Assembly: GCA_964187785.1 (NCBI GenBank)
Contig: OZ076409.1
Location: forward strand, 18,168,001-18,232,000
Direction of reading: 5' to 3'
From: Amphiscolops sp. MND2022
Lineage: Eukaryota
DNA: 64,000 bases
Under the pieces are notes generated by a model. That model was not told where the DNA came from, did no database searches, and worked only from the letters and a program-made list of their open reading frames with translations. This document shows, in pieces, positions 1 to 64,000 of this stretch; within the stretch, counting starts at the first letter, position 1; each line of letters begins with the position of its first letter. A program made the translations under genes and the position numbers.

Positions 1-1263
1 CAAAAAATTAATGAAAACCGTGAAAATCGGAAAAAATTGAAAATTTTCTTTCCGGTGTCTATCCGAGACATTATTCACTTTAAAAAAACAGCATTTACCT
101 GTTAAGAAAAATACTACTTCTTGTTGACCAGTTTCAATTTTCCAATCAACGAATTCTGTCGAAAGTTTGGCAAAAAATGTATAAAATCATTGAAAGTTGA
201 AAATAAGTCGAGTTTCAGTCATTTTTGGTGTCAATTTGAGACAATTTCAAAAAAACCGCATTTATTTATTAGGAAAAGCCGTCTGGATAAAAAGTTTTTG
301 CCTTGTTGAACAGGTTCAACATCTTAATTCACGTCCTTTATCGAATATTTGAAAACAAATGCATAAAAAAGTTAAGCTCAAAAAGTTTCGCATTTTTTTG
401 TTTTTGGGGTCAGTTTCGGTTTTTTTGTTCAGGAAAACCGCATTTATTTCTCCATAAAAACCTACTGGACAACGAAATCTAGCCTTGTTGAAAGTTTTCA
501 CCATCTTCGATGTCTATAGAGTGGTGCTCAGACTGTTCACATTGATTATTCTCCATTCACAGTTTCTTGCTTTTTTGTTCTTTTCATTAAATACCAATTG
601 AGTCCAGAAAAAGCATTGCTCACAAGAAAAACAACAAAATAGATCACAGTCGAAATGAATAATAATATATGTTTCAATCTAATGCTAGAATACAAAATGG
701 CGCAATCAGCATAACATTCGAGGCTATATTTGTGTTCATAAAACGTTCAAGAAAACGATATGGAAGAAAACATAGAAGCAACTCCAAAAAATGGTGGTCT
801 CTCAAACGTCGACAGAACCACGGTTGAGTGGACAAGTACTACCGAACGACCCACTGAATAGGGCGGCAGACCGGAGCTGTACCCAAAACATTACCATTCC
901 TACACTAGAGAAGCAAGATCAAACCAACGCGAACATGTGGTGGCAAAAAAATGTCCAGTACATAAAAACGACAAAAGATTTTGAGTTGTAAACCATAACG
1001 AACAGCAAAGAATTTTTACCACAAAACCGTGATCAACTCAACACAGACTAAAAAAAGATATTCATATGGGCAATTAGACAGAATGCTAACACGGAAATGA
1101 CGAAAATGATCAGAGAAAGAGAACCGAGATCACTACCACTACATAAATTACACACGCTGTTCCGTCTACACTTCCTACCAGAATGAATTGTACATCGTAC
1201 CAAGGCCGACTTCTTTGACCTGAAGCGAAAAGATGAAGATTCTGCGGCAGACGTCTGGAAACG
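1..1263. repeat. Duplicated block copy A (AT-rich repeat plus Gypsy gag 5' part)
   Basis: Colinear with 2877-4141. ORF pairs 121/2998 and 791/3667 are near-identical. Confidence 0.9.
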
Positions 1264-2286
1264 ATCCTAGAAATAACAAAGGACTGCGAATACTAGACAA
1301 TAACTGCGGCTGAAATATTGGCATCAAAATTTCTAACCCTCATTGGAAAATCTACCGGCAACTCCAAACTAACGAAAAAGATTAGAAAGCGCGCTATGTG
1401 AGTAAAAGCCACAGCCGACACGATACGTAAATACATGTTTGAGAAAATCAATGACTCAACAGACACGGAGGAAGAGAAAGGTTCAGTACTTGAATATAAA
1501 AAAACAAGACCCACAAACGAAAACCGGGTAAACCAACGAATATCAAGAAGATGGATCGTGATGAATGCGGAGCACCAAACTGGTCACAGCAACACGAGTG
1601 TCCCTCTAGTGGAGAAATGTGCCAAGTACGGAAAGAAGGGTCATTTCACTAAATGTTGCCGTTCGAACAGAAAAGTAAACCACGTGAAGGAAGGAGAAAC
1701 AAGCTGCGCGTTGGAAGTTGACTGGTCACCGGACAGGACCCATTCATTAAAACAGAAAAAATTTTCAGCGCGTTCAACAAACAACAATGGTCCTGAATTC
1801 TTCACAATCACCGCATTGGTCAACAACCGACCAAACAGATTCATCATAGACAGCGGTTCATCGGTAACACTGATGCCAAACTCACAGTTCAACTATAAAA
1901 CACCATTACGTCCATTGGAAACAGAAAACAGGGAGGTGTATGACAACCGGATAAAAATGGAAAGGAAAACATTAGCAATTATAGAAATTGACGGAAATCA
2001 AAGACAACTGGGAATCCTAGGAAAAAAACGAACCCACTGCTGGTTTTAGACTGTACGAAAAAGCTGGAAGTAACGCCGGATACCAGTAAAACCGATCCAC
2101 AGATCAAACATACAAGCGAAGACCCAAGCATAACGGCACTGAAAAATAATTTCAAAAAACTTTAACGGAAATTATACGTTAAATGGTCTGGAAGCAGAAC
2201 TACAAAAAAGCGAAATTTCTGAAAAACTGATGATACAATGTCACATTGAAAAAGCAACAGCATCGACGAAAGCTCTCTTTGAAAAG
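755..2286 (+). pseudogene. Degenerate Ty3/Gypsy gag-protease-start of RT
   Basis: Frame-broken gag motifs (MWWQKNVQYIK, LFRLHF.PE, Zn knuckle CAKYGKKGHFTKCC) and protease FIIDSGS. Colinear with the intact-looking element at 17631-23538. Confidence 0.85.
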
Positions 2287-2876
2287 CAATTTGCGGACGT
2301 CGTTATTCTAATTAGAGACTTTTGAAGCTTTGATCTCACCAAAAATTTCCAATCTCAAATAAAACACCACATAGAATCACTAAAATTTTTGACATTTTTG
2401 AGATGTGGTGTCCAATTTGGGCCATTTTCCAACTGAAGTCGGCAAATATGTCCTTAAAACTTACTCGATCTTAAGTTCAGTCGTTTTTGAACGTTTTCCA
2501 ACATGCTGACTGCTGAACAAGTTGCATAAGATCTTGAAGATGTTGAAAATTTTCGCCTCATTCGGAGTCATTCTGAAGTGTTTCTGAAACAAACCGCTGC
2601 AACGTTCTCGCGAAAGGGGTACTGCAAGGCTTGCTTGTTTAATTTTGAACGTTTTGGAACTTCTATCCTATGAAATCTCTCAAAATTTGTAAAGAAATTG
2701 CAATAAAAACGACAAATACTGAAAGTTTTGGATTTTTCGACAATTTCCGGGCAGTTTGATGCATTCTGCTATTACAAATTGCTTTTATCAATTACAAAAG
2801 CCTTCTGAATTAACAAATTCTTCCATTGCTTGACAGTTTCAAAATTATAATTCAAATATCTATCCAAAAAGCAATA

Positions 2877-4141
2877 AAAATCAATGAAAACAGTGAAAAT
2901 CAGAAAAAATTGGAAAATTTTCCTTTTCGGTGTCTATCCGAGACATTAATCACTTTAAAAAAAACAGCATTTACTTATTAAGAAAAAAACTACTTCCTTG
3001 TTGGCCAGTTTCAACTTTCCAATCAACGAATTCTGTCGAAAGTTTGGCAAAAATTGCATAAAAACATTGAAAGTTGAAAACATTTCAATTTTCAGTCACT
3101 TTTGGTGTCAATTTGAGACATTTTTGAAAAAACCTCAATTATCTATTCGGAAAAGCCGTCTGGATAACAAATTTTTGCCTTGTTGAACAGGTTCAACATC
3201 CCAATTCACGTCCTTTATTGAAAATTTGAAAACGAATGCATAAAAAAGGTAAAATCAAAAAGTTTCGGTTATTTTGTTTTTGAGGTCAGTTTCGGTCTTT
3301 TTCATCGCATTTATCTCTGCATTAAAAACTACTGGTCAACGAAATCTAGCATTGTTGAAAGTATTCAACATTCTGATCTACGATGTCTTTAAAGAGCTCA
3401 GATTGTTCGCATTAATTATTTTACATTTACAGTTTCTTTGTTTTATTGTTCTTTTCATTAAATACATGCCAATTGAACCCAGAAAAAGCATTGCTCAGTG
3501 AAAAATCCAGACGATTTATTACAGTCGAATTGAAAAATCTTATCTGTTTCATTCATATGCTAGAATACAAAACGGCGCTATCAGTATAACCTTCGAGGCT
3601 ATATTTGTTTACCATAAAACATTCAAGAGAACGATATGGAAGAAAACATAGAAGCAATTCCAAAAAATGAGGGTCTTTCAAACGTCGGCAGAACCACGGT
3701 TTATTGGACAACTACTACCAAACGACAAACTGAATAGGACGGCAGACCGGAGCTGTACCCAAAACATTACCATTCCTACACCAGAGAAGCAAGATCAAAC
3801 CAATGCGAACATGTGGTGGCAAAAAAACGTCCAGTACATAAAAATGACAAAGGATTTTGAGTTGTAAACCATAACGAACAGCAAGAAATTATTACCACAA
3901 AACCGTGATCAACTCAACACAGACTAAAAAATATTTTCATATGGGCAATTGGACAGAATGCTAACACGGAAATGACGAAAATGGCCAGAGAAAGAGAACC
4001 CAGTTCACTACCACTACATAATTTACACACGTTGTTCCGTCTACACTTCACACCAGAAAGAATTGTACATCGTAGCAGGGCCGACTGCCTTCACCTGATG
4101 CGAGAAGATGGAGAATCTGCGGCAGTCGTCTGGAAACGGAT
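2877..4141. repeat. Duplicated block copy B
   Basis: Diverged copy of 1-1263. Confidence 0.9.
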
Positions 4142-4143
4142 GC

Positions 4144-5735
4144 AAAAGTCCAGCTGTCATCACGGGAGAGGAAGTCAATTCGGTAGAAATTGCATTGGAT
4201 ACACGTAAATTGAGCAAATCACTGTGGAAAAGAACTCAGATGCTGAATATGAAAGACTTGATCTCGAGAATGTCAAGAAAAATGGCGGACGCTCCAGCAG
4301 ATGAAAACTAGATATCAAAAAATTTGATCTGAAAAATTCATATCGACAGCTACTACTGACAAGAGAAGCCAGAAACCTATGCAACTGTGCTGTAACTGGG
4401 GGAACTTCACCGGTTGTTATGGTTTCCTGTAAGGATTTTACTGTTTAGCAGAAAGACCGACAGACTTCCAGAAAAATCGACCCACAGCTAGAAAAAAACA
4501 CTCAGCATAGTTAAATGACAACTTTGTAGTGACCAAAAGTTCGAAAGATGAACACACAAAAAGAAAATTATCGACGGTCTAACCAGCTTACAAAACGCTG
4601 GATAAAAATTGAGAGAAATCAAATCCGATTTTTTCAAAACGGAGCTTGAATGGATTTGCTACAAAACTGTCCAGGTCGGAATTAGGCCATGACAACAAGG
4701 CAACATATTGGCAAAAAAACAATACCAGCCAAAAATATGAAGGAACTAAAATTATTCCTGCGGGTCATACATAATTCGTCCGAATATTTTGAAAATCTCT
4801 CCGCACAAACGGACAAGTTGAGGCAATTACTAAAGAAAAACAACGAAAGGATATGGAAGAAAACACACTAGCATGCAAAAATCTCATACCAAAAAAGTAC
4901 GGCGATACCGTGACTAGCACTCTATATCTCAAATTAGCCGACCCGACGCAAGAACAAGAGTTCTCGGAGCGACATTATGGCAAGAACCGCCAGATGGGAA
5001 ATTCACACATTTAGGCTTCGCCAGTCGTTTTCTGCCAGAGACCGAAAGAAACACGCAATGAATGAGCTCGAGATGCTAGCTGTAGTTTGGGGCTTAGAGC
5101 ATTTCCGCCTATACAATTACGGTAAAGCCATAAAACTTTTCACGGACCACCAGGCTTTAAAACCGTTGAATAAACGGAACCGCTCCAGTTAGACATACAG
5201 AAACATACAGCGCACGAGTAACAAGATGGATGGAGTGGATAGCACACTTCACAATTAACGTGAACCATATTTCTGGTAAAACAGACTCAGTTCTCACAGA
5301 CTACTTTAATAGAAATCTCACAGCGCCGCCACAAACGGATGAAGCATACGATGAAGAATACGTGATCAACAGCATTCTAGAGCACTACAAGTTTATCTAC
5401 AAACACAATTGTCTTAGCAACCATAACAAACAGTCAAAGAGCGGAACGGTTGAAAGCGAGCACAGAGTAAACAACAAACCACGATCAAATGACGCGCGTC
5501 AACAAACTGCCATTGATTGCGCTAACAACACTGCACAGACACGTAATTTCAAACAAGCTAAACAATTCAAAATGAACCAATGTTATAATGGATGCGTGAA
5601 CAATCGACAACCTTGAAGTGGTAGATTCATCCACCGAAACCACCGACTTGATTAGACGGTTGAGAGAGATAGTAAAACCCGGCATTTACCGAATGACTTG
5701 GAGAAGGTGGAAACGTTAACACGAGCCAAAATTCT
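4144..5735 (+). pseudogene. Degenerate Gypsy RT-RNase H fragment
   Basis: SPAVIT..IALDTRKL, ELKLFL, NELEMLAVVWGLEHFRLY, TDHQAL, YDEEYVINSI. Many stops and frameshifts. Confidence 0.9.
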
Positions 5736-5757
5736 TAGGGAGCGCAGGAAAAAAATT

Positions 5758-6068
5758 TCAAAACTTGCGTTTTCCAAACTAATAAAAAAACTGAAGCAGG
5801 GAACCTGAGAAGAAAAAACTTTCCACTGTTTTTGAGAAAACTCTCACCAGTCTCACAGGGCCAAAAACCAACGCAAGAACTTTTCACGCTATTTTTGTTT
5901 TCATGTTTTCTCTTAAAGAAATCCTTTTCTCGAGTCCTAAGGGTAACCTCTTGCGTTGGTTTTTGGCCCTGTGAGACTGGTGAGAGTTTTCTCAATAACA
6001 GTGGAAAGTTTTTTCTTCTCAGGTTCCCTGCTTCAGTTTTTTATTAGTTTGGAAAACGCAAGTTTTGA
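5758..6068. mobile_element. Foldback/MITE-like palindrome (arms about 120 bp, spacer about 70 bp)
   Basis: 5758-5878 is the near-perfect reverse complement of 5949-6068. It truncates the Gypsy pol fragment. Confidence 0.8.
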
Positions 6069-7174
6069 GACTAGAGGGTCACACCTTTGTGCAATTTCGG
6101 AATGATGCGACTTTTGTGCAAAAAATTGAGACAATTTTGATTTTGTGATATTTTTAGGAAAATTTTTTAACTCAGAAAGGTCTGGCGTTGGAATATATCT
6201 TTTCTGGAATACAGCTACACGATGATGCTTTTTTGTGTTATCAAGAATCGTAACAGCACTATGTCATCACAGTGACGGTTGTGAAAATGAATGTCAGTTC
6301 TAAAAATATTGTCCAGAATATGATGCTGAATGAAAAAGGAAAATTCAGTTACCCGGCTTCATAGGTACTGAATTGGTCTTCCAAAACAGTGTATCAACTT
6401 TATCTGTATTCAAAAAGTTTCTATTGACTTCAACAACCCAACAGTACACACTTTTCTTCTATACTTCACTTTCGCAACTTCAGGAACAAGTCATTTTCAC
6501 TTGAAAGAGCGCCTTTTATTTCAGATTCTTTACACCACAGCAATCGGTTTTCTTTTCTAAGATAGACAGCAAAAGTAATAGACACACATGGCGATTAAAT
6601 TACAGTTAGACTTACAGAAACATACAGCGCACGAGTAACAAGATGGATGGAGTGGATAGCACACTTCACATTTAACGTGAACCATATTTCTGGTAAAACA
6701 GACTCAGTTCTCACAGACTACTTTAATAGAAATCTCACAGCGCCGCCACAAACGGATGAAGCATACGATGAAGAATACGTGATCAACAGCATTCTAGAGC
6801 ACTACAAGTTTATCTACAAACACAATTGTCTTAGCAACCATAACAAACAGTCAAAGAGCGGAACGGTTGAAAGCGAGCACAGAGTAAACAACAAACCACG
6901 ATCAAATGACGCGCGTCAACAAACTGCCATTGATTGCGCTAACAACACTGCACAGACACGTAATTTCAAACAAGCTAAACAATTCAAAATGAACCAATGT
7001 TATAATGGATGCGTGAACAATCGACAACCTTGAAGTGGTAGATTCATCCGCCGAAACCACCGACTTGATTAGACGGTTGAGAGAGATAGTAAAACCCGGC
7101 ATTTACCGAATGACTTGGAGAAGGTGGAAACGTTAACACGAGCCAAAATTCTTAGGGAGCGCAGGAAAAAAATT

Positions 7175-7485
7175 TCAAAACTTGCGTTTTCCAAACTAAT
7201 AAAAAAACTGAAGCAGGGAACCTGAGAAGAAAAAACTTTCCACTGTTATTGAGAAAACTCTCACCAGTCTCACAGGGCCAAAAACCAACGCAAGAACTTT
7301 TCACGCTATTTTTGTCTTCATGTTTTCTCTTAAAGAAATCCTTTTCTCGAGTCCTAAGGGTAACCTCTTGCGTTGGTTTTTGGCCCTGTGAGACTGGTGA
7401 GAGTTTTCTCAATAACAGTGGAAAGTTTTTTCTTCTCAGGTTCCCTGCTTCAGTTTTTTATTAGTTTGGAAAACGCAAGTTTTGA
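7175..7485. mobile_element. Second copy of the foldback palindrome, inside the tandem duplicate
   Basis: Same arms as 5758-6068. Confidence 0.8.
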
Positions 7486-10400
7486 GACTAGAGGGTCACA
7501 CCTTTGTGCAATTTCGGAATGATGCGACTTTTGTGCAAAAAATTGAGACAATTTTGATTTTGTGATATTTTTAGGAAAATTTTTTAACTCAGAAAGGTCT
7601 GGCGTTGGAATATATCTTTTCTGGAATACAGCTACACGATGATGCTTTTTTGTGTTATCAAGAATCGTAACAGCACTATGTCATCACAGTGACGGTTGTG
7701 AAAATGAATGCCAGTTCTAAAAATATTGTCCAGAATATGATGCTGAATGAAAAAGGAAAATTCAGTTACCCGGCTTCATAGGTACTGAATTGGTCTTCCA
7801 AAACAGTGTATCAACTTTATCTGTATTCAAAAAGTTTCTATTGACTTCAACAACCCAACAGTACACACTTTTCTTCTATACTTCACTTTCGCAACTTCAG
7901 GAACAAGTCATTTTCACTTGAAAGAGCGCCTTTTATTTCAGATTCTTTACACCACAGCAATCGGTTTTCTTTTCTAAGATAGACAGCAAAAGTAATAGAC
8001 ACACATGGCGATTAAATTCACCAACGCTAGAAAAAGAAAATATTATCTCAGAAACAGACTTATCACAAGGTAATCAAACTACAGTTAATGTTTTTAAAAT
8101 TACTGAAAGTCTTGCTTCTAGTTTGAATCGAACCATCTTATATCAACACTGAATTGCGAGTACTTTGACAATGACAAACAGAACAAAATAACAATAGCAA
8201 GATGTCTGAAACGGAGAAACAACTAGAAAACAACTTTCCTAATTAGTCCTCAAAGAAGTCAGATAAAGAAAAGCTAGTCTAACAAATGAGAACAACTGCC
8301 TCGACAACAGTGCTTGCGAACTTCACAGGTAGATAAAAATCAATCTCGGAGGAGAATGACGTGACCAGAATGACGTTAAGAGAATGACAAAAAAGGCACA
8401 CATTGAACACATGAATGTGGGCCGCGATGTGGAAGGAGCGATTACCAATCATATGGTGATGTTCAGGACGAAGACTGGGGAGAAACAACTGGCAGAGGGC
8501 CCTAAAATCAAAAATAAACAAAAAACAAAAATTCGGTTAGTTCTTCCTATAGACTTGATTTTTTAAAAACAATCAGAAATCACTTGAAGGGAGATTTCAA
8601 AAGAACACACAAACCCATTAGCCGAAAACCCATTGTTTATGAAAATCGTATGGAGAGTTTTCGAGCAATTTGAAGTTTTTCTTGATAGATCAGGAAAAAA
8701 TGTACGAATGCGTAAGTAGTCCAAAATTTTCCGACTCTTATTTACCATTGTAATTCTGATAAATAATTGAGAGAGGATTGATTTTGATCTCGATTTTGTT
8801 CTTCTTAGAAGAAAGTCCTCGCTTTTCCTCAACATCCTTAGTTATATTAGAATTATTCTACTCAAACTGCTTCTGCATACGGTGGCTGTAACGACACTCT
8901 TTAGATACATTTGTTGGATATGAAAATTCTGGAGACTTATGCGCAGCGCCGACTTGAGACGTTTTCGTCGTTGTGTACCAGCGAAAACGCAAAGAACCGC
9001 AGAACAGCTATATGAATGCTGTGATGTTAATCAAAATTTTGATTTCGAAAATTTCGTTTGATGCTGTTAAATCGGGAGTAACTTTCCGATAGAATTTCAA
9101 CAAATTTGGGATGAATTTATTTTCTTTGCTTTCACTTGCAAGATTTTAAAATGAAACTGCTATCTTCGAAGAATCTGGAGAAATGACTTCAAGATTTGCA
9201 TAACTTTGCAGTATATTGCAAGATATGACCCGGGGTTTTCTGAAAAGTAACATTACCATAGCCAGAATTTCATTCCGATGAAAATTTTTCTCGTTTCCAT
9301 CGTCAACTTTCGATTGAAACCACGTTTCAAACGCGTCAAAATGTAGACAGGCACCTAAAAAACTTGACACTAATCGTAACCGAAATTTCCAGCTCCAGAA
9401 TTTTAGATATTTTAATTTTTTGAGAAAAACGGTTTTATTAAGCAGGCAATGAGCATCAGGCAAAACTCTCGCTTTGAAAGTTGCGTTATTACGTGAAAAC
9501 ATTATTTCTAAAAAACTGCTAAAAATTGCAGCCCTACCAGGCTATGGTACGCGCAATAAAAGCTGGGCATATTGAGCAGAAACGTTTTTAAGAAATTCAG
9601 CCCAGACACGAAGATGATGATTTCAATAATGTTTTGGTCGTTGTTCATTTTTGGCACTGATACTGATGCCATTTCGGACAGAAAAAAAACGAGACGCTCG
9701 CTGAGCAGCGAGATATTTTCCGCCCCCAAACTGTTCTACAACTACATAAATTTGAAGCTCTAGAATAGCTAATGCACTGTAAAAAAAGCAAACATGTTCG
9801 AATAAAAGAAAGCTTTGATTCATTTTAGCCCATTTCAAAGGAAAATCTATTTTATTATTTCTGTGATAGCCCGCCACTTTTCGTTTTTTCGGCACTATGC
9901 GACTTACCGAGTAAAGAGAAAGTTTCCGATGAAAATTTTTCTAAAACAATTTCTGAAAAACAATTATCAAAATTTAGGTTTTTGAGGTTTACTGTAATAG
10001 AAATAAGTTTCCCGAGTCTTGAGGCTGAACTCTTTGTTACTCTTGATCATGTAGAACTGATGAGTTATCTTAATGATAGTGGAAAATACCTCATTTCAGT
10101 TTTTTCGGCTGTGTGTCTTTCCGAAACTTTCATTTGGTCAAAAGGTACCCCCTTGCTTTTCAGCTGATTTCAGCTTGCTTGAGAAAAGTAGTTTTGTGAG
10201 CTGAAACTTGTTTCGCCATCATAAGACTTTACCGATTAAAAAATCAAAAAATTGAAAATTTTTATGATTCATGTTAGGGAAAAAGTAGTTTCCGAGGCTC
10301 AGGCGTATTTCTTGGGGTAATTGTTGGCACTGAGAAAATAAGAAAAGTTTGAAACTAGGTCTTTCGCAAGTTTAACAAACTTGAACGGTTCCGGTTTATG

Positions 10401-12556
10401 ATATTTCACATGGTTTCACCAGAAGTGTCAAAAATTGGGATTATTTTAGACAACGTTCTGGTCATTTTGAGGAACTTCTCTAACAAGAATCTCGAGAGGT
10501 TTCTTCGAAAAGAACCCTATTGGACACCCAGTTGCGTTGTTGATGAATGTTTACACCAATCTAAGCAACGAAGTAGCTCGAAACATTTTACTTTGGAAGG
10601 TAAACTCCATATCTAGTGATTTTGCTTGGAGCTTATTGAAAATTAAATATTTGACTAATAAGTTCGATGTGTACGTTTTCAAGTAAAATTTTTGAAATTT
10701 GTGCGAATAAACTTGTCTGATAGTTCGAAACACTACTGGTAGCTACACGTTTCAATACCGAGCCTATTGTATTTCTTATTAGAGTAAATTTTCGGAAAGG
10801 GTCCAAAATTGGGATTATGTTCTTGAAAGTTAGGAAAATTTGGAAACTTTAACACCTTTGTTGTTAACTCAATGAACTTCATTCCACTTGTTTCCCAATT
10901 GCAATTTGAATACCCTAATGTTTCAACGCTCAGGTCAATGGAAATTGTTTTCTGCAACAACTTTCGTGGTTTGAACAAAAAGTGAGATTAGGTTGTCAAA
11001 AAACGTGCTTTTTTGTTGTTTCAAGGATTTTGAGAGTGAGGACAATCCCAGCGAAAAAGTGCAGTTACATCTTCAAAATTGCCTACTGGATACCAGAATT
11101 AGTTATTGCTGAGTTTTTGGAACCATTTTGTGCAAGGAAGTAGCTGAATAATAGTACAAAAAACTGCCTAAAGTGTAAAAACTTGAAAATTCTCAGTTTT
11201 TGCATTATTTGGAATATTCTGAGGAAATTTTCTTCCATTAAATAGGCCAATTTTGTTTTAAAAACGTGCTGTAGACCTAGTTTTATCATCCGGAGCTTTT
11301 TGAAGCTTTTATCTCACAAAAACTTTCTCATCTCAAATAAAAATTCACTGAAAATGTCAGAAATCGTCAAAAATTTCAACATTTTCAAGTGTTTGTGGTG
11401 AGTTTTGAGCCATTTCCAACCGAAGTCCGCAAATATTTCTTTAAAAGCCTACTGGACTATGAGTTCAATCTTTGTTGAATGATTGCCAACATTCTGACTC
11501 CAAATCGATTCAAAAAGTACACAAGTTGCACAAAAACGAAGATAATGAAGTTCTTCGACTCATTTGGAACCATTCTGAAGTGTTTACGAATCAAAACGCT
11601 GCAACGTTCTCTTCAAAAAAAATAAAGCATAGCTTGTTTTTTTGTTGTTAATTGTGTTGGAACTAATAACGAAATCTCCCGGAAATTTTACAGTGATTGC
11701 ATCGAAAACGAAAAAGTTAAACATTTTCGACAAATTTCGACAATCTCTCGACAAAAGCTCACAGAAACAACAAGTTGTCCCATTGTTCAGGCGTTTTTAC
11801 ATTCTAGTCCACGACGTCTATGAATAGTTTGACAAAAATTCAACAAAAATGGTGAAAATCCTAAAATTTTCGAATTTTTGTCTTTTTCGATGTCAAAGAC
11901 ATTTTTCTTTTGAAAAACTGCATTTATCTCTTCTCTAAGCATACTGGGCATCACATTCTTTCCTTGTTGACCATTTTCAACATTCCAATCCACGAAGTTT
12001 GTCAAACATTTGACAAAACATGCATAAAAACTTTGAAAAATGGAAAGTTTTCAGTTTTTTGTCAATTTCAATGTCAATTTGAGATCGTTTCTATTTGCGA
12101 AACAGTTATTGTCTCTTCATAGATGACTTTTGGACAACGAGTTCGTGCGTTTTTCGAACGTTTCCAACTTTCTAATCCACGACATCTATCGAAAAATTGA
12201 CAAAACTGCTTTAAATTGTAAAAAATTCAAAATTTTTGCAAATTTTCTCATTTTTGGGTCATTCTGGGGTCCTTGAGGTCAACAAAATATGTCCAGGAAT
12301 CTCCACAAATACATATCGCATGAAGCTAAATTTTTGTGAGTTGAATTCTATGGGTAACACTCCTAAAGTTAAATATAAAATTGGTGCTTTGCAAATTTTG
12401 TAAAAAAAAACATTATAAAAAATGTTCGGAAAATCTAGGATTAGCGAAAGGTAATTCAGCAGTTAACATTTTTTGTACAGTTAACAGTTTTGACATATAT
12501 GACTGAAAGACAGAATAAAATTGTCGGAAACTGTAATCCGCAAACGAGGTCTCCTT

Positions 12557-13086
12557 GTTTTTAGTCGGCGCATTTTAGTAGAAAATGTGCCCAACTCTTA
12601 CAGTGGGTAGCTTTTTTAGACGCGTAAGGTTCACTTTTTTGTTCATTTGTTCAACACCGTCAAACCTCAACAACTTCGAACCTCAAAAGCGCGTCCAAAA
12701 CGAAAAGAAGAAACAAAACACGTCCAGAACCTCGAAATCACACTAATGATCCCCCCATAGCGCCACTTTTTTTCGGCACTGTGCGACTTTTAAAACTTTT
12801 TGGATTGTACCAAATGGCCCTCCTTCATTTGTTTCAACATTTTGCAACACAATGGATGTCAAAAAATCCCTAAGGGTCCCCCCTTTTACATTTTTCGGCA
12901 CTGTGACACTTCAAAAATATCATATTAAATTTTTTTTTTGAAATTTTTTCAAGTCCCCAAAGGGCTCCCCTTCAATTTTTTTTCATATTTTACAACCAGA
13001 TGGAGTTTCACAAAGCCCGAAGGGTCCCCCCTTTTACAATTTTGAGCCTTAGATATAGCGTCGACTTTGGCCGTTCTCGGCTTGTT
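12557..13086 (-). mobile_element. Non-autonomous Helentron/DINE-1-like repeat
   Basis: Read on minus: AACAAG start, subterminal AGTCGGCGC-like inverted repeat pair, TTTCGGCACTGTG and AAGGGTCCCCC modules. The family recurs at 28492, 29352, 42843 and 51488. Confidence 0.55.
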
Positions 13087-15385
13087 GATTATCGTCGGAA
13101 AAAACCTTCGAAGCCCAAAGATTGAGTTCCTTTAGGGCTTTCCCGGCTTGTTCTGTAGAAACTATTACACCTCTAAATCAGACCATATTGCTTCGGTAAA
13201 CCCTTATGCTAAACGTTTTTTTTTACTACGATGAATTTTTGGTTCATATATAAAACGTTTCGACGAAATCGATTTTGCTAGAATTATCGATTCAATTAAG
13301 CGATCGAGTGCCTGTGGACTATGATGTCATTTCCAAAGTTGCGTAGTCATAGACATCTTTTGGGAATTGTATCTTTGAAAAGATATAAATACACAACCGG
13401 TTCCTTTGTGGCTGTAGAATTTCTTCAATTGCAAAAACCCTTTATTGCCAAATGATTTTTCGGGACAAAAATTTTACTTCATAAGTCAAAAATCGGGATA
13501 ATTTCGAGTAAAAGAACAACCCTTTACACTTGAACAATAGATACAAATGACAACCAAGTTTTGCAATCACTCCTTTGCAAGTTGAAAAAGCTGCCAGCAA
13601 GCGTTTTAGTCAAAACCCAACACGTGAACGCGTTCAATGAAAATTATCTCACCTTCCTGCTAAGAAAATTGAATAGTCAGAAACAGACAACAGCTCAGAT
13701 TTGAAAAGAATTCAAAAGGGTTCAAGCGGCCGTCTGAAAATCATTTATATCTTTAATTTCAGCTTCTAATAGTTACATTCAATTTAATTCATAGCTACTT
13801 TTTTCTTTCACCGCTTTACTATTCAGCAAGTCAGTGCAATGGTCAAGAGCATATGAATCTTACTTCCTTTACCTAAATCTTACCTCCTTTTGAAATGAGA
13901 ATCCAATATTCTCTAATTCGTCTCCTTCCAACGTATGATAGACAACACTGGTTCTTGAGTTCATAATATTCGTTTGCATTGCATGATCACAAAAGAAAGG
14001 TGAAGTTTCACATAATCGGTCTTGGCCAAACAGATGTTCCAATCATTCATTACTTGGTGAGCGAAGTACTTGAAGTGACGCTTGATTGTTTAAAATTACT
14101 TGCTGCAAATGGTAACGATGTCTGACAATAGATAAACAATTTCATTTCTCATCGCAAGTCATGTACTAGCCGAAAGAATTTTCCGACTCTAACGAAAATT
14201 AGCTGAAAAAGACAGGAAGTGTGTGAAAACTGGAACTTTTTCCTTCCCCCCCCCCACACACTTTTCAAGATGACGTTTTTGCAATTAATTATATCTCAAT
14301 TGCGTTTCCAATGAAACAGTTCAGTTTTAAATTTATTTTCAGGGTGATAGTTTAGGATTCAGATACAAACTTTGTTCACACTTTTTCCCTATGTAGTCAC
14401 TCAGTTTTGATGAAGAAATCAACAGCTTCCCGTGTTGAGTCATCAATAGACACTCAATACGAACATAATTAGTCAAATTGTGTGAACAATGCTTTGTTCA
14501 AGCGGAAAACTACTCTAATAGTGTGGAGACAACAAAACAAAGGAAAAGACTTATTCGAAGAAATATTGAATGATATAGTCAAATATAATCCTCTATGTTG
14601 AGTTTGTTTTCTTTAAAAAGCGTGGGGGGAAAAAGAAAAAGAGCCTGAAAACTTTTTGTGAAGATAACTCAGAGCGTCAAAAATGAAAACTGAATACGAA
14701 ATTTACTTCTGCAGATTTCATTCACACTTTTATCTCGCACTACTGCTGTATTGTTGTGAATGTTTCAGAGCTTGAATGCAAGATTTTTAGGTTCTCGTCG
14801 AAAATTTCGACCCTGATGGCAATTATGAAAAAAGTTTCCGAAGACTTGTTAACAATATTAGCAATTTCAAAAAAATGATTTTGCTATTGGTTTTTTATTG
14901 GCAATAATTTTCACAAACAATCATCATGTGCTATCTTGAAACAAGGGACATCAAAGTTATTTTCTCAATTGCATTTTTTGGAATGATTTTTCGAAACGTT
15001 GTAAAGCTGAAGATTGTAGAGTATGTTCAGTGCTACGCAGGGGTTATACTCAAAACAGCAATTCTTTCGACATTGTAATTTTATCGAAATTGGTCGAATA
15101 CGGTTTCTACAACTTCACGAATTACATAGGAAAAGAACATAGGACAAAACTTTTTAGTGACTGGTTTGATGTAAAGGCACTCCATGTTTGAGCAAATTTT
15201 TGAAACTTTTTGAAGTAGTTGGTGAACGGATTGAGACAGAACTTTTGTCGGTAGCGCATGATGAGCAAGTTGATACCATCTTTTGAAGTTTTGGAACTTT
15301 CAATGACATGCAATTACATTAAAACCGATAATCAACTCAGAATATGAACAAATTGTGAAAGCTGTTATCTGAATCAGCAAAAGAC

Positions 15386-15733
15386 GGTTCTAGGACATTA
15401 CGCCCAAGGAAATTACGCCTAAACGGAAATTACGCCCAAGGAAAATAGGCTATTCAAAGAGAATAGCAGCGATTTTTTTCAGGTTATTATTTGAAGAGGT
15501 TAGCATGTTTGTTGTATGGCTCGGTCGCTTCGCTCCCTTCGCCAAGTAGCAACATTGAGGCATGGCCATATTGGAACGTCGCTTCGCTCCTGCATTTAGG
15601 GCACTAGGGGTATGTGAGTATAGCTGATTACATTATCGTAATTTCCTTGTGCGTAATTTACATTTGGGCGTAATGTCCGCTTTGGGCGTAATGTCCTTGG
15701 GCGTAATGTCTTTGGGCGTAATGTCCGGACACC
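15386..15733. mobile_element. MITE with GG..CC ends, 8-bp TSD CAAAAGAC and subterminal ATTACGCCCAA repeats
   Basis: GGTTCTAGGACATTACGCCCAA ... TTGGGCGTAATGTCCGGACACC. TSD at 15378-15385 and 15734-15741. Confidence 0.8.
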
Positions 15734-16392
15734 CAAAAGACAAATGCTGTGAAACTTCCATCTTGAGCACCCAACTCATTAACCTATTTCTTATAGACTC
15801 CCAACCAAAAAATGTGATGAAAACATTCAATTGCAATAATTTAAGTAGAATTTGAAAAATAAGATATGTTCTGTTTGAATTATTTACAATTTATAGAATC
15901 TGAGCTTTATAGAACCTGGAATGCATGACTGTGAGACGATAGAAGAAATTTCACATTGAAAAGAAGTCTGAATCGTAATCATCAGCAGGCTGTTTCAAAC
16001 TTTTCTTAGAAGGCTGCTCCACAATTTTGTTCAACCTAGAACAAAGTTAAATTATCGAAATTGATTTACATGTTGGAAAAAATAAAAGTATTCTTGAATT
16101 TTGGCCGAGCAAACTAAAAATTTGCCTTTTGCTCGACACTTCAGCACAAAAATTAACTCTAAAAATAAATTTGAAAGGTCTGTTCATCATGAACAGTTCA
16201 TTGCCATTTTTTTATTGAATTGGTGCATAAAAAGTGCACATAAGGAACCCAATTCTCCACATTTCACTTTTAGTACACAAAAACTAACACTTGATTATCA
16301 TAAGTGAAATTACAGATCGGGCAACGCGATGATTTGACCAAGCAAGGGTTTAAAAACTTTACTGAACTTATCTTCAAAAATTCATGAAATAT

Positions 16393-19300
16393 TCACATTT
16401 GAATAAACCCTAACAACCTTAACCTAGACTCTTTTCCCTTATTCTTCTCGGCATTGACAACTGGGGGTAAGGATTCATTCTCACGACGACTCTTGTTGTT
16501 GCCAGCTGCGTTTTTGGTAGCCAGGACTTTGGAGGGACTGGAAAAGACTGGAAACAGGGACTGGTGATGATTAACTCCTCGGCCTAGCCTGCCAATTGCA
16601 TGTTTATCTTGGCTGCTGATGGGAAACTTGTCTCGGGGGTTGGTTAATTTGGTGGACGTTTGAGCGTTGCTTTGGCCCAAATATCTCGATTTCACCAGAA
16701 CCGGTTGTTTGTCAGAAGCTTCGCGCAAAGTGTTCCGCAACTAAAATTAGCAACTAAAATAAGTTATGAATGTCAATAGAGGTTTGCACATCGTGGAATT
16801 TGATTTTTTTTCTGTTCATGCAATTACCTCGTTCGTTCAATAAAAATCAAAGGTCATTTTTCCAGAAGTTTAACGAATTTTGCAAAAACTACAGAAAAGT
16901 CATGTGAGCAAAAGCCTGTGATGGTTGGTTGAAGTTCCAAGCTCCATCTCACGTTTAAAAACGATTGGGTTGCGAAAGTTAGCTTCGAATTGATTATCCA
17001 AAAGCTCTCCGGGTCATACAACCTGAAGAGTCAATCAAATCATCACTTGTACCAGCTCGCTTATGTGTTCATATAATGAGGCATAAAATCACGAGTCCAG
17101 TGTATAGTCAGGTATCCGACCTCGGCCTCTTCGTAAGGAATACAAAATTGGCTGCATACAAATAAAGTATGGATCATCTTTATTCATCTTACTCCTAGCT
17201 TGGAAAAGGCCATTGAGCACTATTGATATCAATTTACCGACAAACTTTCTGCTTAATAAAGGAAAAACCATTCGTTCAAAATTCGCCACACATCAAGACG
17301 AGGTTAGTGACAGGTGCAATCCTTGACAGAGAAATAGTAGCAAAGAATTACCTTTGTTTCAATTTTGGCACTTTCATTTCCCAGCAAAGTTTTCTTAGGC
17401 TCCCTGATGGACTTTGGAGCACCTAGTGAACTATGACTGCTTGGTGCTGAGCTGTCGGATGTACTTGATTCGTCCTTCCCCACAGGGCTTTTTGAATAGC
17501 AGTGGAAATCTTCGGGGATTTGAAGCGTGTTGAAACAATGCTGGCACAACATCTTGATTTTCTTCAGCAGCGGCATGCTTTCGTTATCTTTGTATCTCCT
17601 GAAAAATCAAAATTACAATCTCTTATGTACTGTTGTATCTCACAAATAAGTATGAAAAGAATGTAATGCTGAAGCTTCTATTCTGTATCAAAGTATTAAG
17701 GTTAAGTGAATAGGTCAGCATATGTATGTTAAATGGTAGTACTATTGACTGGTACTAAATTGTCAGTACTACTATTTTTAGCACGTATGTAAATAAGTAC
17801 ATAATATGACGTCATGTCACATTCCCCCTTCCTTCGGGATGTAAGTGTACATACAGTGTAACTATAAATAAATATAACAAAGATGAACTCAAAGTTAAAC
17901 TCAAATTTCAAACGGTAGATATAGCACCGAATGATCAAAGTGTTTGTTTCTATTTTAGGTACGGTTTCCACCGTACAATCTTCTTCTTTTATCGGTTTTC
18001 TTCTTTCTTCTGAGTGTGCTCCTTCCGGTCGTTGTTTCTTGCTTCTCTTACTGGCTGTCGTTTGCGTTCCATTTGTTAACGGTGTTACCTGTAATAGTCA
18101 GAATGTGATTGGATTTCCATTTCTATTTATTGGATTAGTGGATCTTAGTCTAGTTGACTTTCGTATATTTTGTTCATTTTGGTTTTCGTTTGGTTCTATG
18201 TTTTCAGACTTTATTAAATCGGTATTACCGTTTTGATCTACCACTGTGATTACGTTTGGATCTTCTTCTGTTGTTGGTCTTGCATTGATTGTTGCTCCAG
18301 GTGTTGGTGTGTTCTTTCTGTCTCTGATTAACTTCTTTCGTCCTCTGCCGTACACTGGGCTGATATTTGTGTTCTCCCAGTCTAGTTCTGGAGTCACTGA
18401 GGTCAGTGTGTTGTTTAACACGTTTTCTTCTAGCACCGGTGTACTGCATCTTTCTGAGTGTTCCGCTGTATTGATGTTCTCCTCCTGATGTTCGATCGTT
18501 GTGAACCTTCCATCTTTTCCCCTCGGGTTTTCTCCTCGTCGGGATGGAGGATTCTGAAATATTTGGTTTAATGGTTTGCTTGCTCTTTTTCTATGTATTA
18601 TTTTGTTCGTATCCGTTATTATGGTGTGTTTTGTTCCGGCCACGGCCATTTGTGGTTTATTTTCGTATATACTTTCAAATTTGTTTCTATTTTGTTTTCT
18701 TTCGAGAAAGAGGTAAGGGAATTTGTTACTCACGTCTTCCTTTAGTTTTCTCGGGGTTTTCATTACCAGTTGATCGTATGTTCCGTTTCCGTTGGTAAAT
18801 GAATACACTTGCAGCGTCTCTGGTCTTGCTGAAACATTGTATTGTTTATTAGGTGACACATTCAAGTAATTATGAATTTCCGTTCGTGGCTTTCTGCCGT
18901 AATGACGTTCGAATGGTGTTTCTTTTATGCTTGAATGGATCGTCATTCTCATTACATTTAATGAACAACTTAATGCCTCGTTTATTACGTAACCTTCTTC
19001 GAGGTTAGTTCGTAAGTACTCTTTCAGTGTTTTGATTCCTCTTTCTACCAAACCAGTAGGGGTATGAATATACGGTGTTCCGTAAATTAATTTTATATTT
19101 AGTGATTTACAAAAATCTCTAAATTCCTTTCCGGTGAAGGCCGTGCCTTTATCTGTTCTTATGGTTTGTGGTAAACCATTTAGTGTTATGTATTGTTCCA
19201 AAAAGTTCTTTGCTGTTTTTCCGGTTGGTGTTTCACAAATACATGCCGCCGGTCATCTGCTATACCGGTCTATTGAGAGCAATATGTAAAATCTCCGGTG

Positions 19301-22300
19301 TTTAAATCTTATTGGTCCAATGAAATCCAATTGGATTTCTTGGTTGGTTTTTTCCGCCGGTGGTAAGTAGTTAATTTCAGTCATTGGTAGTTTTGGTTTA
19401 ATGTTCTTACCTGCCATTTTGCACGGGATGCATTCGTCGCATTTTTGTTGTATGTCCCGAATCAGTCGTGGCCACCAGAACGGTTTGGCTGCTGCTGTCA
19501 TTTTATTTATGGCCGCGTGTCCTTTGTGTAGTAACATTATAATGGTTGTCCTGAGTGATTTTGGAATAATAATTCGGTCGTCGTAGAATACCACACCGAA
19601 TCTCGTTGATAGTTGTCTATGGTAGGCTTTGTATTCTTCCGGGATTTGTTCTAATGTTCTTCGTTCGAGGCATACTAATGTTTTTAGTAGTTTCTCGTCG
19701 TCAGTTGTTTCTTTAGCAATTGTTCTCAGGTCAGTTGCAAATTTCTGCTCCGCTTCTCTAATTGTTTCTTCTAAATCCCATTTGTTTTCTTCTTGTATAT
19801 GACTGGCTTGTCCCATTTGAATATATCGGACACCGGTTGCTCCGATGTATTTTTTGAAATTTATTGCGGGAACGCCCAGGGATTCAATTGAACTTGTTGA
19901 TTCTGTTTCTACTTCTGGTGAATCTTCTTGTTCTTGTGTTTCCCTGCTTGTTTCTAATTGTTTTTCCTGTTTTTGTGGCAAGTTTCGGATTTTTTCGATA
20001 ACCCGGTACAGCTCATTTCTTCGTTCGTTTTCTTCTCCTGCTTCTTCATCTTGTTCTTCCATGCGATTTCAGAGCATTCTGTTTCTTCGTTGGTTCAGAG
20101 TCATTTCTATCCGTTTTATTTCTGCTCTGTGATGTCTTGGCTGATTATATTTTTTCCAAGCTCCGTTTGATGTTCTGTACTCTCCGGGTTTGACTAGTTC
20201 TCTCCAGCGTTTCGTCAAGTTTAGTGTTTCTTCTGAATGATCTTCTTTTTCGATTTGTTCGATTCGACGAATGTCCATTGTTATTTCTTAAACGGTTTGA
20301 ATGGTATTGAGTTTATTTGTATCGACTGTATTTGAATGTGGTAGCGATGAACTGCGTTTGTTTGCTTTGTTCTCTTTTGACTTCGGTTTGTTTGGTCTGC
20401 TTCGCTCTGATTGGTTGACGGTTTGTTCACGCTGTTCGTTTTGATCCGTTCGCGCTTCTAATTTCTTTTGACTGGCGACGCTGCCATAATTGTTGATGAA
20501 CTCGAGTAAAGGCATTATGCAATTAATTACGTACTCTTCATCGTAATTTTCGATCGGTTCTGGTTTTGAGGTTGGGTTTCTGCTCAGATAATCGGTTAGT
20601 GCTAAATGTTTTCCGGCGATATGTTTGATGTTTATATCAAAATGAGCCAAGCGGTCTAACCATCTTGTTAATCTTGCACTATATGTTTTGTTCGTTCGAT
20701 TTCTTTTGATTAATGGTTCCAACGCTTGGTGATCTGTTAATAGTTCTATTGGCTTTCCGTATATGTATAATCGAAAGTGTTCCAATCCCCACACTACTGC
20801 CAGTAGTTCTAGTTCATTTATCGCATATTTCTTTTCTGTGTCCGATAAATATCTGCTTGCGAATCCGACTGGTTTTAAATTTCCATCTTTTTGTTTTTGC
20901 CATAACGTTGCCCCCAGTCCTTTTGTACTGGCATCTGTGGTGATTATGTTTTCGTTTTGTGCGTTATAATGTGCCAGGCATGGTATTTTGGTTATGCCTT
21001 CTTCTAGCTTGTTGAATGCTTCTGTGTGTTCGTCTGTCCAAATCCATTCGTTTTGTTTTTTCAATAGCTTTCTCAGTACGTCTGTGTTTGCTGACAAATT
21101 TTCGATGTACTTCGATAAGTATTGTATTGCTCCCAGGAATGATTTTAATTCTTTTTCGTTTTTTGGTATGTTGATTTTTGTGATGGCTTCTAGTTTATCT
21201 TGTAATGGTCGTATTCCTTGCTGGTCAATTTTGTGTCCGACCCATTCGATTTCTTTTTTGAAAAATTCGCACTTTTTTGGGTTTAGTCTATAGCCGGCTT
21301 CTTCCAATTTCTTCATTGTCTCCCGAACTTCCGTTTCGAGTTCGTCAATGCTTCCTTTGGTGACTATAATGATGTCGTCTAACCATGCCGGGTGTTTGTG
21401 TTCAAGTGTCGTGTCTATCCGTTCTTGAAAAATTGTTGGTATATCGGCCAGTCCGTAAAATCCTTTCAAGAAACGATAGTATCCGGTAAAATCCCCTCCT
21501 GTTACAGTGAATATACAAAGGTTTTTTGTATTTTCGTCGAGTTTAATCTGACCGTAGGCGTAGTCAAAATCTAATTTTGTTGCCAAAATTTCGCCTTCTT
21601 TTCCTTCGGATATCTTTCTTGATATCCGTGAAATTAGCTCTTCCATATTTGGCATCTGAGCTTTTCTCTTTATTGTAACTTCGTTGAGTTTTCTGGAGTC
21701 TAGGGCAATTTTTATTGATTTGTCTATTTTCACTGTAATCACTGCAGGACTCACAAAACAATCTTCGGTGATTTCCGTTGCTCTTTCCAAGTATCCGTGT
21801 TTGATAAGTCGTTTGTTCTAGTGCCACTTGGTCTTGTAGGTGTATTGGGATCGGTCTTCCTTTTTGTTGTATTATTTGTGCCCCTTCTTTCAATTGTACT
21901 TTGACTGAGAGGTTCTTTATCTCTTTGTTGTTGTAGAATAAATCTTTGAAGTCGTTCTGGAGTTTTATTATTTTCTTGTCCATGTTGTCTAGTTTTATAT
22001 TGTGGATTTGGATTGCTTCGTTATTTGAGCTCAGGTTGATTTTTAACCGTTGCATCCAGTCCAATCCCATCAATGGTGATGTTTTCGCTTTTGTAATCAG
22101 TAGTGGTAATTCAATTGTCTCTTTGTTTGTTTTCAACAGTGCGTTCGTTTGTCCAGTAAATTCAATCCTTTGATTGTTTACATCTTTGTAAGTGGTTTTG
22201 AGTGGTTTAATTGTGGTTATATCGTTGAATAAGCACTCTGGAATTAGTGTTACTGGTGAGCCGCTGTCTATGATGAATTTTATTGGTACGTTGTTGACCA

Positions 22301-25300
22301 ATAGTGTTGCGTTGTAGAAATCTTTCTTCTAATCTTTATCGTTTATTCTTTGGATTCTATTGTAATCCCAGTTGTCTTCTTCTGCTGATGAAGTTGTTTT
22401 TTCGATGTATTGAACTCTTTTTGTGGATCTACACATTTTTTCATAGTGTCCTCTTCTTTTGCAATTTCTGCATTCTGCCATTTTCGCCGGGCATATGTGT
22501 TGTCTTGTCCAGTTTGGTGCGCCACATTGTCCGCATCGGTTATCTCTTTGTTTATATTTTTGATTTTCCGGTCGTCTTTTCGATTTGTCTTGATCGGTTT
22601 TGTCTGTCCACTTTCTTTTGTGTGGCCGTTCCTGCACATGTTTAATCTCCTTTCCATCATTTGAATTGTTCGATTCGTTCAATCGGTCGTACATGTGCTC
22701 GTGTATTAATGCTGTTATTGTTTCTATCGTCATGTCACTCTTTCGGATTTTCTTTTTTAATTCGTAGTCACCGGTTGACCGTCCGATTACAGAGAGAAAT
22801 TTTGAGGCTATTAGTTCGGCTGGTGTCACATTCTCGAACTCGCAATTCTTTTCCACTTGTAATATTCTGGTCCACACATCTTCCACTGTTTCATGTTTTT
22901 CTCTAGTTATCCCAGAAATCTGCTCTGCTGTGAAATTTGTTTCGTTCCGGTATGAAGTGTAACCGGAACAGTGAATATAGTTGGTTATTGTCCATTTTAT
23001 TTGGATCATTATCTCTAACGGTTCTTGTCATTTCCGTTATCGCTGACTCCCCCAGTGCCCATATAAATAAATCTTTGATCCGGTGTTCCAGATCGTCTCT
23101 GTAGTTCGGCAATATTTCGCGATCTGTTATCATTTCGTTTAGATCAATGTTTTGAGTCATCTTTATATACTGGGTGAACCTTCTCCACCATAATTTTGCC
23201 TCTTGTATTCCCCGTTTCTCGAACGTTGGTAACGTGATTTTTTGATGAGTTTTTTCTGTTTTTGCATTTGCTCTTTCGGGTAGTTCCCCACTTGATGAGC
23301 TTGTGCTTTCTGATGATTTTTGACTCTCCATCTTGCTTACTGCGCCATGTTGTATCTCACAAATAAGTATGAAAAGAATGTAATGCTGAAGCTTCTATTC
23401 TGTATCAAAGTATTAAGGTTAAGTGAATAGGTCAGCATATGTATGTTAAATGGTAGTACTATTGACTGGTACTAAATTGTCAGTACTACTATTTTTAGCA
23501 CGTATGTAAATAAGTACATGATATGACGTCATGTCACATGTACACAGTCCACTCCATGGAGCTATTACAAGCTATTTCCGTCATCACACCTCCCGTGCAA
23601 CTGGGTAAAACTTCTCGAAATGCAAAAAAAACTCGAAGTTCTCCCAGTTGGTATTGTAGGGATGAATTTTCCATAATTATTTTAAAGATTAAATCAACTT
23701 CAGGCAGGTTTCTTGATCCAAATCTTGAACAATAAACTCCGTAACAATAAGTGACATTTACTTCATGAACTCACTCCTTTCAAGTAATCAAGAAATACGA
23801 AGAAATTCAATACTCGCTTCCTATCGATGAAATTTATTCAAAAAGCTGTTCTAGAAGACAAATCAATGTTTTAGTTATCGTGTGAGTCTTCTGCGTACTA
23901 TACTAGAAACAAAACCTGCATCTACAACTGATTGCACAGGCTTCAATGTTACTCCGGCTCACACAGAAACCGGCTTGTACGCAGGGTTTTGACGTCGCTA
24001 TTTTTTTCGCTAATCGCTAAACCGCTGACTTTCAAATCCTCTATTTCCTTAAAAAAAGTTTTTCCTCAAACTATTCATTCTTTGACTTCAAGTGTTTTAA
24101 AATTAGAACCTTGACCTCATTTAGTTTCTGGAAGAAAAAACTTACATTTGTGTGGGTTTTATAAAAGGTAAAATGTTTTCGAAAATCATTTTGAAACTAC
24201 GTGAAAGGAAATTTTGAATTTAACGTACGTTTTATTAGTTATCGCTAATTTGAAACGCTAAAAAACCGCTAATTTGAATCGCAAAATTGTTAATTAACTA
24301 CTGCTTGTAAGAGATATAACCTGCAGAAATATAACTTGCCATACTGGTTTCCAAATATTACTTTTCTGTATTCGATTCTTTAATTGAGGTCGTTTCTCTC
24401 ATTCCCCTAGTTAGTGCCAAAACTGATGCAGTCACAGCTTGCTTAGGGTGAGTGAAATAACGGTGATGCGACTTTGGCATTCAGCTAACAATTCGCCAAC
24501 CTCAAATGAGGTGAAACTTACTCAGGTAAAACAAGAGGTTTGTTCTGATCGCAATTTTATGCAACAAAACTCATGCTGGCGTACCGACCATCAGTTATTG
24601 GGTGGGGGGTAATCTTTTCTTCCAGTAGGCTAGTGAATATCAGGAAATACCTTTAATTGCACTATTTTAGCTTCTTCAACTCATTGCAACGGCTTTGCAG
24701 GTGTTTGAAATCCGCATTTCAAGAATTTTGATCAATTACAAACTGTTGATTCTTCACTAACTGTTCTGCCAAGTAATGAAAAGCTTCGACAAAAGCGTCG
24801 AATCCGAGACCGGCACTCGCACTGTGCACTGAGGAGGATGACGAATTGGAAGAATAGAAGAGACCCCGTTTGGTCATTCTGATGAACAGCAAGTCAACTG
24901 AAGCTGCGGTTCCTCCACTTCCAGCTAACATAGTTTTGCTGTGAACAAAAATACACTCTACTCTGAGGAGGTTGGCAAAATTAAAAACGTCATAAGTCGG
25001 CGCCCCACTTGACAATCAAAGAGCAAAGACTTTCAAATATGCTCAGGTTATTTTTGAGTGAATTCTCAAAAAGCTGTGCCGAAAATAATGAAAGGAAAAC
25101 AGAAAACAAAAATCGAAGAGAGAGCCCTTGAGCGATTGAAAAATTTCATAGATCGCCGGGTAAAAACAAACAGATGAGGAAAGGAATACATATTTTGCTT
25201 CAATTGAGTCCACGGTGGCGACGAAACTGTACTAAACGCAATCCCAATCAAACTAATTAATAGAAGTTCATAAATTATACTGCTCAAAACGGTGTCCGGG

Positions 25301-28300
25301 CATTACGCCCAGAGCGGCCGTTACATCCAATAACTATGGGGACGGTAAATAACGTTCAAAGAAGGCAACCGTGATCTGCAACGGCGACATACCTCTAGTG
25401 TCCTAAAAGCAGGAACGAAGCGACGTGCCATTACCGATCTAGCGACTGGTTTTGACGAAGGCCGATCTGTAGTAAACGCTGTAGTAAACAGCGAATTCCA
25501 ATTAAAGTTATTATTTCCATCGCAAAAAAAATTATTTCCCCAATTCAGCGGGGTGAACGCCGAATAAGCAGTTTTGCTTTGCAAAGTCGGTGCCATCTCG
25601 GATATTATATCCCCATGACAAGCCATGGTACCCCATGTTGAGCACTCCCTGCGAATCTGTACAGATCTGCACAGATCCTGACAGATATTCCAGGATTGTT
25701 CGAAAATTGAATAGTCATAAATTCAGTTTTCGAAAAAGAAATTAGTTGGTTGAAAAGTGCTCTACGAAAAAAAACACGCCTCTTTGAAGTTTTAAAAAAA
25801 GTTTTTGTGGGAATCTGTACAGATCTGTAAAGATCCTTGCAGATCTGCAGTTGTCCTTACGTAGCAGTGGCACGATCTTTACAGATCCTCAAGGAAAATT
25901 GGCTCACAGATCTTTACAGATTCTCAAGGAAAGCTCAACATGGGACCATATTTGCAGCCAAGTGGTTAAGCAATGGTCAGGGAAAACAAAATTCTTGAAA
26001 GGTATTGAAAAGAAGATGCACAGATGTTAATTCACTGGGCGAGAATGATAGAAACAAAACAAATGACTTAAAGGGTGAGGTTATTTCCCATAATGTCGAG
26101 TTAGGTTAGTATTCACCGAAGTTTGTTTGTTTCGACAATGTTAGTTTTTACCGCATGAAGCGTCGGAAGTCTGTTCTGTTCCAGCTGAGTGTCATCGTCC
26201 CACTAAATACATCCACGTAACACCCAGGGATGAAGCAGAGTTCAAAAAGGCGACTCGAAACTTTCACACGAAAAGGGACGCAGAGCAATAAAGTACAACT
26301 TAATGGTGAAAGGTTGGATATTGGGACTTTCGAAAAATAACCCGAAAATTTGGAAAATGGATAAAAACTCCAACATCATGATCCACACGAGACATTCCAA
26401 ATTGAATTGACGGAATGTGAAACGATTAAATGACCTGGACGTTTTGTAACAAGGTTCATGAGTCATTCTTCTAGAAGTCATGCTTTGATAACTTCACGTG
26501 ACCTGCAACTGACCTCATGAAGCTCCTGAATGCAGAATGAGTAGCGCGGTTTGTCCTATTGCCCAGCACAAACATGTATATGAGAGTGATCGTCTCCAGG
26601 ATCCTCAGCTTCTCCACACGGTCATGCCCTTGACAGTTGTAGACCAGGTACAGACAAGGGTCCTGCTTGATGGGGTCGTCGTTGTTTGAGAACTGACCGT
26701 CCGGGTAATGCACCGCACACTGCACTCCATATTTGGTCAGGAACTTTCTGAAAACAACAATCGCTTTTGATACAATATGGATTCTTTCCCATTTAGTTGT
26801 CAACATTCAGTCTTTTTAATTATGACAAGTATTTTCAAAATATCAATCAAATCATTGACTCATTGTAAAACCTGTTATTTAGGTTTTGACTTGTAAACGA
26901 ATGAAACTAGAAAAAATATATTTTAGCAGCTCTTTCATGTAGGTATAATGAAATGATATTGAATCAACTTTTACCGATTTTCATCAATGACATGAAGGGT
27001 TAAGGATTTGCACCAATGACTATTAACCCCAATGAACCTAGTGATGCTTTAAAGCAGCCTACCTTTTTTTCCAAATTCTAATTCCTTTTGCCAGTAGCCC
27101 ATTTTCTCTAGCACAGTTTTTTTTCAACAAGTAATTGGTACCTAGATTGATTTGAATGGCACAAGCATTAGAAAAAGGGAATCCATCTCCAAAGCTGAGA
27201 AAAATGGGTTTTTGGCACAAAAAAAGAATTATATTTTCTCAAAATTCAGATTTTGACGAAATCCGGTTTTCTCAAAAGTCTTTGATCAATAGAAAAAACC
27301 AACCACATACCCTTCCACAACAAGTCCTGGTGCAACAAACCCCTATAATATTCTGTTGTTACTACAAGCCCCCGCGCAGCGGGCCGCACGAAGTGCGGAA
27401 CTGCCGCGAAGCGGCGGTACCGGAAAAAGAAGCTAAAATTCTGGAGAAAGGGGCGCGCGGCGACAGGAGCTCACCTGAGCAAAATGAAAGCCCAATACCA
27501 GACCTTTCAAACGCGCTATAGTTTGTTTCTCTGGTGCGCGTAGTTGTGGAGATATTAATTTTTTAAAATTTTTATTCAAATTTTTTGAAAATTTTAAAAA
27601 ACGCCCAGGTCGATTGGGGTTAATCTTCGAAGTAATAATCGAAACTTCCAATCGATAAAGTTGGCTTTGAACAAAATCAAAAAACGAAGAATGCGCAACA
27701 GGCAGACAAGCAAATAAGCAGATATACCAAAAAGCAGAACAAACTATAGCATAACTCAACTTGCACAGAGAAGATAACAATAACAATCTGGATTTGTTAA
27801 TTTTACTCCTTATGCGAGATATTCACGCAAATTGATTGTCGTCTGCTAGCTGCTCTGCTTTCTACAAAACTCACAATCACATGCTACCACAACCATGCGC
27901 CCATTCATGAAGGATCGGAGTTAATTGACAACTGATGAAGTTGTAGGAAACAAACAAAGTACTTTTCGAAAGCACTCCTTTTCAGGGTGATGATGCATGA
28001 AGACAACTTGTTTTGGGCATGACGCATTGAAAAAAACTGAACTAAGAATGTTTTTGATCAATTTTGAATACAATAATTTTTATTCACGTGGCTTGAATAA
28101 ATAAAAATCAGGAGAGTAACTACAGTGAGCTTATTACAGTAAGAGAGCGAGATCTCCTGAGTCGAGTGCTCCGTTGAGTGGGAACTTTTAGCACATGAAC
28201 TGCAGACTGTTGGGTCAAAAATCTAACGTTTAATAGTAGCACTAATCTAATTTGTGAAAAATCGGGTAGCATCACGAAGAAATTTTAATCAGTCATCTTT

Positions 28301-31300
28301 ACACACCTCAATTAATTGGTCGTACATACGTATTTGTACTTCCACGCTAAGCATGGTATCCGACGTTTGCACACTTCACACAAGTGAGAGAAAAAGCCTG
28401 TTTCCAGTATATCCAGTCGGGAACGGTGAAGGCTCGAAAAGTACAAAGTCCCTAAAATTCGCTTAATACCTGTTTCCGTGAAAATCAAATGTAACAAGAC
28501 GGGAACGTCCAAAGTCGGCGCTATATCTAAGGCTCCATAAAATCCAATTTGTTGCAAAAAAAATCAAAAAGATTCAAGAGAAGAGCCTTTGGAGACATTG
28601 AAAAATTTTCGAAAGTCTCACAGTGCCAAAAAAATTGAAAGGGGGGACACCTTTTAGTCTCCTCCGGTTTTGTATGTTACGTTGAAAAAGTAAAATATGA
28701 AAAGGGACCCTTTGCAATAACTTAGATGATTTTCCAGGTATTCGTTTAGTTGAACAAACTGAACAAAAATTTCGTCGCATTCGAGACTGTCTCCAAGAAA
28801 AAACGAGTGACTGTAATAGTCGGGCTCTTTTATTCAAAATCACAAAGCCAAAAATCCAGAGGGGACTTTTGTCAGTTCATAAAAACGCTAAAATACTGAA
28901 CTAACAAAAGCGGGAACTTTCCAACAAACATGGATTAAATATTCTATGCCTAAAGAAAAGTAAATTATTCAGTGTGAGGCCTATAATCTGACAAAAAGAC
29001 TGGAACGTCATAAGTCGGCGCCCGCTGAAGGTCTAAAAAGCGCTAAGTCTTATAGATTTGCTCAGAGTGGCCTTATGCAAATTTTCATAAATTTCAGAGA
29101 TACAAAAAAATCCTAAGGCACAGTGCCGCACAGTGCCGAAAAACTCTTGCCTCGTGAAACGTCTTTTCCGAAGTTAAAACAGGGGAAAACCGAAAAGGGG
29201 CGCAAACCGAATGATCTTTTGCATTCACTCCTCCAAAAGGTATTCGCGAAGATTTAATTACTTACGTCAACACACGATCGCTCATTGCCAACAAAATCCA
29301 TCTCACCTAGCCGAGAGAACATTTTGTGAAGATCGTTTGGTCGGAAAATGATTTTTTAGTCGGCGCTTTTCTAGTGAAAAGAGCCCGACTATTACAGTGG
29401 CTAGTTTTTTTTCGTCAGACCACAGACCTCATCGTGTAAGTACCACTTTTTACAGAAACTACTCAGGCCAAGTCCGGCCAATGCAAACTTAGTGCAAAGG
29501 GTCCCCCCTTTCAATTTTTTCGGCACTGTGCGAATTTTTTTTCGAAATTTTTTTATGTCTCAAAAGAGTTTTTTGATATTTTGCGACAGAATGTATGTTA
29601 ATGAATCCCAAAGGGTCCTTCCCCCTTTTGATTTTTCGGCACTATGCGACATTTTTCGAAAGAAAAAGTACGAAGTCTTTCTTCCAATTTTTTTTGTTCC
29701 CAGTCGGGAAAAAGTGATTTCCCCGTCATATCGAGCATGAACGGCACACTTTGGGTGTCTCGAAACTGTTTTCAAAGCTTTTCATGAATACGTCCTGGGC
29801 ATACCTGAAAAACTTTGCGCCTTAGATATAGCGCCGACTTTAGACGTTTCCGTCTTGTTTTGTTTTGACACCAGTGCTGACCAGTTTTACAAATCCGTGA
29901 ACGGATTCCGTTAACTGAAAGCGGATTCCGTTTCACATTTTAAAAAATCATAGAACGGATTCCGTTTTAAACTTTATTAAAACGGATTTTTAAAACGGAA
30001 AAGCAAATGAATATGCCGGAATAAAGCTTTGCTTGGTGTCCTGTCATCGCCTGCGAATGCGGCGAGAGCCTTTTCACACGAGGGATAGTTGTCCGACAAT
30101 CTGAAACACTGTCTTTGTTGGAAATATTAAAATGAGGTTTATTCTGGGTTGAAACCCCGATTTGAACAAACTGACATATTTTCTTTCAGTTTTATTTTAC
30201 GTTCTTATGTTCTGTAATCCTCTAACGGCCCGTTACATATGCCGCAGCGGGATTACGATATGCCGATTCCGGGATTCCGTTTTAAAAATCGTTTTCCGTT
30301 GAAATTTTAAAACTGGTCAGCACTGTTTGACACTTTCAGCTTGCGCAAAAAAAAACTTTTGATCATAAAAAAACTAAACATTGTAGAGTTAGGCATTTTT
30401 GCCAAAAGCGCCGACTAAAAACGGAGTGCTTAGACCTCTAACTTCGTTCAGAGACGTCCGGACAACTGAGTCCCCAAGAAATGAATTTTTCGGAAAACAA
30501 GAAATGAATAAAAACATTAATGCTGTTTCATAACTTGGCTCTTTTTTGAATTTGAAATTATATACAAATAAAAAATTCTAGTTCCCGTTCAAACTTACTA
30601 GAGCCAGTAAAAAAGCATGACTTGTAGTCTACAGTGAAATAACCACCGCCAAATTTGAGAAAACATTTTGACCTTATACACAACTACTGCAGTATTCATC
30701 ATCATCAAAGCTGTCACGGTGAAGTCTTTATTGATTTTTCTTTGATGCACAGTACCGCAGAAACAAGACACCAAATGTGTAATTTCGGGTATGAAAAACA
30801 GCATACTTGGTTGAATATTTTTTTCATTCAAGCATTAAAATATTCAGATCAATTAAGACGTACTGCATCAAGTGGGCATGCAGAAAACTGAAAAAAATAT
30901 AGCCAGACATGGTCAAAAATTGCATTAAAAATATGAACAAATTGCGTGCTATTACGTCTCGAATGACTCTTACAAGGTCTCCAAGAACATCAACTCTTAA
31001 ACATGAAATAGGACTGGAGAATTTTTTTTTCAAATACTGAGTGGTAAAGTGGAAAAACTAATTCAAGGAAAATGTCTTGCAATATACTTTTAAACAGTTC
31101 TTACATTTTGTGACTAAGTATCTTAATGTCATTTTTCAAAAAAGTGAAAATACAGAAGTAACGCTCATTTTTCAAGGTCGAAGTATGGGTTACAAGACAA
31201 AAACGCCCAATGAAAGACTACATGGGATTGCTGACCCTTCATCACCCACCGACTTTAAGTTGAGTTTTTCTTTTCATTTTAAAACAACGTATTGACTACT

Positions 31301-34300
31301 TGCTCCTCTATGGAATCAATATTTTGTTTGCTAGGTTGTTGAATATGTCATTACCAGTGACTTTTATTTTGTTTGAACACCTTCAATTAGATTTAATTAG
31401 AGGCAGTAAAATCAGTTCAAAAATTAGCTAGGCGCTTTTGACTGGGGCGATTATAACTGTAAAATGGGCGCTTTTGCCTGAAGTACTTTTGTCTGTACAC
31501 GGAAGTATGATTAAATTCTAAATCAAATTTAAGTCGGTAGTACCGTCAATATGGAGCAATAAAATAGGCAAGAGCAACTTGCCCTTCTAAATATTTGAAT
31601 GACGCACACAACAGATGATCAAACGATGAGAAAAATCTTACCTTTTTTTAGTAGAAGACTAAGATCTAAAATTTGACGTAGCATTATGATATTATAAGGA
31701 ATGAGAATTTGAAACAGTCAATTTTTATTGGGGTGCAAGGCAAAGTGAGAATCCTCCCACATTTTCAGTTCATAAAAATAATCTAAGCAGAAAATTCCAA
31801 ACAGAATGAAGTGGAAACTTTAAGGAGCATATAATTTCATGGATGAAATAACGGTAGTTATTTATTGCAAATTTATAATTTTTTTGACAGATATAGTTGA
31901 ATCCACCTAATTCGTATAGCTAGGGAGCGAATAAAATAGTCCGAATAATGAGAAATACGAATTAGCCAGAGGAAATTACTGTGGTCGTCGCGAAATGGGA
32001 GTCTCAGATGCATACAAATTAAATGAAGATCCGAATACGAATTAACCGGAGTTGAAAGTATGCTCTTCCAAAAAATGAGACAAAAACCTGATATATAGGA
32101 AATGAACTATCCAATGCCATTCTGATATCTGCAAATTCTATTTCGACTATTTTCGCTTCAACAGCGTGTATTTTCAATCTCTTCCAATTGCAACATACGT
32201 TGTTATGAACATTTTCTTAGAACTTTTCAAGACTAAATTGTGGTGAAATTGTACGTCAGTTTTCATGATTTTCCGACGAAAATGATTGATCGCTCCCTGA
32301 AACTCTACTGAATTTGGTCAATTCGTCCAAGGTAAATTACGTCTGAACTACATGTCAAAAGTGAGATCCGACAACGGTTGAAATTAATCGAAGTTGAATG
32401 ATGTGAACGCTTACAAAGTCTTGTTCCTGTGCAACTCGGGACAGGCGAGCAGAAGCGACTCCAGCACCACTGGTCTCTTGATTTCCTCGTCTACCTGGCT
32501 GTGCACCAGCTGGAAGCCTGGGTGGTTGGGGGCCGGGCTACCTACCATCACCCCGTCCGCCCCTATCTCAATTTCGTGATCCAGGTTGAGACTGGGGTTC
32601 GCATTCACTTCCAGCAAATGGGGCTCAAAGTTGTCGTCTATCAGAATGTCAAAACCTGTTCAAAAGCACTATAATGTTGAGATTTTCAAAAATATTTGCA
32701 AACTGCCATGCTCTGTTATGAGTGGTCGGAAACTTTTTATTCTGAATTTTAATTTTATATAATTCGATCCTCCATGCTGTCAATATGAGGTAATCGAATG
32801 GGTTTCACAGAAAGAAGTCCAGCTTTCTCAATTGCTGATTGTTAATTGGCAAAAATTGATTTCTAAGCGCAAAAATGACAGCCCCAGAAAGAAAAGAGCC
32901 CGTTTAGCATTTCGCCTGTGTTGATTGTAACAAAGCAAAATTACGATGAAAGTTACAGATAGTCCAAATCTTTTCTACCAATTCCTCAATACGGCAGATT
33001 TTGACCCAAACAAGCAAATGCTATGAACAAGACATTTATAGAATTATGCATTTATAGCATTTATAGATATGAAACAAAGAGAGAAGATTAAGATGTAAAA
33101 CCTAAAATTTGGAAGCACTGGGGCCCATTCTTGTTAGGTGGAATCTCGTCTCTGTAAGCGACCATCAGATCTGGTAATATTGCGAATATGGTCTTCACAG
33201 CGATGTCCTCCATCTTGGCCCAGAGTTTGTCTATGTTGTAGCCCTGGAACCGAACCATCAAAAATCACGTCCACATAATTTATAACCCAAAATTCGAGTT
33301 TTCGTTCCAGCAATTTCTTTTCGTTGCTTTTCTGCAATTCCAGCAATTCTTTTCGTTGCTTTTCTGTGACTAAAAATGTGAATAGTAAAAATATATTTGT
33401 TTTTTGTGAACCAAGCTCTTTTACACACCTATTTCCCACGACAGAATTAAACGATGGATGTTTCCCAGACATTAAAACGAAATTGACATTTTAAAGACTT
33501 TTTGGTCATAATTTAGGGGGTCTACTCCAGAGCCTGCGTAAAATCACCTCGTATTCTCAACTCAGACCGCTAAAGCTTGGACTCGGAAACTATTAAACAA
33601 CTGCTGCTTTTGTATATAGTCTTATTGCTGCAATTTTTTTCCCGTGATTTCAGCGTTATTTTCTATTTGAAAAAGCGTGAATAAGTGCGTGGTTTTTGGG
33701 CATGATCGCGCGTGATTTTATGCTGGCCCTAGTGTACTCTGTGTAAACGTAGACATGCCTGTGACTGTAGGTAGTTGAAGACAGAGGAGAGGAGACGCTT
33801 GCTGCCTTTGGACATACTGTCTGTGTGTTGGTAGGTCTCCGAGTACTTGTTCAGAGAGTAGTTGGTCAGGTGCATGTAGACCTTGGACTTGTTGGCAGGA
33901 GATGGCTTCTGATAAGGCACTGTGCAGAAACGTACCATTCCTGAAATAATAAATGAGTCATCATTCTCACACACTGCTCGACACAAGACGCCCAAACGAA
34001 AACAAAGAAATATTTTCCTACCAAACAGCAATTAAAATTCATTCATGGGACGGGATATCATGGAGTCCTTTCAAATTGTACGAATGCAAGATTTGCAAAG
34101 TATCGTTCATTTTTTTTCTAACCAGCTCATGTATTTTTCAACGAAATTAAACAACTTACTCAAGTCTTATTTTTGTTGAATACAACAGAACAAATGAGGT
34201 TTCAGTAATCGTTATCGGAAGAACTTGTCTGAAGTTTCTCTTAAAATTGAAACCCTTTTTGGAAAACATGGGAACAACTCAATACCTTCTCGGGAGATGA

Positions 34301-37115
34301 AGATTTCCACATCTTTGAGATGACGTAACAAGACGTAAATACGGAAGTCGAACTTCATTCCGTCTATTAGTAGCGGGTTTGATAAGTACTCTTGCACCAG
34401 ATAGTTTCTCGGAAGAGAGGGGTCCATGTTTCGTGGGTTGTCTTCCAGAAATATTCCACTGCCTGTAGATACGATTCCAAAAAGTAATCTCTTGAGTTAT
34501 ATATTGTCGCTATTCTAGATATATCAAGCTAAACCGAAACACTATTTCTAAGGTAAAAATCACAGCAAAAATCATTGCAATCTATTCAGTGGAGAAATCT
34601 TTGAGAAGATTAATAAAGCAATGGCAGTAATTGAGCGAAACTTGGGGTCGTCAGGTATCAACCCCAACCAAACGTCCTAGAATGAGTAGTTTTGCACATG
34701 TCTAGAGCTCAGAGTCATTGGAAACCTCGATTAAAGACGCGATTTCATCACAAAATAAACATAATTCGAACGTTTTTCTAATCATGGTTATTTGCAAATA
34801 AACATGGTATTCATTTTATTTAAACAAATAAAAATTAGAGTATGATATGGATGATTAAGCATCATCTGACACCCAAGAAGACAGATTTGACAGAGGTATT
34901 TTTTGTTGAATTTTATAAACCTTGAGAAGCATCGTCGGGTTTGAAGATGAACCAAAACTTGTCCCTGTTTCTGCCATCTGCGGCAAAGATGTCATGGTCA
35001 CAAACAAGCTGGGGATACTCTTCTGGAATATTCCATGATCGCGGGTAAAACTTGAACTCTTCCGGAAATAACCGCTTCAACCTCCGGATGGCGCATGTTA
35101 GGCTCTGTTTTCTGACTATTTGGACCATACCTAAAAATTTTAGATGACAATAATTCGGTCAGAAAGATCGCAAACTGGGATTCAAAAAACACCAGTGATC
35201 AATATATACTATCTTCAGTAATTTATGACAACTGATATTTCGTGACTGGATTCAGGCATTAGCGCCTGTTGGGTGATGAACTTGAAGAACAGGATGTGAA
35301 CTTCTTATAGAGACACGAGATCAAATTGGGATTTAAATATCAAAATATCAGCAAAATTCACCCACAATATTCTTGAGAACAAAAACAAATAGATACAGGT
35401 AGGTCTATTTTTGAAGTCAAGGTCACTTTTCCCATCAGCTGAAAAGATAGTCGGATCGAATTTCCAGTCGAATGGGGGATCGCAGGGTGTCGGAAAATGG
35501 TTAACCTGGAAATTTATTGATGCGAATGTTTTTGTTGAATGGGATGCAAGGAGTGTCTTCGAATGATACTGCGTGCCAGAAAATATCCGGAACCCTCATT
35601 GCTCTGACTGAACTCTGAAACGGACACAAAAAGACAATGGACATAAAACAACTGACTCCTTATCATCGAAAAACTCAAACGCTTACTGATAGACAAAAAT
35701 CGATTTGAAAATCACAGATTAAAATGTATGGCAGTTCGAATTGAAAAAAAAACGGGAGTTTAGGGATTGCAGTGTATACGGAAAAATGTATATAACTTGG
35801 AAATACACGTATTACTAACATGTTGGAAATGGTTTTTGATTTCGAACCATCCCAAGTCATTCATACACAGCTTCATGACTTGCACGGACGTCTTAGCATG
35901 AGAAGTATCCACAAAAACATGGGCTCGTTCCTGTTTCGATTCCCTGACCGTTGAAGGTGAAGACGCACTATCAGGTTGCCCAGGGTAGACAACCGAAGGC
36001 TTATGAACGACTGCTGCATTTTGGAGGTTTGTGGTATTTAAAGCTAAAGTGGAGTTATTCTCACTGTCACACGTGGCGACTTCTGCATTGGAGTTGCCGG
36101 GCTCGCTTTCCTCTTGTTGAACTTTCACTATCACTCGTTTCAAACTATCCAGACAAATGTCTTTCTCATTTTCTTTCAGCTGAAAACAACTGCCATGTCC
36201 GGAAAATGAAAGTCAAATCTTTAGACGGTTTTTGAACTGATACACAATGCAATTGGGAATGAAAGCTCCAAAACTTCAGGTAATTTCAGCTAAGAGCATG
36301 AGCATGAAAAGTGTTATGAACTAAATTGATTATTTCAAATTGCCTTTTCAGTTTGAAAATTCTGTTTTAGTTGGTTTAAATACGATTATCGCGTTTGCGA
36401 TATCTCCAGTGAAAGTTTAAATCAAGACCGAAAAAGTTTTGAAATCGACCTACTTTAATCTGTTTCATATGAAAACATATCCATTTTGTTTTATACTGTT
36501 TCGACACCCGGCTTCGGTTCCAGTTTATACGATTTCGGTTAGTCAGCACTATAGACAATGAATCGATGAAAAAGCTTCGGCTCTTTTCTGTTCCCCTCAA
36601 CCACCCACCGCCAAACTTTTTTGGGAAATTAGTGAAAATATTATGACAAAAAGACTTGAATACAAACCAGAAACCGTCAATTTTAAAATTTATTTCCAAG
36701 GTGTCAGTTTGGAATTGACAAGTTCACGCTATTTTGCTTACAAAAGTCACGCAAAAACTACATATGCCCATAATAATAGTCAAAATGTGTGAAAAATGTT
36801 TTGTTCAAACAAAAAACTATTCTAATAGATGTTAACTTCCTGTTATGAAAGGTTTTACTTTTAATAAGGCTGGTCTTAATTTTTCAAGAAAATTTACTTT
36901 CAAAAATTGTGGTGGTGGTGGTGGGGAAAAACAGAAAAGAGTCAAAGCTTCGAACAGCAAAGCTTCAAAATCTATCAAAACTCTTATCAACTTATCAGAA
37001 ACTTGCTGCCCGTTGCATGTACAAGCAACAAAAGAAAGTCAACTTCACTAACGAAGTCGAAACTAGTCTTCGTGCTCGGAACCAGCCCAGAAAAGCGACC
37101 GAACAGAAAGTTCAT
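16393..37115 (-). CDS. TTLL11: Tubulin polyglutamylase TTLL11-like. Exons: (37115-37053 uncertain), 36179-35820, 35614-35506, 35130-34921, 34462-34286, 33940-33759, 33243-33102, 32655-32415, 26747-26514, 24938-24762, 17598-17352, 16740-16393
   Basis: Spliced translation gives DIFWHAVSF..INKFPGM..LFPEEFKFYPRSW..KPDDASQG..VQEYLSNPLLIDGMKFDFRIYV..HLTNYSLN..GSKR..CFQILGFDIL..LLEVNANPS..VDEEIK and the TTLL11-type C-terminal AASVDLLFI..AFVEAF. All exon phases are compatible. The start codon and first exon are uncertain. Confidence 0.9.
17822..17836 (-). promoter_or_regulatory. Polypurine tract
   Basis: GAAGGAAGGGGGAA on minus, abutting the 3' LTR. Confidence 0.85.
18098..23331 (-). pseudogene. Gypsy gag-pol, disrupted
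   Basis: Zn knuckle CRNCKRRGHYEKMC, protease IDSGS, RT WLDDII, RNase H TDAS..ELELLAV..TDH, IN HKGH..CIPC, LDF, TDKG, GLVERG. Frameshifts near 22910 and 21815. In-frame stops at 22329, 20288, 20069 and 19253. Confidence 0.92.
23330..23347 (-). promoter_or_regulatory. Primer-binding site, tRNA-Ser-like
   Basis: TGGCGCAGTAAGCAAGAT directly after the 5' LTR, complementary to a ...CTGCGCCA tRNA 3' end. Confidence 0.7.
25632..25944. mobile_element. CMC/EnSpm-like MITE (CCC termini, 2-bp TSD AC)
   Basis: TIR CCCATGTTGAGC/GCTCAACATGGG with ACAGATC subterminal repeats. The empty site ATGGTACCATATTTG is seen at about 43242. Confidence 0.75.
28492..28860 (+). mobile_element. Helentron/DINE-like repeat, partial
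   Basis: AACAAGACGGGAACGTCCAAAGTCGGCGCTATATCTAAGG start. Confidence 0.55.
29352..29860 (-). mobile_element. Helentron/DINE-like repeat
   Basis: TTTTAGTCGGCGCT ... AGCGCCGACTTTAGACGTTTCCGTCTTGTT. Confidence 0.6.
29872..30325. mobile_element. hAT-type MITE, 454 bp
   Basis: Perfect 18-bp TIR CAGTGCTGACCAGTTTTA, perfect 8-bp TSD TTTGACAC, internal AACGGATTCCGTT repeats. Confidence 0.92.
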
Positions 37116-38360
37116 CTGTTCATGTTCCGAGTAATCCACCAGCTCGCTCACAATGCGAGGTCCTTCTGCATCGTGGTTGTCCAGGTCGTCCGCTTTCTTC
37201 CCGTCACCGCATCTTTCTTCCGAGCTTTGTTTCCCATGGCTCTGGTTTGTGTTCACGTTTTCCGACTGTCCTTCAGTTTTGCTATTGCCGTCAGGGCTCT
37301 GCGAATTTTGAACCAAGTTAAAGAAACCACAATATGAACAGTAGTAGAAGTACGAGTAGAAATAAAACAGCCCGAGACTGATCGGAGATGAAGAAGTCTC
37401 GGATAAAAAGACTATTAGGTTATTTGAAATAAATAATCCAATAAGAGAAGCAAATTTGAATGCATACTATTTCATTTAAATAAGACGTTCAAACCGGAAT
37501 ACGACATACATACATATAGCAAATAAAGTTGCAAGTCGTTCAAAGGAGTATTTTCGAGACTAATTTGAGCAAGAAAAATAAATTCATAAAATCCGCAACA
37601 TTGTGACGTTTACAAAAAAATTTTAGCACTGATCAGTGCAAGTTATGTAGCAATTAAAGTTAATTACGGCAGCACTCAAAAATGACAAGCAGAAAGAGGA
37701 GAGGTCAGAAAGAAAAAAAGCCAATTACGCGTCAAACGCTTGGTCAGTGTGTTGTAACGTTGAGAATAGAGGCTACTCTGACAGCATCGCGGCCATCAAG
37801 AAGCACTAAGTCAGACTAAATGCCAAAGAAGAGCTACCCAAGGCGACTTCAGCTTGAAACTCAAAAAAGTTTTTCACCTGAGACGAAAAAACAACACTCA
37901 TTAGAACCGTTTAATAGTCTCCATTGTTTTACAGTAGTATCATCTGATCAGATCTTTTTCACAAAAAAACAAGCTATATACACCACATGGGTACAAAAAA
38001 TTACAACACATTTACATTCTAACACGTCAAAGAGTGGAAAATTTTGTTACGAAAAAAATTTTTAAACTTAATAAAAATACATAAGGACCGCGCGTACTGA
38101 AACCGGAGTTTGGTGTTGTAAGAGAAAATACTTTTTTGCCCTTATTACATGGCGGGCGTGTCAGTGAAAAGAGTTTGGGTGTCAGTACGCTGCAAGCTGC
38201 AGAGCCTCCTTACAGTGTCAATAACGATCCTATAAAGTAAATTTGGAAAACATCGGTAAGTGGAGGGTAATTTACAAATTAGGACAATGTATCTCAAACT
38301 TTATTGATCGTCAAAAATTATTACTTGGTTTTGCGAGGAGCACCCGAGGGATTGTCAGAG

Positions 38361-41300
38361 TTATGACAGCCCTCCCTCGTGAACTATGGCACTGATAGAT
38401 GACTCTACGATTGCTTGTTGGCGGCGTGTCGCTCTGCAGCCTCTGAGACAGAGGACGGAACTACGTAGAAGAGCAAAACTTATCTTAGTTCTAATGTAGC
38501 TGATCGCGTCGGCGTAGCTCTCTGTACCTTTTTCGTTGATTTTTGCAGCAAGTCGAGTAATTACTTTTGTGGCTGATGGTCCGGCGCCACCTGTACATGC
38601 AAAGACTAGGGGGTTAAAGGTGCTTTTTTCCACATTTATAATTCTGGACTCGTATTTGAGTTTCTTTTGAGATTCGTGAAATTTGTATGCCTCGTTGACA
38701 TTTTTGGGACATGTTCTAGCGAGCGGATTAAAAATCTTGACGTCGAAAAAAGTTCTACAGAAACGAGAATCCCAAAGTCCGTTTGCTTTAATATCTAGTC
38801 TCGACTCATCTTCAGTTGTCGTTGTTTTATGGACGAAGGACTCACCTTCCAAAGGCTAAGTTTCGGCTCGATTTCGACATCATAGCAGACCTCTTTCATA
38901 ACGGAGGCAAACGTGTCGCGGATTTCATTGTGTCGCATTTGGTTGTACCCTCCTTTGTTGCATTGAAGGGAATGCGACAGGCTGAAAGACTCTCCACAGG
39001 GACATATTGACGGTGTTTTTAGTGGTTCCCACCCATAGCGCAGAGCCAAACCGTCGCGGAATTCTGTTTTCGACAGATCAAAGTGATATCGTTTGAGTGG
39101 TAGCGTGTTCAACCAGCTAGATGCACCTTGTTCAATTGACAGATCTAGTGCGTAGCGTTGATTTTCATCGAGTTTTTCCTTCAAGATTGATATCTTTCCT
39201 TTGATTTTTGCGGACTTCTCTTTTCTAACTTGTTTCACGATTGAAGACTGTTGAGCTTCCGCGTCCTCGTCATTGTCCAAACATGCTGCCATTTGTCTCG
39301 ACCAGTTCAATTCTTCTACTCTGTCTTCAGGATGTACTATGTTAAGTCCACCATCCCTCACAGGCAGGGAGAAAAGAGAACGTTCCTCGTCCGTGATGTT
39401 ACTTCTGCCGGTTATTGCTGGGATCAGGTTTTCCTTGATCTTTCTTTCCGTTTCTTCGAGATTTTCTATGAAATTAGGAGTCGTGCGTGAGAGAAAAGTC
39501 ACTTTGTTTTGAAGACCTTTGGTGAAGCAGTGAAATACATTTTGTGGAGAAATTTTTGCGTGTTTCGACAACTTCTCTACGATCTGATTGTATTCACTTT
39601 GTTTATGGTCTCTGAATTTTTCACAAGCAGACTCTGATCCTATTACAGACCCTAGGACACGATGTCCATCAACTATTTCAACATCTTCTTTGATAAATAG
39701 ATTCTGGGCTTGTTTCAAGTGTTCGGTTTTTGCAATGATGTTACATTTCGTCAATGTGTAGCCGAAAGCAGGTCCGTGCTTTTTCAATTGTTCGTGAACC
39801 GATTTTAGGTCTTTGAGACTGCCTGTTACATTACCATCGTCGGCGTACCACATCTGAGTGATGTTTGATTTTTGAATCAGGTCAATCAGCGGTAGGATAG
39901 CAATTCCGTACATCGCCATGGCTAGAGGATCTCCTTGAGTTGTTCCCTCTTGCGATTGCAAGGTTTTGCCGTTGACAAAAAGATCTGTCGGTGTTTTATA
40001 CGAGTTCTTTATGGCTGTTATAATTGAAGGACATTTATTTTCGATGTTCCGGAGCGCGAGGTCCCTGTTCAGGCTATTAAAAGCGTTCTTTGCATCGATG
40101 AGCAAAATGCCTTGAACTTCAGGGGTCTCGAACTGTTGCCTGAGGCTATGTATAGCGTGTTCGATTCCGCATTTCTGACCGAGACAAAGTTGTTTGTTTT
40201 TACCTAAGAGCTTCAGGTCGTTCTCTACACAGCGCAGTGTGCTTCTTCCTATGATTCGTCTGAGAACTTCCCCAACGCCAATTGGTCGTACCCCTGGGTT
40301 CTTGTCAAGGGGTATCAAACGGCAGGCATTGTATGGCCTTAGTGCTTCACGGTCAATGTCTTCAGTAGCGATTCTCACAGCTAAGCGGGCGACCGTGCGG
40401 CAGAGTGACGTCGATGACTGGTTAAAGTTGGACATCCAGCGCCGCCATTCGTTGGCATCCACACCGGAGGGTCCGTGGCTTCCGTGTGTTTTCATTCCGG
40501 CCCTACGAATGGCTCCTGCTTGTATTCTGTCGAAGATTACAGGATGGTAAGGCGGAATGTTTTCGGAACTTGCAACTACGTAGGTGTCGTCGCAACCTTT
40601 GGCTGGGGGGTGTTTCTCCTTCAGGATATCAAGAACCGACTTGTTGTCAATTTTTTCTGATAGAGATAGGACTCCGCCTTTTTCACATTCATTCACACTC
40701 CGTAGGGCGTTTGAGATTTTCCCGGCGGACATGTGTGTATCGAAGTCTCGGAACATATCTTTTGCTCTATTGTTGGATTTTGATTTCGTAGTTCGTTTTT
40801 GCAATGCCTCTGCTTCCTTGAAAAGTTCTTCGATTTCGCCATTTAGCCACATTCTCAGTCTTCTGGTCGTCGTCTTGTTCCTCGACGCATCTGGCTCAGA
40901 GGTAGTCCTTGATAAGACTAAATGTGGCATTAGCATTGCTGCATATAAAGCTATGTTCTCATTGCTTTGTTTCTCTGATATTGCAGATAGTAGGCGGTCC
41001 ATTGTCTCGACAAACTTGTGCCCAGTTTTGTTTTTAGGCAGCGTGATGAATGAAGGTTTCCAATGAACTACTTGATTGTAAAAGTCTTTAATTTGAATAG
41101 CTTTTTCAGGGGTGACTTTTGCCCAGAAACCATCCACTGATAGTTCTTGGTTCAGTTCATCAGTCAGAGGTTGTTTCTGGTGTGTGGCGGTGCTCGCGTG
41201 ACTTGTTGAACTGTTCGGTGGTTCAATGGCTGGCGAGTTGGCGGCTTCGCTTGGCTGTGGTCCTTGGCAGCGTACACAGATAAAGTCTTTGGACCAGTCT

Positions 41301-41416
41301 TTCGCAGCGGAGAGACCGCTGCATTTCGTGTGCACGTATCCACATATCGCACACCATACGCCTCGACTACGTAAATGGGCCTGGCAAATGCTGCAGTGTG
41401 TTTGATTGCCTGACAT
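38361..41416 (-). CDS. CRE ORF2: PHD-like finger, RT, CCHC finger and REL endonuclease (one frameshift near 38860)
   Basis: CSIC..CAIC..H..C..W..CVRC. RPIGVGEVLRR, IDAKNAFNS, GTTQGDPL, WYADD. CPCG..HSLQC..RHNEIRD..RLDI..FFDVKI..KKLKY. Confidence 0.92.
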
Positions 41417-41441
41417 TGTGGAGGGAGAGCTGTCGTGTCAA

Positions 41442-41981
41442 TTATTTGATTTGATTACATGTAAAGTGATTAAAATAAAATTTCAAAATCTGAGTGAAAA
41501 CTAAATTTCCAAATCGAGAAAAATGAATGCCGTCTCGGGCAAAAATCTTGTGATCAAAATCACGATTTAAATGAGGTGATATTATAGGCAGGTTGAGGGA
41601 GCGTAGCAGATTGTAGAGGGCAAAATTCAGCTGGTTGATTTTTCTATTCACTGTCTGGTTGTTAGAAGTTGCAATGGTTTTGGGGATAATGAGGTTACGG
41701 GGCTGGAACTTCAGGTACACAAGTTGAATCAGGAACTTCCAATTGTCTGTAAATGTAGTGGCTGCATCACGGTGATCATTAAAACCAGCGACAATGATAA
41801 GGGTATTGATTTTGCGCTGCGGGTATTGTTGGATCAGATTACAGAGCTCGAGCAGGGAGGCACCACGGTAAGAGTGAACTGCTGCACCGATGTCTTTTGA
41901 CCTAATGTATTTCGTTCTGGATGTGCCAATCACAAGATTTGTTGTTCGTTGGCTCAGCTGTCTGGGTTCGAAGCGTGACAT
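41442..41981 (-). CDS. ORF1: SGNH/GDSL esterase-like protein
   Basis: Block I VIGTS, block II SYRGA, block III VAGFND, block V RDGIHF. Confidence 0.8.
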   Translation of the reverse strand: MSRFEPRQLSQRTTNLVIGTSRTKYIRSKDIGAAVHSYRGASLLELCNLIQQYPQRKINTLIIVAGFNDHRDAATTFTDNWKFLIQLVYLKFQPRNLIIPKTIATSNNQTVNRKINQLNFALYNLLRSLNLPIISPHLNRDFDHKIFARDGIHFSRFGNLVFTQILKFYFNHFTCNQIK

Positions 41982-42357
41982 CCTGGAACAAAAAGGACGG
42001 CGCAGTATCGATGGATCATTTGAGTCTCAAAAACTTTCAAAATCAAGGACTCAAGAAAAGAACACAGCTAAAAAACAGCACTAAAAGCTCAAAAAAAGAG
42101 CAGTAAAAAGCATTAAAAGCTCCAAAACGGAGCACTAAGAGCTCAAAAGGAGCACAGAAAAACAAAAAGGAACGAAACAAACTGGCAGGAGTGAAGAGTT
42201 TCTTCTGGTTGCAGGCTGCTGCTCCTTCCTGTGCCTCGCCGCACCACTGAATAATGTAAAAGCTCAAGAGCTGTAAATCATACAATGCCGGCCGCTGAAA
42301 TCCCTAACTAAAAATAGGGCTACCCAATCCAGAGTTGTCCGGGCTTACATAACACAC

Positions 42358-42388
42358 CTATTTAATAAGTTTATCACAACAATTAGGC
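42358..42388 (-). other. Spliced-leader-like exon, 31 nt, at the CRE 5' end
   Basis: GCCTAATTGTTGTGATAAACTTATTAAATAG followed by GTGTGT. The same sequence occurs at 56608-56635. It resembles, from memory, a reported acoel SL. Confidence 0.7.
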
Positions 42389-42842
42389 TAAAAGCATTTT
42401 ATGCCTACGAAAAAAATGATGAAAAAGTTCCTAAAAAGTCCCCACCAGATCACCAGAAGAATCTCCACATCAAGAAAAATGAGATCAACCACATTACCTC
42501 AAAACTGACTCTCGAAAACTTCCATGCTAGCTCAATTTAAATTTAAAGACAGAAAAAAGCACAATGATTTTCGACTCAAATAATAATTTTTGAAGTTCGC
42601 TAAAAACTTATCTAGCACGGTTCAGGTTCGAAATTGCGACGGAACAATGGCAACAGTTCCATTAATTCATTGTTTGCTTGTAGACATTGCTCTGCTTTTA
42701 TTCTTAGTCTGAAAAAAACAGCTGCACCTTATAATCAATTGACAGAAGTCAAACTTTGTCCTCTGAAAAAATGTTACAGGACACTGAAAGACGTCATTTC
42801 AGCAAATGATTGGTCTTTTCCACAATCAATGATAGGAGGGTG

Positions 42843-43140
42843 TTTTTAGCCGGCGCTTTTGAAGAAAAGTGCCCCACTCTTACAGTGACTTTTTTCTTCA
42901 GATTCACACTGATCGGTCCACCAGAGAAACTCCTGAAACCACTAAGGCCAAGTCCGGCCAATGCAAACGTAAGGTAACCTAAAAAACCGGACGAGACTAA
43001 ACGGCCCCCTTTCGATTTTTTTTCGGCACTGTGCGACTTTCCGAATTTTTTTCATATCTCGAAAGGGCCCCATTCGATTTTTTGATATTTTGCAACTGAA
43101 TGTATGTTAATAAATCCCAAAGGGTCCCCCTTTTACATTT
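42843..43140 (-). repeat. Helentron/DINE-like repeat, partial
   Basis: TTTTAGCCGGCGCT plus family modules. Confidence 0.5.
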
Positions 43141-43647
43141 GAAGAAGTTAATTTCCCCATTACCGCGGGGTGGACGCCGAATAAGCAGTTCTGCTTTTCT
43201 AAGTCGGCGCCCTTTCGGATAATATCTTCCCATAGCAAGCTATGGTACCATATTTGTAGCCAGGTGGTCAAGCAATGGTGGGCTTGAAGCTGTGGTTTCG
43301 AAGTGACTTGAGTAGTATGTAAAATTGTTAGGTGATTAGAGGGTCAAGTGACTCCTCCACTCTTTCAACGGGTCGGTGACTCCCGAAAATTTTACAACCC
43401 CTCATAAAAATTTTACGACCCTGAGATAAATTTTATGCCTTTCGCAGGGTGATAAAATTTCACTGCAAACAAAATAAAACACTTCAAAATCGTTTTGTTT
43501 ACATAGTGACTGAGCAGAGAAAGTAGTGACCTATTTTATGCATCATGTTTACAATTACCTCAAACAGAATGAATGCCGACCTATTTAACTTACCAAAATC
43601 ACACTATTTGACCGTACATCAAGCTGTGGTTCCCAGGCTTCAGACAA

Positions 43648-43947
43648 ATGAATTTCTGGATGAAAGTGCTTTGCTTTGTTTTCGGCAGTGTATTGCTTCT
43701 GACTCTGTGCTTATTCGTCATAATTTCCTATCATTCGATTCCACTTGCGAAAAGAAATAATCCAACAGCGAGAACAACAGAAAAAGTCATGTTGGATGCC
43801 TCTCCTTCAATTTGTCCTCCCCAATATGACGGCTTTTGTATGAACGAAGGTCAGTGTTACTTTCCAGTGGAGGTAAACCAAGCTTCATGCTTGTGTAAAA
43901 CAGACTAGGGCGGTAGAAGATGTGAAAAATATTTGTGGTATCATTGA
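43648..43947 (+). pseudogene. Membrane-anchored or secreted EGF-like protein with one premature stop
   Basis: Hydrophobic N-terminus, then CPPQYDGFCMNEGQCYFPVEVNQASCLCKTD*GGRRCEK. Six-cysteine EGF pattern with TAG (43906-43908) at the conserved aromatic position. Confidence 0.8.
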
Positions 43948-44388
43948 CTGATCATTATAATACGTCCTTGAATAGCAGTTGGTACGCCAGATGTCTCTTT
44001 TGATAGTTGACCGTTTTTGGAACTCGACAAATGTTCAAAGTACTCTTCTTCAGCTTCCTGCAAGAGACAACTCTGCTTTTCCAAAAGACTCCCTTTGCCT
44101 TTCATATGATACAAGTTTGATTCAACTGATCGCTGCACTTGTTATAGTCAAATTAGTTGTTTCCGCTGTTCTTCATCTCCGAGACTATGAGAGATGACCA
44201 ATATGAGCTTTTGATTGGTTAGCCAAAGCGCTTGCAAATGCTTGAAACCGTTCACTTCAAGCACTTGGTTGTTTCTTGACCAATTACAGTCGAGACCTAA
44301 TTTCATCTTCTATCAAGAGATTTGTCATTTTCTGTCTTTCGGTCTTAGAGTTAAGAACACTTAGCCATACGTCTCCCACTAACCAGAA

Positions 44389-44982
44389 ATGCTAAACTAC
44401 CAATCAGTTGACATTGATTTCGAAGGTTTCCGCATCTCTAATCATCCATTTGTTGTTAAAGAATGGTCCGTACGTGGGCTGGATTTCCACGACACTATAC
44501 TATTGAAACCACCATATACATCAAACTTGATACCGTCGAAGACACAAAAAGTTTATGCTTGGTTAACAAAGAATATACACGGTCTCACGTGGGAATCTGG
44601 CGTTCACAATTACTCTTTTCTATTCTGCTTTTTCGTCAGTCTGAAAATACGTTTCCCGAACATTATTGTTTATGCAAAAGGTTTCGAAAAGTGTGCCTAT
44701 CTCCGCTGTTTCTTCATTCAAGTTATCAATTTAGAAACTCCTAATTGCCCTAGCGCCAACCAATTAAACCTTCTTCCCAAATTCACTTGCTCCAATCACC
44801 TGGGCAGCTACCATCGCGCGCATTGTGCGAGAGAGAAAGTAAATCTTTTCTACGATTGGCTCTCTCGTTGGAATCAAAATTGTGAACATTGCAATACTGC
44901 TAATGTCGAAGGACAATCTACACCTTACCCTTTCCACGAACTTAACACTTTCAGTAATAACAACAGCTCATCTGGACAGTGA
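44389..44982 (+). CDS. DEDD/DnaQ-like exonuclease-fold Polinton accessory protein
   Basis: VDIDFEGF..VKE..HGLTWESG..YAKG.EK..INLE..C..H..HCA. Confidence 0.6.
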   Translation: MLNYQSVDIDFEGFRISNHPFVVKEWSVRGLDFHDTILLKPPYTSNLIPSKTQKVYAWLTKNIHGLTWESGVHNYSFLFCFFVSLKIRFPNIIVYAKGFEKCAYLRCFFIQVINLETPNCPSANQLNLLPKFTCSNHLGSYHRAHCAREKVNLFYDWLSRWNQNCEHCNTANVEGQSTPYPFHELNTFSNNNSSSGQ

Positions 44983-45226
44983 TTGTAGTCAAGAACATTG
45001 GTGTATTGAAGTGATCAAAGAAGAGTACAAGAGAGTGGGTGAACATAGACTACTACGGAAGGCGGTCATCAGCTTATCTCCAACTGAATACCAACAGTTC
45101 TTGTCTAGTACAAGCTCTGTCGATTCTTTTCTCAAGTTCGTCAGTACAAACCATGTCAAATCAACGTCTCCAGCAATTGATGAAAGAGCGCAACATACCT
45201 CCTCTAAAAATTCCCGAACCACCTGA
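44903..45226 (+). CDS. Small Polinton ORF, weakly PC4-like
   Basis: Overlaps both neighbours. RKAVISLSPTEYQQF resembles the PC4 KKGISLT.EQW motif. Confidence 0.3.
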   Translation: MSKDNLHLTLSTNLTLSVITTAHLDSDCSQEHWCIEVIKEEYKRVGEHRLLRKAVISLSPTEYQQFLSSTSSVDSFLKFVSTNHVKSTSPAIDERAQHTSSKNSRTT

Positions 45227-45407
45227 TCCCGTCATTCTGTCCGGTCTCGAAGATCCTTTGTTACCGGTACAGATAGCGAAAGAACTGTCATCACGGGATG
45301 ATGTTGTGGAAATAGCCTACTTTGCCCCTTTCAAAAATTGGAGAGGTCAATTCAGAGTAACTTTCAAGAAAAACGGAAACTTTAATTTTTGTCGGTTTCA
45401 TGTATGA
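45153..45407 (+). CDS. Small hypothetical Polinton ORF
   Basis: ATG-initiated (MSNQRLQQLM...) and part of the compact cluster. Confidence 0.35.
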   Translation: MSNQRLQQLMKERNIPPLKIPEPPDPVILSGLEDPLLPVQIAKELSSRDDVVEIAYFAPFKNWRGQFRVTFKKNGNFNFCRFHV

Positions 45408-45737
45408 TTTAATTTGTATTCTTTATAAGCATAATTCAAATCTTTGTCTCATTCTCTTTTTTGATGTCAACGCAAGCAGTCGATACCACAGACGCAATCG
45501 GCGTCGAAAGTTTAGTTTTTCAAGGTGATCAGAGTGAACGCTCATCTTGGAAATTCTGCAATTCCACAACCTTACCGCGTTCTGAGGTAGTTTTTTCTTC
45601 CAAGCACTAATTTTATTGATTCTCATCATCGCAGTTCTAGTGAAACTACTTTTTTACGAAGTACCTTGCGAAGAGATGCCATTCTGGGTGTCACTTTTAT
45701 CTGCTGCAGTCGGATATATTCTTTCCAATCCACGACT

Positions 45738-46457
45738 ATGAAAAAAATAATTTTTACCAGTGACCGTCTGTTCATGTCAGTCGTTGGGCCAGGAGGTTCC
45801 GGGAAAACCAGGTTGATTTTTTCAATGCTGGCTTCCGAAACTTTTCGTCCGAAGTTCGAGAAAACTTACTATTTCTACAAGGAATATCAGCCTTTGTTCA
45901 AAGAAATGTCAGAAAAACTAGATATCGAGTTTGTCTCTTGTCTCAATTTCCAAATGATCAAACAACTAGAGAATTGTCTCCTTGTCTTTGACGATTCTTG
46001 TGAAGAAATTTATCAAAAAAAAGAGTTTGTCAAGTTGGCTGTTGCTGGCAGACACCGAAACGTACATTGCATCTTCGTCAAACATAATTTGTTCCACCAG
46101 AGTAGGTGGTCGCGTACCATTGATCTCAATACAACTCATATCATTCTCTTCAAATCATCCAGAGATTTGCAACAGATTGATCACTTCGGTAGAAAGTTGA
46201 TGAAGGTTGACTTTCTTCGCGAAACCTACAGGAAAGCAACATCTGAACCCTATGGACATTTATTGGTTGATTTAGATCCTAAAACTAGCGAGTATTTACG
46301 TTTTGCCTCGAACATCACAGCCCATGGCTTTCAGTTACCGTCAGAACTTGCGAGACAAACGAACCTATCAAATGAACGCGAAAAACGTGCTTACACTAAA
46401 GCATTGGCAGAGCAGAAAAAGCAAGAAAGAATACAGAAAATTTCTATGTGTATGTGA
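45738..46457 (+). CDS. FtsK-HerA/A32-like DNA packaging ATPase
   Basis: Walker A GPGGSGKT, Walker B LLVFDD, arginine finger GRHRN, LNTTHIILFKS, PYGHLLVD. Confidence 0.9.
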   Translation: MKKIIFTSDRLFMSVVGPGGSGKTRLIFSMLASETFRPKFEKTYYFYKEYQPLFKEMSEKLDIEFVSCLNFQMIKQLENCLLVFDDSCEEIYQKKEFVKLAVAGRHRNVHCIFVKHNLFHQSRWSRTIDLNTTHIILFKSSRDLQQIDHFGRKLMKVDFLRETYRKATSEPYGHLLVDLDPKTSEYLRFASNITAHGFQLPSELARQTNLSNEREKRAYTKALAEQKKQERIQKISMCM

Positions 46458-46677
46458 TCCTGAAAGCCTCAGGTTTCTCTGCGAATGCGCTTTCAACATT
46501 ATCAACGGCAACGTGCCTTTCGATGTTGAAAAATTATTCCCTTGCGAGTCACAATTGAAAGTTTTGTGCAATAGTTCAACTTCGCCCAGGAAACGTCGAG
46601 AAACACTGTGCTCAGTCAAAGGAATAAAGTTACTTCAAGAGATCAGTCGGTCTATCAATTCTTATCTTATGCAATGA
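46372..46677 (+). CDS. Small conserved Polinton protein next to the ATPase
   Basis: LCECAFNIINGNVP motif, which I recognise from ATPase-adjacent Polinton ORFs. Confidence 0.6.
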   Translation: MNAKNVLTLKHWQSRKSKKEYRKFLCVCDPESLRFLCECAFNIINGNVPFDVEKLFPCESQLKVLCNSSTSPRKRRETLCSVKGIKLLQEISRSINSYLMQ

Positions 46678-46922
46678 CTTCCCATGAGTTTATTTTGGTT
46701 CCGAAAGAAAATTACATTGAACACCAACCAAAAAGCTTGGAAATCCTAGATGATGCAACAATCAACGAAAAAGCAAAGATTTTGACTCTTTTGCAGAGAC
46801 AACAACCACCCAAAGACCCGAAGGAAAACAAGACTCAGTCCACTTTTTTGTCAGAACCCGAGCGAGACATAATTGAAAAACGGGTTTTAAAATCACTGTC
46901 AATGATGAAACCTTTCAACTGA
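46674..46922 (+). CDS. Truncated Polinton ORF
   Basis: ATGA overlap with the previous stop. MTSHEFILVPKE... Confidence 0.45.
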   Translation: MTSHEFILVPKENYIEHQPKSLEILDDATINEKAKILTLLQRQQPPKDPKENKTQSTFLSEPERDIIEKRVLKSLSMMKPFN

Positions 46923-47318
46923 TGAACACAAATCGTTAGTTTTGTTTACCAGCATTGAAAGGGGTTGTACCTCCTTTTTATGATTTGAAATTTAAATACT
47001 TAGCCTGCTTTGATGAAACTGTTTATCTCAGTTGAAGCGTCCATTTTTCTCGGCTGAAGAACTACTATTTTTGTTGATTTTCTTTGTTAGGTATTTCTTC
47101 AGTTTCAGCAAAAGTTCAGTTCACCTGACTGCCTTTGCTTACATTAGAAACTCGCGGACGATGCTGATATCGCCTTTAGTACGTAAAATAGGTCACCACT
47201 TTCTCTGCTCAGACACCATGTAAACAAAAGGATTTTGAAGTGCTTTCTTTTGTTTGCTCAAGTAGCAGTGAAATTTTATCACCCTGCGAAAGGCATAAAA
47301 TTTATCTCAGGGTGGTAA

Positions 47319-49220
47319 TAGCACGGAACTGCGTAACAAAGCGAAGCTAATTTGCGTCCTGATGTATCCTATGGCGTCCGAGTAGCTGTCTTGTCCTTTT
47401 TCGCTGATCTTCAGAGCAAGTCGGGACATAACTTTCGAGGCTGAAGGACCTGCGCCTCCTGAACACGCGAAGACAAGAGGATTGAATGAGCTGTTTTCCA
47501 CATCAAGGATTCTCTGTTCGTACTTCAGTTTTTTCAAAGTTTCATGATATTTATACGCTTCCTTTACTTCTTTCGGACAGGACTTGGCCAGCGGGTTAAA
47601 AATTTTGACGTCAAAAAACGTTCTCGAGAATCGTGAATCCCAGAGTCCATTTGCTCTGATATCGAGACGAGCTTCATCTTCAGTGCAAGTTGATTTATAT
47701 TCGAAGGATTCCCCTTCTAACCTCTGAAGTTTCGGCTCCACCTCAACGTCGAAGCAAACGTCTTTCATTATCTTTGCGAACGTATCGCGTATTTCGTCAT
47801 GTCTCATGTGAGTGTAGCCTCCTTTTCCGCAGTGTAGGGAATGGGCAACAGTGAAGGGTTCACCACATGGGCATTTGGCAGGTAAATTCTTCGGCTCCCA
47901 ACCGTAGCGCAGCGCGAGACCGTCCCGAAATTCAGACTTCGTAAGAGTGAAACCATAGCGTTTCAGTGGGAGGGCGGCTAGCCAGCTGGATGCTCCTTTT
48001 TCCGAAACAAGTGTAACTGCGTGTCGTTGTTCGTCATTCAAGTTGCATTTGACTTCTTCAAGCTTAGTTCTTTGAATTTCTTGCTTCTGTTTCTTTATCA
48101 TGTTTACTGTTGAGTGTTGCTTCGCTTCAGCGGTGGTTAGATCCTCTTCATCTAGATGAGAAGTAACATCCTTTGACCACTGCAGATCGTTTCTTCTGTC
48201 TTCGGGTGAAAGGATATTCAGCCCACCTTTGCTGAGCGGTAGGGAGAAAAGAGACCGTTCTGCTACAGATAACTGACCACGGCCGGTGATGTTAGGGATC
48301 AGTTTCGTCGTTAAGAGAGATTCGGTGTTTTGCAGTGTGCTATCCATGTCAGGTGTTGTTCTTGACAGGAAGGTGAGTTTGTGTTGAACACCTTTTGTAA
48401 ATGCATGATAGACATTCTGTGGTGACTTTTTCGCATGTGACGCAAGTTTGTCCACAATGTTCGTGTACTCAGTGAGTTTGGAGGACTGGAAAGCGTGACA
48501 GGCCTCGGGCGATCCAATAACGGAACCCAGTACACGGTGTCCTCCCACTAGTTCAACATCCTCGTCTTTAAAGAGGTCTTTTGCTTTGTCAAGGGAGGAA
48601 TCTTTCGTGATGAGATGACATTTAGTGATGTTGTATCCAAATGCGGGACCGTGGAGCTTCAGTTTTTCGAAGAGATTTCGAAGCGATTCGATGCTACCGG
48701 CTACATTGCCATCGTCAGCATACCATTTTTGTAGCACTCCTTCTTCGTTCACGAGGTCCATTAACGGTAGAAGCGCAATGCCATACATGGACATAGCCAA
48801 AGGGTCGCCTTGAGTAGTTCCTTCTTGCGACAAGAGAGTTTTCCCATTCACGTAAAGGTTTGAAGGTGTACCATATGAGTTTCGGAGCGCTGTTATGATG
48901 GATGGACAGGTTTTCTGAATGTTTTTCAGGGCCAGATCCCTATTTAGACTATTGAACGCGTTTTTGGCGTCAATCAGGAGAAGCCCTTCTGTCTCTGGCA
49001 GCTCGAAAGTCTCACGTAGACTGTGAATGGCGTGTTCGATGCCACATTTTTGACCAAGGCAGAGTTGCCTATTCTGGCCCAAGATCTTGAGATCGTTCCC
49101 GATGCATCGAAGAATGTTCCTCCCAATTATGCGTCTGATGACTTCGCCCACTCCGATTGGTCTGACACCGGGTTTTTGTCAAGCGGTATGAGACGGCATG
49201 CGTTGTAGGGAGTTAGTTGT
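47319..49220 (-). mobile_element. Second, divergent CRE element, truncated at both ends (RT plus REL)
   Basis: 614-aa ORF with IDAKNAFNS, GTTQGDPL, WYADD, RHDEIRD, FFDVKI. It breaks after LLRSSVL at the Polinton TIR. Confidence 0.92.
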
Positions 49221-50399
49221 TTATATTGTGAACAATAGCTTTTTTTCCAGGACCTCATACAAGAAAAAAATTCCCAAAAACAGTGTTCCAACTTTGCCTG
49301 AAAATTACAAAACCAATTCTGATATTACCTCCGATATCAACAATTTTAACTCGTATTGGTAATCAAGCAATCAAACTCATAACTTAGGAAACTTGTTTTG
49401 TCATTAACTTTACCGAAACTCATTGTTGAGCACCTCAACAAAAAACCTGACATTTTCTCTGAAATGGGAAATGCGCACCAATTAGGGTATATGCACCATC
49501 AAGAAAAGGAAATAGCAGTTCAGAAACAGAGAGTCAACAAGGTAGTCAAAATACAGTCTATGTTTCCGAAAAATTTGAGTTGTTTCTTACAGGATGTTTC
49601 GGGATAGCAGCCAAGGGAGCTACTACCGCGGAACTCACGAGTTCAAACTAGAGAACTTGAAGGAACACAAAGATAAAGTTCCAGCTATTAAGATTGGGGT
49701 CTTGCCTCTTAAGATAACAAACTCCAACTTGCACATTGATATCAATCCTCTATGCAAAGTTGGCGGAACAGATTACGCGGATTCCTAAATTTTCCAAAAT
49801 TCGCCTTCTCAGGAAGCTGTTCATTTTTGTCACTCCTGTATTCGTTTTTCGCTGATATTGAAACGCACACAATAAAATCTAACCGAATTTAATTTTTCTT
49901 CGTCAACGAGCACAGCTGTTTGATTTTTCAACATCTTTGATTACATGCATTCCAGCCGGTCACCATCCATCAATAGCTCACTTCGACGTCTGAAAAAAAA
50001 TGTTATGCAAAGAACCAAACTATTTTGAAAAGTGAGTGTAAGCTAGTAAAACTTGATGTTAGCACTAATATAACTAAAATTTGGCCCTTGTAGCACATTA
50101 ATATTATTTCTTCAAATATTGCTTGTTGCAAAACCATTGTTTCAGTGTGGCAGTTGCCTGAAAGACTCGTACAGCTACAGACTCGATCTCCGTTCCCGCT
50201 AGGTCTTTGCTACTGTTCGACCTCGCTTGGCAAGATGGGAGCATAAGCGGCCCCAAGGGGCCGCGGGGCACTAGAGGAACTGGGGGCATATCCGAGGCAC
50301 GTTTTAATGTAGCAAAGGTATCTATGAAGAGGTATCTTTGTTTTTAGCTTTTTAGAGAACGTTTCGGCGGTGTTGTCTTGTTCCAGACTAGAATCGCCA

Positions 50400-50745
50400 C
50401 GAAATTCAGCAGAATTTTCGCGGTGGGCGGAAATAGGTCGAAGGAACGGGATCGAAAATCAGAGTTAGTCCTCAGGTCGACATACCAAATTTTTGAATGG
50501 GATCGAAACAACTCGGATCGAAATTTTTATAACGTAGTCAGAAAAGTTCACATACTCCTAGTTCCCTGAATGCAGGAGCGAAGCGACGTGCCATATGGCC
50601 ATGCCTCAATGTTGCTACTTGGCGAAGGGAGCGAAGCGACCGAGCCATACAACAAATACGATAAAATTCGACCGCATTACATTCGATCCCAGCAATTCGA
50701 TCAAAAGGTTCGACCTCTGTCCTTTCGACCAAAAAAATTCGACCT
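50400..50745. repeat. MITE-like repeat (GTCGAA/TTCGAC subterminal repeats around a shared core)
   Basis: Oppositely oriented short repeats flank the core at 50559-50657. Ends not resolved. Confidence 0.5.
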
Positions 50746-50826
50746 ATTTACAGCCACCCAATTTTCGAAGCAGCGGATTTCAATGACTCTCCAGATCGGC
50801 AATGCGGCCTGTGTTCTAGGATATAT

Positions 50827-51026
50827 NNNNNNNNNNNNNNNNNNNNNNNNNNNNNNNNNNNNNNNNNNNNNNNNNNNNNNNNNNNNNNNNNNNNNNNNNN
50901 NNNNNNNNNNNNNNNNNNNNNNNNNNNNNNNNNNNNNNNNNNNNNNNNNNNNNNNNNNNNNNNNNNNNNNNNNNNNNNNNNNNNNNNNNNNNNNNNNNNN
51001 NNNNNNNNNNNNNNNNNNNNNNNNNN
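50827..51026. other. Assembly gap (200 N)
   Basis: Run of N. Confidence 1.
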
Positions 51027-51487
51027 CTTGACAGCAACAATAAACTTAAGACTGAAAATGCGACAATGAAGCATCTTACGTTACAATACAAAACAATACA
51101 ATACAATACGCACATGAACACATAACATGAGCAAATTGGCGACATTATAACCGACTCAAAACCGTCGAGTTTACAACGCGTGGTGTTGAGAAATTGTCAA
51201 CATAAACAGGCTTTCCGACGGTTTGCAAGTATTTAATATCGCCTTTCGAACTAAAAGTAGATGTGACAGCCAATTGACCTCTGACTGTATGCCCTGATTG
51301 TATGGCAAAAAAAACAGAAAAATAGGAAATTTTTCTTCAGAAAAGTTCGAAATTTTTTTGATGAAGGTTATTGTTAACGCTGATAGTGCCGTAAGCCGTG
51401 AGCAGTCCTCTATGCTCGCGAAAAAGTTTCGTTTCTAGTGAAAATTGAGGGGGGGCTTCGATGAAAACAAATTGGGAAAACAACATC

Positions 51488-51960
51488 AGAACGTGTAAAG
51501 TCGGCGCTTTATCCAAGACTCAAAAAGCGCAAAACATTTTTTTAAAGACAAAACTTGAAATTTTGGAAAATTTCTCTTCTTTCGGAAAATGGCGCATAGT
51601 GCCGAAAAATGTTTTTGTGCCGAAAAGATCATTTTGGTTTTATTAACATACATTCTGTTGCCGAATTTCAAAAATTGCAAAGAGGGCACTCTTTGGGGAC
51701 ATTGAAAATTTTTGAAAAAATGTCGCACAGTTCCGAAAAAAATCCAAAAGGACCGTTTAGGCACGTCCGACTTTGTAGGTTTCCTTGAGAAAGTAAAAAA
51801 TCAAAGGGTACCCTCAGGAATAAGTTTGCCTTGGTCATAGGCGGTTTCAGGATTGTTTCTAAAAAGTGGAACGATCAGTGTGAGGTTTGTAGTCTGAAGA
51901 AAAAAAGTCCATGCTATAGTTAGGCATTTTTCCTTAAAAGGATGAAGCGCCGACTAAAAA
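51488..51960 (+). mobile_element. Helentron/DINE-like repeat
   Basis: AACGTGTAAAGTCGGCGCT ... AGCGCCGACTAAAAA. Confidence 0.55.
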
Positions 51961-52427
51961 CGCATAGAAAAAACACCGGTCTTTGAAAAAAAATATCAAA
52001 AATAGCGTGCTAGGCCTGCGAAAACCTAAATTTAAGACAAAAATATTCCTTTTGGAGAATCTCACAATGACGAAAACTGTGAAAAAAGGCCCTTTGAGAT
52101 TTTTCAATATTTATTCTCTTAGACAATTTCATAAAAATTAAATGGGAACCCTTTGGAGATTTTGAAACTTTTTCGAAAAAATAAACAAAAAATAGATTTT
52201 TTGAGAGTCTCAAAGTGCCGAAAAAATTGAAAGACGGGACCCTTTGGGGTTTTCTAACATTCGATCTGATTCAAAACATCAAAAAAACATGAAGAGAAGA
52301 CCCTTTGGAGACATTTAAAAAATTTCGCAGAAGTCTCACACACACGAAAAAAAAGCCAGAGGAAGTCTCATAGTGCCGAAACAATGAGAACCTTCTGCTT
52401 CGAGATACTTGGGAAAAAATTAGAGCA

Positions 52428-52497
52428 TACGCACGGGTTCGAACACGAAACCTCTGGGTTGAAAAGCAAGCATCTTAACACTAGACCACGAACGCCT
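52428..52497 (-). pseudogene. tRNA-derived (Glu-like) pseudogene or SINE head
   Basis: A box TGGTCTAGTGTTAAG, TTC-like anticodon loop, B box GTTCGAACCC. Stems are imperfect. Confidence 0.55.
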
Positions 52498-53390
52498 GAA
52501 CTATGTGACATGCGGGCTGAGAAGAGAAGGTTGTTCCTCGGAAAAAACACGCGCACTTTCCCATGACACTAGCTTTTCGCAAGTAAAATTAGTCAGCATA
52601 ACGAGTGTCAAAATCTCTTTTTGGCGAAAGATCGGCAGGCACTGGTTGATTTTAAAGTGAACTTCGTAGATCTGTTGATGGCCAAAAACCCAGCGGAAAC
52701 AAGATTTCTGGAAACGCTCCGTTTCCTTCAATCTGTTGATGTCGCGAAACCAAGCCGGAATATCATAAATGAAGATGGAGAGCACCGCTGCCCGAAAGAG
52801 ATTTAATTTTGCACGCGAAGGGGTATTAAGGGGATTCTTGACTTCAGAGAATAAAACGCCTTTCTCGCTCTTCTCGCTTTGTTGATTTCAATTTCAATAT
52901 GACTGACCAATTAAAAATCATTTGAACTATGCAAACCCAAAATTTCGTATTATGTCACATTCTCCAACGGTTCTGTAGATCTTAAAACAAAATCTGTTGA
53001 CCTTTACTTGCAAAGCATTTGGTTTTATCCAGATTAGCAGTCATTCCAATTCCAAAATCGCGATGAATGGTTGAGATCATCCGTAAATACGCATGGAAGA
53101 GTCACGAAAATTTGAATGCAAGTCATTTACGAATAACAGAAACAGCAACGGTCCGACAAGCGAACCCTGAGGCACACCACTGGCAACATGAATAGCATCG
53201 GATCATACTTTTACGTGTTAGATGCGATCATCAAGATAGCTTCGTAGTAGATCAACAAGATCACTATCTAAACCGAATCTCAGGAGCTTAGGGAAAAGTT
53301 TTGGATGAGGAACGTTGTCAAATTCTTTTTCATTTTGCATGTAAATGAACATACCAGAAGTTTTATGGTGATGTATTATTTCAACAAAAG

Positions 53391-54665
53391 CTATCAACTG
53401 GTGTACTAAGCTTTTTTCCGACTGAAACCCAATCTGTTAAGGATGAAAATCTGTATGTAATGTTTTGTACAAGAAAGAAATATTTCAATCGAAGATCAGG
53501 GATACTTTTGATAACAAATTGATAGGACGGTAGTTACTGATTATATTCACGAGGTTGTATACACCTCTATTGTGTAGAGGACGAACATATGCCACTTTCC
53601 AAACGTCAGGATAGACACGTGTGAGCAAGATAGAAGCAAGAAAATCGTAGAAGAAAATCGGACACACTTTCATTAAAACTGGCGGTAAGCATTCGGTTTT
53701 TTTAAGTGAAGATTCTTTTGTTTCTAAAATCCTTCGTGTTGTTATATTGTTTGAAGAATTCAGTATATCAGCTAACTTCACAGACTTGTAACTGGGCACA
53801 GGAAAAGGACAGAATACATGAGTATTGTAATCTTTTGAAAGATATATAATGCAAGCATTTGCAGTTTGCTTACGCCCAGAGTAGGAACATTAGTTTTGGT
53901 TCATGACAGTGAGGCAGGAACAGGATGTTGAGTTCACGCTGTTCAGAAAATTGAAACAATCAGCGAGAGAATTGGTTCGCGCTCCATCGATGAACAAAAG
54001 ACGATCAAGTTCAGTGGAGGTTTCGAAATCTATCAACTGGTGTACTAAGCTTTTTTCCGACTGAAACCCAATCTGCTGAGGTTGAAAATCTGTATGTAAT
54101 GTTTTGTACAAGAAAGAAAAAATTTCAATCGAAGATCAGGGATACTTTTGATAACAAACTGATGGGACGGTAGTTACTGATTATATTCGCGAGGTTGTAT
54201 ACACCTCTATTGTGTAGAGGACGAACATATGCCACTTTCCAAACATCAGGATAGACACGTTTGAGCAACATAGAAGCAAATAAATCGTGGAAGAAAATCG
54301 GACACACTTTCATTAAAACTGGCGGTAAGCATTGGGCATTTTTAAGTGGAAAGTCTTTTATCTCTAAAATCATCTTTCTTATTGTTACATTGTTTGAAGA
54401 ATTCAGTATATCAGCTAACTTCACAGAATTGTAACTGGGCACAGGAAAAGGATGGAACACATGAGTATTGCAATCTTTTGGAAGATGTATATTGAATACC
54501 ATCAATTTGCTTACCCCCAGAGTAGGAATAATAATTTTGTTTCATGACAGTGAGGCAGGATGTTGAATTCAAGCTGTTCAGAAAATTAAACCAATCAGTG
54601 ACAGAATTGGTTCGCGCTCCATCGATTAACAAAAGACGATCAAGTCCAGTGGAGGTTTCGAAATC
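53391..54665. repeat. Tandem duplication, unit about 640 bp, inside the LINE RT
   Basis: ORFs 53485 and 54125 are offset by 640 bp and are diverged copies. Confidence 0.9.
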
Positions 54666-56607
54666 AAGCTGGAGATTTTCGAAGATTTTCAGTGTATTTT
54701 ATCAGGATTTTTGCAGTGTTCTTTTATTTAAGCAGTGGATAGTACGCGACGAGTCTCAGAAAGAATTATCAGAGCGTCTTTTACGCTTTTTCGAGAAAAA
54801 CGATGTCCCTTTATGTCCAAAAAAAATTGTAGAATTTGTTTACATTGACAGGAGGAAGATAAGAAAGGCAAGCAAAAAGAATCCAGTTTTTCTGGATTTT
54901 TAGTAATTCATGAGCTTTAGTTTTTGAAAAATCACGAAAAATTGATCTAGGGCAAAGATATTCGTGAACTTTGAAAATTACGGAATACTGATTACTCAGA
55001 ATATTTTGTTTCCTCATTTAAAAAGAGATAGGATAACTACGGTCATTACAGAGTCTTTTCATCAAGAAATAGAAGTAGTAAGCCCCAGTTGGAAAAGAGC
55101 TGTAGATAATATTTTTCTCAGCTGCAATTACTAAACATTAGATGCCAATAAGCATTCGGAGGGTTAAAATCGCCTACATAAGGAGTGAGATTGAACACTC
55201 AAGGAATACTTTTGTTCCAATGAACAAGTAGCAGTTTCCAGTAGGGTTGTCATACACTCTTCGGACAACTCGTACGGACCAGGATATAGCAGATAAACAA
55301 AGATAATTGGAGCTGTCATTACGATACATATGCCGCAACGAACTAGCAAGATCTTGCTAGTTAGAATAAAAGCCAATAAAAACGCGTTCTTATTTCAAAT
55401 ACGCGTTACGAGTTTTGCTCGTTACACTGTGTGATTTGGCGTTACGTGTAGTGATCAAAATACAGTAAATGACTACTTCACACTCTCTACAATTACGTAC
55501 TTTGACTGGTTTCCACTTCACACATGAATGAAAGCATCGTCTGGAGTTATTTTTACTCACGGTATGTACCAAGATGTGATTGGTTTCCACTTTTCTGTAA
55601 TTACTTACGCTCAAGGATCACAATCCGCAATTTCTGATTACACTGTGCATCACAATCCATGATGAACACGGTGCACTGTTTGACTAGAATACATTTCGCT
55701 CTCGTTTTACGGAAAATACAGCTTACACTTGATGATAAATTCCACTTTTGCGGCATATGTATCGTAATGGTCGTTTTTTCACTGAGGCGAAGAGCTATAG
55801 CAACGGCAAAGTCGAAATCATCCAAGTCTATTTTATCAACTAAAAAAATTACAAGTAGTGCAAAAATGCATAGTTAAACCACCACGATGACCCTTTAATC
55901 TACCTTTTCTTGCAACAGTTTAAAGCATCCAAAGAGCATATATTGTGTATAATCCTTCCACCAAGTTTCAGTAAGGAATAGAAAGTTGATTTTTTCTCTG
56001 TCTATCAGCCCATTTAAGTTCCTGTTTTCGGAAATAAGTTGTTCCTTTCAAACCACGAGCATCGACCATTAGCAGTCGCTTATCATGTTCACAGTCAAAT
56101 AAAACTTCAAAAGGACGGGGACGCGAATGAGATTCCGAAAGAGTGCTTTTTCTACCAAGCCTTTCGAGCTATCGACATAACTGGATGGGACTTTCAATTT
56201 ATTCATCAAATCAGTTACAATTTTAACATTTTAGAACAAAACCGATTGAGAAGCAGTGGAGCCGTAGTCACGTTCGTCCATAAACGTTTTGAGCACTGAT
56301 CGCAAATTGACTTGATCGTCATTAGATACACCTGAAGTGGAATTTGAGTTGTGTTTTTGTCCAAGAACATCTTTGACTTCATCGATTCTAGAGTTGATTG
56401 TTTCAAAAAATAAACTGCAAGAATTAGACTTAAAGAAAACACATGAGGCAGTCCTTTCCTAATTTATTGGTCAAAGATTTGAATTCGTCAAGCAAGGCAC
56501 GCACCATCTCGTCCACTTGTGGATAGTATTGTTCAAAGTTCTTCTGACCAGCAGAAGTAGAATTAGCTTTTTGCTTTCCAGAATCAACCGACATTGTCAA
56601 TATGCAC

Positions 56608-56635
56608 CTATTTAAGTTTATCACAACAATTAGGC
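56608..56635 (-). other. Spliced-leader-like exon at the LINE 5' end (3-nt deletion variant)
   Basis: GCCTAATTGTTGTGATAAACTTAAATAG, 13 nt upstream of ATG 56594. Confidence 0.7.
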
Positions 56636-57309
56636 TTCAGTTTAATCGTTATATAGCGCACAATTAATCCCTGTACCAGTTCACGTCGCCTTCAGTTTTT
56701 CTCGGACTACGGAAAATTTAACTACTAAGAGTAGACGAAGTTTAGTATTCGCATTTGAATGCAGACGAAACTCTCGGCGAACGAATAATTAACACTTGTT
56801 GGCTTCATCCCAATAACTCCGCGTACGAAAGCATAATTACCATTGGCTCGTTCCATCGCACGAAAAACAAATTGTTGTCGGCTGCTTGAGAATTTTAAAT
56901 TTCACGCTCATACTTACTGCCGAACAAAATATCTGAATTTTTCAGAAGGTACTAAATCGCTGATAAAAGTTGACTGAAAAAAGTTGCATGGTTCAGATTT
57001 CACCGTGTAACGTCACCACGTGTAACGTCACCCTATTGCACACCGCATTATCACCAATCGAAGTTAGATAAATTCGAAGTAACCGAAAGTGACGTTGATT
57101 GCGTATGTGACGTTAACAGCATGCTTGCTCTTGGAGCAAGTCACCAAAAATGAAGGAAACTGAGCCTCAAATGTCCGTGCAGAGACCGTGGAAACACGAA
57201 AGACCGCGAAAAGACGGTCTATAGAAGGACTCAATTAGCAAGTGCTGATAACGCTGAAAGTGATTCAAGATCGCCATTCGCGTATCTTCTAGCATGTTGC
57301 TACTTGTTG

Positions 57310-57733
57310 CAGGGATTTCAATACCGCTGAAAAATGGTGTTGGTAGTGACCAAAATGGCATTGGTATTGAGTACTGGCCACTACCATCAGATATTGGCTC
57401 TGGTATTGGCCAATGATTTGTCAATTTTCGAGAATTTTTCTAACTGTTACTGGGAAAAAGCGACAAATTAGAATTTTGAAACTTAATTATTGATAGACTG
57501 TTATAACAAAGAAAATTACCAAATTTTAATTCAAGTTCTGGAGGATTTTTATAGGACTATTTTCGAAGCTATGGGTTTTCGGAGCTATGGGTTTTTACCA
57601 AATATGACATTCAAATAGAAAGTATTGGTATTGAGATCTTCGGTATTGGTATTGAGAAAAACAGTATTAGTATTAGTATTGGTATCGAAAAATTTTCGAG
57701 GTTTTGGTATTGGTATTGGTACTGCAATCCCTG
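57310..57733. mobile_element. hAT-like MITE with (GGTATT)n arrays
   Basis: CAGGGATTTCAATACC / GGTACTGCAATCCCTG imperfect TIR. Imperfect 8-bp TSD ACTTGTTG/ACTTGAGG. Confidence 0.7.
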
Positions 57734-60700
57734 ACTTGAGGTAATGAATTCGAAGCAATGAGTTCATTGGCCTAATTTCCGCGTACAGCGCTGGTGGCCT
57801 TTTTCTGATTATTGCACTATGCCAATAATGTTGTAATTTATCATGTTCATCTGATGCCTTAGCTCGAAAGCTGCTGCCCTTTCTTCCGGTGTTCTCAATG
57901 CTGATGAGTGGAAACAGATCTAATGAATCAGACCTAATCAAACGGGTAAAACTGGGATCTAACAGAAATGATATGAATGAACAGATCTAATTTTTTATTT
58001 TAAAAATTAATATCACGTAGTCGGCTATGTTCACATACTGCAAGTGCCCTAAATGTATGAGCGAAGCGAAGCGGAGCGACGTGCCATATGGCCATGCCTC
58101 AATGTTCCTACTTGCGAAGAGAGGGAAGCGACCGAGCCATACAACAAATCTGAAACATACAGACCTAAGCACTTTAGATCAAATTATGTCCAAATAACAT
58201 ATCTAACTCCCTTAGACCTAAGGAAGTAGATCAAAGTCGTACGTGTCCTCAATGTGAAATTCCTTGGTTATTTACCAACACCCATTTTTAAAGTCAGATC
58301 GAGAGGTGGTTCTGAAAGATCAAAAACAAGATGCCCTTGCATATTTCAACCTCGGAGGGCAAAATGGACTTGTGTTGATGGACGCCTATTTGGGGAAAAT
58401 ACCCCTCTGAAGGCTTCTCCATTTCTATTGACTTGAAAAGCGACGGTAACTGCTTGTTTTTACAAAGTCATAGAATTGCAAAATGTTCAATGTTACTCGA
58501 AACAGGAGAGTGAAACCATTGAAAAGTTATGTCGAAAGATACGATACTCGAACGAAAGCAAATCGTTTTTACAGTGCATCACACAAAAGCAACCAGCAAA
58601 AAACCGAGCATTTCCCCTGCTAACATGAAATCGAAACAATTTATGAATTCGACTTGGAAACTTTTTCTCGCGCTCCTTGCATTCATGGAATCACTAAACT
58701 AGTGCCTCGACAATGTCTGCATGTGACGACGAAGAAACAGTTGAGCATTATTGTGACTTGTAGATCGATCACAGACCGCAAAAAGTGAAGATTGGGATTT
58801 TAATAGACTTGGAAGATTGCAGAACACTGGAAACAATCATAATCAAAACCGAAAAACTTAACTTTGAACCATGAAGTTTCTCCTGGCGCTGAGCTCAAAG
58901 ATACTTTCCGACAAGCGCGGGCATGTTCAATGGATTAAGCGTGGAATCTGTAGACACTTGAGACACCGATAACTTGATTCAGTCTGTGAAAAAAAGTTTC
59001 CACGGTAAAAACATACAACGCATAAAAACCAATGTTTTTTGGAAAAAATAAATGCTGTTTTTTGATAGAAAAAATTCACAAAATGTTCTCAAAAGTGTCA
59101 AAAATCAAAAATCCTCCAGTGTATGTCGCTTTTAGTGCCATTTGTTTACAATTTTGAACGTTATGTTGTGTTAGGTTCAAAAAAATTAAAGACGAAGAAA
59201 TTAGCTATAGAGTATCTTTTTTGAAAAACTAGAATTTGATTCCGAAATTTTTCAGAATGACCTCAAAGAAATTGAAAATAGAAAAACCTAAACATTAAAC
59301 GTTCATTCGCAAACTTTGTGAAGTTTAATAAAATTCTCGAGAGTAACAATGTTGGAAACGTTCAACAACAATAGCTGTCGACATATTGTAGTCTTTTTTT
59401 TTCAAGATTTGTACTTGGAGAAAAACCTCAAATTGACCCAAAAACGACAAAAATGTCAAGTTTTTCCATTTTTGAAATTTTCAGTTGATGTTTCTGAAAA
59501 GTTTTGTGAGTTAGACAGTTTTAAAAGCTTCATACGATTCATCAAGTATGCAAAACGTCTTCCAAAGGGAAACTCTGTACTTTTTCAGATTGAACAGTTT
59601 CTCGAAAAGACCCCGAAAGATGAGAATCCGAAGTTTTTTCGCTTTTGAAAGTTTTCGACGTTGAAAGTAAGTTTTTTGAAAAATTGTTTCAGTTTCGCGA
59701 AGTTAGAAACTCAAAATGACCCTCAAAACGACGTCACACTCGATAATTTCACCACTTTATCTACATCTCTTGCAAACTTTAGAAATTATTTGATACGTTC
59801 CGTGAGTTAGATTGTTCGAAAACTGGAAGAAGCAAAGATTGCATTGTAGTTATTTTGATGCGAAATTTTCCGCTCTGTGGCCAGAGGTCAGAATACATTC
59901 AAAATAGTCAGAGTTCTCAAAAATTCATACTTTGGACTTTTTTCGATAAGATTTGTGAATCTTTAAAAAAGATCGTGGAGTGGAGTCTTGAAAAACTCGA
60001 CGAATAATGAAGTAGTTATTCAGTACGTTTCTTAGTAGATATAACTGCAGTTTGTTTTAAAAATTGCCTCATAAGATCTCGAAGTAGTCAAAAAATCTCC
60101 AATTGAAATAACTAGCTATGAAGTACGCTTTTTGAGAGAAAAGTTTGCAGTTTTCCAGATAGAGACAAAACCGTATTATGGCCCAAAATCCAAATGTTTC
60201 TGTCGTTTTATGCAATTGAGACATTTCGAATGGCGTAAATTTTCAACAGCGACTGACCACCGTTAAAAGAGTAGGCATTTTGGAAACCATATTTGCAATT
60301 TCCTTGCTCAAAACGTTCCTTAAATTGACCTCAAAGTTGTTGAAAATATCAAAGGTTTCCTTGTTTCGAGGTTTTGTTTAGAATTTTTCAAGCAAAAGTA
60401 TAACAATTTGACAGATGAGGCACTGGTATGCTTGACACAGCTTGACAACAAAACAATTAGGTATTTAGTCTGTTCTCGGAGTAAGTGTTTCCTTTCAGAA
60501 TGAAATGACATTAAGGAAAAACTGTCAAGACGTTTTTTGTTCAAACTTTCATGCATTTTGATAGCGCATTGGCTACTCTTGAGCCTCAAAATTATGTCCT
60601 TGAAGGAACAGTTTGGACGGAAAATATGCTGCTGGTCACCGTGCGTCTTGTTACCGAAAGCGCTCAACAAAAGCGTAAAGACACTTGAACGATAACGGAT

Positions 60701-61223
60701 TGTTTTGTTGGACTTCAGGTGTAAGAAACGTCGAAGCTTGTTTGTTCGATAGGTTTACCACTTGAAAATTATTATTGCTATTTCCTGAGATATTTTCCAA
60801 TCGAAGACTGAAGAAAAAGTATTGTTATTGAAAGTAACTATTTTCCGGAAGTATACTTCTCTGCGTCAAGAATCACAGCGCCTATAAAAAGCTGATTCCA
60901 CCTGATGATCGCTTTGATATGTCGCTCAAACCATTTTTCAGCTAATCCGTTTTTCAAGTCATGAATTGTCTTGGATTCGACAAATATACATTTTTTCGTG
61001 AATAGAACATGGCTAGAAACCAGTCGTGATTGCTTCATTTGATTTCCAGTAGCATGAAGACCCCTATACAATTACTTCAATAGAGAAGGCATATACCATT
61101 CGATATTAGAAATGGAAAAAGCATCATCATTAGCTAATGATTTCGCATTGACTAAATTTTCTTGATTCTTGAGTCTATAGACAATCTGCAGAATCCGATG
61201 AATTTAAAATTTTTCTACGCCTA

Positions 61224-62416
61224 TGTCGCAGGCTGCCGCCTGTGATGGCAACAACTATACGACCTCGGGATACGGACAAGAAATTACCCCAGGTACATTA
61301 CCCATTTATTAAACTCAAAACTGCAATTGCCAAGACTCGCTTTAACTATTTTAGTTTATTTATCCAAACTGAATATTAGTCTGTTAAGTACAATTTGGAA
61401 TTGTCCAAATTGGGATGTTTTATGTTGCAAATGTGTTGAATACAATTACAGCAGAGCAATGTAATATAAAGCAACTGTAAGGCAGTATAGGAAACGTGTT
61501 CAAGTGATGCTAAGCGCTGATCCAAAAGCGTCACTTGAGCGCATTGTCTTATCCAATCAGAGCGCTGTATTTGTTGTGCTATATTAGCTTTGTTGCTATC
61601 ATGGCCTAATTAGGCCTATTTCCTAAATAACGCTTGCTGTACTGTATTACTTGGTCAAACGGCCGGTTCCGGCCATTTTGTACAAATAGTTAATTGACGT
61701 TGCTTTGATAGTAATAACCGGACCTATTATTTCAAATTCACTTTAGTCCACTTGTTGATGCTATAATTATACTCCCCCTCTGCCTAAATGTCAGAAATGA
61801 GCATAATAATAATTGCAGTTGGAATGAAGCCTCTCCCCACCTTTTCCCAGTGCAAGACTGAAACCCCGGACATGGCCAGTTTCGGCCTCGTGAAAATAAC
61901 TTGCACCAATTTCACTGCTGCGTTTGTTGATCATGATTTATTCAATTTGATACGTGAATTAGACGGCACATGGCAAGCCGCGTGGCAGCACGTGCTGTCT
62001 CAACACCTTGTAATAAGGAATGCAATGAACAGTGCATTGTTAACATTTTTGTTATTTGTATTGATGTTAAGTACGTTAGTTATTTGTTTGATGTTAACTC
62101 ACGGTCGATGTAAGTTGGGCACGCCGCCTGTCACACCTATAACCACGTGATGTTTGGAATAACATTTGACCTTACTAGGACGAATTCCTGAAAGTCTTTG
62201 AGGTGCTAACTATCTAACTGTATGTCGGTCCTCATGACCATTAAGGAATTTGTCGATTACAAATGGAATTTGATCACACTTGTAAGGGTATATATAGCAA
62301 TGTTTCCTTGAGGTGATTATTAATTCCATACCGATTGTTCAGATCAGTTGATTTGTTTCGCATTTATAGATTGCAAGACTAGATTACCAAATAAAATATT
62401 CAACCTTGAAATCTTG
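61224..62416 (+). mobile_element. Probable 5' LTR and leader of the Gypsy-like element at the window end
   Basis: Composition shift beginning TGTCGCA, upstream of gag. The partner LTR is outside the window, so the boundaries are unverified. Confidence 0.35.
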
Positions 62417-64000
62417 ATGCCTACTACAAGGAAACAAAAGAAAGCTAGAAAGTCTAGAGGAATTGAGATGCTTTCTGACTTGGAGAACCTTGACATAATG
62501 CTAGGGGAAAACCACTTCAATAGAAATGAAAGGGACGGAAGTGTTAGTAGCAATTTCGGCAGAAGGCCTGGTAGTACCTCTGCAGATGAACTAGGAAGTA
62601 ATGGTGAAAACAGGCACTCAGCCACAAGGGACATTGATCCTGCTAATAATGCCGATTATGGTCGAAACTCAATTGGTGGCAACTCTAGTGCTGAGATTAA
62701 CAAGTTGTCAAGTGAATTGAACTCTAGATTATCAAGAGAGTTAGATGATATGATGTGTAGTGTCAATTCTCAGATCCAAAGGGCAATTAGTGATGCAATA
62801 AGCAACCAAGTACTCCCACAAATCCAATCCGCCCTTAGTGCCGGGTCAGGACACATGACACAAAACAGATGGGACATTCCGTCCGAGAGACCGGAAATAA
62901 ATTCCGAAGGACTGCAAAATACTAACCCCAAAGACAGTTCAACTAGCAAGCATAACCATGACCATCAGAATGATGGTGGTATTAATTTAAATGCTTACGA
63001 CATGGTGACAGGAGACAACGAATCTCCGAATCAAGTTCCTGAGTTTCTCACAGGACGGATTCTATCGCGGAATCATCTTGACCAGTCCTATGAAGACATC
63101 AACCTTAACACGACGATCCCAGCACAAGAAAGACCCGCTCCGGTTGCCGAATCTGATCCAATTACTAGACTGGCAGATGTCTTGACAAACATGCAGAATC
63201 GACCAACAGCCCAACAACTCACCATACGCCCGGTCAACTCAAATACCATGACCTTTGACGGCAAAAGTGAGAAATTTGAACTGTTCGAAGATCTGTTTCA
63301 TACTATGATCAAGATGCAGCCAGAAATGACTGAACAAATGAAGATTAACCATTTCCACTCGCTTTTGAGGAAGAATGCTCTTCAGACGTTCAGAAATATC
63401 AACTCGACCAACCGACAGACTCTTGAAGACGTTTTGGTCATTTTCCGACGAAAATACGTCAAACCCGAGTCACAAGCGACTGCCAAGCACAAATGGCACC
63501 GCTTGGTCTTTGATCCCAACACGATGAAATTACCGGATTTCCTTGAAGAATTGAATCAAGGGGCAGAAAAAGCATTCGGCGATCATGCACAAAAAATGAT
63601 TGACAGCCTATTGTACGCAAAACTGCCTCCGAAACTCAAGCGATCAGTCAACATGGCCAGATTAGAAAATGGCTCTTACGACGAAATAGTTGCTCATTTG
63701 GAGAGGGAACTAGAGCTTAACGCCCTTGAGGAGTCAGATGACCTACCCATGGCAACAATGACCTCCTCATCCTCCAAGACTAAAACCCCTCTGTCCACTA
63801 ATCAAATGTCAGATATAACTTGCAACTACTGCAAGGAAAAGGGCCACATGGTCAAAGACTGTGAAAAACTCAAAAAGAAGAAAGAAAAAGATGCCCAACA
63901 AGGCAAATCGACGGAGAAGAAAACGTACCCTAAATGCGGGACTTGTGGCAAGAAAAATCATCCAGAGGAGCGATGTTGGCAGGGAGCAGGTGCTCACTTG
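62417..64000 (+). CDS. LTR retrotransposon gag, open to the window end
   Basis: MPTTRKQKK...MTFDGKSEKFELFEDLF...KINHFHSLLR, with Zn knuckles CNYCKEKGHMVKDC and CGTCGKKNHPEERC. Confidence 0.85.
   Translation, partial: MPTTRKQKKARKSRGIEMLSDLENLDIMLGENHFNRNERDGSVSSNFGRRPGSTSADELGSNGENRHSATRDIDPANNADYGRNSIGGNSSAEINKLSSELNSRLSRELDDMMCSVNSQIQRAISDAISNQVLPQIQSALSAGSGHMTQNRWDIPSERPEINSEGLQNTNPKDSSTSKHNHDHQNDGGINLNAYDMVTGDNESPNQVPEFLTGRILSRNHLDQSYEDINLNTTIPAQERPAPVAESDPITRLADVLTNMQNRPTAQQLTIRPVNSNTMTFDGKSEKFELFEDLFHTMIKMQPEMTEQMKINHFHSLLRKNALQTFRNINSTNRQTLEDVLVIFRRKYVKPESQATAKHKWHRLVFDPNTMKLPDFLEELNQGAEKAFGDHAQKMIDSLLYAKLPPKLKRSVNMARLENGSYDEIVAHLERELELNALEESDDLPMATMTSSSSKTKTPLSTNQMSDITCNYCKEKGHMVKDCEKLKKKKEKDAQQGKSTEKKTYPKCGTCGKKNHPEERCWQGAGAHL

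Follow-up and report, generated by a model that had tools for sequence, protein, structure and literature searches.

Within the RLE-type non-LTR retrotransposons, the CRE clade (SLACS, CZAR, CRE1 and CRE2) and NeSL are described as elements tied to spliced leader (SL) genes (PMC12278014, PMC3636483, PMC4640811). The element examined here resembles them, in the features that these accounts give, by its reverse transcriptase (RT) followed by CCHC and restriction-like endonuclease motifs, by its target-site duplications (TSDs) and by its association with the SL; however, the described elements insert into SL RNA genes, whereas the present one is scattered through the genome and itself begins with the leader exon. 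The R2 group, as characterized in PMC3636483, consists of single-ORF elements, in contrast to the present element with its separate esterase ORF1. Esterase ORF1 proteins are listed for CR1/L2, RTEX and Penelope-like elements (PMC3905857, PMC4120745). They share with the present ORF1 the SGNH fold and the G-x-S, G-x-N-D and D-x-x-H blocks, but the listings given there name no RLE-type clade, whereas the ORF1 described below is followed by an RLE-type ORF2 and lacks a coiled coil at its N-terminus.

Every round of retrotransposition requires a LINE to restore its 5' end, and the solutions described are internal promoters and self-cleaving ribozymes, such as the ribozyme of R2. Accounts of individual elements report co-transcription for R2 (PMC3636483) and the Pr77 promoter/ribozyme for L1Tc (PMC3383444). 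The need to rebuild an exact 5' end each round is also the problem of acoel LINEs; however, R2 and L1Tc, as described there, use a ribozyme or an internal promoter, whereas the acoel LINEs would use the host trans-spliceosome, and the UTR of the present element matched no ribozyme family. In dinoflagellates, DinoSL relic retrogenes are described as leader-bearing RNA that is retrocopied, retranscribed and trans-spliced once more, with an AG within the earlier leader as the acceptor (PMC12014239). As in the acoel LINEs, leader-bearing RNA is copied into DNA; in the dinoflagellate account, however, an inner AG is used, relics accumulate and host genes are concerned, whereas the acoel elements are autonomous LINEs with no tandem relic, in which the use of a terminal AG would be seamless. 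Similarly, partial SLs at 597 mobile-element (LTR/LINE) loci of parasitic flatworms are ascribed to integrated trans-spliced RNA (PMC12582326); like the acoel LINEs, these loci hold leader pieces at mobile elements, but they receive a passing mention as discarded loci, and the passage concerned offers no evidence of a standing 5' end of a lineage or of its renewal. Splice sites within a LINE 5'UTR are described for the SpIREs of human L1, for which full-length RNA is the productive template and spliced copies are dead ends (PMC5860796); the spliced forms of L1 do retrotranspose, in contrast to the CRE-like element, for which no spliced copy was found and whose splice sites and upstream ORF are conserved across subfamilies. 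Leader-tagged retroposition as such is already known; in a literature search that covered few subscription journals or Repbase reports, neither the leader as a standing, renewed 5' end of a LINE nor an esterase ORF1 in an RLE-type element was found described.

The locus lies in a 64,000-nucleotide stretch of the genome of the acoel Amphiscolops sp. MND2022 (the window, i.e., the whole of the DNA analysed), where a LINE of 4.3 kb extends on the minus strand from 42389 to about 38060, with the leader as its 5' end within the TSD. The label CRE-like, taken over from the preliminary description and from a likeness of motifs, is an assumption on our part, and the 120 relatives listed include no named CRE reference. 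Read along the minus strand, the upstream TSD copy of 12 bp (42406-42417; the same 12-mer recurs downstream at 38048-38059) is separated from the element by a 16-nt filler (42390-42405), whose last 7 nt are identical, possibly by chance, to the sequence that precedes the host SL RNA gene. The first element bases are an exact 32-nt copy of the host SL exon, leading A included (42389-42358), after which GT begins at 42357 and 375 nt lead up to and include the AG at 41984-41983; a single G separates this AG from the ATG of ORF1 at 41981. The arrangement of SL exon, GT, 375-nt spacer and acceptor 1 nt before the ATG is thus confirmed as it had been read in the preliminary description, together with the T/C-rich low-complexity tract in the spacer, which is a degenerate tandem repeat (42068-42155). 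The acceptor itself reads TTCCAG in the window copy and TTTCAG in most sister copies. Behind the leader lies a 5' module common to subfamilies A, B and C (42246-42357), in place of which D-G carry other modules; it contains a donor-like AT/GTAAGC at 42348, matches no Rfam family and differs from the host SL intron. A purine-rich motif (42224-42245), found with changes in all seven subfamilies, is followed by a candidate 5'UTR intron of 199 nt (41983-42181; CAG/GT to AG), within which an upstream ORF (uORF) of 21 codons opens (41954-42019), out of frame with ORF1.

ORF1 (41442-41981, minus) encodes 179 aa with a predicted SGNH/GDSL esterase fold. The predicted model has a pLDDT of 93.8, its top PDB structure matches are SGNH hydrolases (TM 0.74), and the Atlas score is 0.95; Lipase_GDSL_2 was found in 5/30 relatives and not in the window ORF1 itself, a PDB sequence search with ORF1 alone returned nothing, and a profile search gave one weak GDSL match (E 0.42). 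ORF2 (38361-41416, minus) contains an N-terminal Cys/His finger, the reverse transcriptase, a CCHC knuckle and restriction-like endonuclease motifs; a domain search recovered RVT_1 only, with the APE domain absent, and the CCHC and PD-(D/E)xK-like motifs that follow the RT are located at 804, 827, 872 and 889 of the intact relative P0176. The best solved relative of ORF2 is an R2 protein (E 1.7e-6); the order RT-CCHC-PD-(D/E)xK-like without an APE domain and the TSD agree with the R2 group, whereas its single ORF is not found, a separate esterase ORF1 being present in all subfamilies. The element is closed by a 3'UTR with a short A/T-rich tail (38060-38360, minus), in which similarity to sister copies stops at about 38076-38067, and by the downstream TSD copy. 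The window copy differs from an intact sister at 16 of 4315 columns and is damaged, with a frameshift in ORF2 near 38857 and the donor G of CAG/GT changed to T. Directly before the start of ORF2, a CU-rich motif (CTCCCTC-like; 41417-41427, minus, in the window) is seen in all subfamily representatives, and ORF1 ATGs are scarce, with 2-4 in full-length ORF1s against about 7-8 expected; both may be signals of reinitiation or leaky scanning. As regards ribozymes or known RNAs in the UTR, the window has no Rfam match at the gathering score, the interval 41900-42500 gave two chance-level matches, and a twister/HDV likeness spotted by eye was unsupported and dropped.

The identification of the first bases as the host SL, made in the preliminary description, is upheld by the 31-mer after the leading A, which is identical to the SL published for Symsagittifera roscoffensis (PMC9911081). 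Genome-wide, the exact SL 31-mer is present 1678 times, compared with 0 for a reversed control and about 1e-8 matches expected by chance. Within the exon, a single branch-point-like CTAAT is found (nt 4-8), and the sole AG after it is the terminal one. The host SL RNA genes are arranged in tandem with 5S rRNA in units of 904 bp (G000:C1:16.229-16.416+ Mb; L061-L068), have GTAAGT as their donor and possess an intron that contains the stretch AATTTTTG and differs from the sequence behind the leader in the window. The edge of this SL/5S array is packed with APE-type LINEs (zf-RVT in one of them) and with single-ORF derivatives of 1.4-2.9 kb, all inserted in the leader exon and duplicating its first 14-18 bases; SL-gene targeting in this genome is by APE-type, not RLE-type, elements.

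The window copy has the traits of retrocopied SL-trans-spliced RNA: its 5' end, within the TSD, is a whole leader that meets the element sequence at the splice junction, with no SL intron. That the leader belongs to the element is borne out by its position inside the TSD and by upstream flanks that are not common to copies: the flanks are unrelated in the 29 other loci compared, save for one duplicated pair, a comparison that the preliminary description had proposed. Full-length copies of subfamilies A and B have an exact TSD of 10-16 bp in 16/21 cases, with none in 2 and the 3' end not located in 3; in subfamilies C-G, a TSD match of at least 10 bp was found at 11/15 loci, three of which are doubtful and lie 33-45 nt from the leader. 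Where the TSD is credible, the interval from it to the leader showed no 5'-transduced flank. The copies are scattered across many contigs (40 matches among 62 candidates), and site-specific insertion into SL RNA genes, a trait of trypanosomatid CRE elements, was not found. A G before leader base 1, as a trace of a copied cap, is not enriched (3/34 and 4/36), while T at this position is somewhat frequent in the CRE-like set (17/34, against a background of 33%).

Loci were collected by an ORF1 protein search independent of the leader, which gave 542 candidates; 150 were scored and 70 examined, namely the 30 best and 40 more picked for an intact ORF1 start, 6 of the 70 being from another family. 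A leader was present, 265-763 nt upstream of ORF1, at 50 of the 64 CRE-esterase loci; the 14 leader-less loci are 5'-truncated, with a break inside the UTR and unshared flanks, except that two of them (L253 and L273) keep the UTR intact up to the junction, with no AG there and likewise unshared flanks. All A/B loci that reach the UTR start (36/36) have a leader or a remnant upstream, one split by an insertion. All seven subfamilies are headed by the leader, and the majority leader equals the host leader in 7/7, while the next two bases are GT, AT, TT, CA, GT, GC and GC, respectively. Eight representatives of the subfamilies, most of them chosen from copies whose leader is intact, were aligned; they are 54-91% identical, with a tree length of 3.6 substitutions per site. 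None of the leader columns varies (32/32 invariant), and identity ends at the splice junction; outside the leader, no invariant run exceeds 6 nt, and no other 32-column segment has more than 22 invariant positions.

Several further observations concern the sequence around the leader in these loci. Subfamily E shows exchange of the 5' modules behind the leader, and such modules also recur in both CRE-like and APE-type families (L254, L260, L288, L153). In L263, the leader is joined 40 nt into the subfamily G UTR, where sister copies read CAT, not CAG. Stuttered partial leaders stand directly upstream of a full leader in L255, L254, L186, L192, L214, L094 and L295, as expected from RT slippage at the extreme 5' end of leader-headed RNA. 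A related esterase (39% identity) with a longer N-terminus occurs at six or more near-identical loci (L289-L294), which have no leader within 1 kb upstream and represent a different element type.

The AG before ORF1, described earlier as a strong acceptor, proves to be conserved across copies: a pyrimidine-AG lies at most 5 nt from the ORF1 ATG in 48/50 leader-headed loci, and four distant ORF1 relatives (42-65% identity) have CFR directly before the start, a translation of the same acceptor. CAG/GT (42182/42181) is kept in 47/50 loci, its G being T in the window copy, and the T-rich middle between it and the acceptor measures 112-228 nt in the representatives and is free in length and sequence. 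From CAG/GT to AG, the interval looks like a 199-nt 5'UTR intron, although CAG/GT would be a weak donor and could instead be an acceptor. The uORF begins inside the candidate intron, 35 or 38 nt before the ORF1 start, and stops 28 nt past that start, a layout found in 39/50 loci and 6/7 subfamilies; splicing at the ORF1 acceptor would remove the uORF ATG. A search for spliced genomic copies with exact patterns, by which decayed copies are missed, gave 0 with the leader joined to ORF1 (within 30 nt) and 0 with the inner CAG joined to ORF1, in accordance with the earlier proposal that the template for new copies is RNA that retains the spacer. One reading is a switch in which spliced RNA would serve ORF1, and unspliced RNA would serve ORF2 and be the only template; we put this forward tentatively, as something that may or may not hold. 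The other reading is that the ORF1 acceptor is rarely used.

Leaders also head LINEs of other families. From the first 100 listed of the exact leaders followed by A, C or T, 40 loci were sampled, with the second half tilted to leader-plus-A, and in 35/40 the leader heads LINE ORF2 sequence on the same strand. These LINE families are 24-34% identical to each other, several have APE domains, and they barely align to the CRE-like one. In family X, 45 copies have the form leader-TTTCAG-body and 10 (10/55) the short form leader-body, two of the 10 being a local duplicate; family Y has 23 long-form and 4 short copies (4/27), two of the 4 adjacent. The CRE-like group, in which the exact-pattern searches found no spliced genomic copy, differs in this from both families. 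The leader of the short copies is joined exactly after the inner TTTCAG, and, because there is no GT donor at the junction, this is most plainly explained by trans-splicing to the inner acceptor. The short X copies are spread over all three subfamilies, as defined by diagnostic sites, and share private substitutions at background level only, so that the event must have recurred. Such genomic joins show LINE RNAs in this genome to be trans-spliced. A leader-free search of family X returned a leader or decayed leader at 35/35 distinct loci, with 34 near-exact at the 3' end and one carrying a short deletion.

Secondary structure and the bases directly behind the leader differ among the sampled loci. 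In L126, L142, L140, L147 and L161, an antisense arm is predicted to bury the 3' half of the leader in a hairpin of 13-20 bp, with 0/60 shuffles equally stable; in the CRE-like family, a leader hairpin is not beyond shuffles (10, 3 and 39 of 60). A predicted antisense arm behind the leader is also noted in L145 and L133 and in subfamily D (L232), and the families that carry such arms are unrelated; the pairing covers bases of the host SL RNA stem I, in some cases with compact four-base loops. TTTC follows the leader in 21/40 sampled loci (L122-L151), either as TTTCAG or as the non-acceptor TTTCCG or TTTCCT, and TTTCAA is found in subfamily C, a pattern that would suit a spare acceptor retained in some cases and inactivated in others.

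The element RNA probably acquired its leader by trans-splicing, and the best model, which we consider rather probable, is that the old leader is reused as a trans-splice acceptor and replaced by a fresh one. The first base of full-length copies is leader base 1, and all copies examined retain the spacer in front of ORF1. Transcription, as read-through or from a loose internal promoter, would begin at the leader or further upstream, and the old leader would then act as acceptor, so that flank and old leader are exchanged for a new, capped leader; the same 5' end would be rebuilt, which in other LINEs is the task of a 5' ribozyme or an exact internal promoter. The leader could be its own acceptor, with a single branch-like CTAAT (nt 4-8) and its two final bases as the first AG. 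By construction, replacement at the terminal AG leaves no trace, which fits the absence of tandem leaders: three matches to tandem-leader relics within 30 nt all have the SL-gene donor and are SL-gene fragments. The leader-headed copies themselves would be the sources, with the leader renewed. In a further step, of which we are less sure and which may be an even guess at best, some RNA would be spliced again at the ORF1 acceptor, either in cis from the inner CAG/GT or in trans; the overlapping uORF would be removed to give the ORF1 message, and unspliced RNA would provide ORF2 and the only template.

Several other explanations of the leader have to be weighed. The preliminary description had considered that 42388-42290 might be a genuine SL RNA gene, with the element inserted in it or behind it; trypanosomatid CRE elements do insert in SL RNA genes (PMC12278014, PMC3636483), and SL-targeting LINEs exist in this genome. 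The window copy, however, shares with the host gene the leader exon alone: GTGTGT stands in place of the GTAAGT donor, the host intron with its Sm-type site and the upstream sequence are absent, as comparison of 42357-42290 with the host SL RNA intron makes clear, and the copy lies outside the SL/5S array. The supposedly Sm-like stretch TATTTTTAG (42316-42308) turns out to be the loop of a hairpin that differs between subfamilies. Moreover, the TSD lies outside the leader and is different in each copy, the copies are scattered over many contigs, and the elements that do sit in the SL array are APE-type ones that duplicate the first 14-18 leader bases, all of which makes targeting or capture of an SL RNA gene scarcely conceivable. 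Cis-splicing from the GT beside the leader to the ORF1 acceptor, by which the element's own leader would mimic a trans-spliced message, was the main proposal of the preliminary description. The conserved acceptor and the GT after the leader in subfamilies A and E speak for it, as does the better donor-like AT/GTAAG situated 9-13 nt further in A, B and C; yet GT is the majority state in only 2/7 subfamilies (19/50 loci), AT, TT, CA, GC and GC following the leader in the other five, GTGTGT matches the host SL donor GTAAGT poorly, and in no genomic copy is the leader joined to ORF1 within 30 nt. We regard this route as very improbable. As the bases after the leader vary by subfamily, the GT is mostly a chance start of the subfamily A UTR, and the inner CAG/GT at 42182/42181 is a better donor candidate.

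Two explanations dispense with renewal. The leader may have been captured once or a few times by trans-splicing and now be inherited in cis, with an internal promoter that starts at base 1; leader and 5' module would together be the promoter, and the leader would be selected as part of it or as a mimic of a trans-spliced 5' end. A promoter role of leader sequence is reportedly also known from Ascaris. The predicted hairpins over leader nt 18-32 in several families, which copy host SL RNA stem I and bury the AG, fit such inheritance, as do the exchange of 5' modules between families, in the manner of LINE promoters, the lack of a 5'-transduced flank where the TSD is credible, and the promoter role of the leader suggested for dinoflagellate retrogenes (PMC12014239). 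Against it, 32/32 bases are invariant over 3.6 substitutions per site and also in unrelated clades, the element RNAs are plainly trans-splicing substrates, and the sequence that precedes the host SL gene is missing from the copies. Inherited leader variants were not found either, those seen more than once occurring in different subfamilies or non-sister copies, which is a weak test, as source copies with a changed leader could be selected against. Inheritance in cis thus appears unlikely, although it deserves to be taken seriously. The alternative that the RNA comes from leader-less source copies, which would have a promoter and an outron of their own, and is trans-spliced once, leader-headed copies being dead ends, is the simplest origin of a retrocopied leader and is the reading offered in the passage on the flatworm loci (PMC12582326); L253 and L273, which keep the whole UTR without a leader, would suit it, and only 70 of the 150 scored ORF1 matches (542 candidates) were examined in an assembly that may be incomplete. 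Nevertheless, no leader-less source copy was found among the loci examined: 36/36 A/B loci with a UTR start and 35/35 family X loci from the leader-free search have the leader or its remains, L253 and L273 lack both a junction AG and common flanks, and an unseen source copy would be needed for each of seven subfamilies, so that we consider this origin quite unlikely. Renewal of the leader at its terminal AG, which we prefer, has its own difficulties: AAATAG lacks a pyrimidine tract; the hairpin predicted for some families would hinder use of the terminal AG, yet 23/27 family Y copies are of the long form; an inherited leader could also stay unchanged under strong purifying selection; and the leader-less L253 and L273 keep the UTR right to the junction. 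A mix of leader renewal and an inherited leader with an internal promoter is possible.

Unusually strong genomic signs indicate that, in LINEs of different clades, the leader has a working role in the life cycle and is probably renewed. A wider proposal, for which we would claim not quite even chances, is that many LINEs of this acoel, across RLE- and APE-type clades, have handed the formation of their 5' ends to the host trans-spliceosome, with the leader swapped in every cycle, and that the CRE-like elements add to this an esterase ORF1 and an intron/uORF switch. If so, a retrocopied leader would be a self-contained acceptor, and neither an exact promoter nor a ribozyme would be needed; SL trans-splicing would be tied to transposon success, which could bear on the persistence of trans-splicing. 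With hundreds of copies from distant clades in one animal that all begin with the host leader, a third solution to the 5'-end problem becomes directly testable in a cultured acoel. For annotation, genomic leader matches are often the heads of LINEs and not SL RNA genes, as at least 403 of the 1678 exact matches are not followed by G (they are followed by A, C or T).

The window holds the remains of further elements. A second, decayed leader with a 4-nt deletion (56608-56636, minus) heads an apparent old APE-type LINE, and RT-like remains are located downstream of it on the same strand (52630-54364, minus). A 5'-truncated piece of another CRE-like ORF2, 67% identical to P0176, occupies 47307-49178 (minus), and an LTR-retrotransposon gag-pol with protease, RT, RNase H and integrase is found in several broken frames at 18098-23394 (minus). 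Finally, short frames at 44383-46922 (plus) include a weak match to an A32-type packaging ATPase (E 1e-4, just under the Pfam cut-off) and may be Polinton-like remains.

Follow-up and report, generated by a model that had tools for sequence, protein, structure and literature searches.

Spliced leader sequence heads unrelated LINE families in an acoel genome, probably as a copy of trans-spliced element RNA

CRE1/CRE2, SLACS and CZAR of trypanosomatids and NeSL-1 of nematodes integrate at one defined position within spliced leader (SL) RNA genes, with SL sequence on both sides, and in R2 the 5′ end of the LINE is set by RNA processing of a co-transcript through an HDV-like ribozyme. SL-tagged retrocopies, or 'recycled' processed cDNAs, were reportedly described in dinoflagellates by Slamovits and Keeling in 2008. 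Such dinoflagellate retrocopies are also dealt with in PMC6050394, PMC5585692 and PMC12014239. For parasitic flatworms, passages of two papers (Boroni et al. 2018, PMC5832876; Calvelo et al. 2025, PMC12582326) report genomic SL merged with LINE or LTR elements and suggest integrated copies of trans-spliced retrotransposon transcripts; there the loci are mentioned in passing, as six loci for which possible assembly chimeras are considered, along with 597 partial-leader loci that were set aside. Other 5′ arrangements are described in papers on L1Tc, with Pr77 and its HDV-like ribozyme (PMC3185411, PMC3383444), on twister variants in Schistosoma LINEs (PMC8501958) and on U6/LINE-1 chimeric retrocopies (PMC11838501).

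We analysed a window of 64,000 nucleotides (the whole stretch, contig OZ076409.1) from the acoel Amphiscolops sp. MND2022, in which the 22-nt core GCCTAATTGTTGTGATAAACTT occurs at exactly two sites, 42388–42367 and 56635–56614, both on the minus strand. The original prediction had placed the motif at these positions, which mismatch search and shuffles confirmed, since no third site was found in the window even with up to three mismatches and the shuffle control gave matches in 0 of 100 shuffles. The first copy extends through ATTAAATAG to its last base at 42358, and the second through AAATAG to 56608, with one TTA/ATT unit missing relative to the first, most simply by a slippage deletion within the TTATTA repeat; this shortened form has one match genome-wide and is thus unique. 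As had been noted before, an A directly upstream and a GTG directly downstream are common to both copies, the rest of the flanks being unrelated. The A is part of the leader, because SL RNA genes read …A/GCC and nearly all retro-copies keep it. The GTG after copy 1 is element-1 family sequence (GTGTGTTATG in every copy), and that after copy 2 is private to the window copy of element 2, whose relatives show TTT. Copy 1 is a complete 32-nt leader (AGCC…AAATAG; 42358–42389, minus), equal to the SL RNA gene exon and the published leader, and copy 2 a 29-nt leader lacking one TTA unit (56608–56636, minus). They form the first bases of elements 1 and 2 respectively, each in sense orientation at the start of a non-LTR element, of two different kinds, in keeping with what had been proposed.

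Judged by its published counterpart and by its genes, the 32-nt motif is the host's authentic spliced leader. The resemblance to an acoel SL noted earlier holds, for the SL of Symsagittifera roscoffensis as given in PMC9911081 is identical to the window motif, and SL/5S arrays contain SL RNA genes whose donor is GTAAGT. Genome-wide, the 22-mer has 2,421 matches with at most one mismatch, where the reversed control has 0, and 1,214 exact leader + GTAAGT sites represent the true SL RNA genes. Many of these sit in 904-bp SL/5S rRNA arrays of alternating SL RNA and 5S rRNA genes, located away from the window but on its own chromosome-scale contig (C1); the first 100 leader + GTAAGT sites listed are all in one such array, with a spacing of mostly 904 bp. 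The array unit that was read contains a 5S rRNA gene (117 bits) and a Sm-like site, AAUUUUUGA, spotted by eye.

Element 1 (38060–42389, minus) is a full-length non-LTR retrotransposon of ~4.3 kb, comprising leader, 5′ UTR, ORF1, RT ORF, 3′ UTR and a short A/T-rich tail, its 3′ end being placed at the point where the matches to 40 other genomic copies run out (query positions 364–449 of window 38500–37800). It is bounded by identical 12-bp target-site duplications (TSDs; ATTTTTTTCGTA) at 42406–42417 and, after the 3′ tail, at 38048–38059 (both minus), with 16 extra bases (ggcataaaatgctttt; 42390–42405, minus) between the 5′ TSD and the leader; the junction of these 16 bases has no other genomic match at up to three mismatches, and hence no parent. 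The first ~200 nt of the 5′ UTR (42150–42357, minus) are strongly conserved (column conservation about 0.9) among subfamilies otherwise 71–83% identical, and gave a fold z-score of −0.64. ORF1 (41442–42026, minus; 194 codons stop to stop) has no Pfam match at E up to 1. ORF2 (38795–41437, minus; 880 codons) has an N-terminal Cys/His-rich region, a reverse transcriptase (RVT_1, E = 5.8e-12, residues 381–564) and a C-terminal CxCx7Hx3C motif; the Pfam search found no APE family in it, and its closest PDB match is the R2 protein 9nl2 (E = 4.4e-5). In the window copy the frame is broken near 38800–38855, and ORF2 continues in another frame for 164 codons (38361–38855, minus) with an RLDI…FDVK motif, which, recognised by eye, may mark a restriction-like endonuclease; PDB and Pfam searches of this segment gave no support, and its predicted fold has a pLDDT of 38. 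The label 'CRE' formerly given to the element is therefore not borne out, its RT being nearest to R2 in PDB and its endonuclease seen by eye alone.

Of 30 element-1 loci, 28 extend as far as the 5′ end, and all 28 retain the leader or its recognisable remains at a common junction, AAATAG/GTGTGTTATG (13 with a perfect 31-mer), as the suggested 5′-end alignment reveals; the two leaderless loci are 5′-truncated. The junction holds across subfamilies only 71–83% identical over the next 408 nt, and the upstream flanks are all different. In 12 of 12 copies examined, TSDs of 9–18 bp enclose everything from leader to tail; therefore, the leader belonged to the inserted cDNA. TSDs were resolved for element 1 alone, and a clear TSD was not seen in the single APE-family copy examined. 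Like CRE, SLACS, CZAR and NeSL-1, element 1 combines a non-LTR element of the R2-like (restriction-like endonuclease) type with SL sequence on its 5′ side. Unlike them, it is dispersed, has unrelated flanks and TSDs, bears the leader in full without any SL intron, and does not lie in SL genes.

When the sequence downstream of the genomic copies was classified, as had been proposed, these separated into the 1,214 SL RNA genes and dispersed copies, which include those heading LINE families. At least 591 dispersed copies (leader end plus a non-G base; control, 3) are joined directly to other sequence, the leader stopping precisely at the last base of the exon before unrelated sequence begins. By hand tally, 86 of the first 100 of the 591 fall in recurring tags and 64 start with TTTC, family tallies being based on 19-nt tags with one or two representative loci per tag. 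Pfam Exo_endo_phos or Exo_endo_phos_2 domains lie downstream of the leader in L004, L005, L006 and L013, and a PHD domain is found in ORF1 of L005, L006 and L011. On these domain and tag data, other dispersed leaders head APE LINEs and many LINE families are leader-headed; in whole families the leader is, to judge from the copies aligned, the 5′ terminus of every full-length copy. Related copies moreover differ by 27 or 6 bases ending in TTTTCAG or TTTCAG: L003 and L008 have the leader followed by 27 nt ending in TCTTTTCAG and then ATTAACTG, which follows the leader directly in L091, and L093 has the leader, TTTCAG and AGATGATG, the last following the leader directly in L092. Two further long/short pairs were seen from 19-nt tags alone. 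Since the pairs split at TTTTCAG or TTTCAG, they show that LINE RNA appears to have been trans-spliced repeatedly.

We infer trans-splicing of LINE transcripts from the DNA and from the published figure of 30% trans-spliced genes in the species concerned. The explanation that very probably accounts for the data as a whole is that LINE RNAs are trans-spliced to the host leader and reverse-transcribed with the leader included. Primary LINE transcripts, both of an R2-like family (element 1) and of many APE-type families (element 2 and others), would be trans-spliced just as host mRNAs are; the element reverse transcriptase would copy the mature RNA up to its very first base, and new insertions would then start with a complete DNA copy of the leader inside the TSD. 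Leader-headed families would mean that the elements copy themselves from leader-spliced RNA. The original prediction is thus partly supported: SL identity, the 5′ positions, the leader inside the TSDs and, at the DNA level, trans-splicing with full-length copying (12 of 12 TSDs, many families) stand well, and the 'CRE' assignment does not. As in dinoflagellates, a DNA-encoded 5′ leader marks a reverse-transcribed trans-spliced RNA; there, by contrast, it is mostly host genes that are tagged, frequently with tandem truncated relict leaders, whereas in the acoel, an animal, the LINEs themselves are tagged, in many families, with a complete leader, and searches for relict or tandem leaders were negative. 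The flatworm loci are likewise SL–LINE fusions, read in those passages as integrated trans-spliced transcripts. They differ in host (platyhelminth, not acoel), and the acoel leader is complete, lies within TSDs, occurs in all full-length copies of a family and comes with documented use of alternative acceptors.

How the leader is kept across generations is less settled: we infer inheritance with a probability somewhat short of even and re-splicing in each cycle with a lesser one, a mixture taking the remainder. In the reading that comes nearest to an even chance, trans-splicing supplied the leader on several independent occasions, after which it was passed on as element DNA. Transcription would begin at its first base, directed by sequence in or after it, with occasional fresh splicing further downstream, and the leader might itself hold initiator or promoter information, as is reported for the Ascaris SL RNA gene. 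Consistent with such inheritance, the long forms (leader + TTTCAG…, leader + 27 nt…) make up the majority, the short, re-spliced ones being rare and seemingly not amplifying, the ~200 nt past the leader of element 1 are conserved, and one LINE subfamily is enriched for an A18G change in the leader, which fits simple inheritance at least as well. However, dozens of unrelated families would have to begin transcription at precisely the base that lies 32 nt ahead of their original 5′ ends, the largest APE family shows no inherited variant (its 14 variant-leader copies have 13 different changes), and the A18G subfamily also includes 13 copies with the canonical leader.

Regeneration of the acceptor, the model first put forward, is a possible though rather doubtful alternative. 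Promoterless LINEs would be carried in read-through transcripts, with the DNA leader as a built-in 3′ splice site; flank and old leader would be removed together as the outron, and the terminal AG would receive a new capped leader in each cycle, re-creating the same RNA. Ribozyme-bearing LINEs face the same problem of a defined 5′ end from a transcript possibly starting upstream of the element; in element 1, unlike these, an Rfam search of the 5′ region found no known ribozyme at E up to 10, and the 5′ end is the host leader. Regeneration agrees with 5′ ends that are exact to the first A of the leader in most copies of many unrelated families, since trans-splicing yields exact, complete ends automatically. 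It also agrees with a leader still canonical where element-1 subfamily 5′ UTRs differ by 17–29%, and, within the largest APE family, in 64 of the 78 copies that have a leader, and with a leader-to-ATG distance of 8–13 nt in many APE families, which leaves little promoter room. A branch-point-like CTAAT, identified by eye and presumed to act as such, lies within the leader, 24 nt before the terminal TAG with no intervening AG, and the long/short pairs suggest that LINE RNAs are trans-splicing substrates. Nonetheless, strong downstream acceptors (TTTCAG at +6, TCTTTTCAG at +27, TTTTTTTAG at +34) are used in a minority of copies, unused outnumbering used by 26 to about 3, 8 to 2 and 4 to 1 respectively in a hand tally of dispersed copies. 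Searches for relics of the leader joined to CCTAATTG, for tandem leaders within 12 nt and for copies with transduced parental flank found none, and the 16 extra bases in the window are parentless; these results favour inheritance. The A18G variant accounts for 4 of the 10 variant matches listed in one LINE subfamily and for only one SL RNA gene among the 10, against 1,214 canonical genes, and its persistence counts against refreshing because a refresh from the SL pool would erase it. The conserved 200 nt after the leader of element 1 could, besides, be an internal promoter.

For element 1 only, it is quite unlikely that an ancestor, having integrated into an SL gene where exon and intron meet, gained the exon through SL-promoter transcription rather than trans-splicing, and later lost site specificity. 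The element is R2-like with no APE match, SL-gene-specific elements belong to the broad R2-like class, and its junction AG/GTGTGT resembles AG/GTAAGT of the SL gene, but no SL intron sequence was found in the window, the TSDs are non-SL sequence in 12 of 12 copies with all flanks different, known SL-gene elements carry just part of the leader, and insertion in an SL gene leaves unexplained the same leader heading many APE families at alternative acceptors. A template switch from the LINE RNA 5′ end to free SL RNA would fit a partial leader upstream of the leader of one old copy (L048), and the U6/LINE-1 chimeras (PMC11838501) likewise join small nuclear RNA sequence upstream of a LINE, but those involve template switching, the whole small RNA and a variable LINE junction, whereas here the spliced exon alone is joined, ending exactly at the splice donor in the dispersed copies read (L001–L013) and in all leader-bearing element-1 copies, none with any SL intron, at a junction fixed within each family, so that this, or an independent short repeat, is barely credible. 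A chance match was rejected (0 of 100 shuffles, 0 for the reversed control, 3 against 591 for dispersed copies).

The body of element 2 (52501–56607, minus) is a decayed APE-type LINE with many stops, whose first ORF starts from an ATG at 56594–56592; its 3′ end and TSD were not found. An RT fragment at 53218–53436 matches RVT_1 at E = 7.4e-6, below Pfam's cut-off, and a fragment at 55895–56047 shares 68% identity with the APE region of a relative, L062, a region that has homologues in the APE domains which Pfam supports in L005 and L006. The element has an internal tandem duplication of about 640 bp (53387–54689, minus) with copies 86–94% identical, and its leader adjoins the end of another repeat.

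The window contains exactly two occurrences of the 22-mer GCCTAATTGTTGTGATAAACTT, each on the minus strand (42388–42367 and 56635–56614), as the original prediction had described, and each copy is preceded by an A and followed, after running on as ATTAAATAG to 42358 (copy 1) or as AAATAG to 56608 (copy 2), by GTG, with unrelated flanks beyond. The window has no third site at three or fewer mismatches, and 100 shuffles yielded no match. The suggested likeness to an acoel spliced leader (SL) was also borne out, since the 22-mer lies in the published Symsagittifera roscoffensis leader GCCTAATTGTTGTGATAAACTTATTAAATAGA, which, according to the available text of the acoel genome paper, was rebuilt from unmapped transcript 5′ ends and is carried on mRNAs, SL trans-splicing affecting 30.2% of genes (PMC9911081). 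In the Amphiscolops genome (1.07 Gb in 1,929 contigs; window at 18.17–18.23 Mb of contig C1), we found 2,421 matches to the 22-mer at no more than one mismatch versus none for a reversed control, and 1,214 sites at which the leader end is followed exactly by GTAAGT, these sites being SL RNA genes whose donor is canonical. The 100 of them listed first all belong to one array at C1:16.24–16.42 Mb with a spacing of mostly 904 bp, and the array unit that was read whole comprises one 5S rRNA gene (Rfam, 117 bits) and one SL RNA gene, A/GCC...AAATAG/GTAAGTATTCC..., with AATTTTTGA as an Sm-like site by eye. The leader is 32 nt long, its first base, A, being absent from the reconstruction in PMC9911081. 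Many units of the SL/5S array (C1:16.23–16.42 Mb; loci L014–L030) measure 2.9 kb and not 904 bp, with an insert of ~2 kb whose end coincides exactly with the first leader base (...ATTCTTTAAAA/AGCC; especially L016, 1–1500 and 2448–3022). The insert has a long ORF (371+ and 191+ codons) with no Pfam match, and several diverged versions of the insert 3′ end occur; an element targeting the SL gene start is one possibility.

Leader copies outside SL genes were sought as the last 16 leader bases followed by a non-G base, a pattern with 591 matches in the genome versus three for a control, 591 being a lower bound given that the pattern also demanded a non-G base 18 positions on. Where SL genes read ...AAATAG/GTAAGT, these dispersed copies carry the complete exon, ending exactly at the splice-donor position, and then other sequence. 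When the 19-nt tags after AAATAG were tallied by hand for 100 listed of the 591 matches, they fell largely into recurrent types: TTTCCGG... (31), TTTCAGACGC... (10), other TTTCAG... tags (16), CTGCGG/CCTCGG... (eight and two short forms), TTTC[AC]TAT... (seven), ATTGTATGG... (five), AAATATTT... (four and one short form) and CTTCAGCTG (two), with 14 others. Locus-level readings are from a sample of genomic copies. Most of the 13 dispersed C1 loci that we read have LINE-like reading frames 8–70 nt behind the leader; Pfam detects an apurinic-type (APE) endonuclease (Exo_endo_phos or Exo_endo_phos_2) in L004, L005, L006 and L013 and also places PHD fingers in the opening ORF of L005, L006 and L011, while L003/L008, L009 and L012 are LINE-like by eye only and L001 and L002 are without class. 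A target-site duplication (TSD) was sought in one APE-family copy with a (TAG)n tail, and no clear one was found.

The element headed by copy 1 in the window (element 1; 42389–38060, minus strand) allowed the leader to be followed through a whole family. Using as query the 408 nt behind its leader, we read 30 genomic loci, of which 28 reach the 5′ end, and all 28 have the leader or recognisable remains of it at the same junction, AAATAG/GTGTGTTATGTAAGCCCGGA. Thirteen of these leaders are perfect 31-mers, nine have one to three changes and five are decayed, truncated or rearranged; the last, in L033, is missing ~9 nt at its 5′ end and was later parted from the body by a 378-bp insertion. L042, too, has a leader that is truncated at its 5′ end. 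The two loci without a leader begin at query positions 100 and 210. The junction holds even in subfamilies with only 71–83% identity to the window copy. Upstream of the leader, each copy has a different sequence, and TSDs of 9–18 bp surround the leader-to-tail unit in all 12 copies examined. The window copy has the TSD ATTTTTTTCGTA (42417–42406 and 38059–38048, minus strand), and the 16 extra bases between it and the leader occur nowhere else in the genome. TSDs around the whole unit, together with differing flanks, indicate that element 1 is dispersed and not SL-gene-specific, and that the leader is part of the inserted cDNA.

Two young copies, L036 and L039, contain an apparent GTC variant, GTCTAATTG. 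It was rejected as an SL RNA allele, none of its 11 genomic matches being an SL gene; the T is target-derived via microhomology (AGT continues the TSD), and the two loci have no further variant in common. In L033, also young (C9:9839577 region), the 378-bp insert lies directly behind the leader with a 10-bp duplication, GTGTGTTATG, at its flanks, and with its repeated TTCGACGAATTGAATAG-like ends is probably a small DNA transposon. An old copy, L048 (C3:58264772 region), has a partial leader (positions 6–21) directly upstream of the leader, which looks like a template jump at the RNA 5′ end.

Element 1 consists of the leader, a 5′ UTR of ~330 nt, an ORF1 without family assignment (41442–42026), an 880-codon reverse transcriptase (RT) ORF (38795–41437; RVT_1, E=5.8e-12), a frame break and a 164-codon continuation, all on the minus strand. 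RVT_1 is its sole Pfam match, with none to an APE endonuclease, and the best PDB match of the RT ORF is the R2 protein 9nl2 (E=4.4e-5). By eye, the C-terminus resembles restriction-like endonucleases (RLE) in having RLDI...FDVK and a CxCx7Hx3C motif; for this part PDB and Pfam gave nothing, the Atlas gave unnamed clusters only and a single-sequence fold was unusable (pLDDT 38). Of the earlier assignment as a CRE element with such an endonuclease, the endonuclease type is thus plausible, given the motifs seen by eye and the lack of an APE match, but CRE is not demonstrated; the best PDB match is R2 and the target is not an SL gene. At the 3′ end, 40 other genomic copies stop matching at window positions 38137–38052, 37 of them within 38093–38052, and the 1,802 first-look candidates for this region imply that 5′-truncated copies abound. 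The first ~200 nt after the leader (42150–42357, minus strand) are ~90% conserved among subfamilies, with the rest of the UTR diverged, and may hold an internal promoter or other cis element. Among known ribozyme classes, no HDV-like, hammerhead or twister match was found in Rfam at E up to 10 in window positions 41800–42500, and the 5′ region folds no better than its shuffles.

Element 2, headed by copy 2, runs from 56636 downwards on the minus strand, with a leader that is minus one TTA and an ATG 13 nt later, at 56594. Its body is full of stops, with a 640-bp internal duplication and an RT fragment (RVT_1, E=7.4e-6). A decayed fragment shares 68% identity with the APE region of its relative L062; that region in turn matches the APE domains that Pfam supports in L005 (E=5e-10) and L006 (E=3e-6), but Pfam itself only at E=0.056. 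Relatives read leader/TTTCATATTGACAATG, with GTG in place of TTT in the window copy. The ATT-less leader is not an inherited variant, being unique to the window element, with a 15-nt insertion instead in L062. We looked for a 3′ end and a TSD of element 2 in the window and found neither. Directly upstream of the element 2 leader lie 364 nt (56637–57000, minus strand) of a repeat that recurs with 78–87% identity at other loci (L002, L041, L105). In L002 it is found ~400 nt downstream of a different (variant) leader, and in L105 it adjoins an element 1 3′ end; these contexts place element 2 head-to-tail behind another retro-copy. At L063 and L064 (C3:42.20 Mb), 5′-truncated element 2 relatives lie directly behind element-1-type 3′ ends (...CCAAACTCCAGTTTCAGTACGCGCGGTCC...), which is another head-to-tail arrangement of unrelated LINEs.

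How could a host exon come to head such different elements? The best-surviving reading is that LINE RNAs are trans-spliced to the leader. In the dispersed copies that were read and in element 1 the SL exon alone is present, and its junction with the LINE is fixed within each family, so that with the leader ending at the donor position and the partner starting at a fixed point, splicing remains as the explanation. Moreover, related copies differ by pieces that end in a textbook 3′ splice site: L003 and L008 have the leader, 27 nt ending in TCTTTTCAG and then ATTAACTG..., where the related L091 passes from leader to ATTAACTG... directly, and L093 has the leader, TTTCAG and AGATGATG..., where L092 has the leader and AGATGATG.... 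Two further pairs are seen in tags only, one being L009, with 34 nt ending in TTTTTTTAG, versus the tag at C1:13278512 and the other CTTTAG/CTTATGCAA... versus CTTATGCAA...; L094–L096, considered as a third acceptor pair, were not alignable. Such related copies with different junctions suggest that trans-splicing acted on LINE transcripts more than once in a family, its products being copied back full length. The original prediction that LINE RNAs here are trans-spliced and copied with their leader is accordingly upheld, as far as genomic sequence can speak, by the element 1 TSDs and the alternative-acceptor pairs: LINE RNA would be joined to the leader, reverse transcription would proceed to the first base, and the leader would enter DNA at insertion. 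A template switch onto free SL RNA should leave the intron portion of that RNA in the copies and make the LINE junction variable, neither of which is seen. Insertion into SL genes is ruled out by the non-SL TSDs, the varied flanks and the lack of SL intron sequence in the window, and a chance match by the shuffle, reversed and pattern controls. In the L009 family (C1:11035891), an inverted copy of the last ~18 leader bases stands directly behind the leader, before the TTTTTTTAG acceptor, and would form a 5′ hairpin with it; the arrangement recurs in four of the 100 listed tags and so is inherited within the family.

How the leader persists between generations is a separate question. LINEs must re-make a full-length, translatable RNA at each new site, and to our knowledge the route to a defined 5′ end is known for few families only, through internal promoters or 5′ ribozymes. 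One reading, to which we give not quite an even chance, is that the leader is inherited as element DNA, with transcription starting at its first base. The other, which we hold only tentatively, is that it is re-added each cycle with the terminal AG of the DNA leader as acceptor, as originally proposed for its AAATAG end. Re-splicing accords with the exact 5′ ends of many unrelated families, the very short UTRs, the canonical leader in diverged element 1 subfamilies and, by eye, a branch-point-like CTAAT that stands 24 nt ahead of the closing TAG, the stretch between them being free of AG. It also accords with the TTTCCGG family, tallied by hand for 100 listed of 137 matches (22 without leader, near the control rate), in which 64 of 78 leader-bearing copies have a perfect leader end and the 14 variant copies represent 13 different changes. 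Against re-splicing, the strong acceptors just downstream of the leader are used in only a minority of the 100 listed tags, a genome-wide pattern search gave no match for two leaders separated by 0–12 nt and none, at one or fewer mismatches, for leader/CCTAATTG, and transduction of a parental flank is not seen, the 16 additional bases ahead of the window leader being without a second copy. The conserved 200 nt behind the element 1 leader could, moreover, be an internal promoter.

A leader variant, A18G, bears on the same question. Its 10 listed matches are one SL RNA gene (C610:84307; G at leader position 18, GATGAAC, then a normal GTAAGTATTCC) and nine retro-copies of several LINE families, and it also occurs in L033. 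Four of the 10 belong to one CCTCGG-type subfamily and have body states in common, which are also found in 13 canonical-leader copies; inheritance of A18G within this subfamily is suggested by these sequences but not proven. It is conceivable, if rather doubtful, that the LINEs are obligate users of trans-splicing, the DNA leader being a portable 3′ splice site (branch-point-like CTAAT, U-rich stretch, terminal TAG) that renews the 5′ end each generation. A read-through transcript entering a LINE copy would then be cut free of host sequence and given a fresh capped leader, and the exact 5′ end would be re-created every time without an own promoter or ribozyme. If true, this would be a third solution of the non-LTR 5′-end problem, beside internal promoters and self-cleaving ribozymes, and would account for unrelated LINE classes converging on the same first 32 bases.

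Leader relics also mark retro-copies in dinoflagellates, where recycled cDNAs carry tandem or truncated relict leaders; our genome search for such leaders gave no match. Unlike CRE, SLACS, CZAR and NeSL-1, which occupy a fixed site inside SL RNA genes, element 1 is dispersed, with TSDs that are all different and non-SL. SL-gene-specific RLE elements have an RT followed by a CCHC motif and an RLE domain and no APE; in element 1, RVT_1 is the only Pfam match and the other motifs are seen by eye. Ribozyme-headed LINEs begin with HDV-like, hammerhead or twister sequences, for which the element 1 5′ region has no Rfam match, and snRNA/LINE chimeras contain a whole small RNA at a variable LINE junction, in contrast to the exon-only copies with a junction fixed per family found here. 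The Schistosoma SR2 element is said to carry an SL, for which we found no confirming paper; PMC3846280 does not mention trans-splicing. For parasitic flatworms, two papers remark briefly that genomic SL sequences fused to LINE or LTR elements may represent trans-spliced transcripts that became integrated (PMC5832876, PMC12582326). The available text of the acoel genome paper, supplement legends and tables included, has nothing on LINEs with leaders (PMC9911081), and our literature searches turned up no account of acoel LINE families headed by an SL. New here are an animal as host, an extent that covers whole families and crosses classes, proof by TSDs (for element 1) and the alternative-acceptor pairs.

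Two unrelated endonuclease classes of LINE (the RLE class of element 1 being putative) and many families thus share the host spliced leader as their start. Such families tie LINE replication to SL trans-splicing family-wide and provide a clean marker of full-length retrotransposition, and the signature, hinted at in flatworms, may be general where a genome has both LINEs and SL trans-splicing. Annotation is affected as well, since no fewer than 591 leader copies lie outside SL genes and are mistakable for SL RNA genes or trans-splice sites. It can now be tested whether the leader is re-added each cycle or has become something the element inherits, perhaps with promoter function. Elsewhere in the window, 200 N at 50827–51026, just past where element 2 fades out, may be an assembly gap or a withheld stretch; an ORF at 45591–46457 (plus strand) has weak P-loop-type matches (Pox_A32, E=9.6e-5, just below cut-off); and a third RT ORF, of 623 codons, lies between elements 1 and 2 (47307–49178, minus strand; RVT_1, E=8.7e-9).
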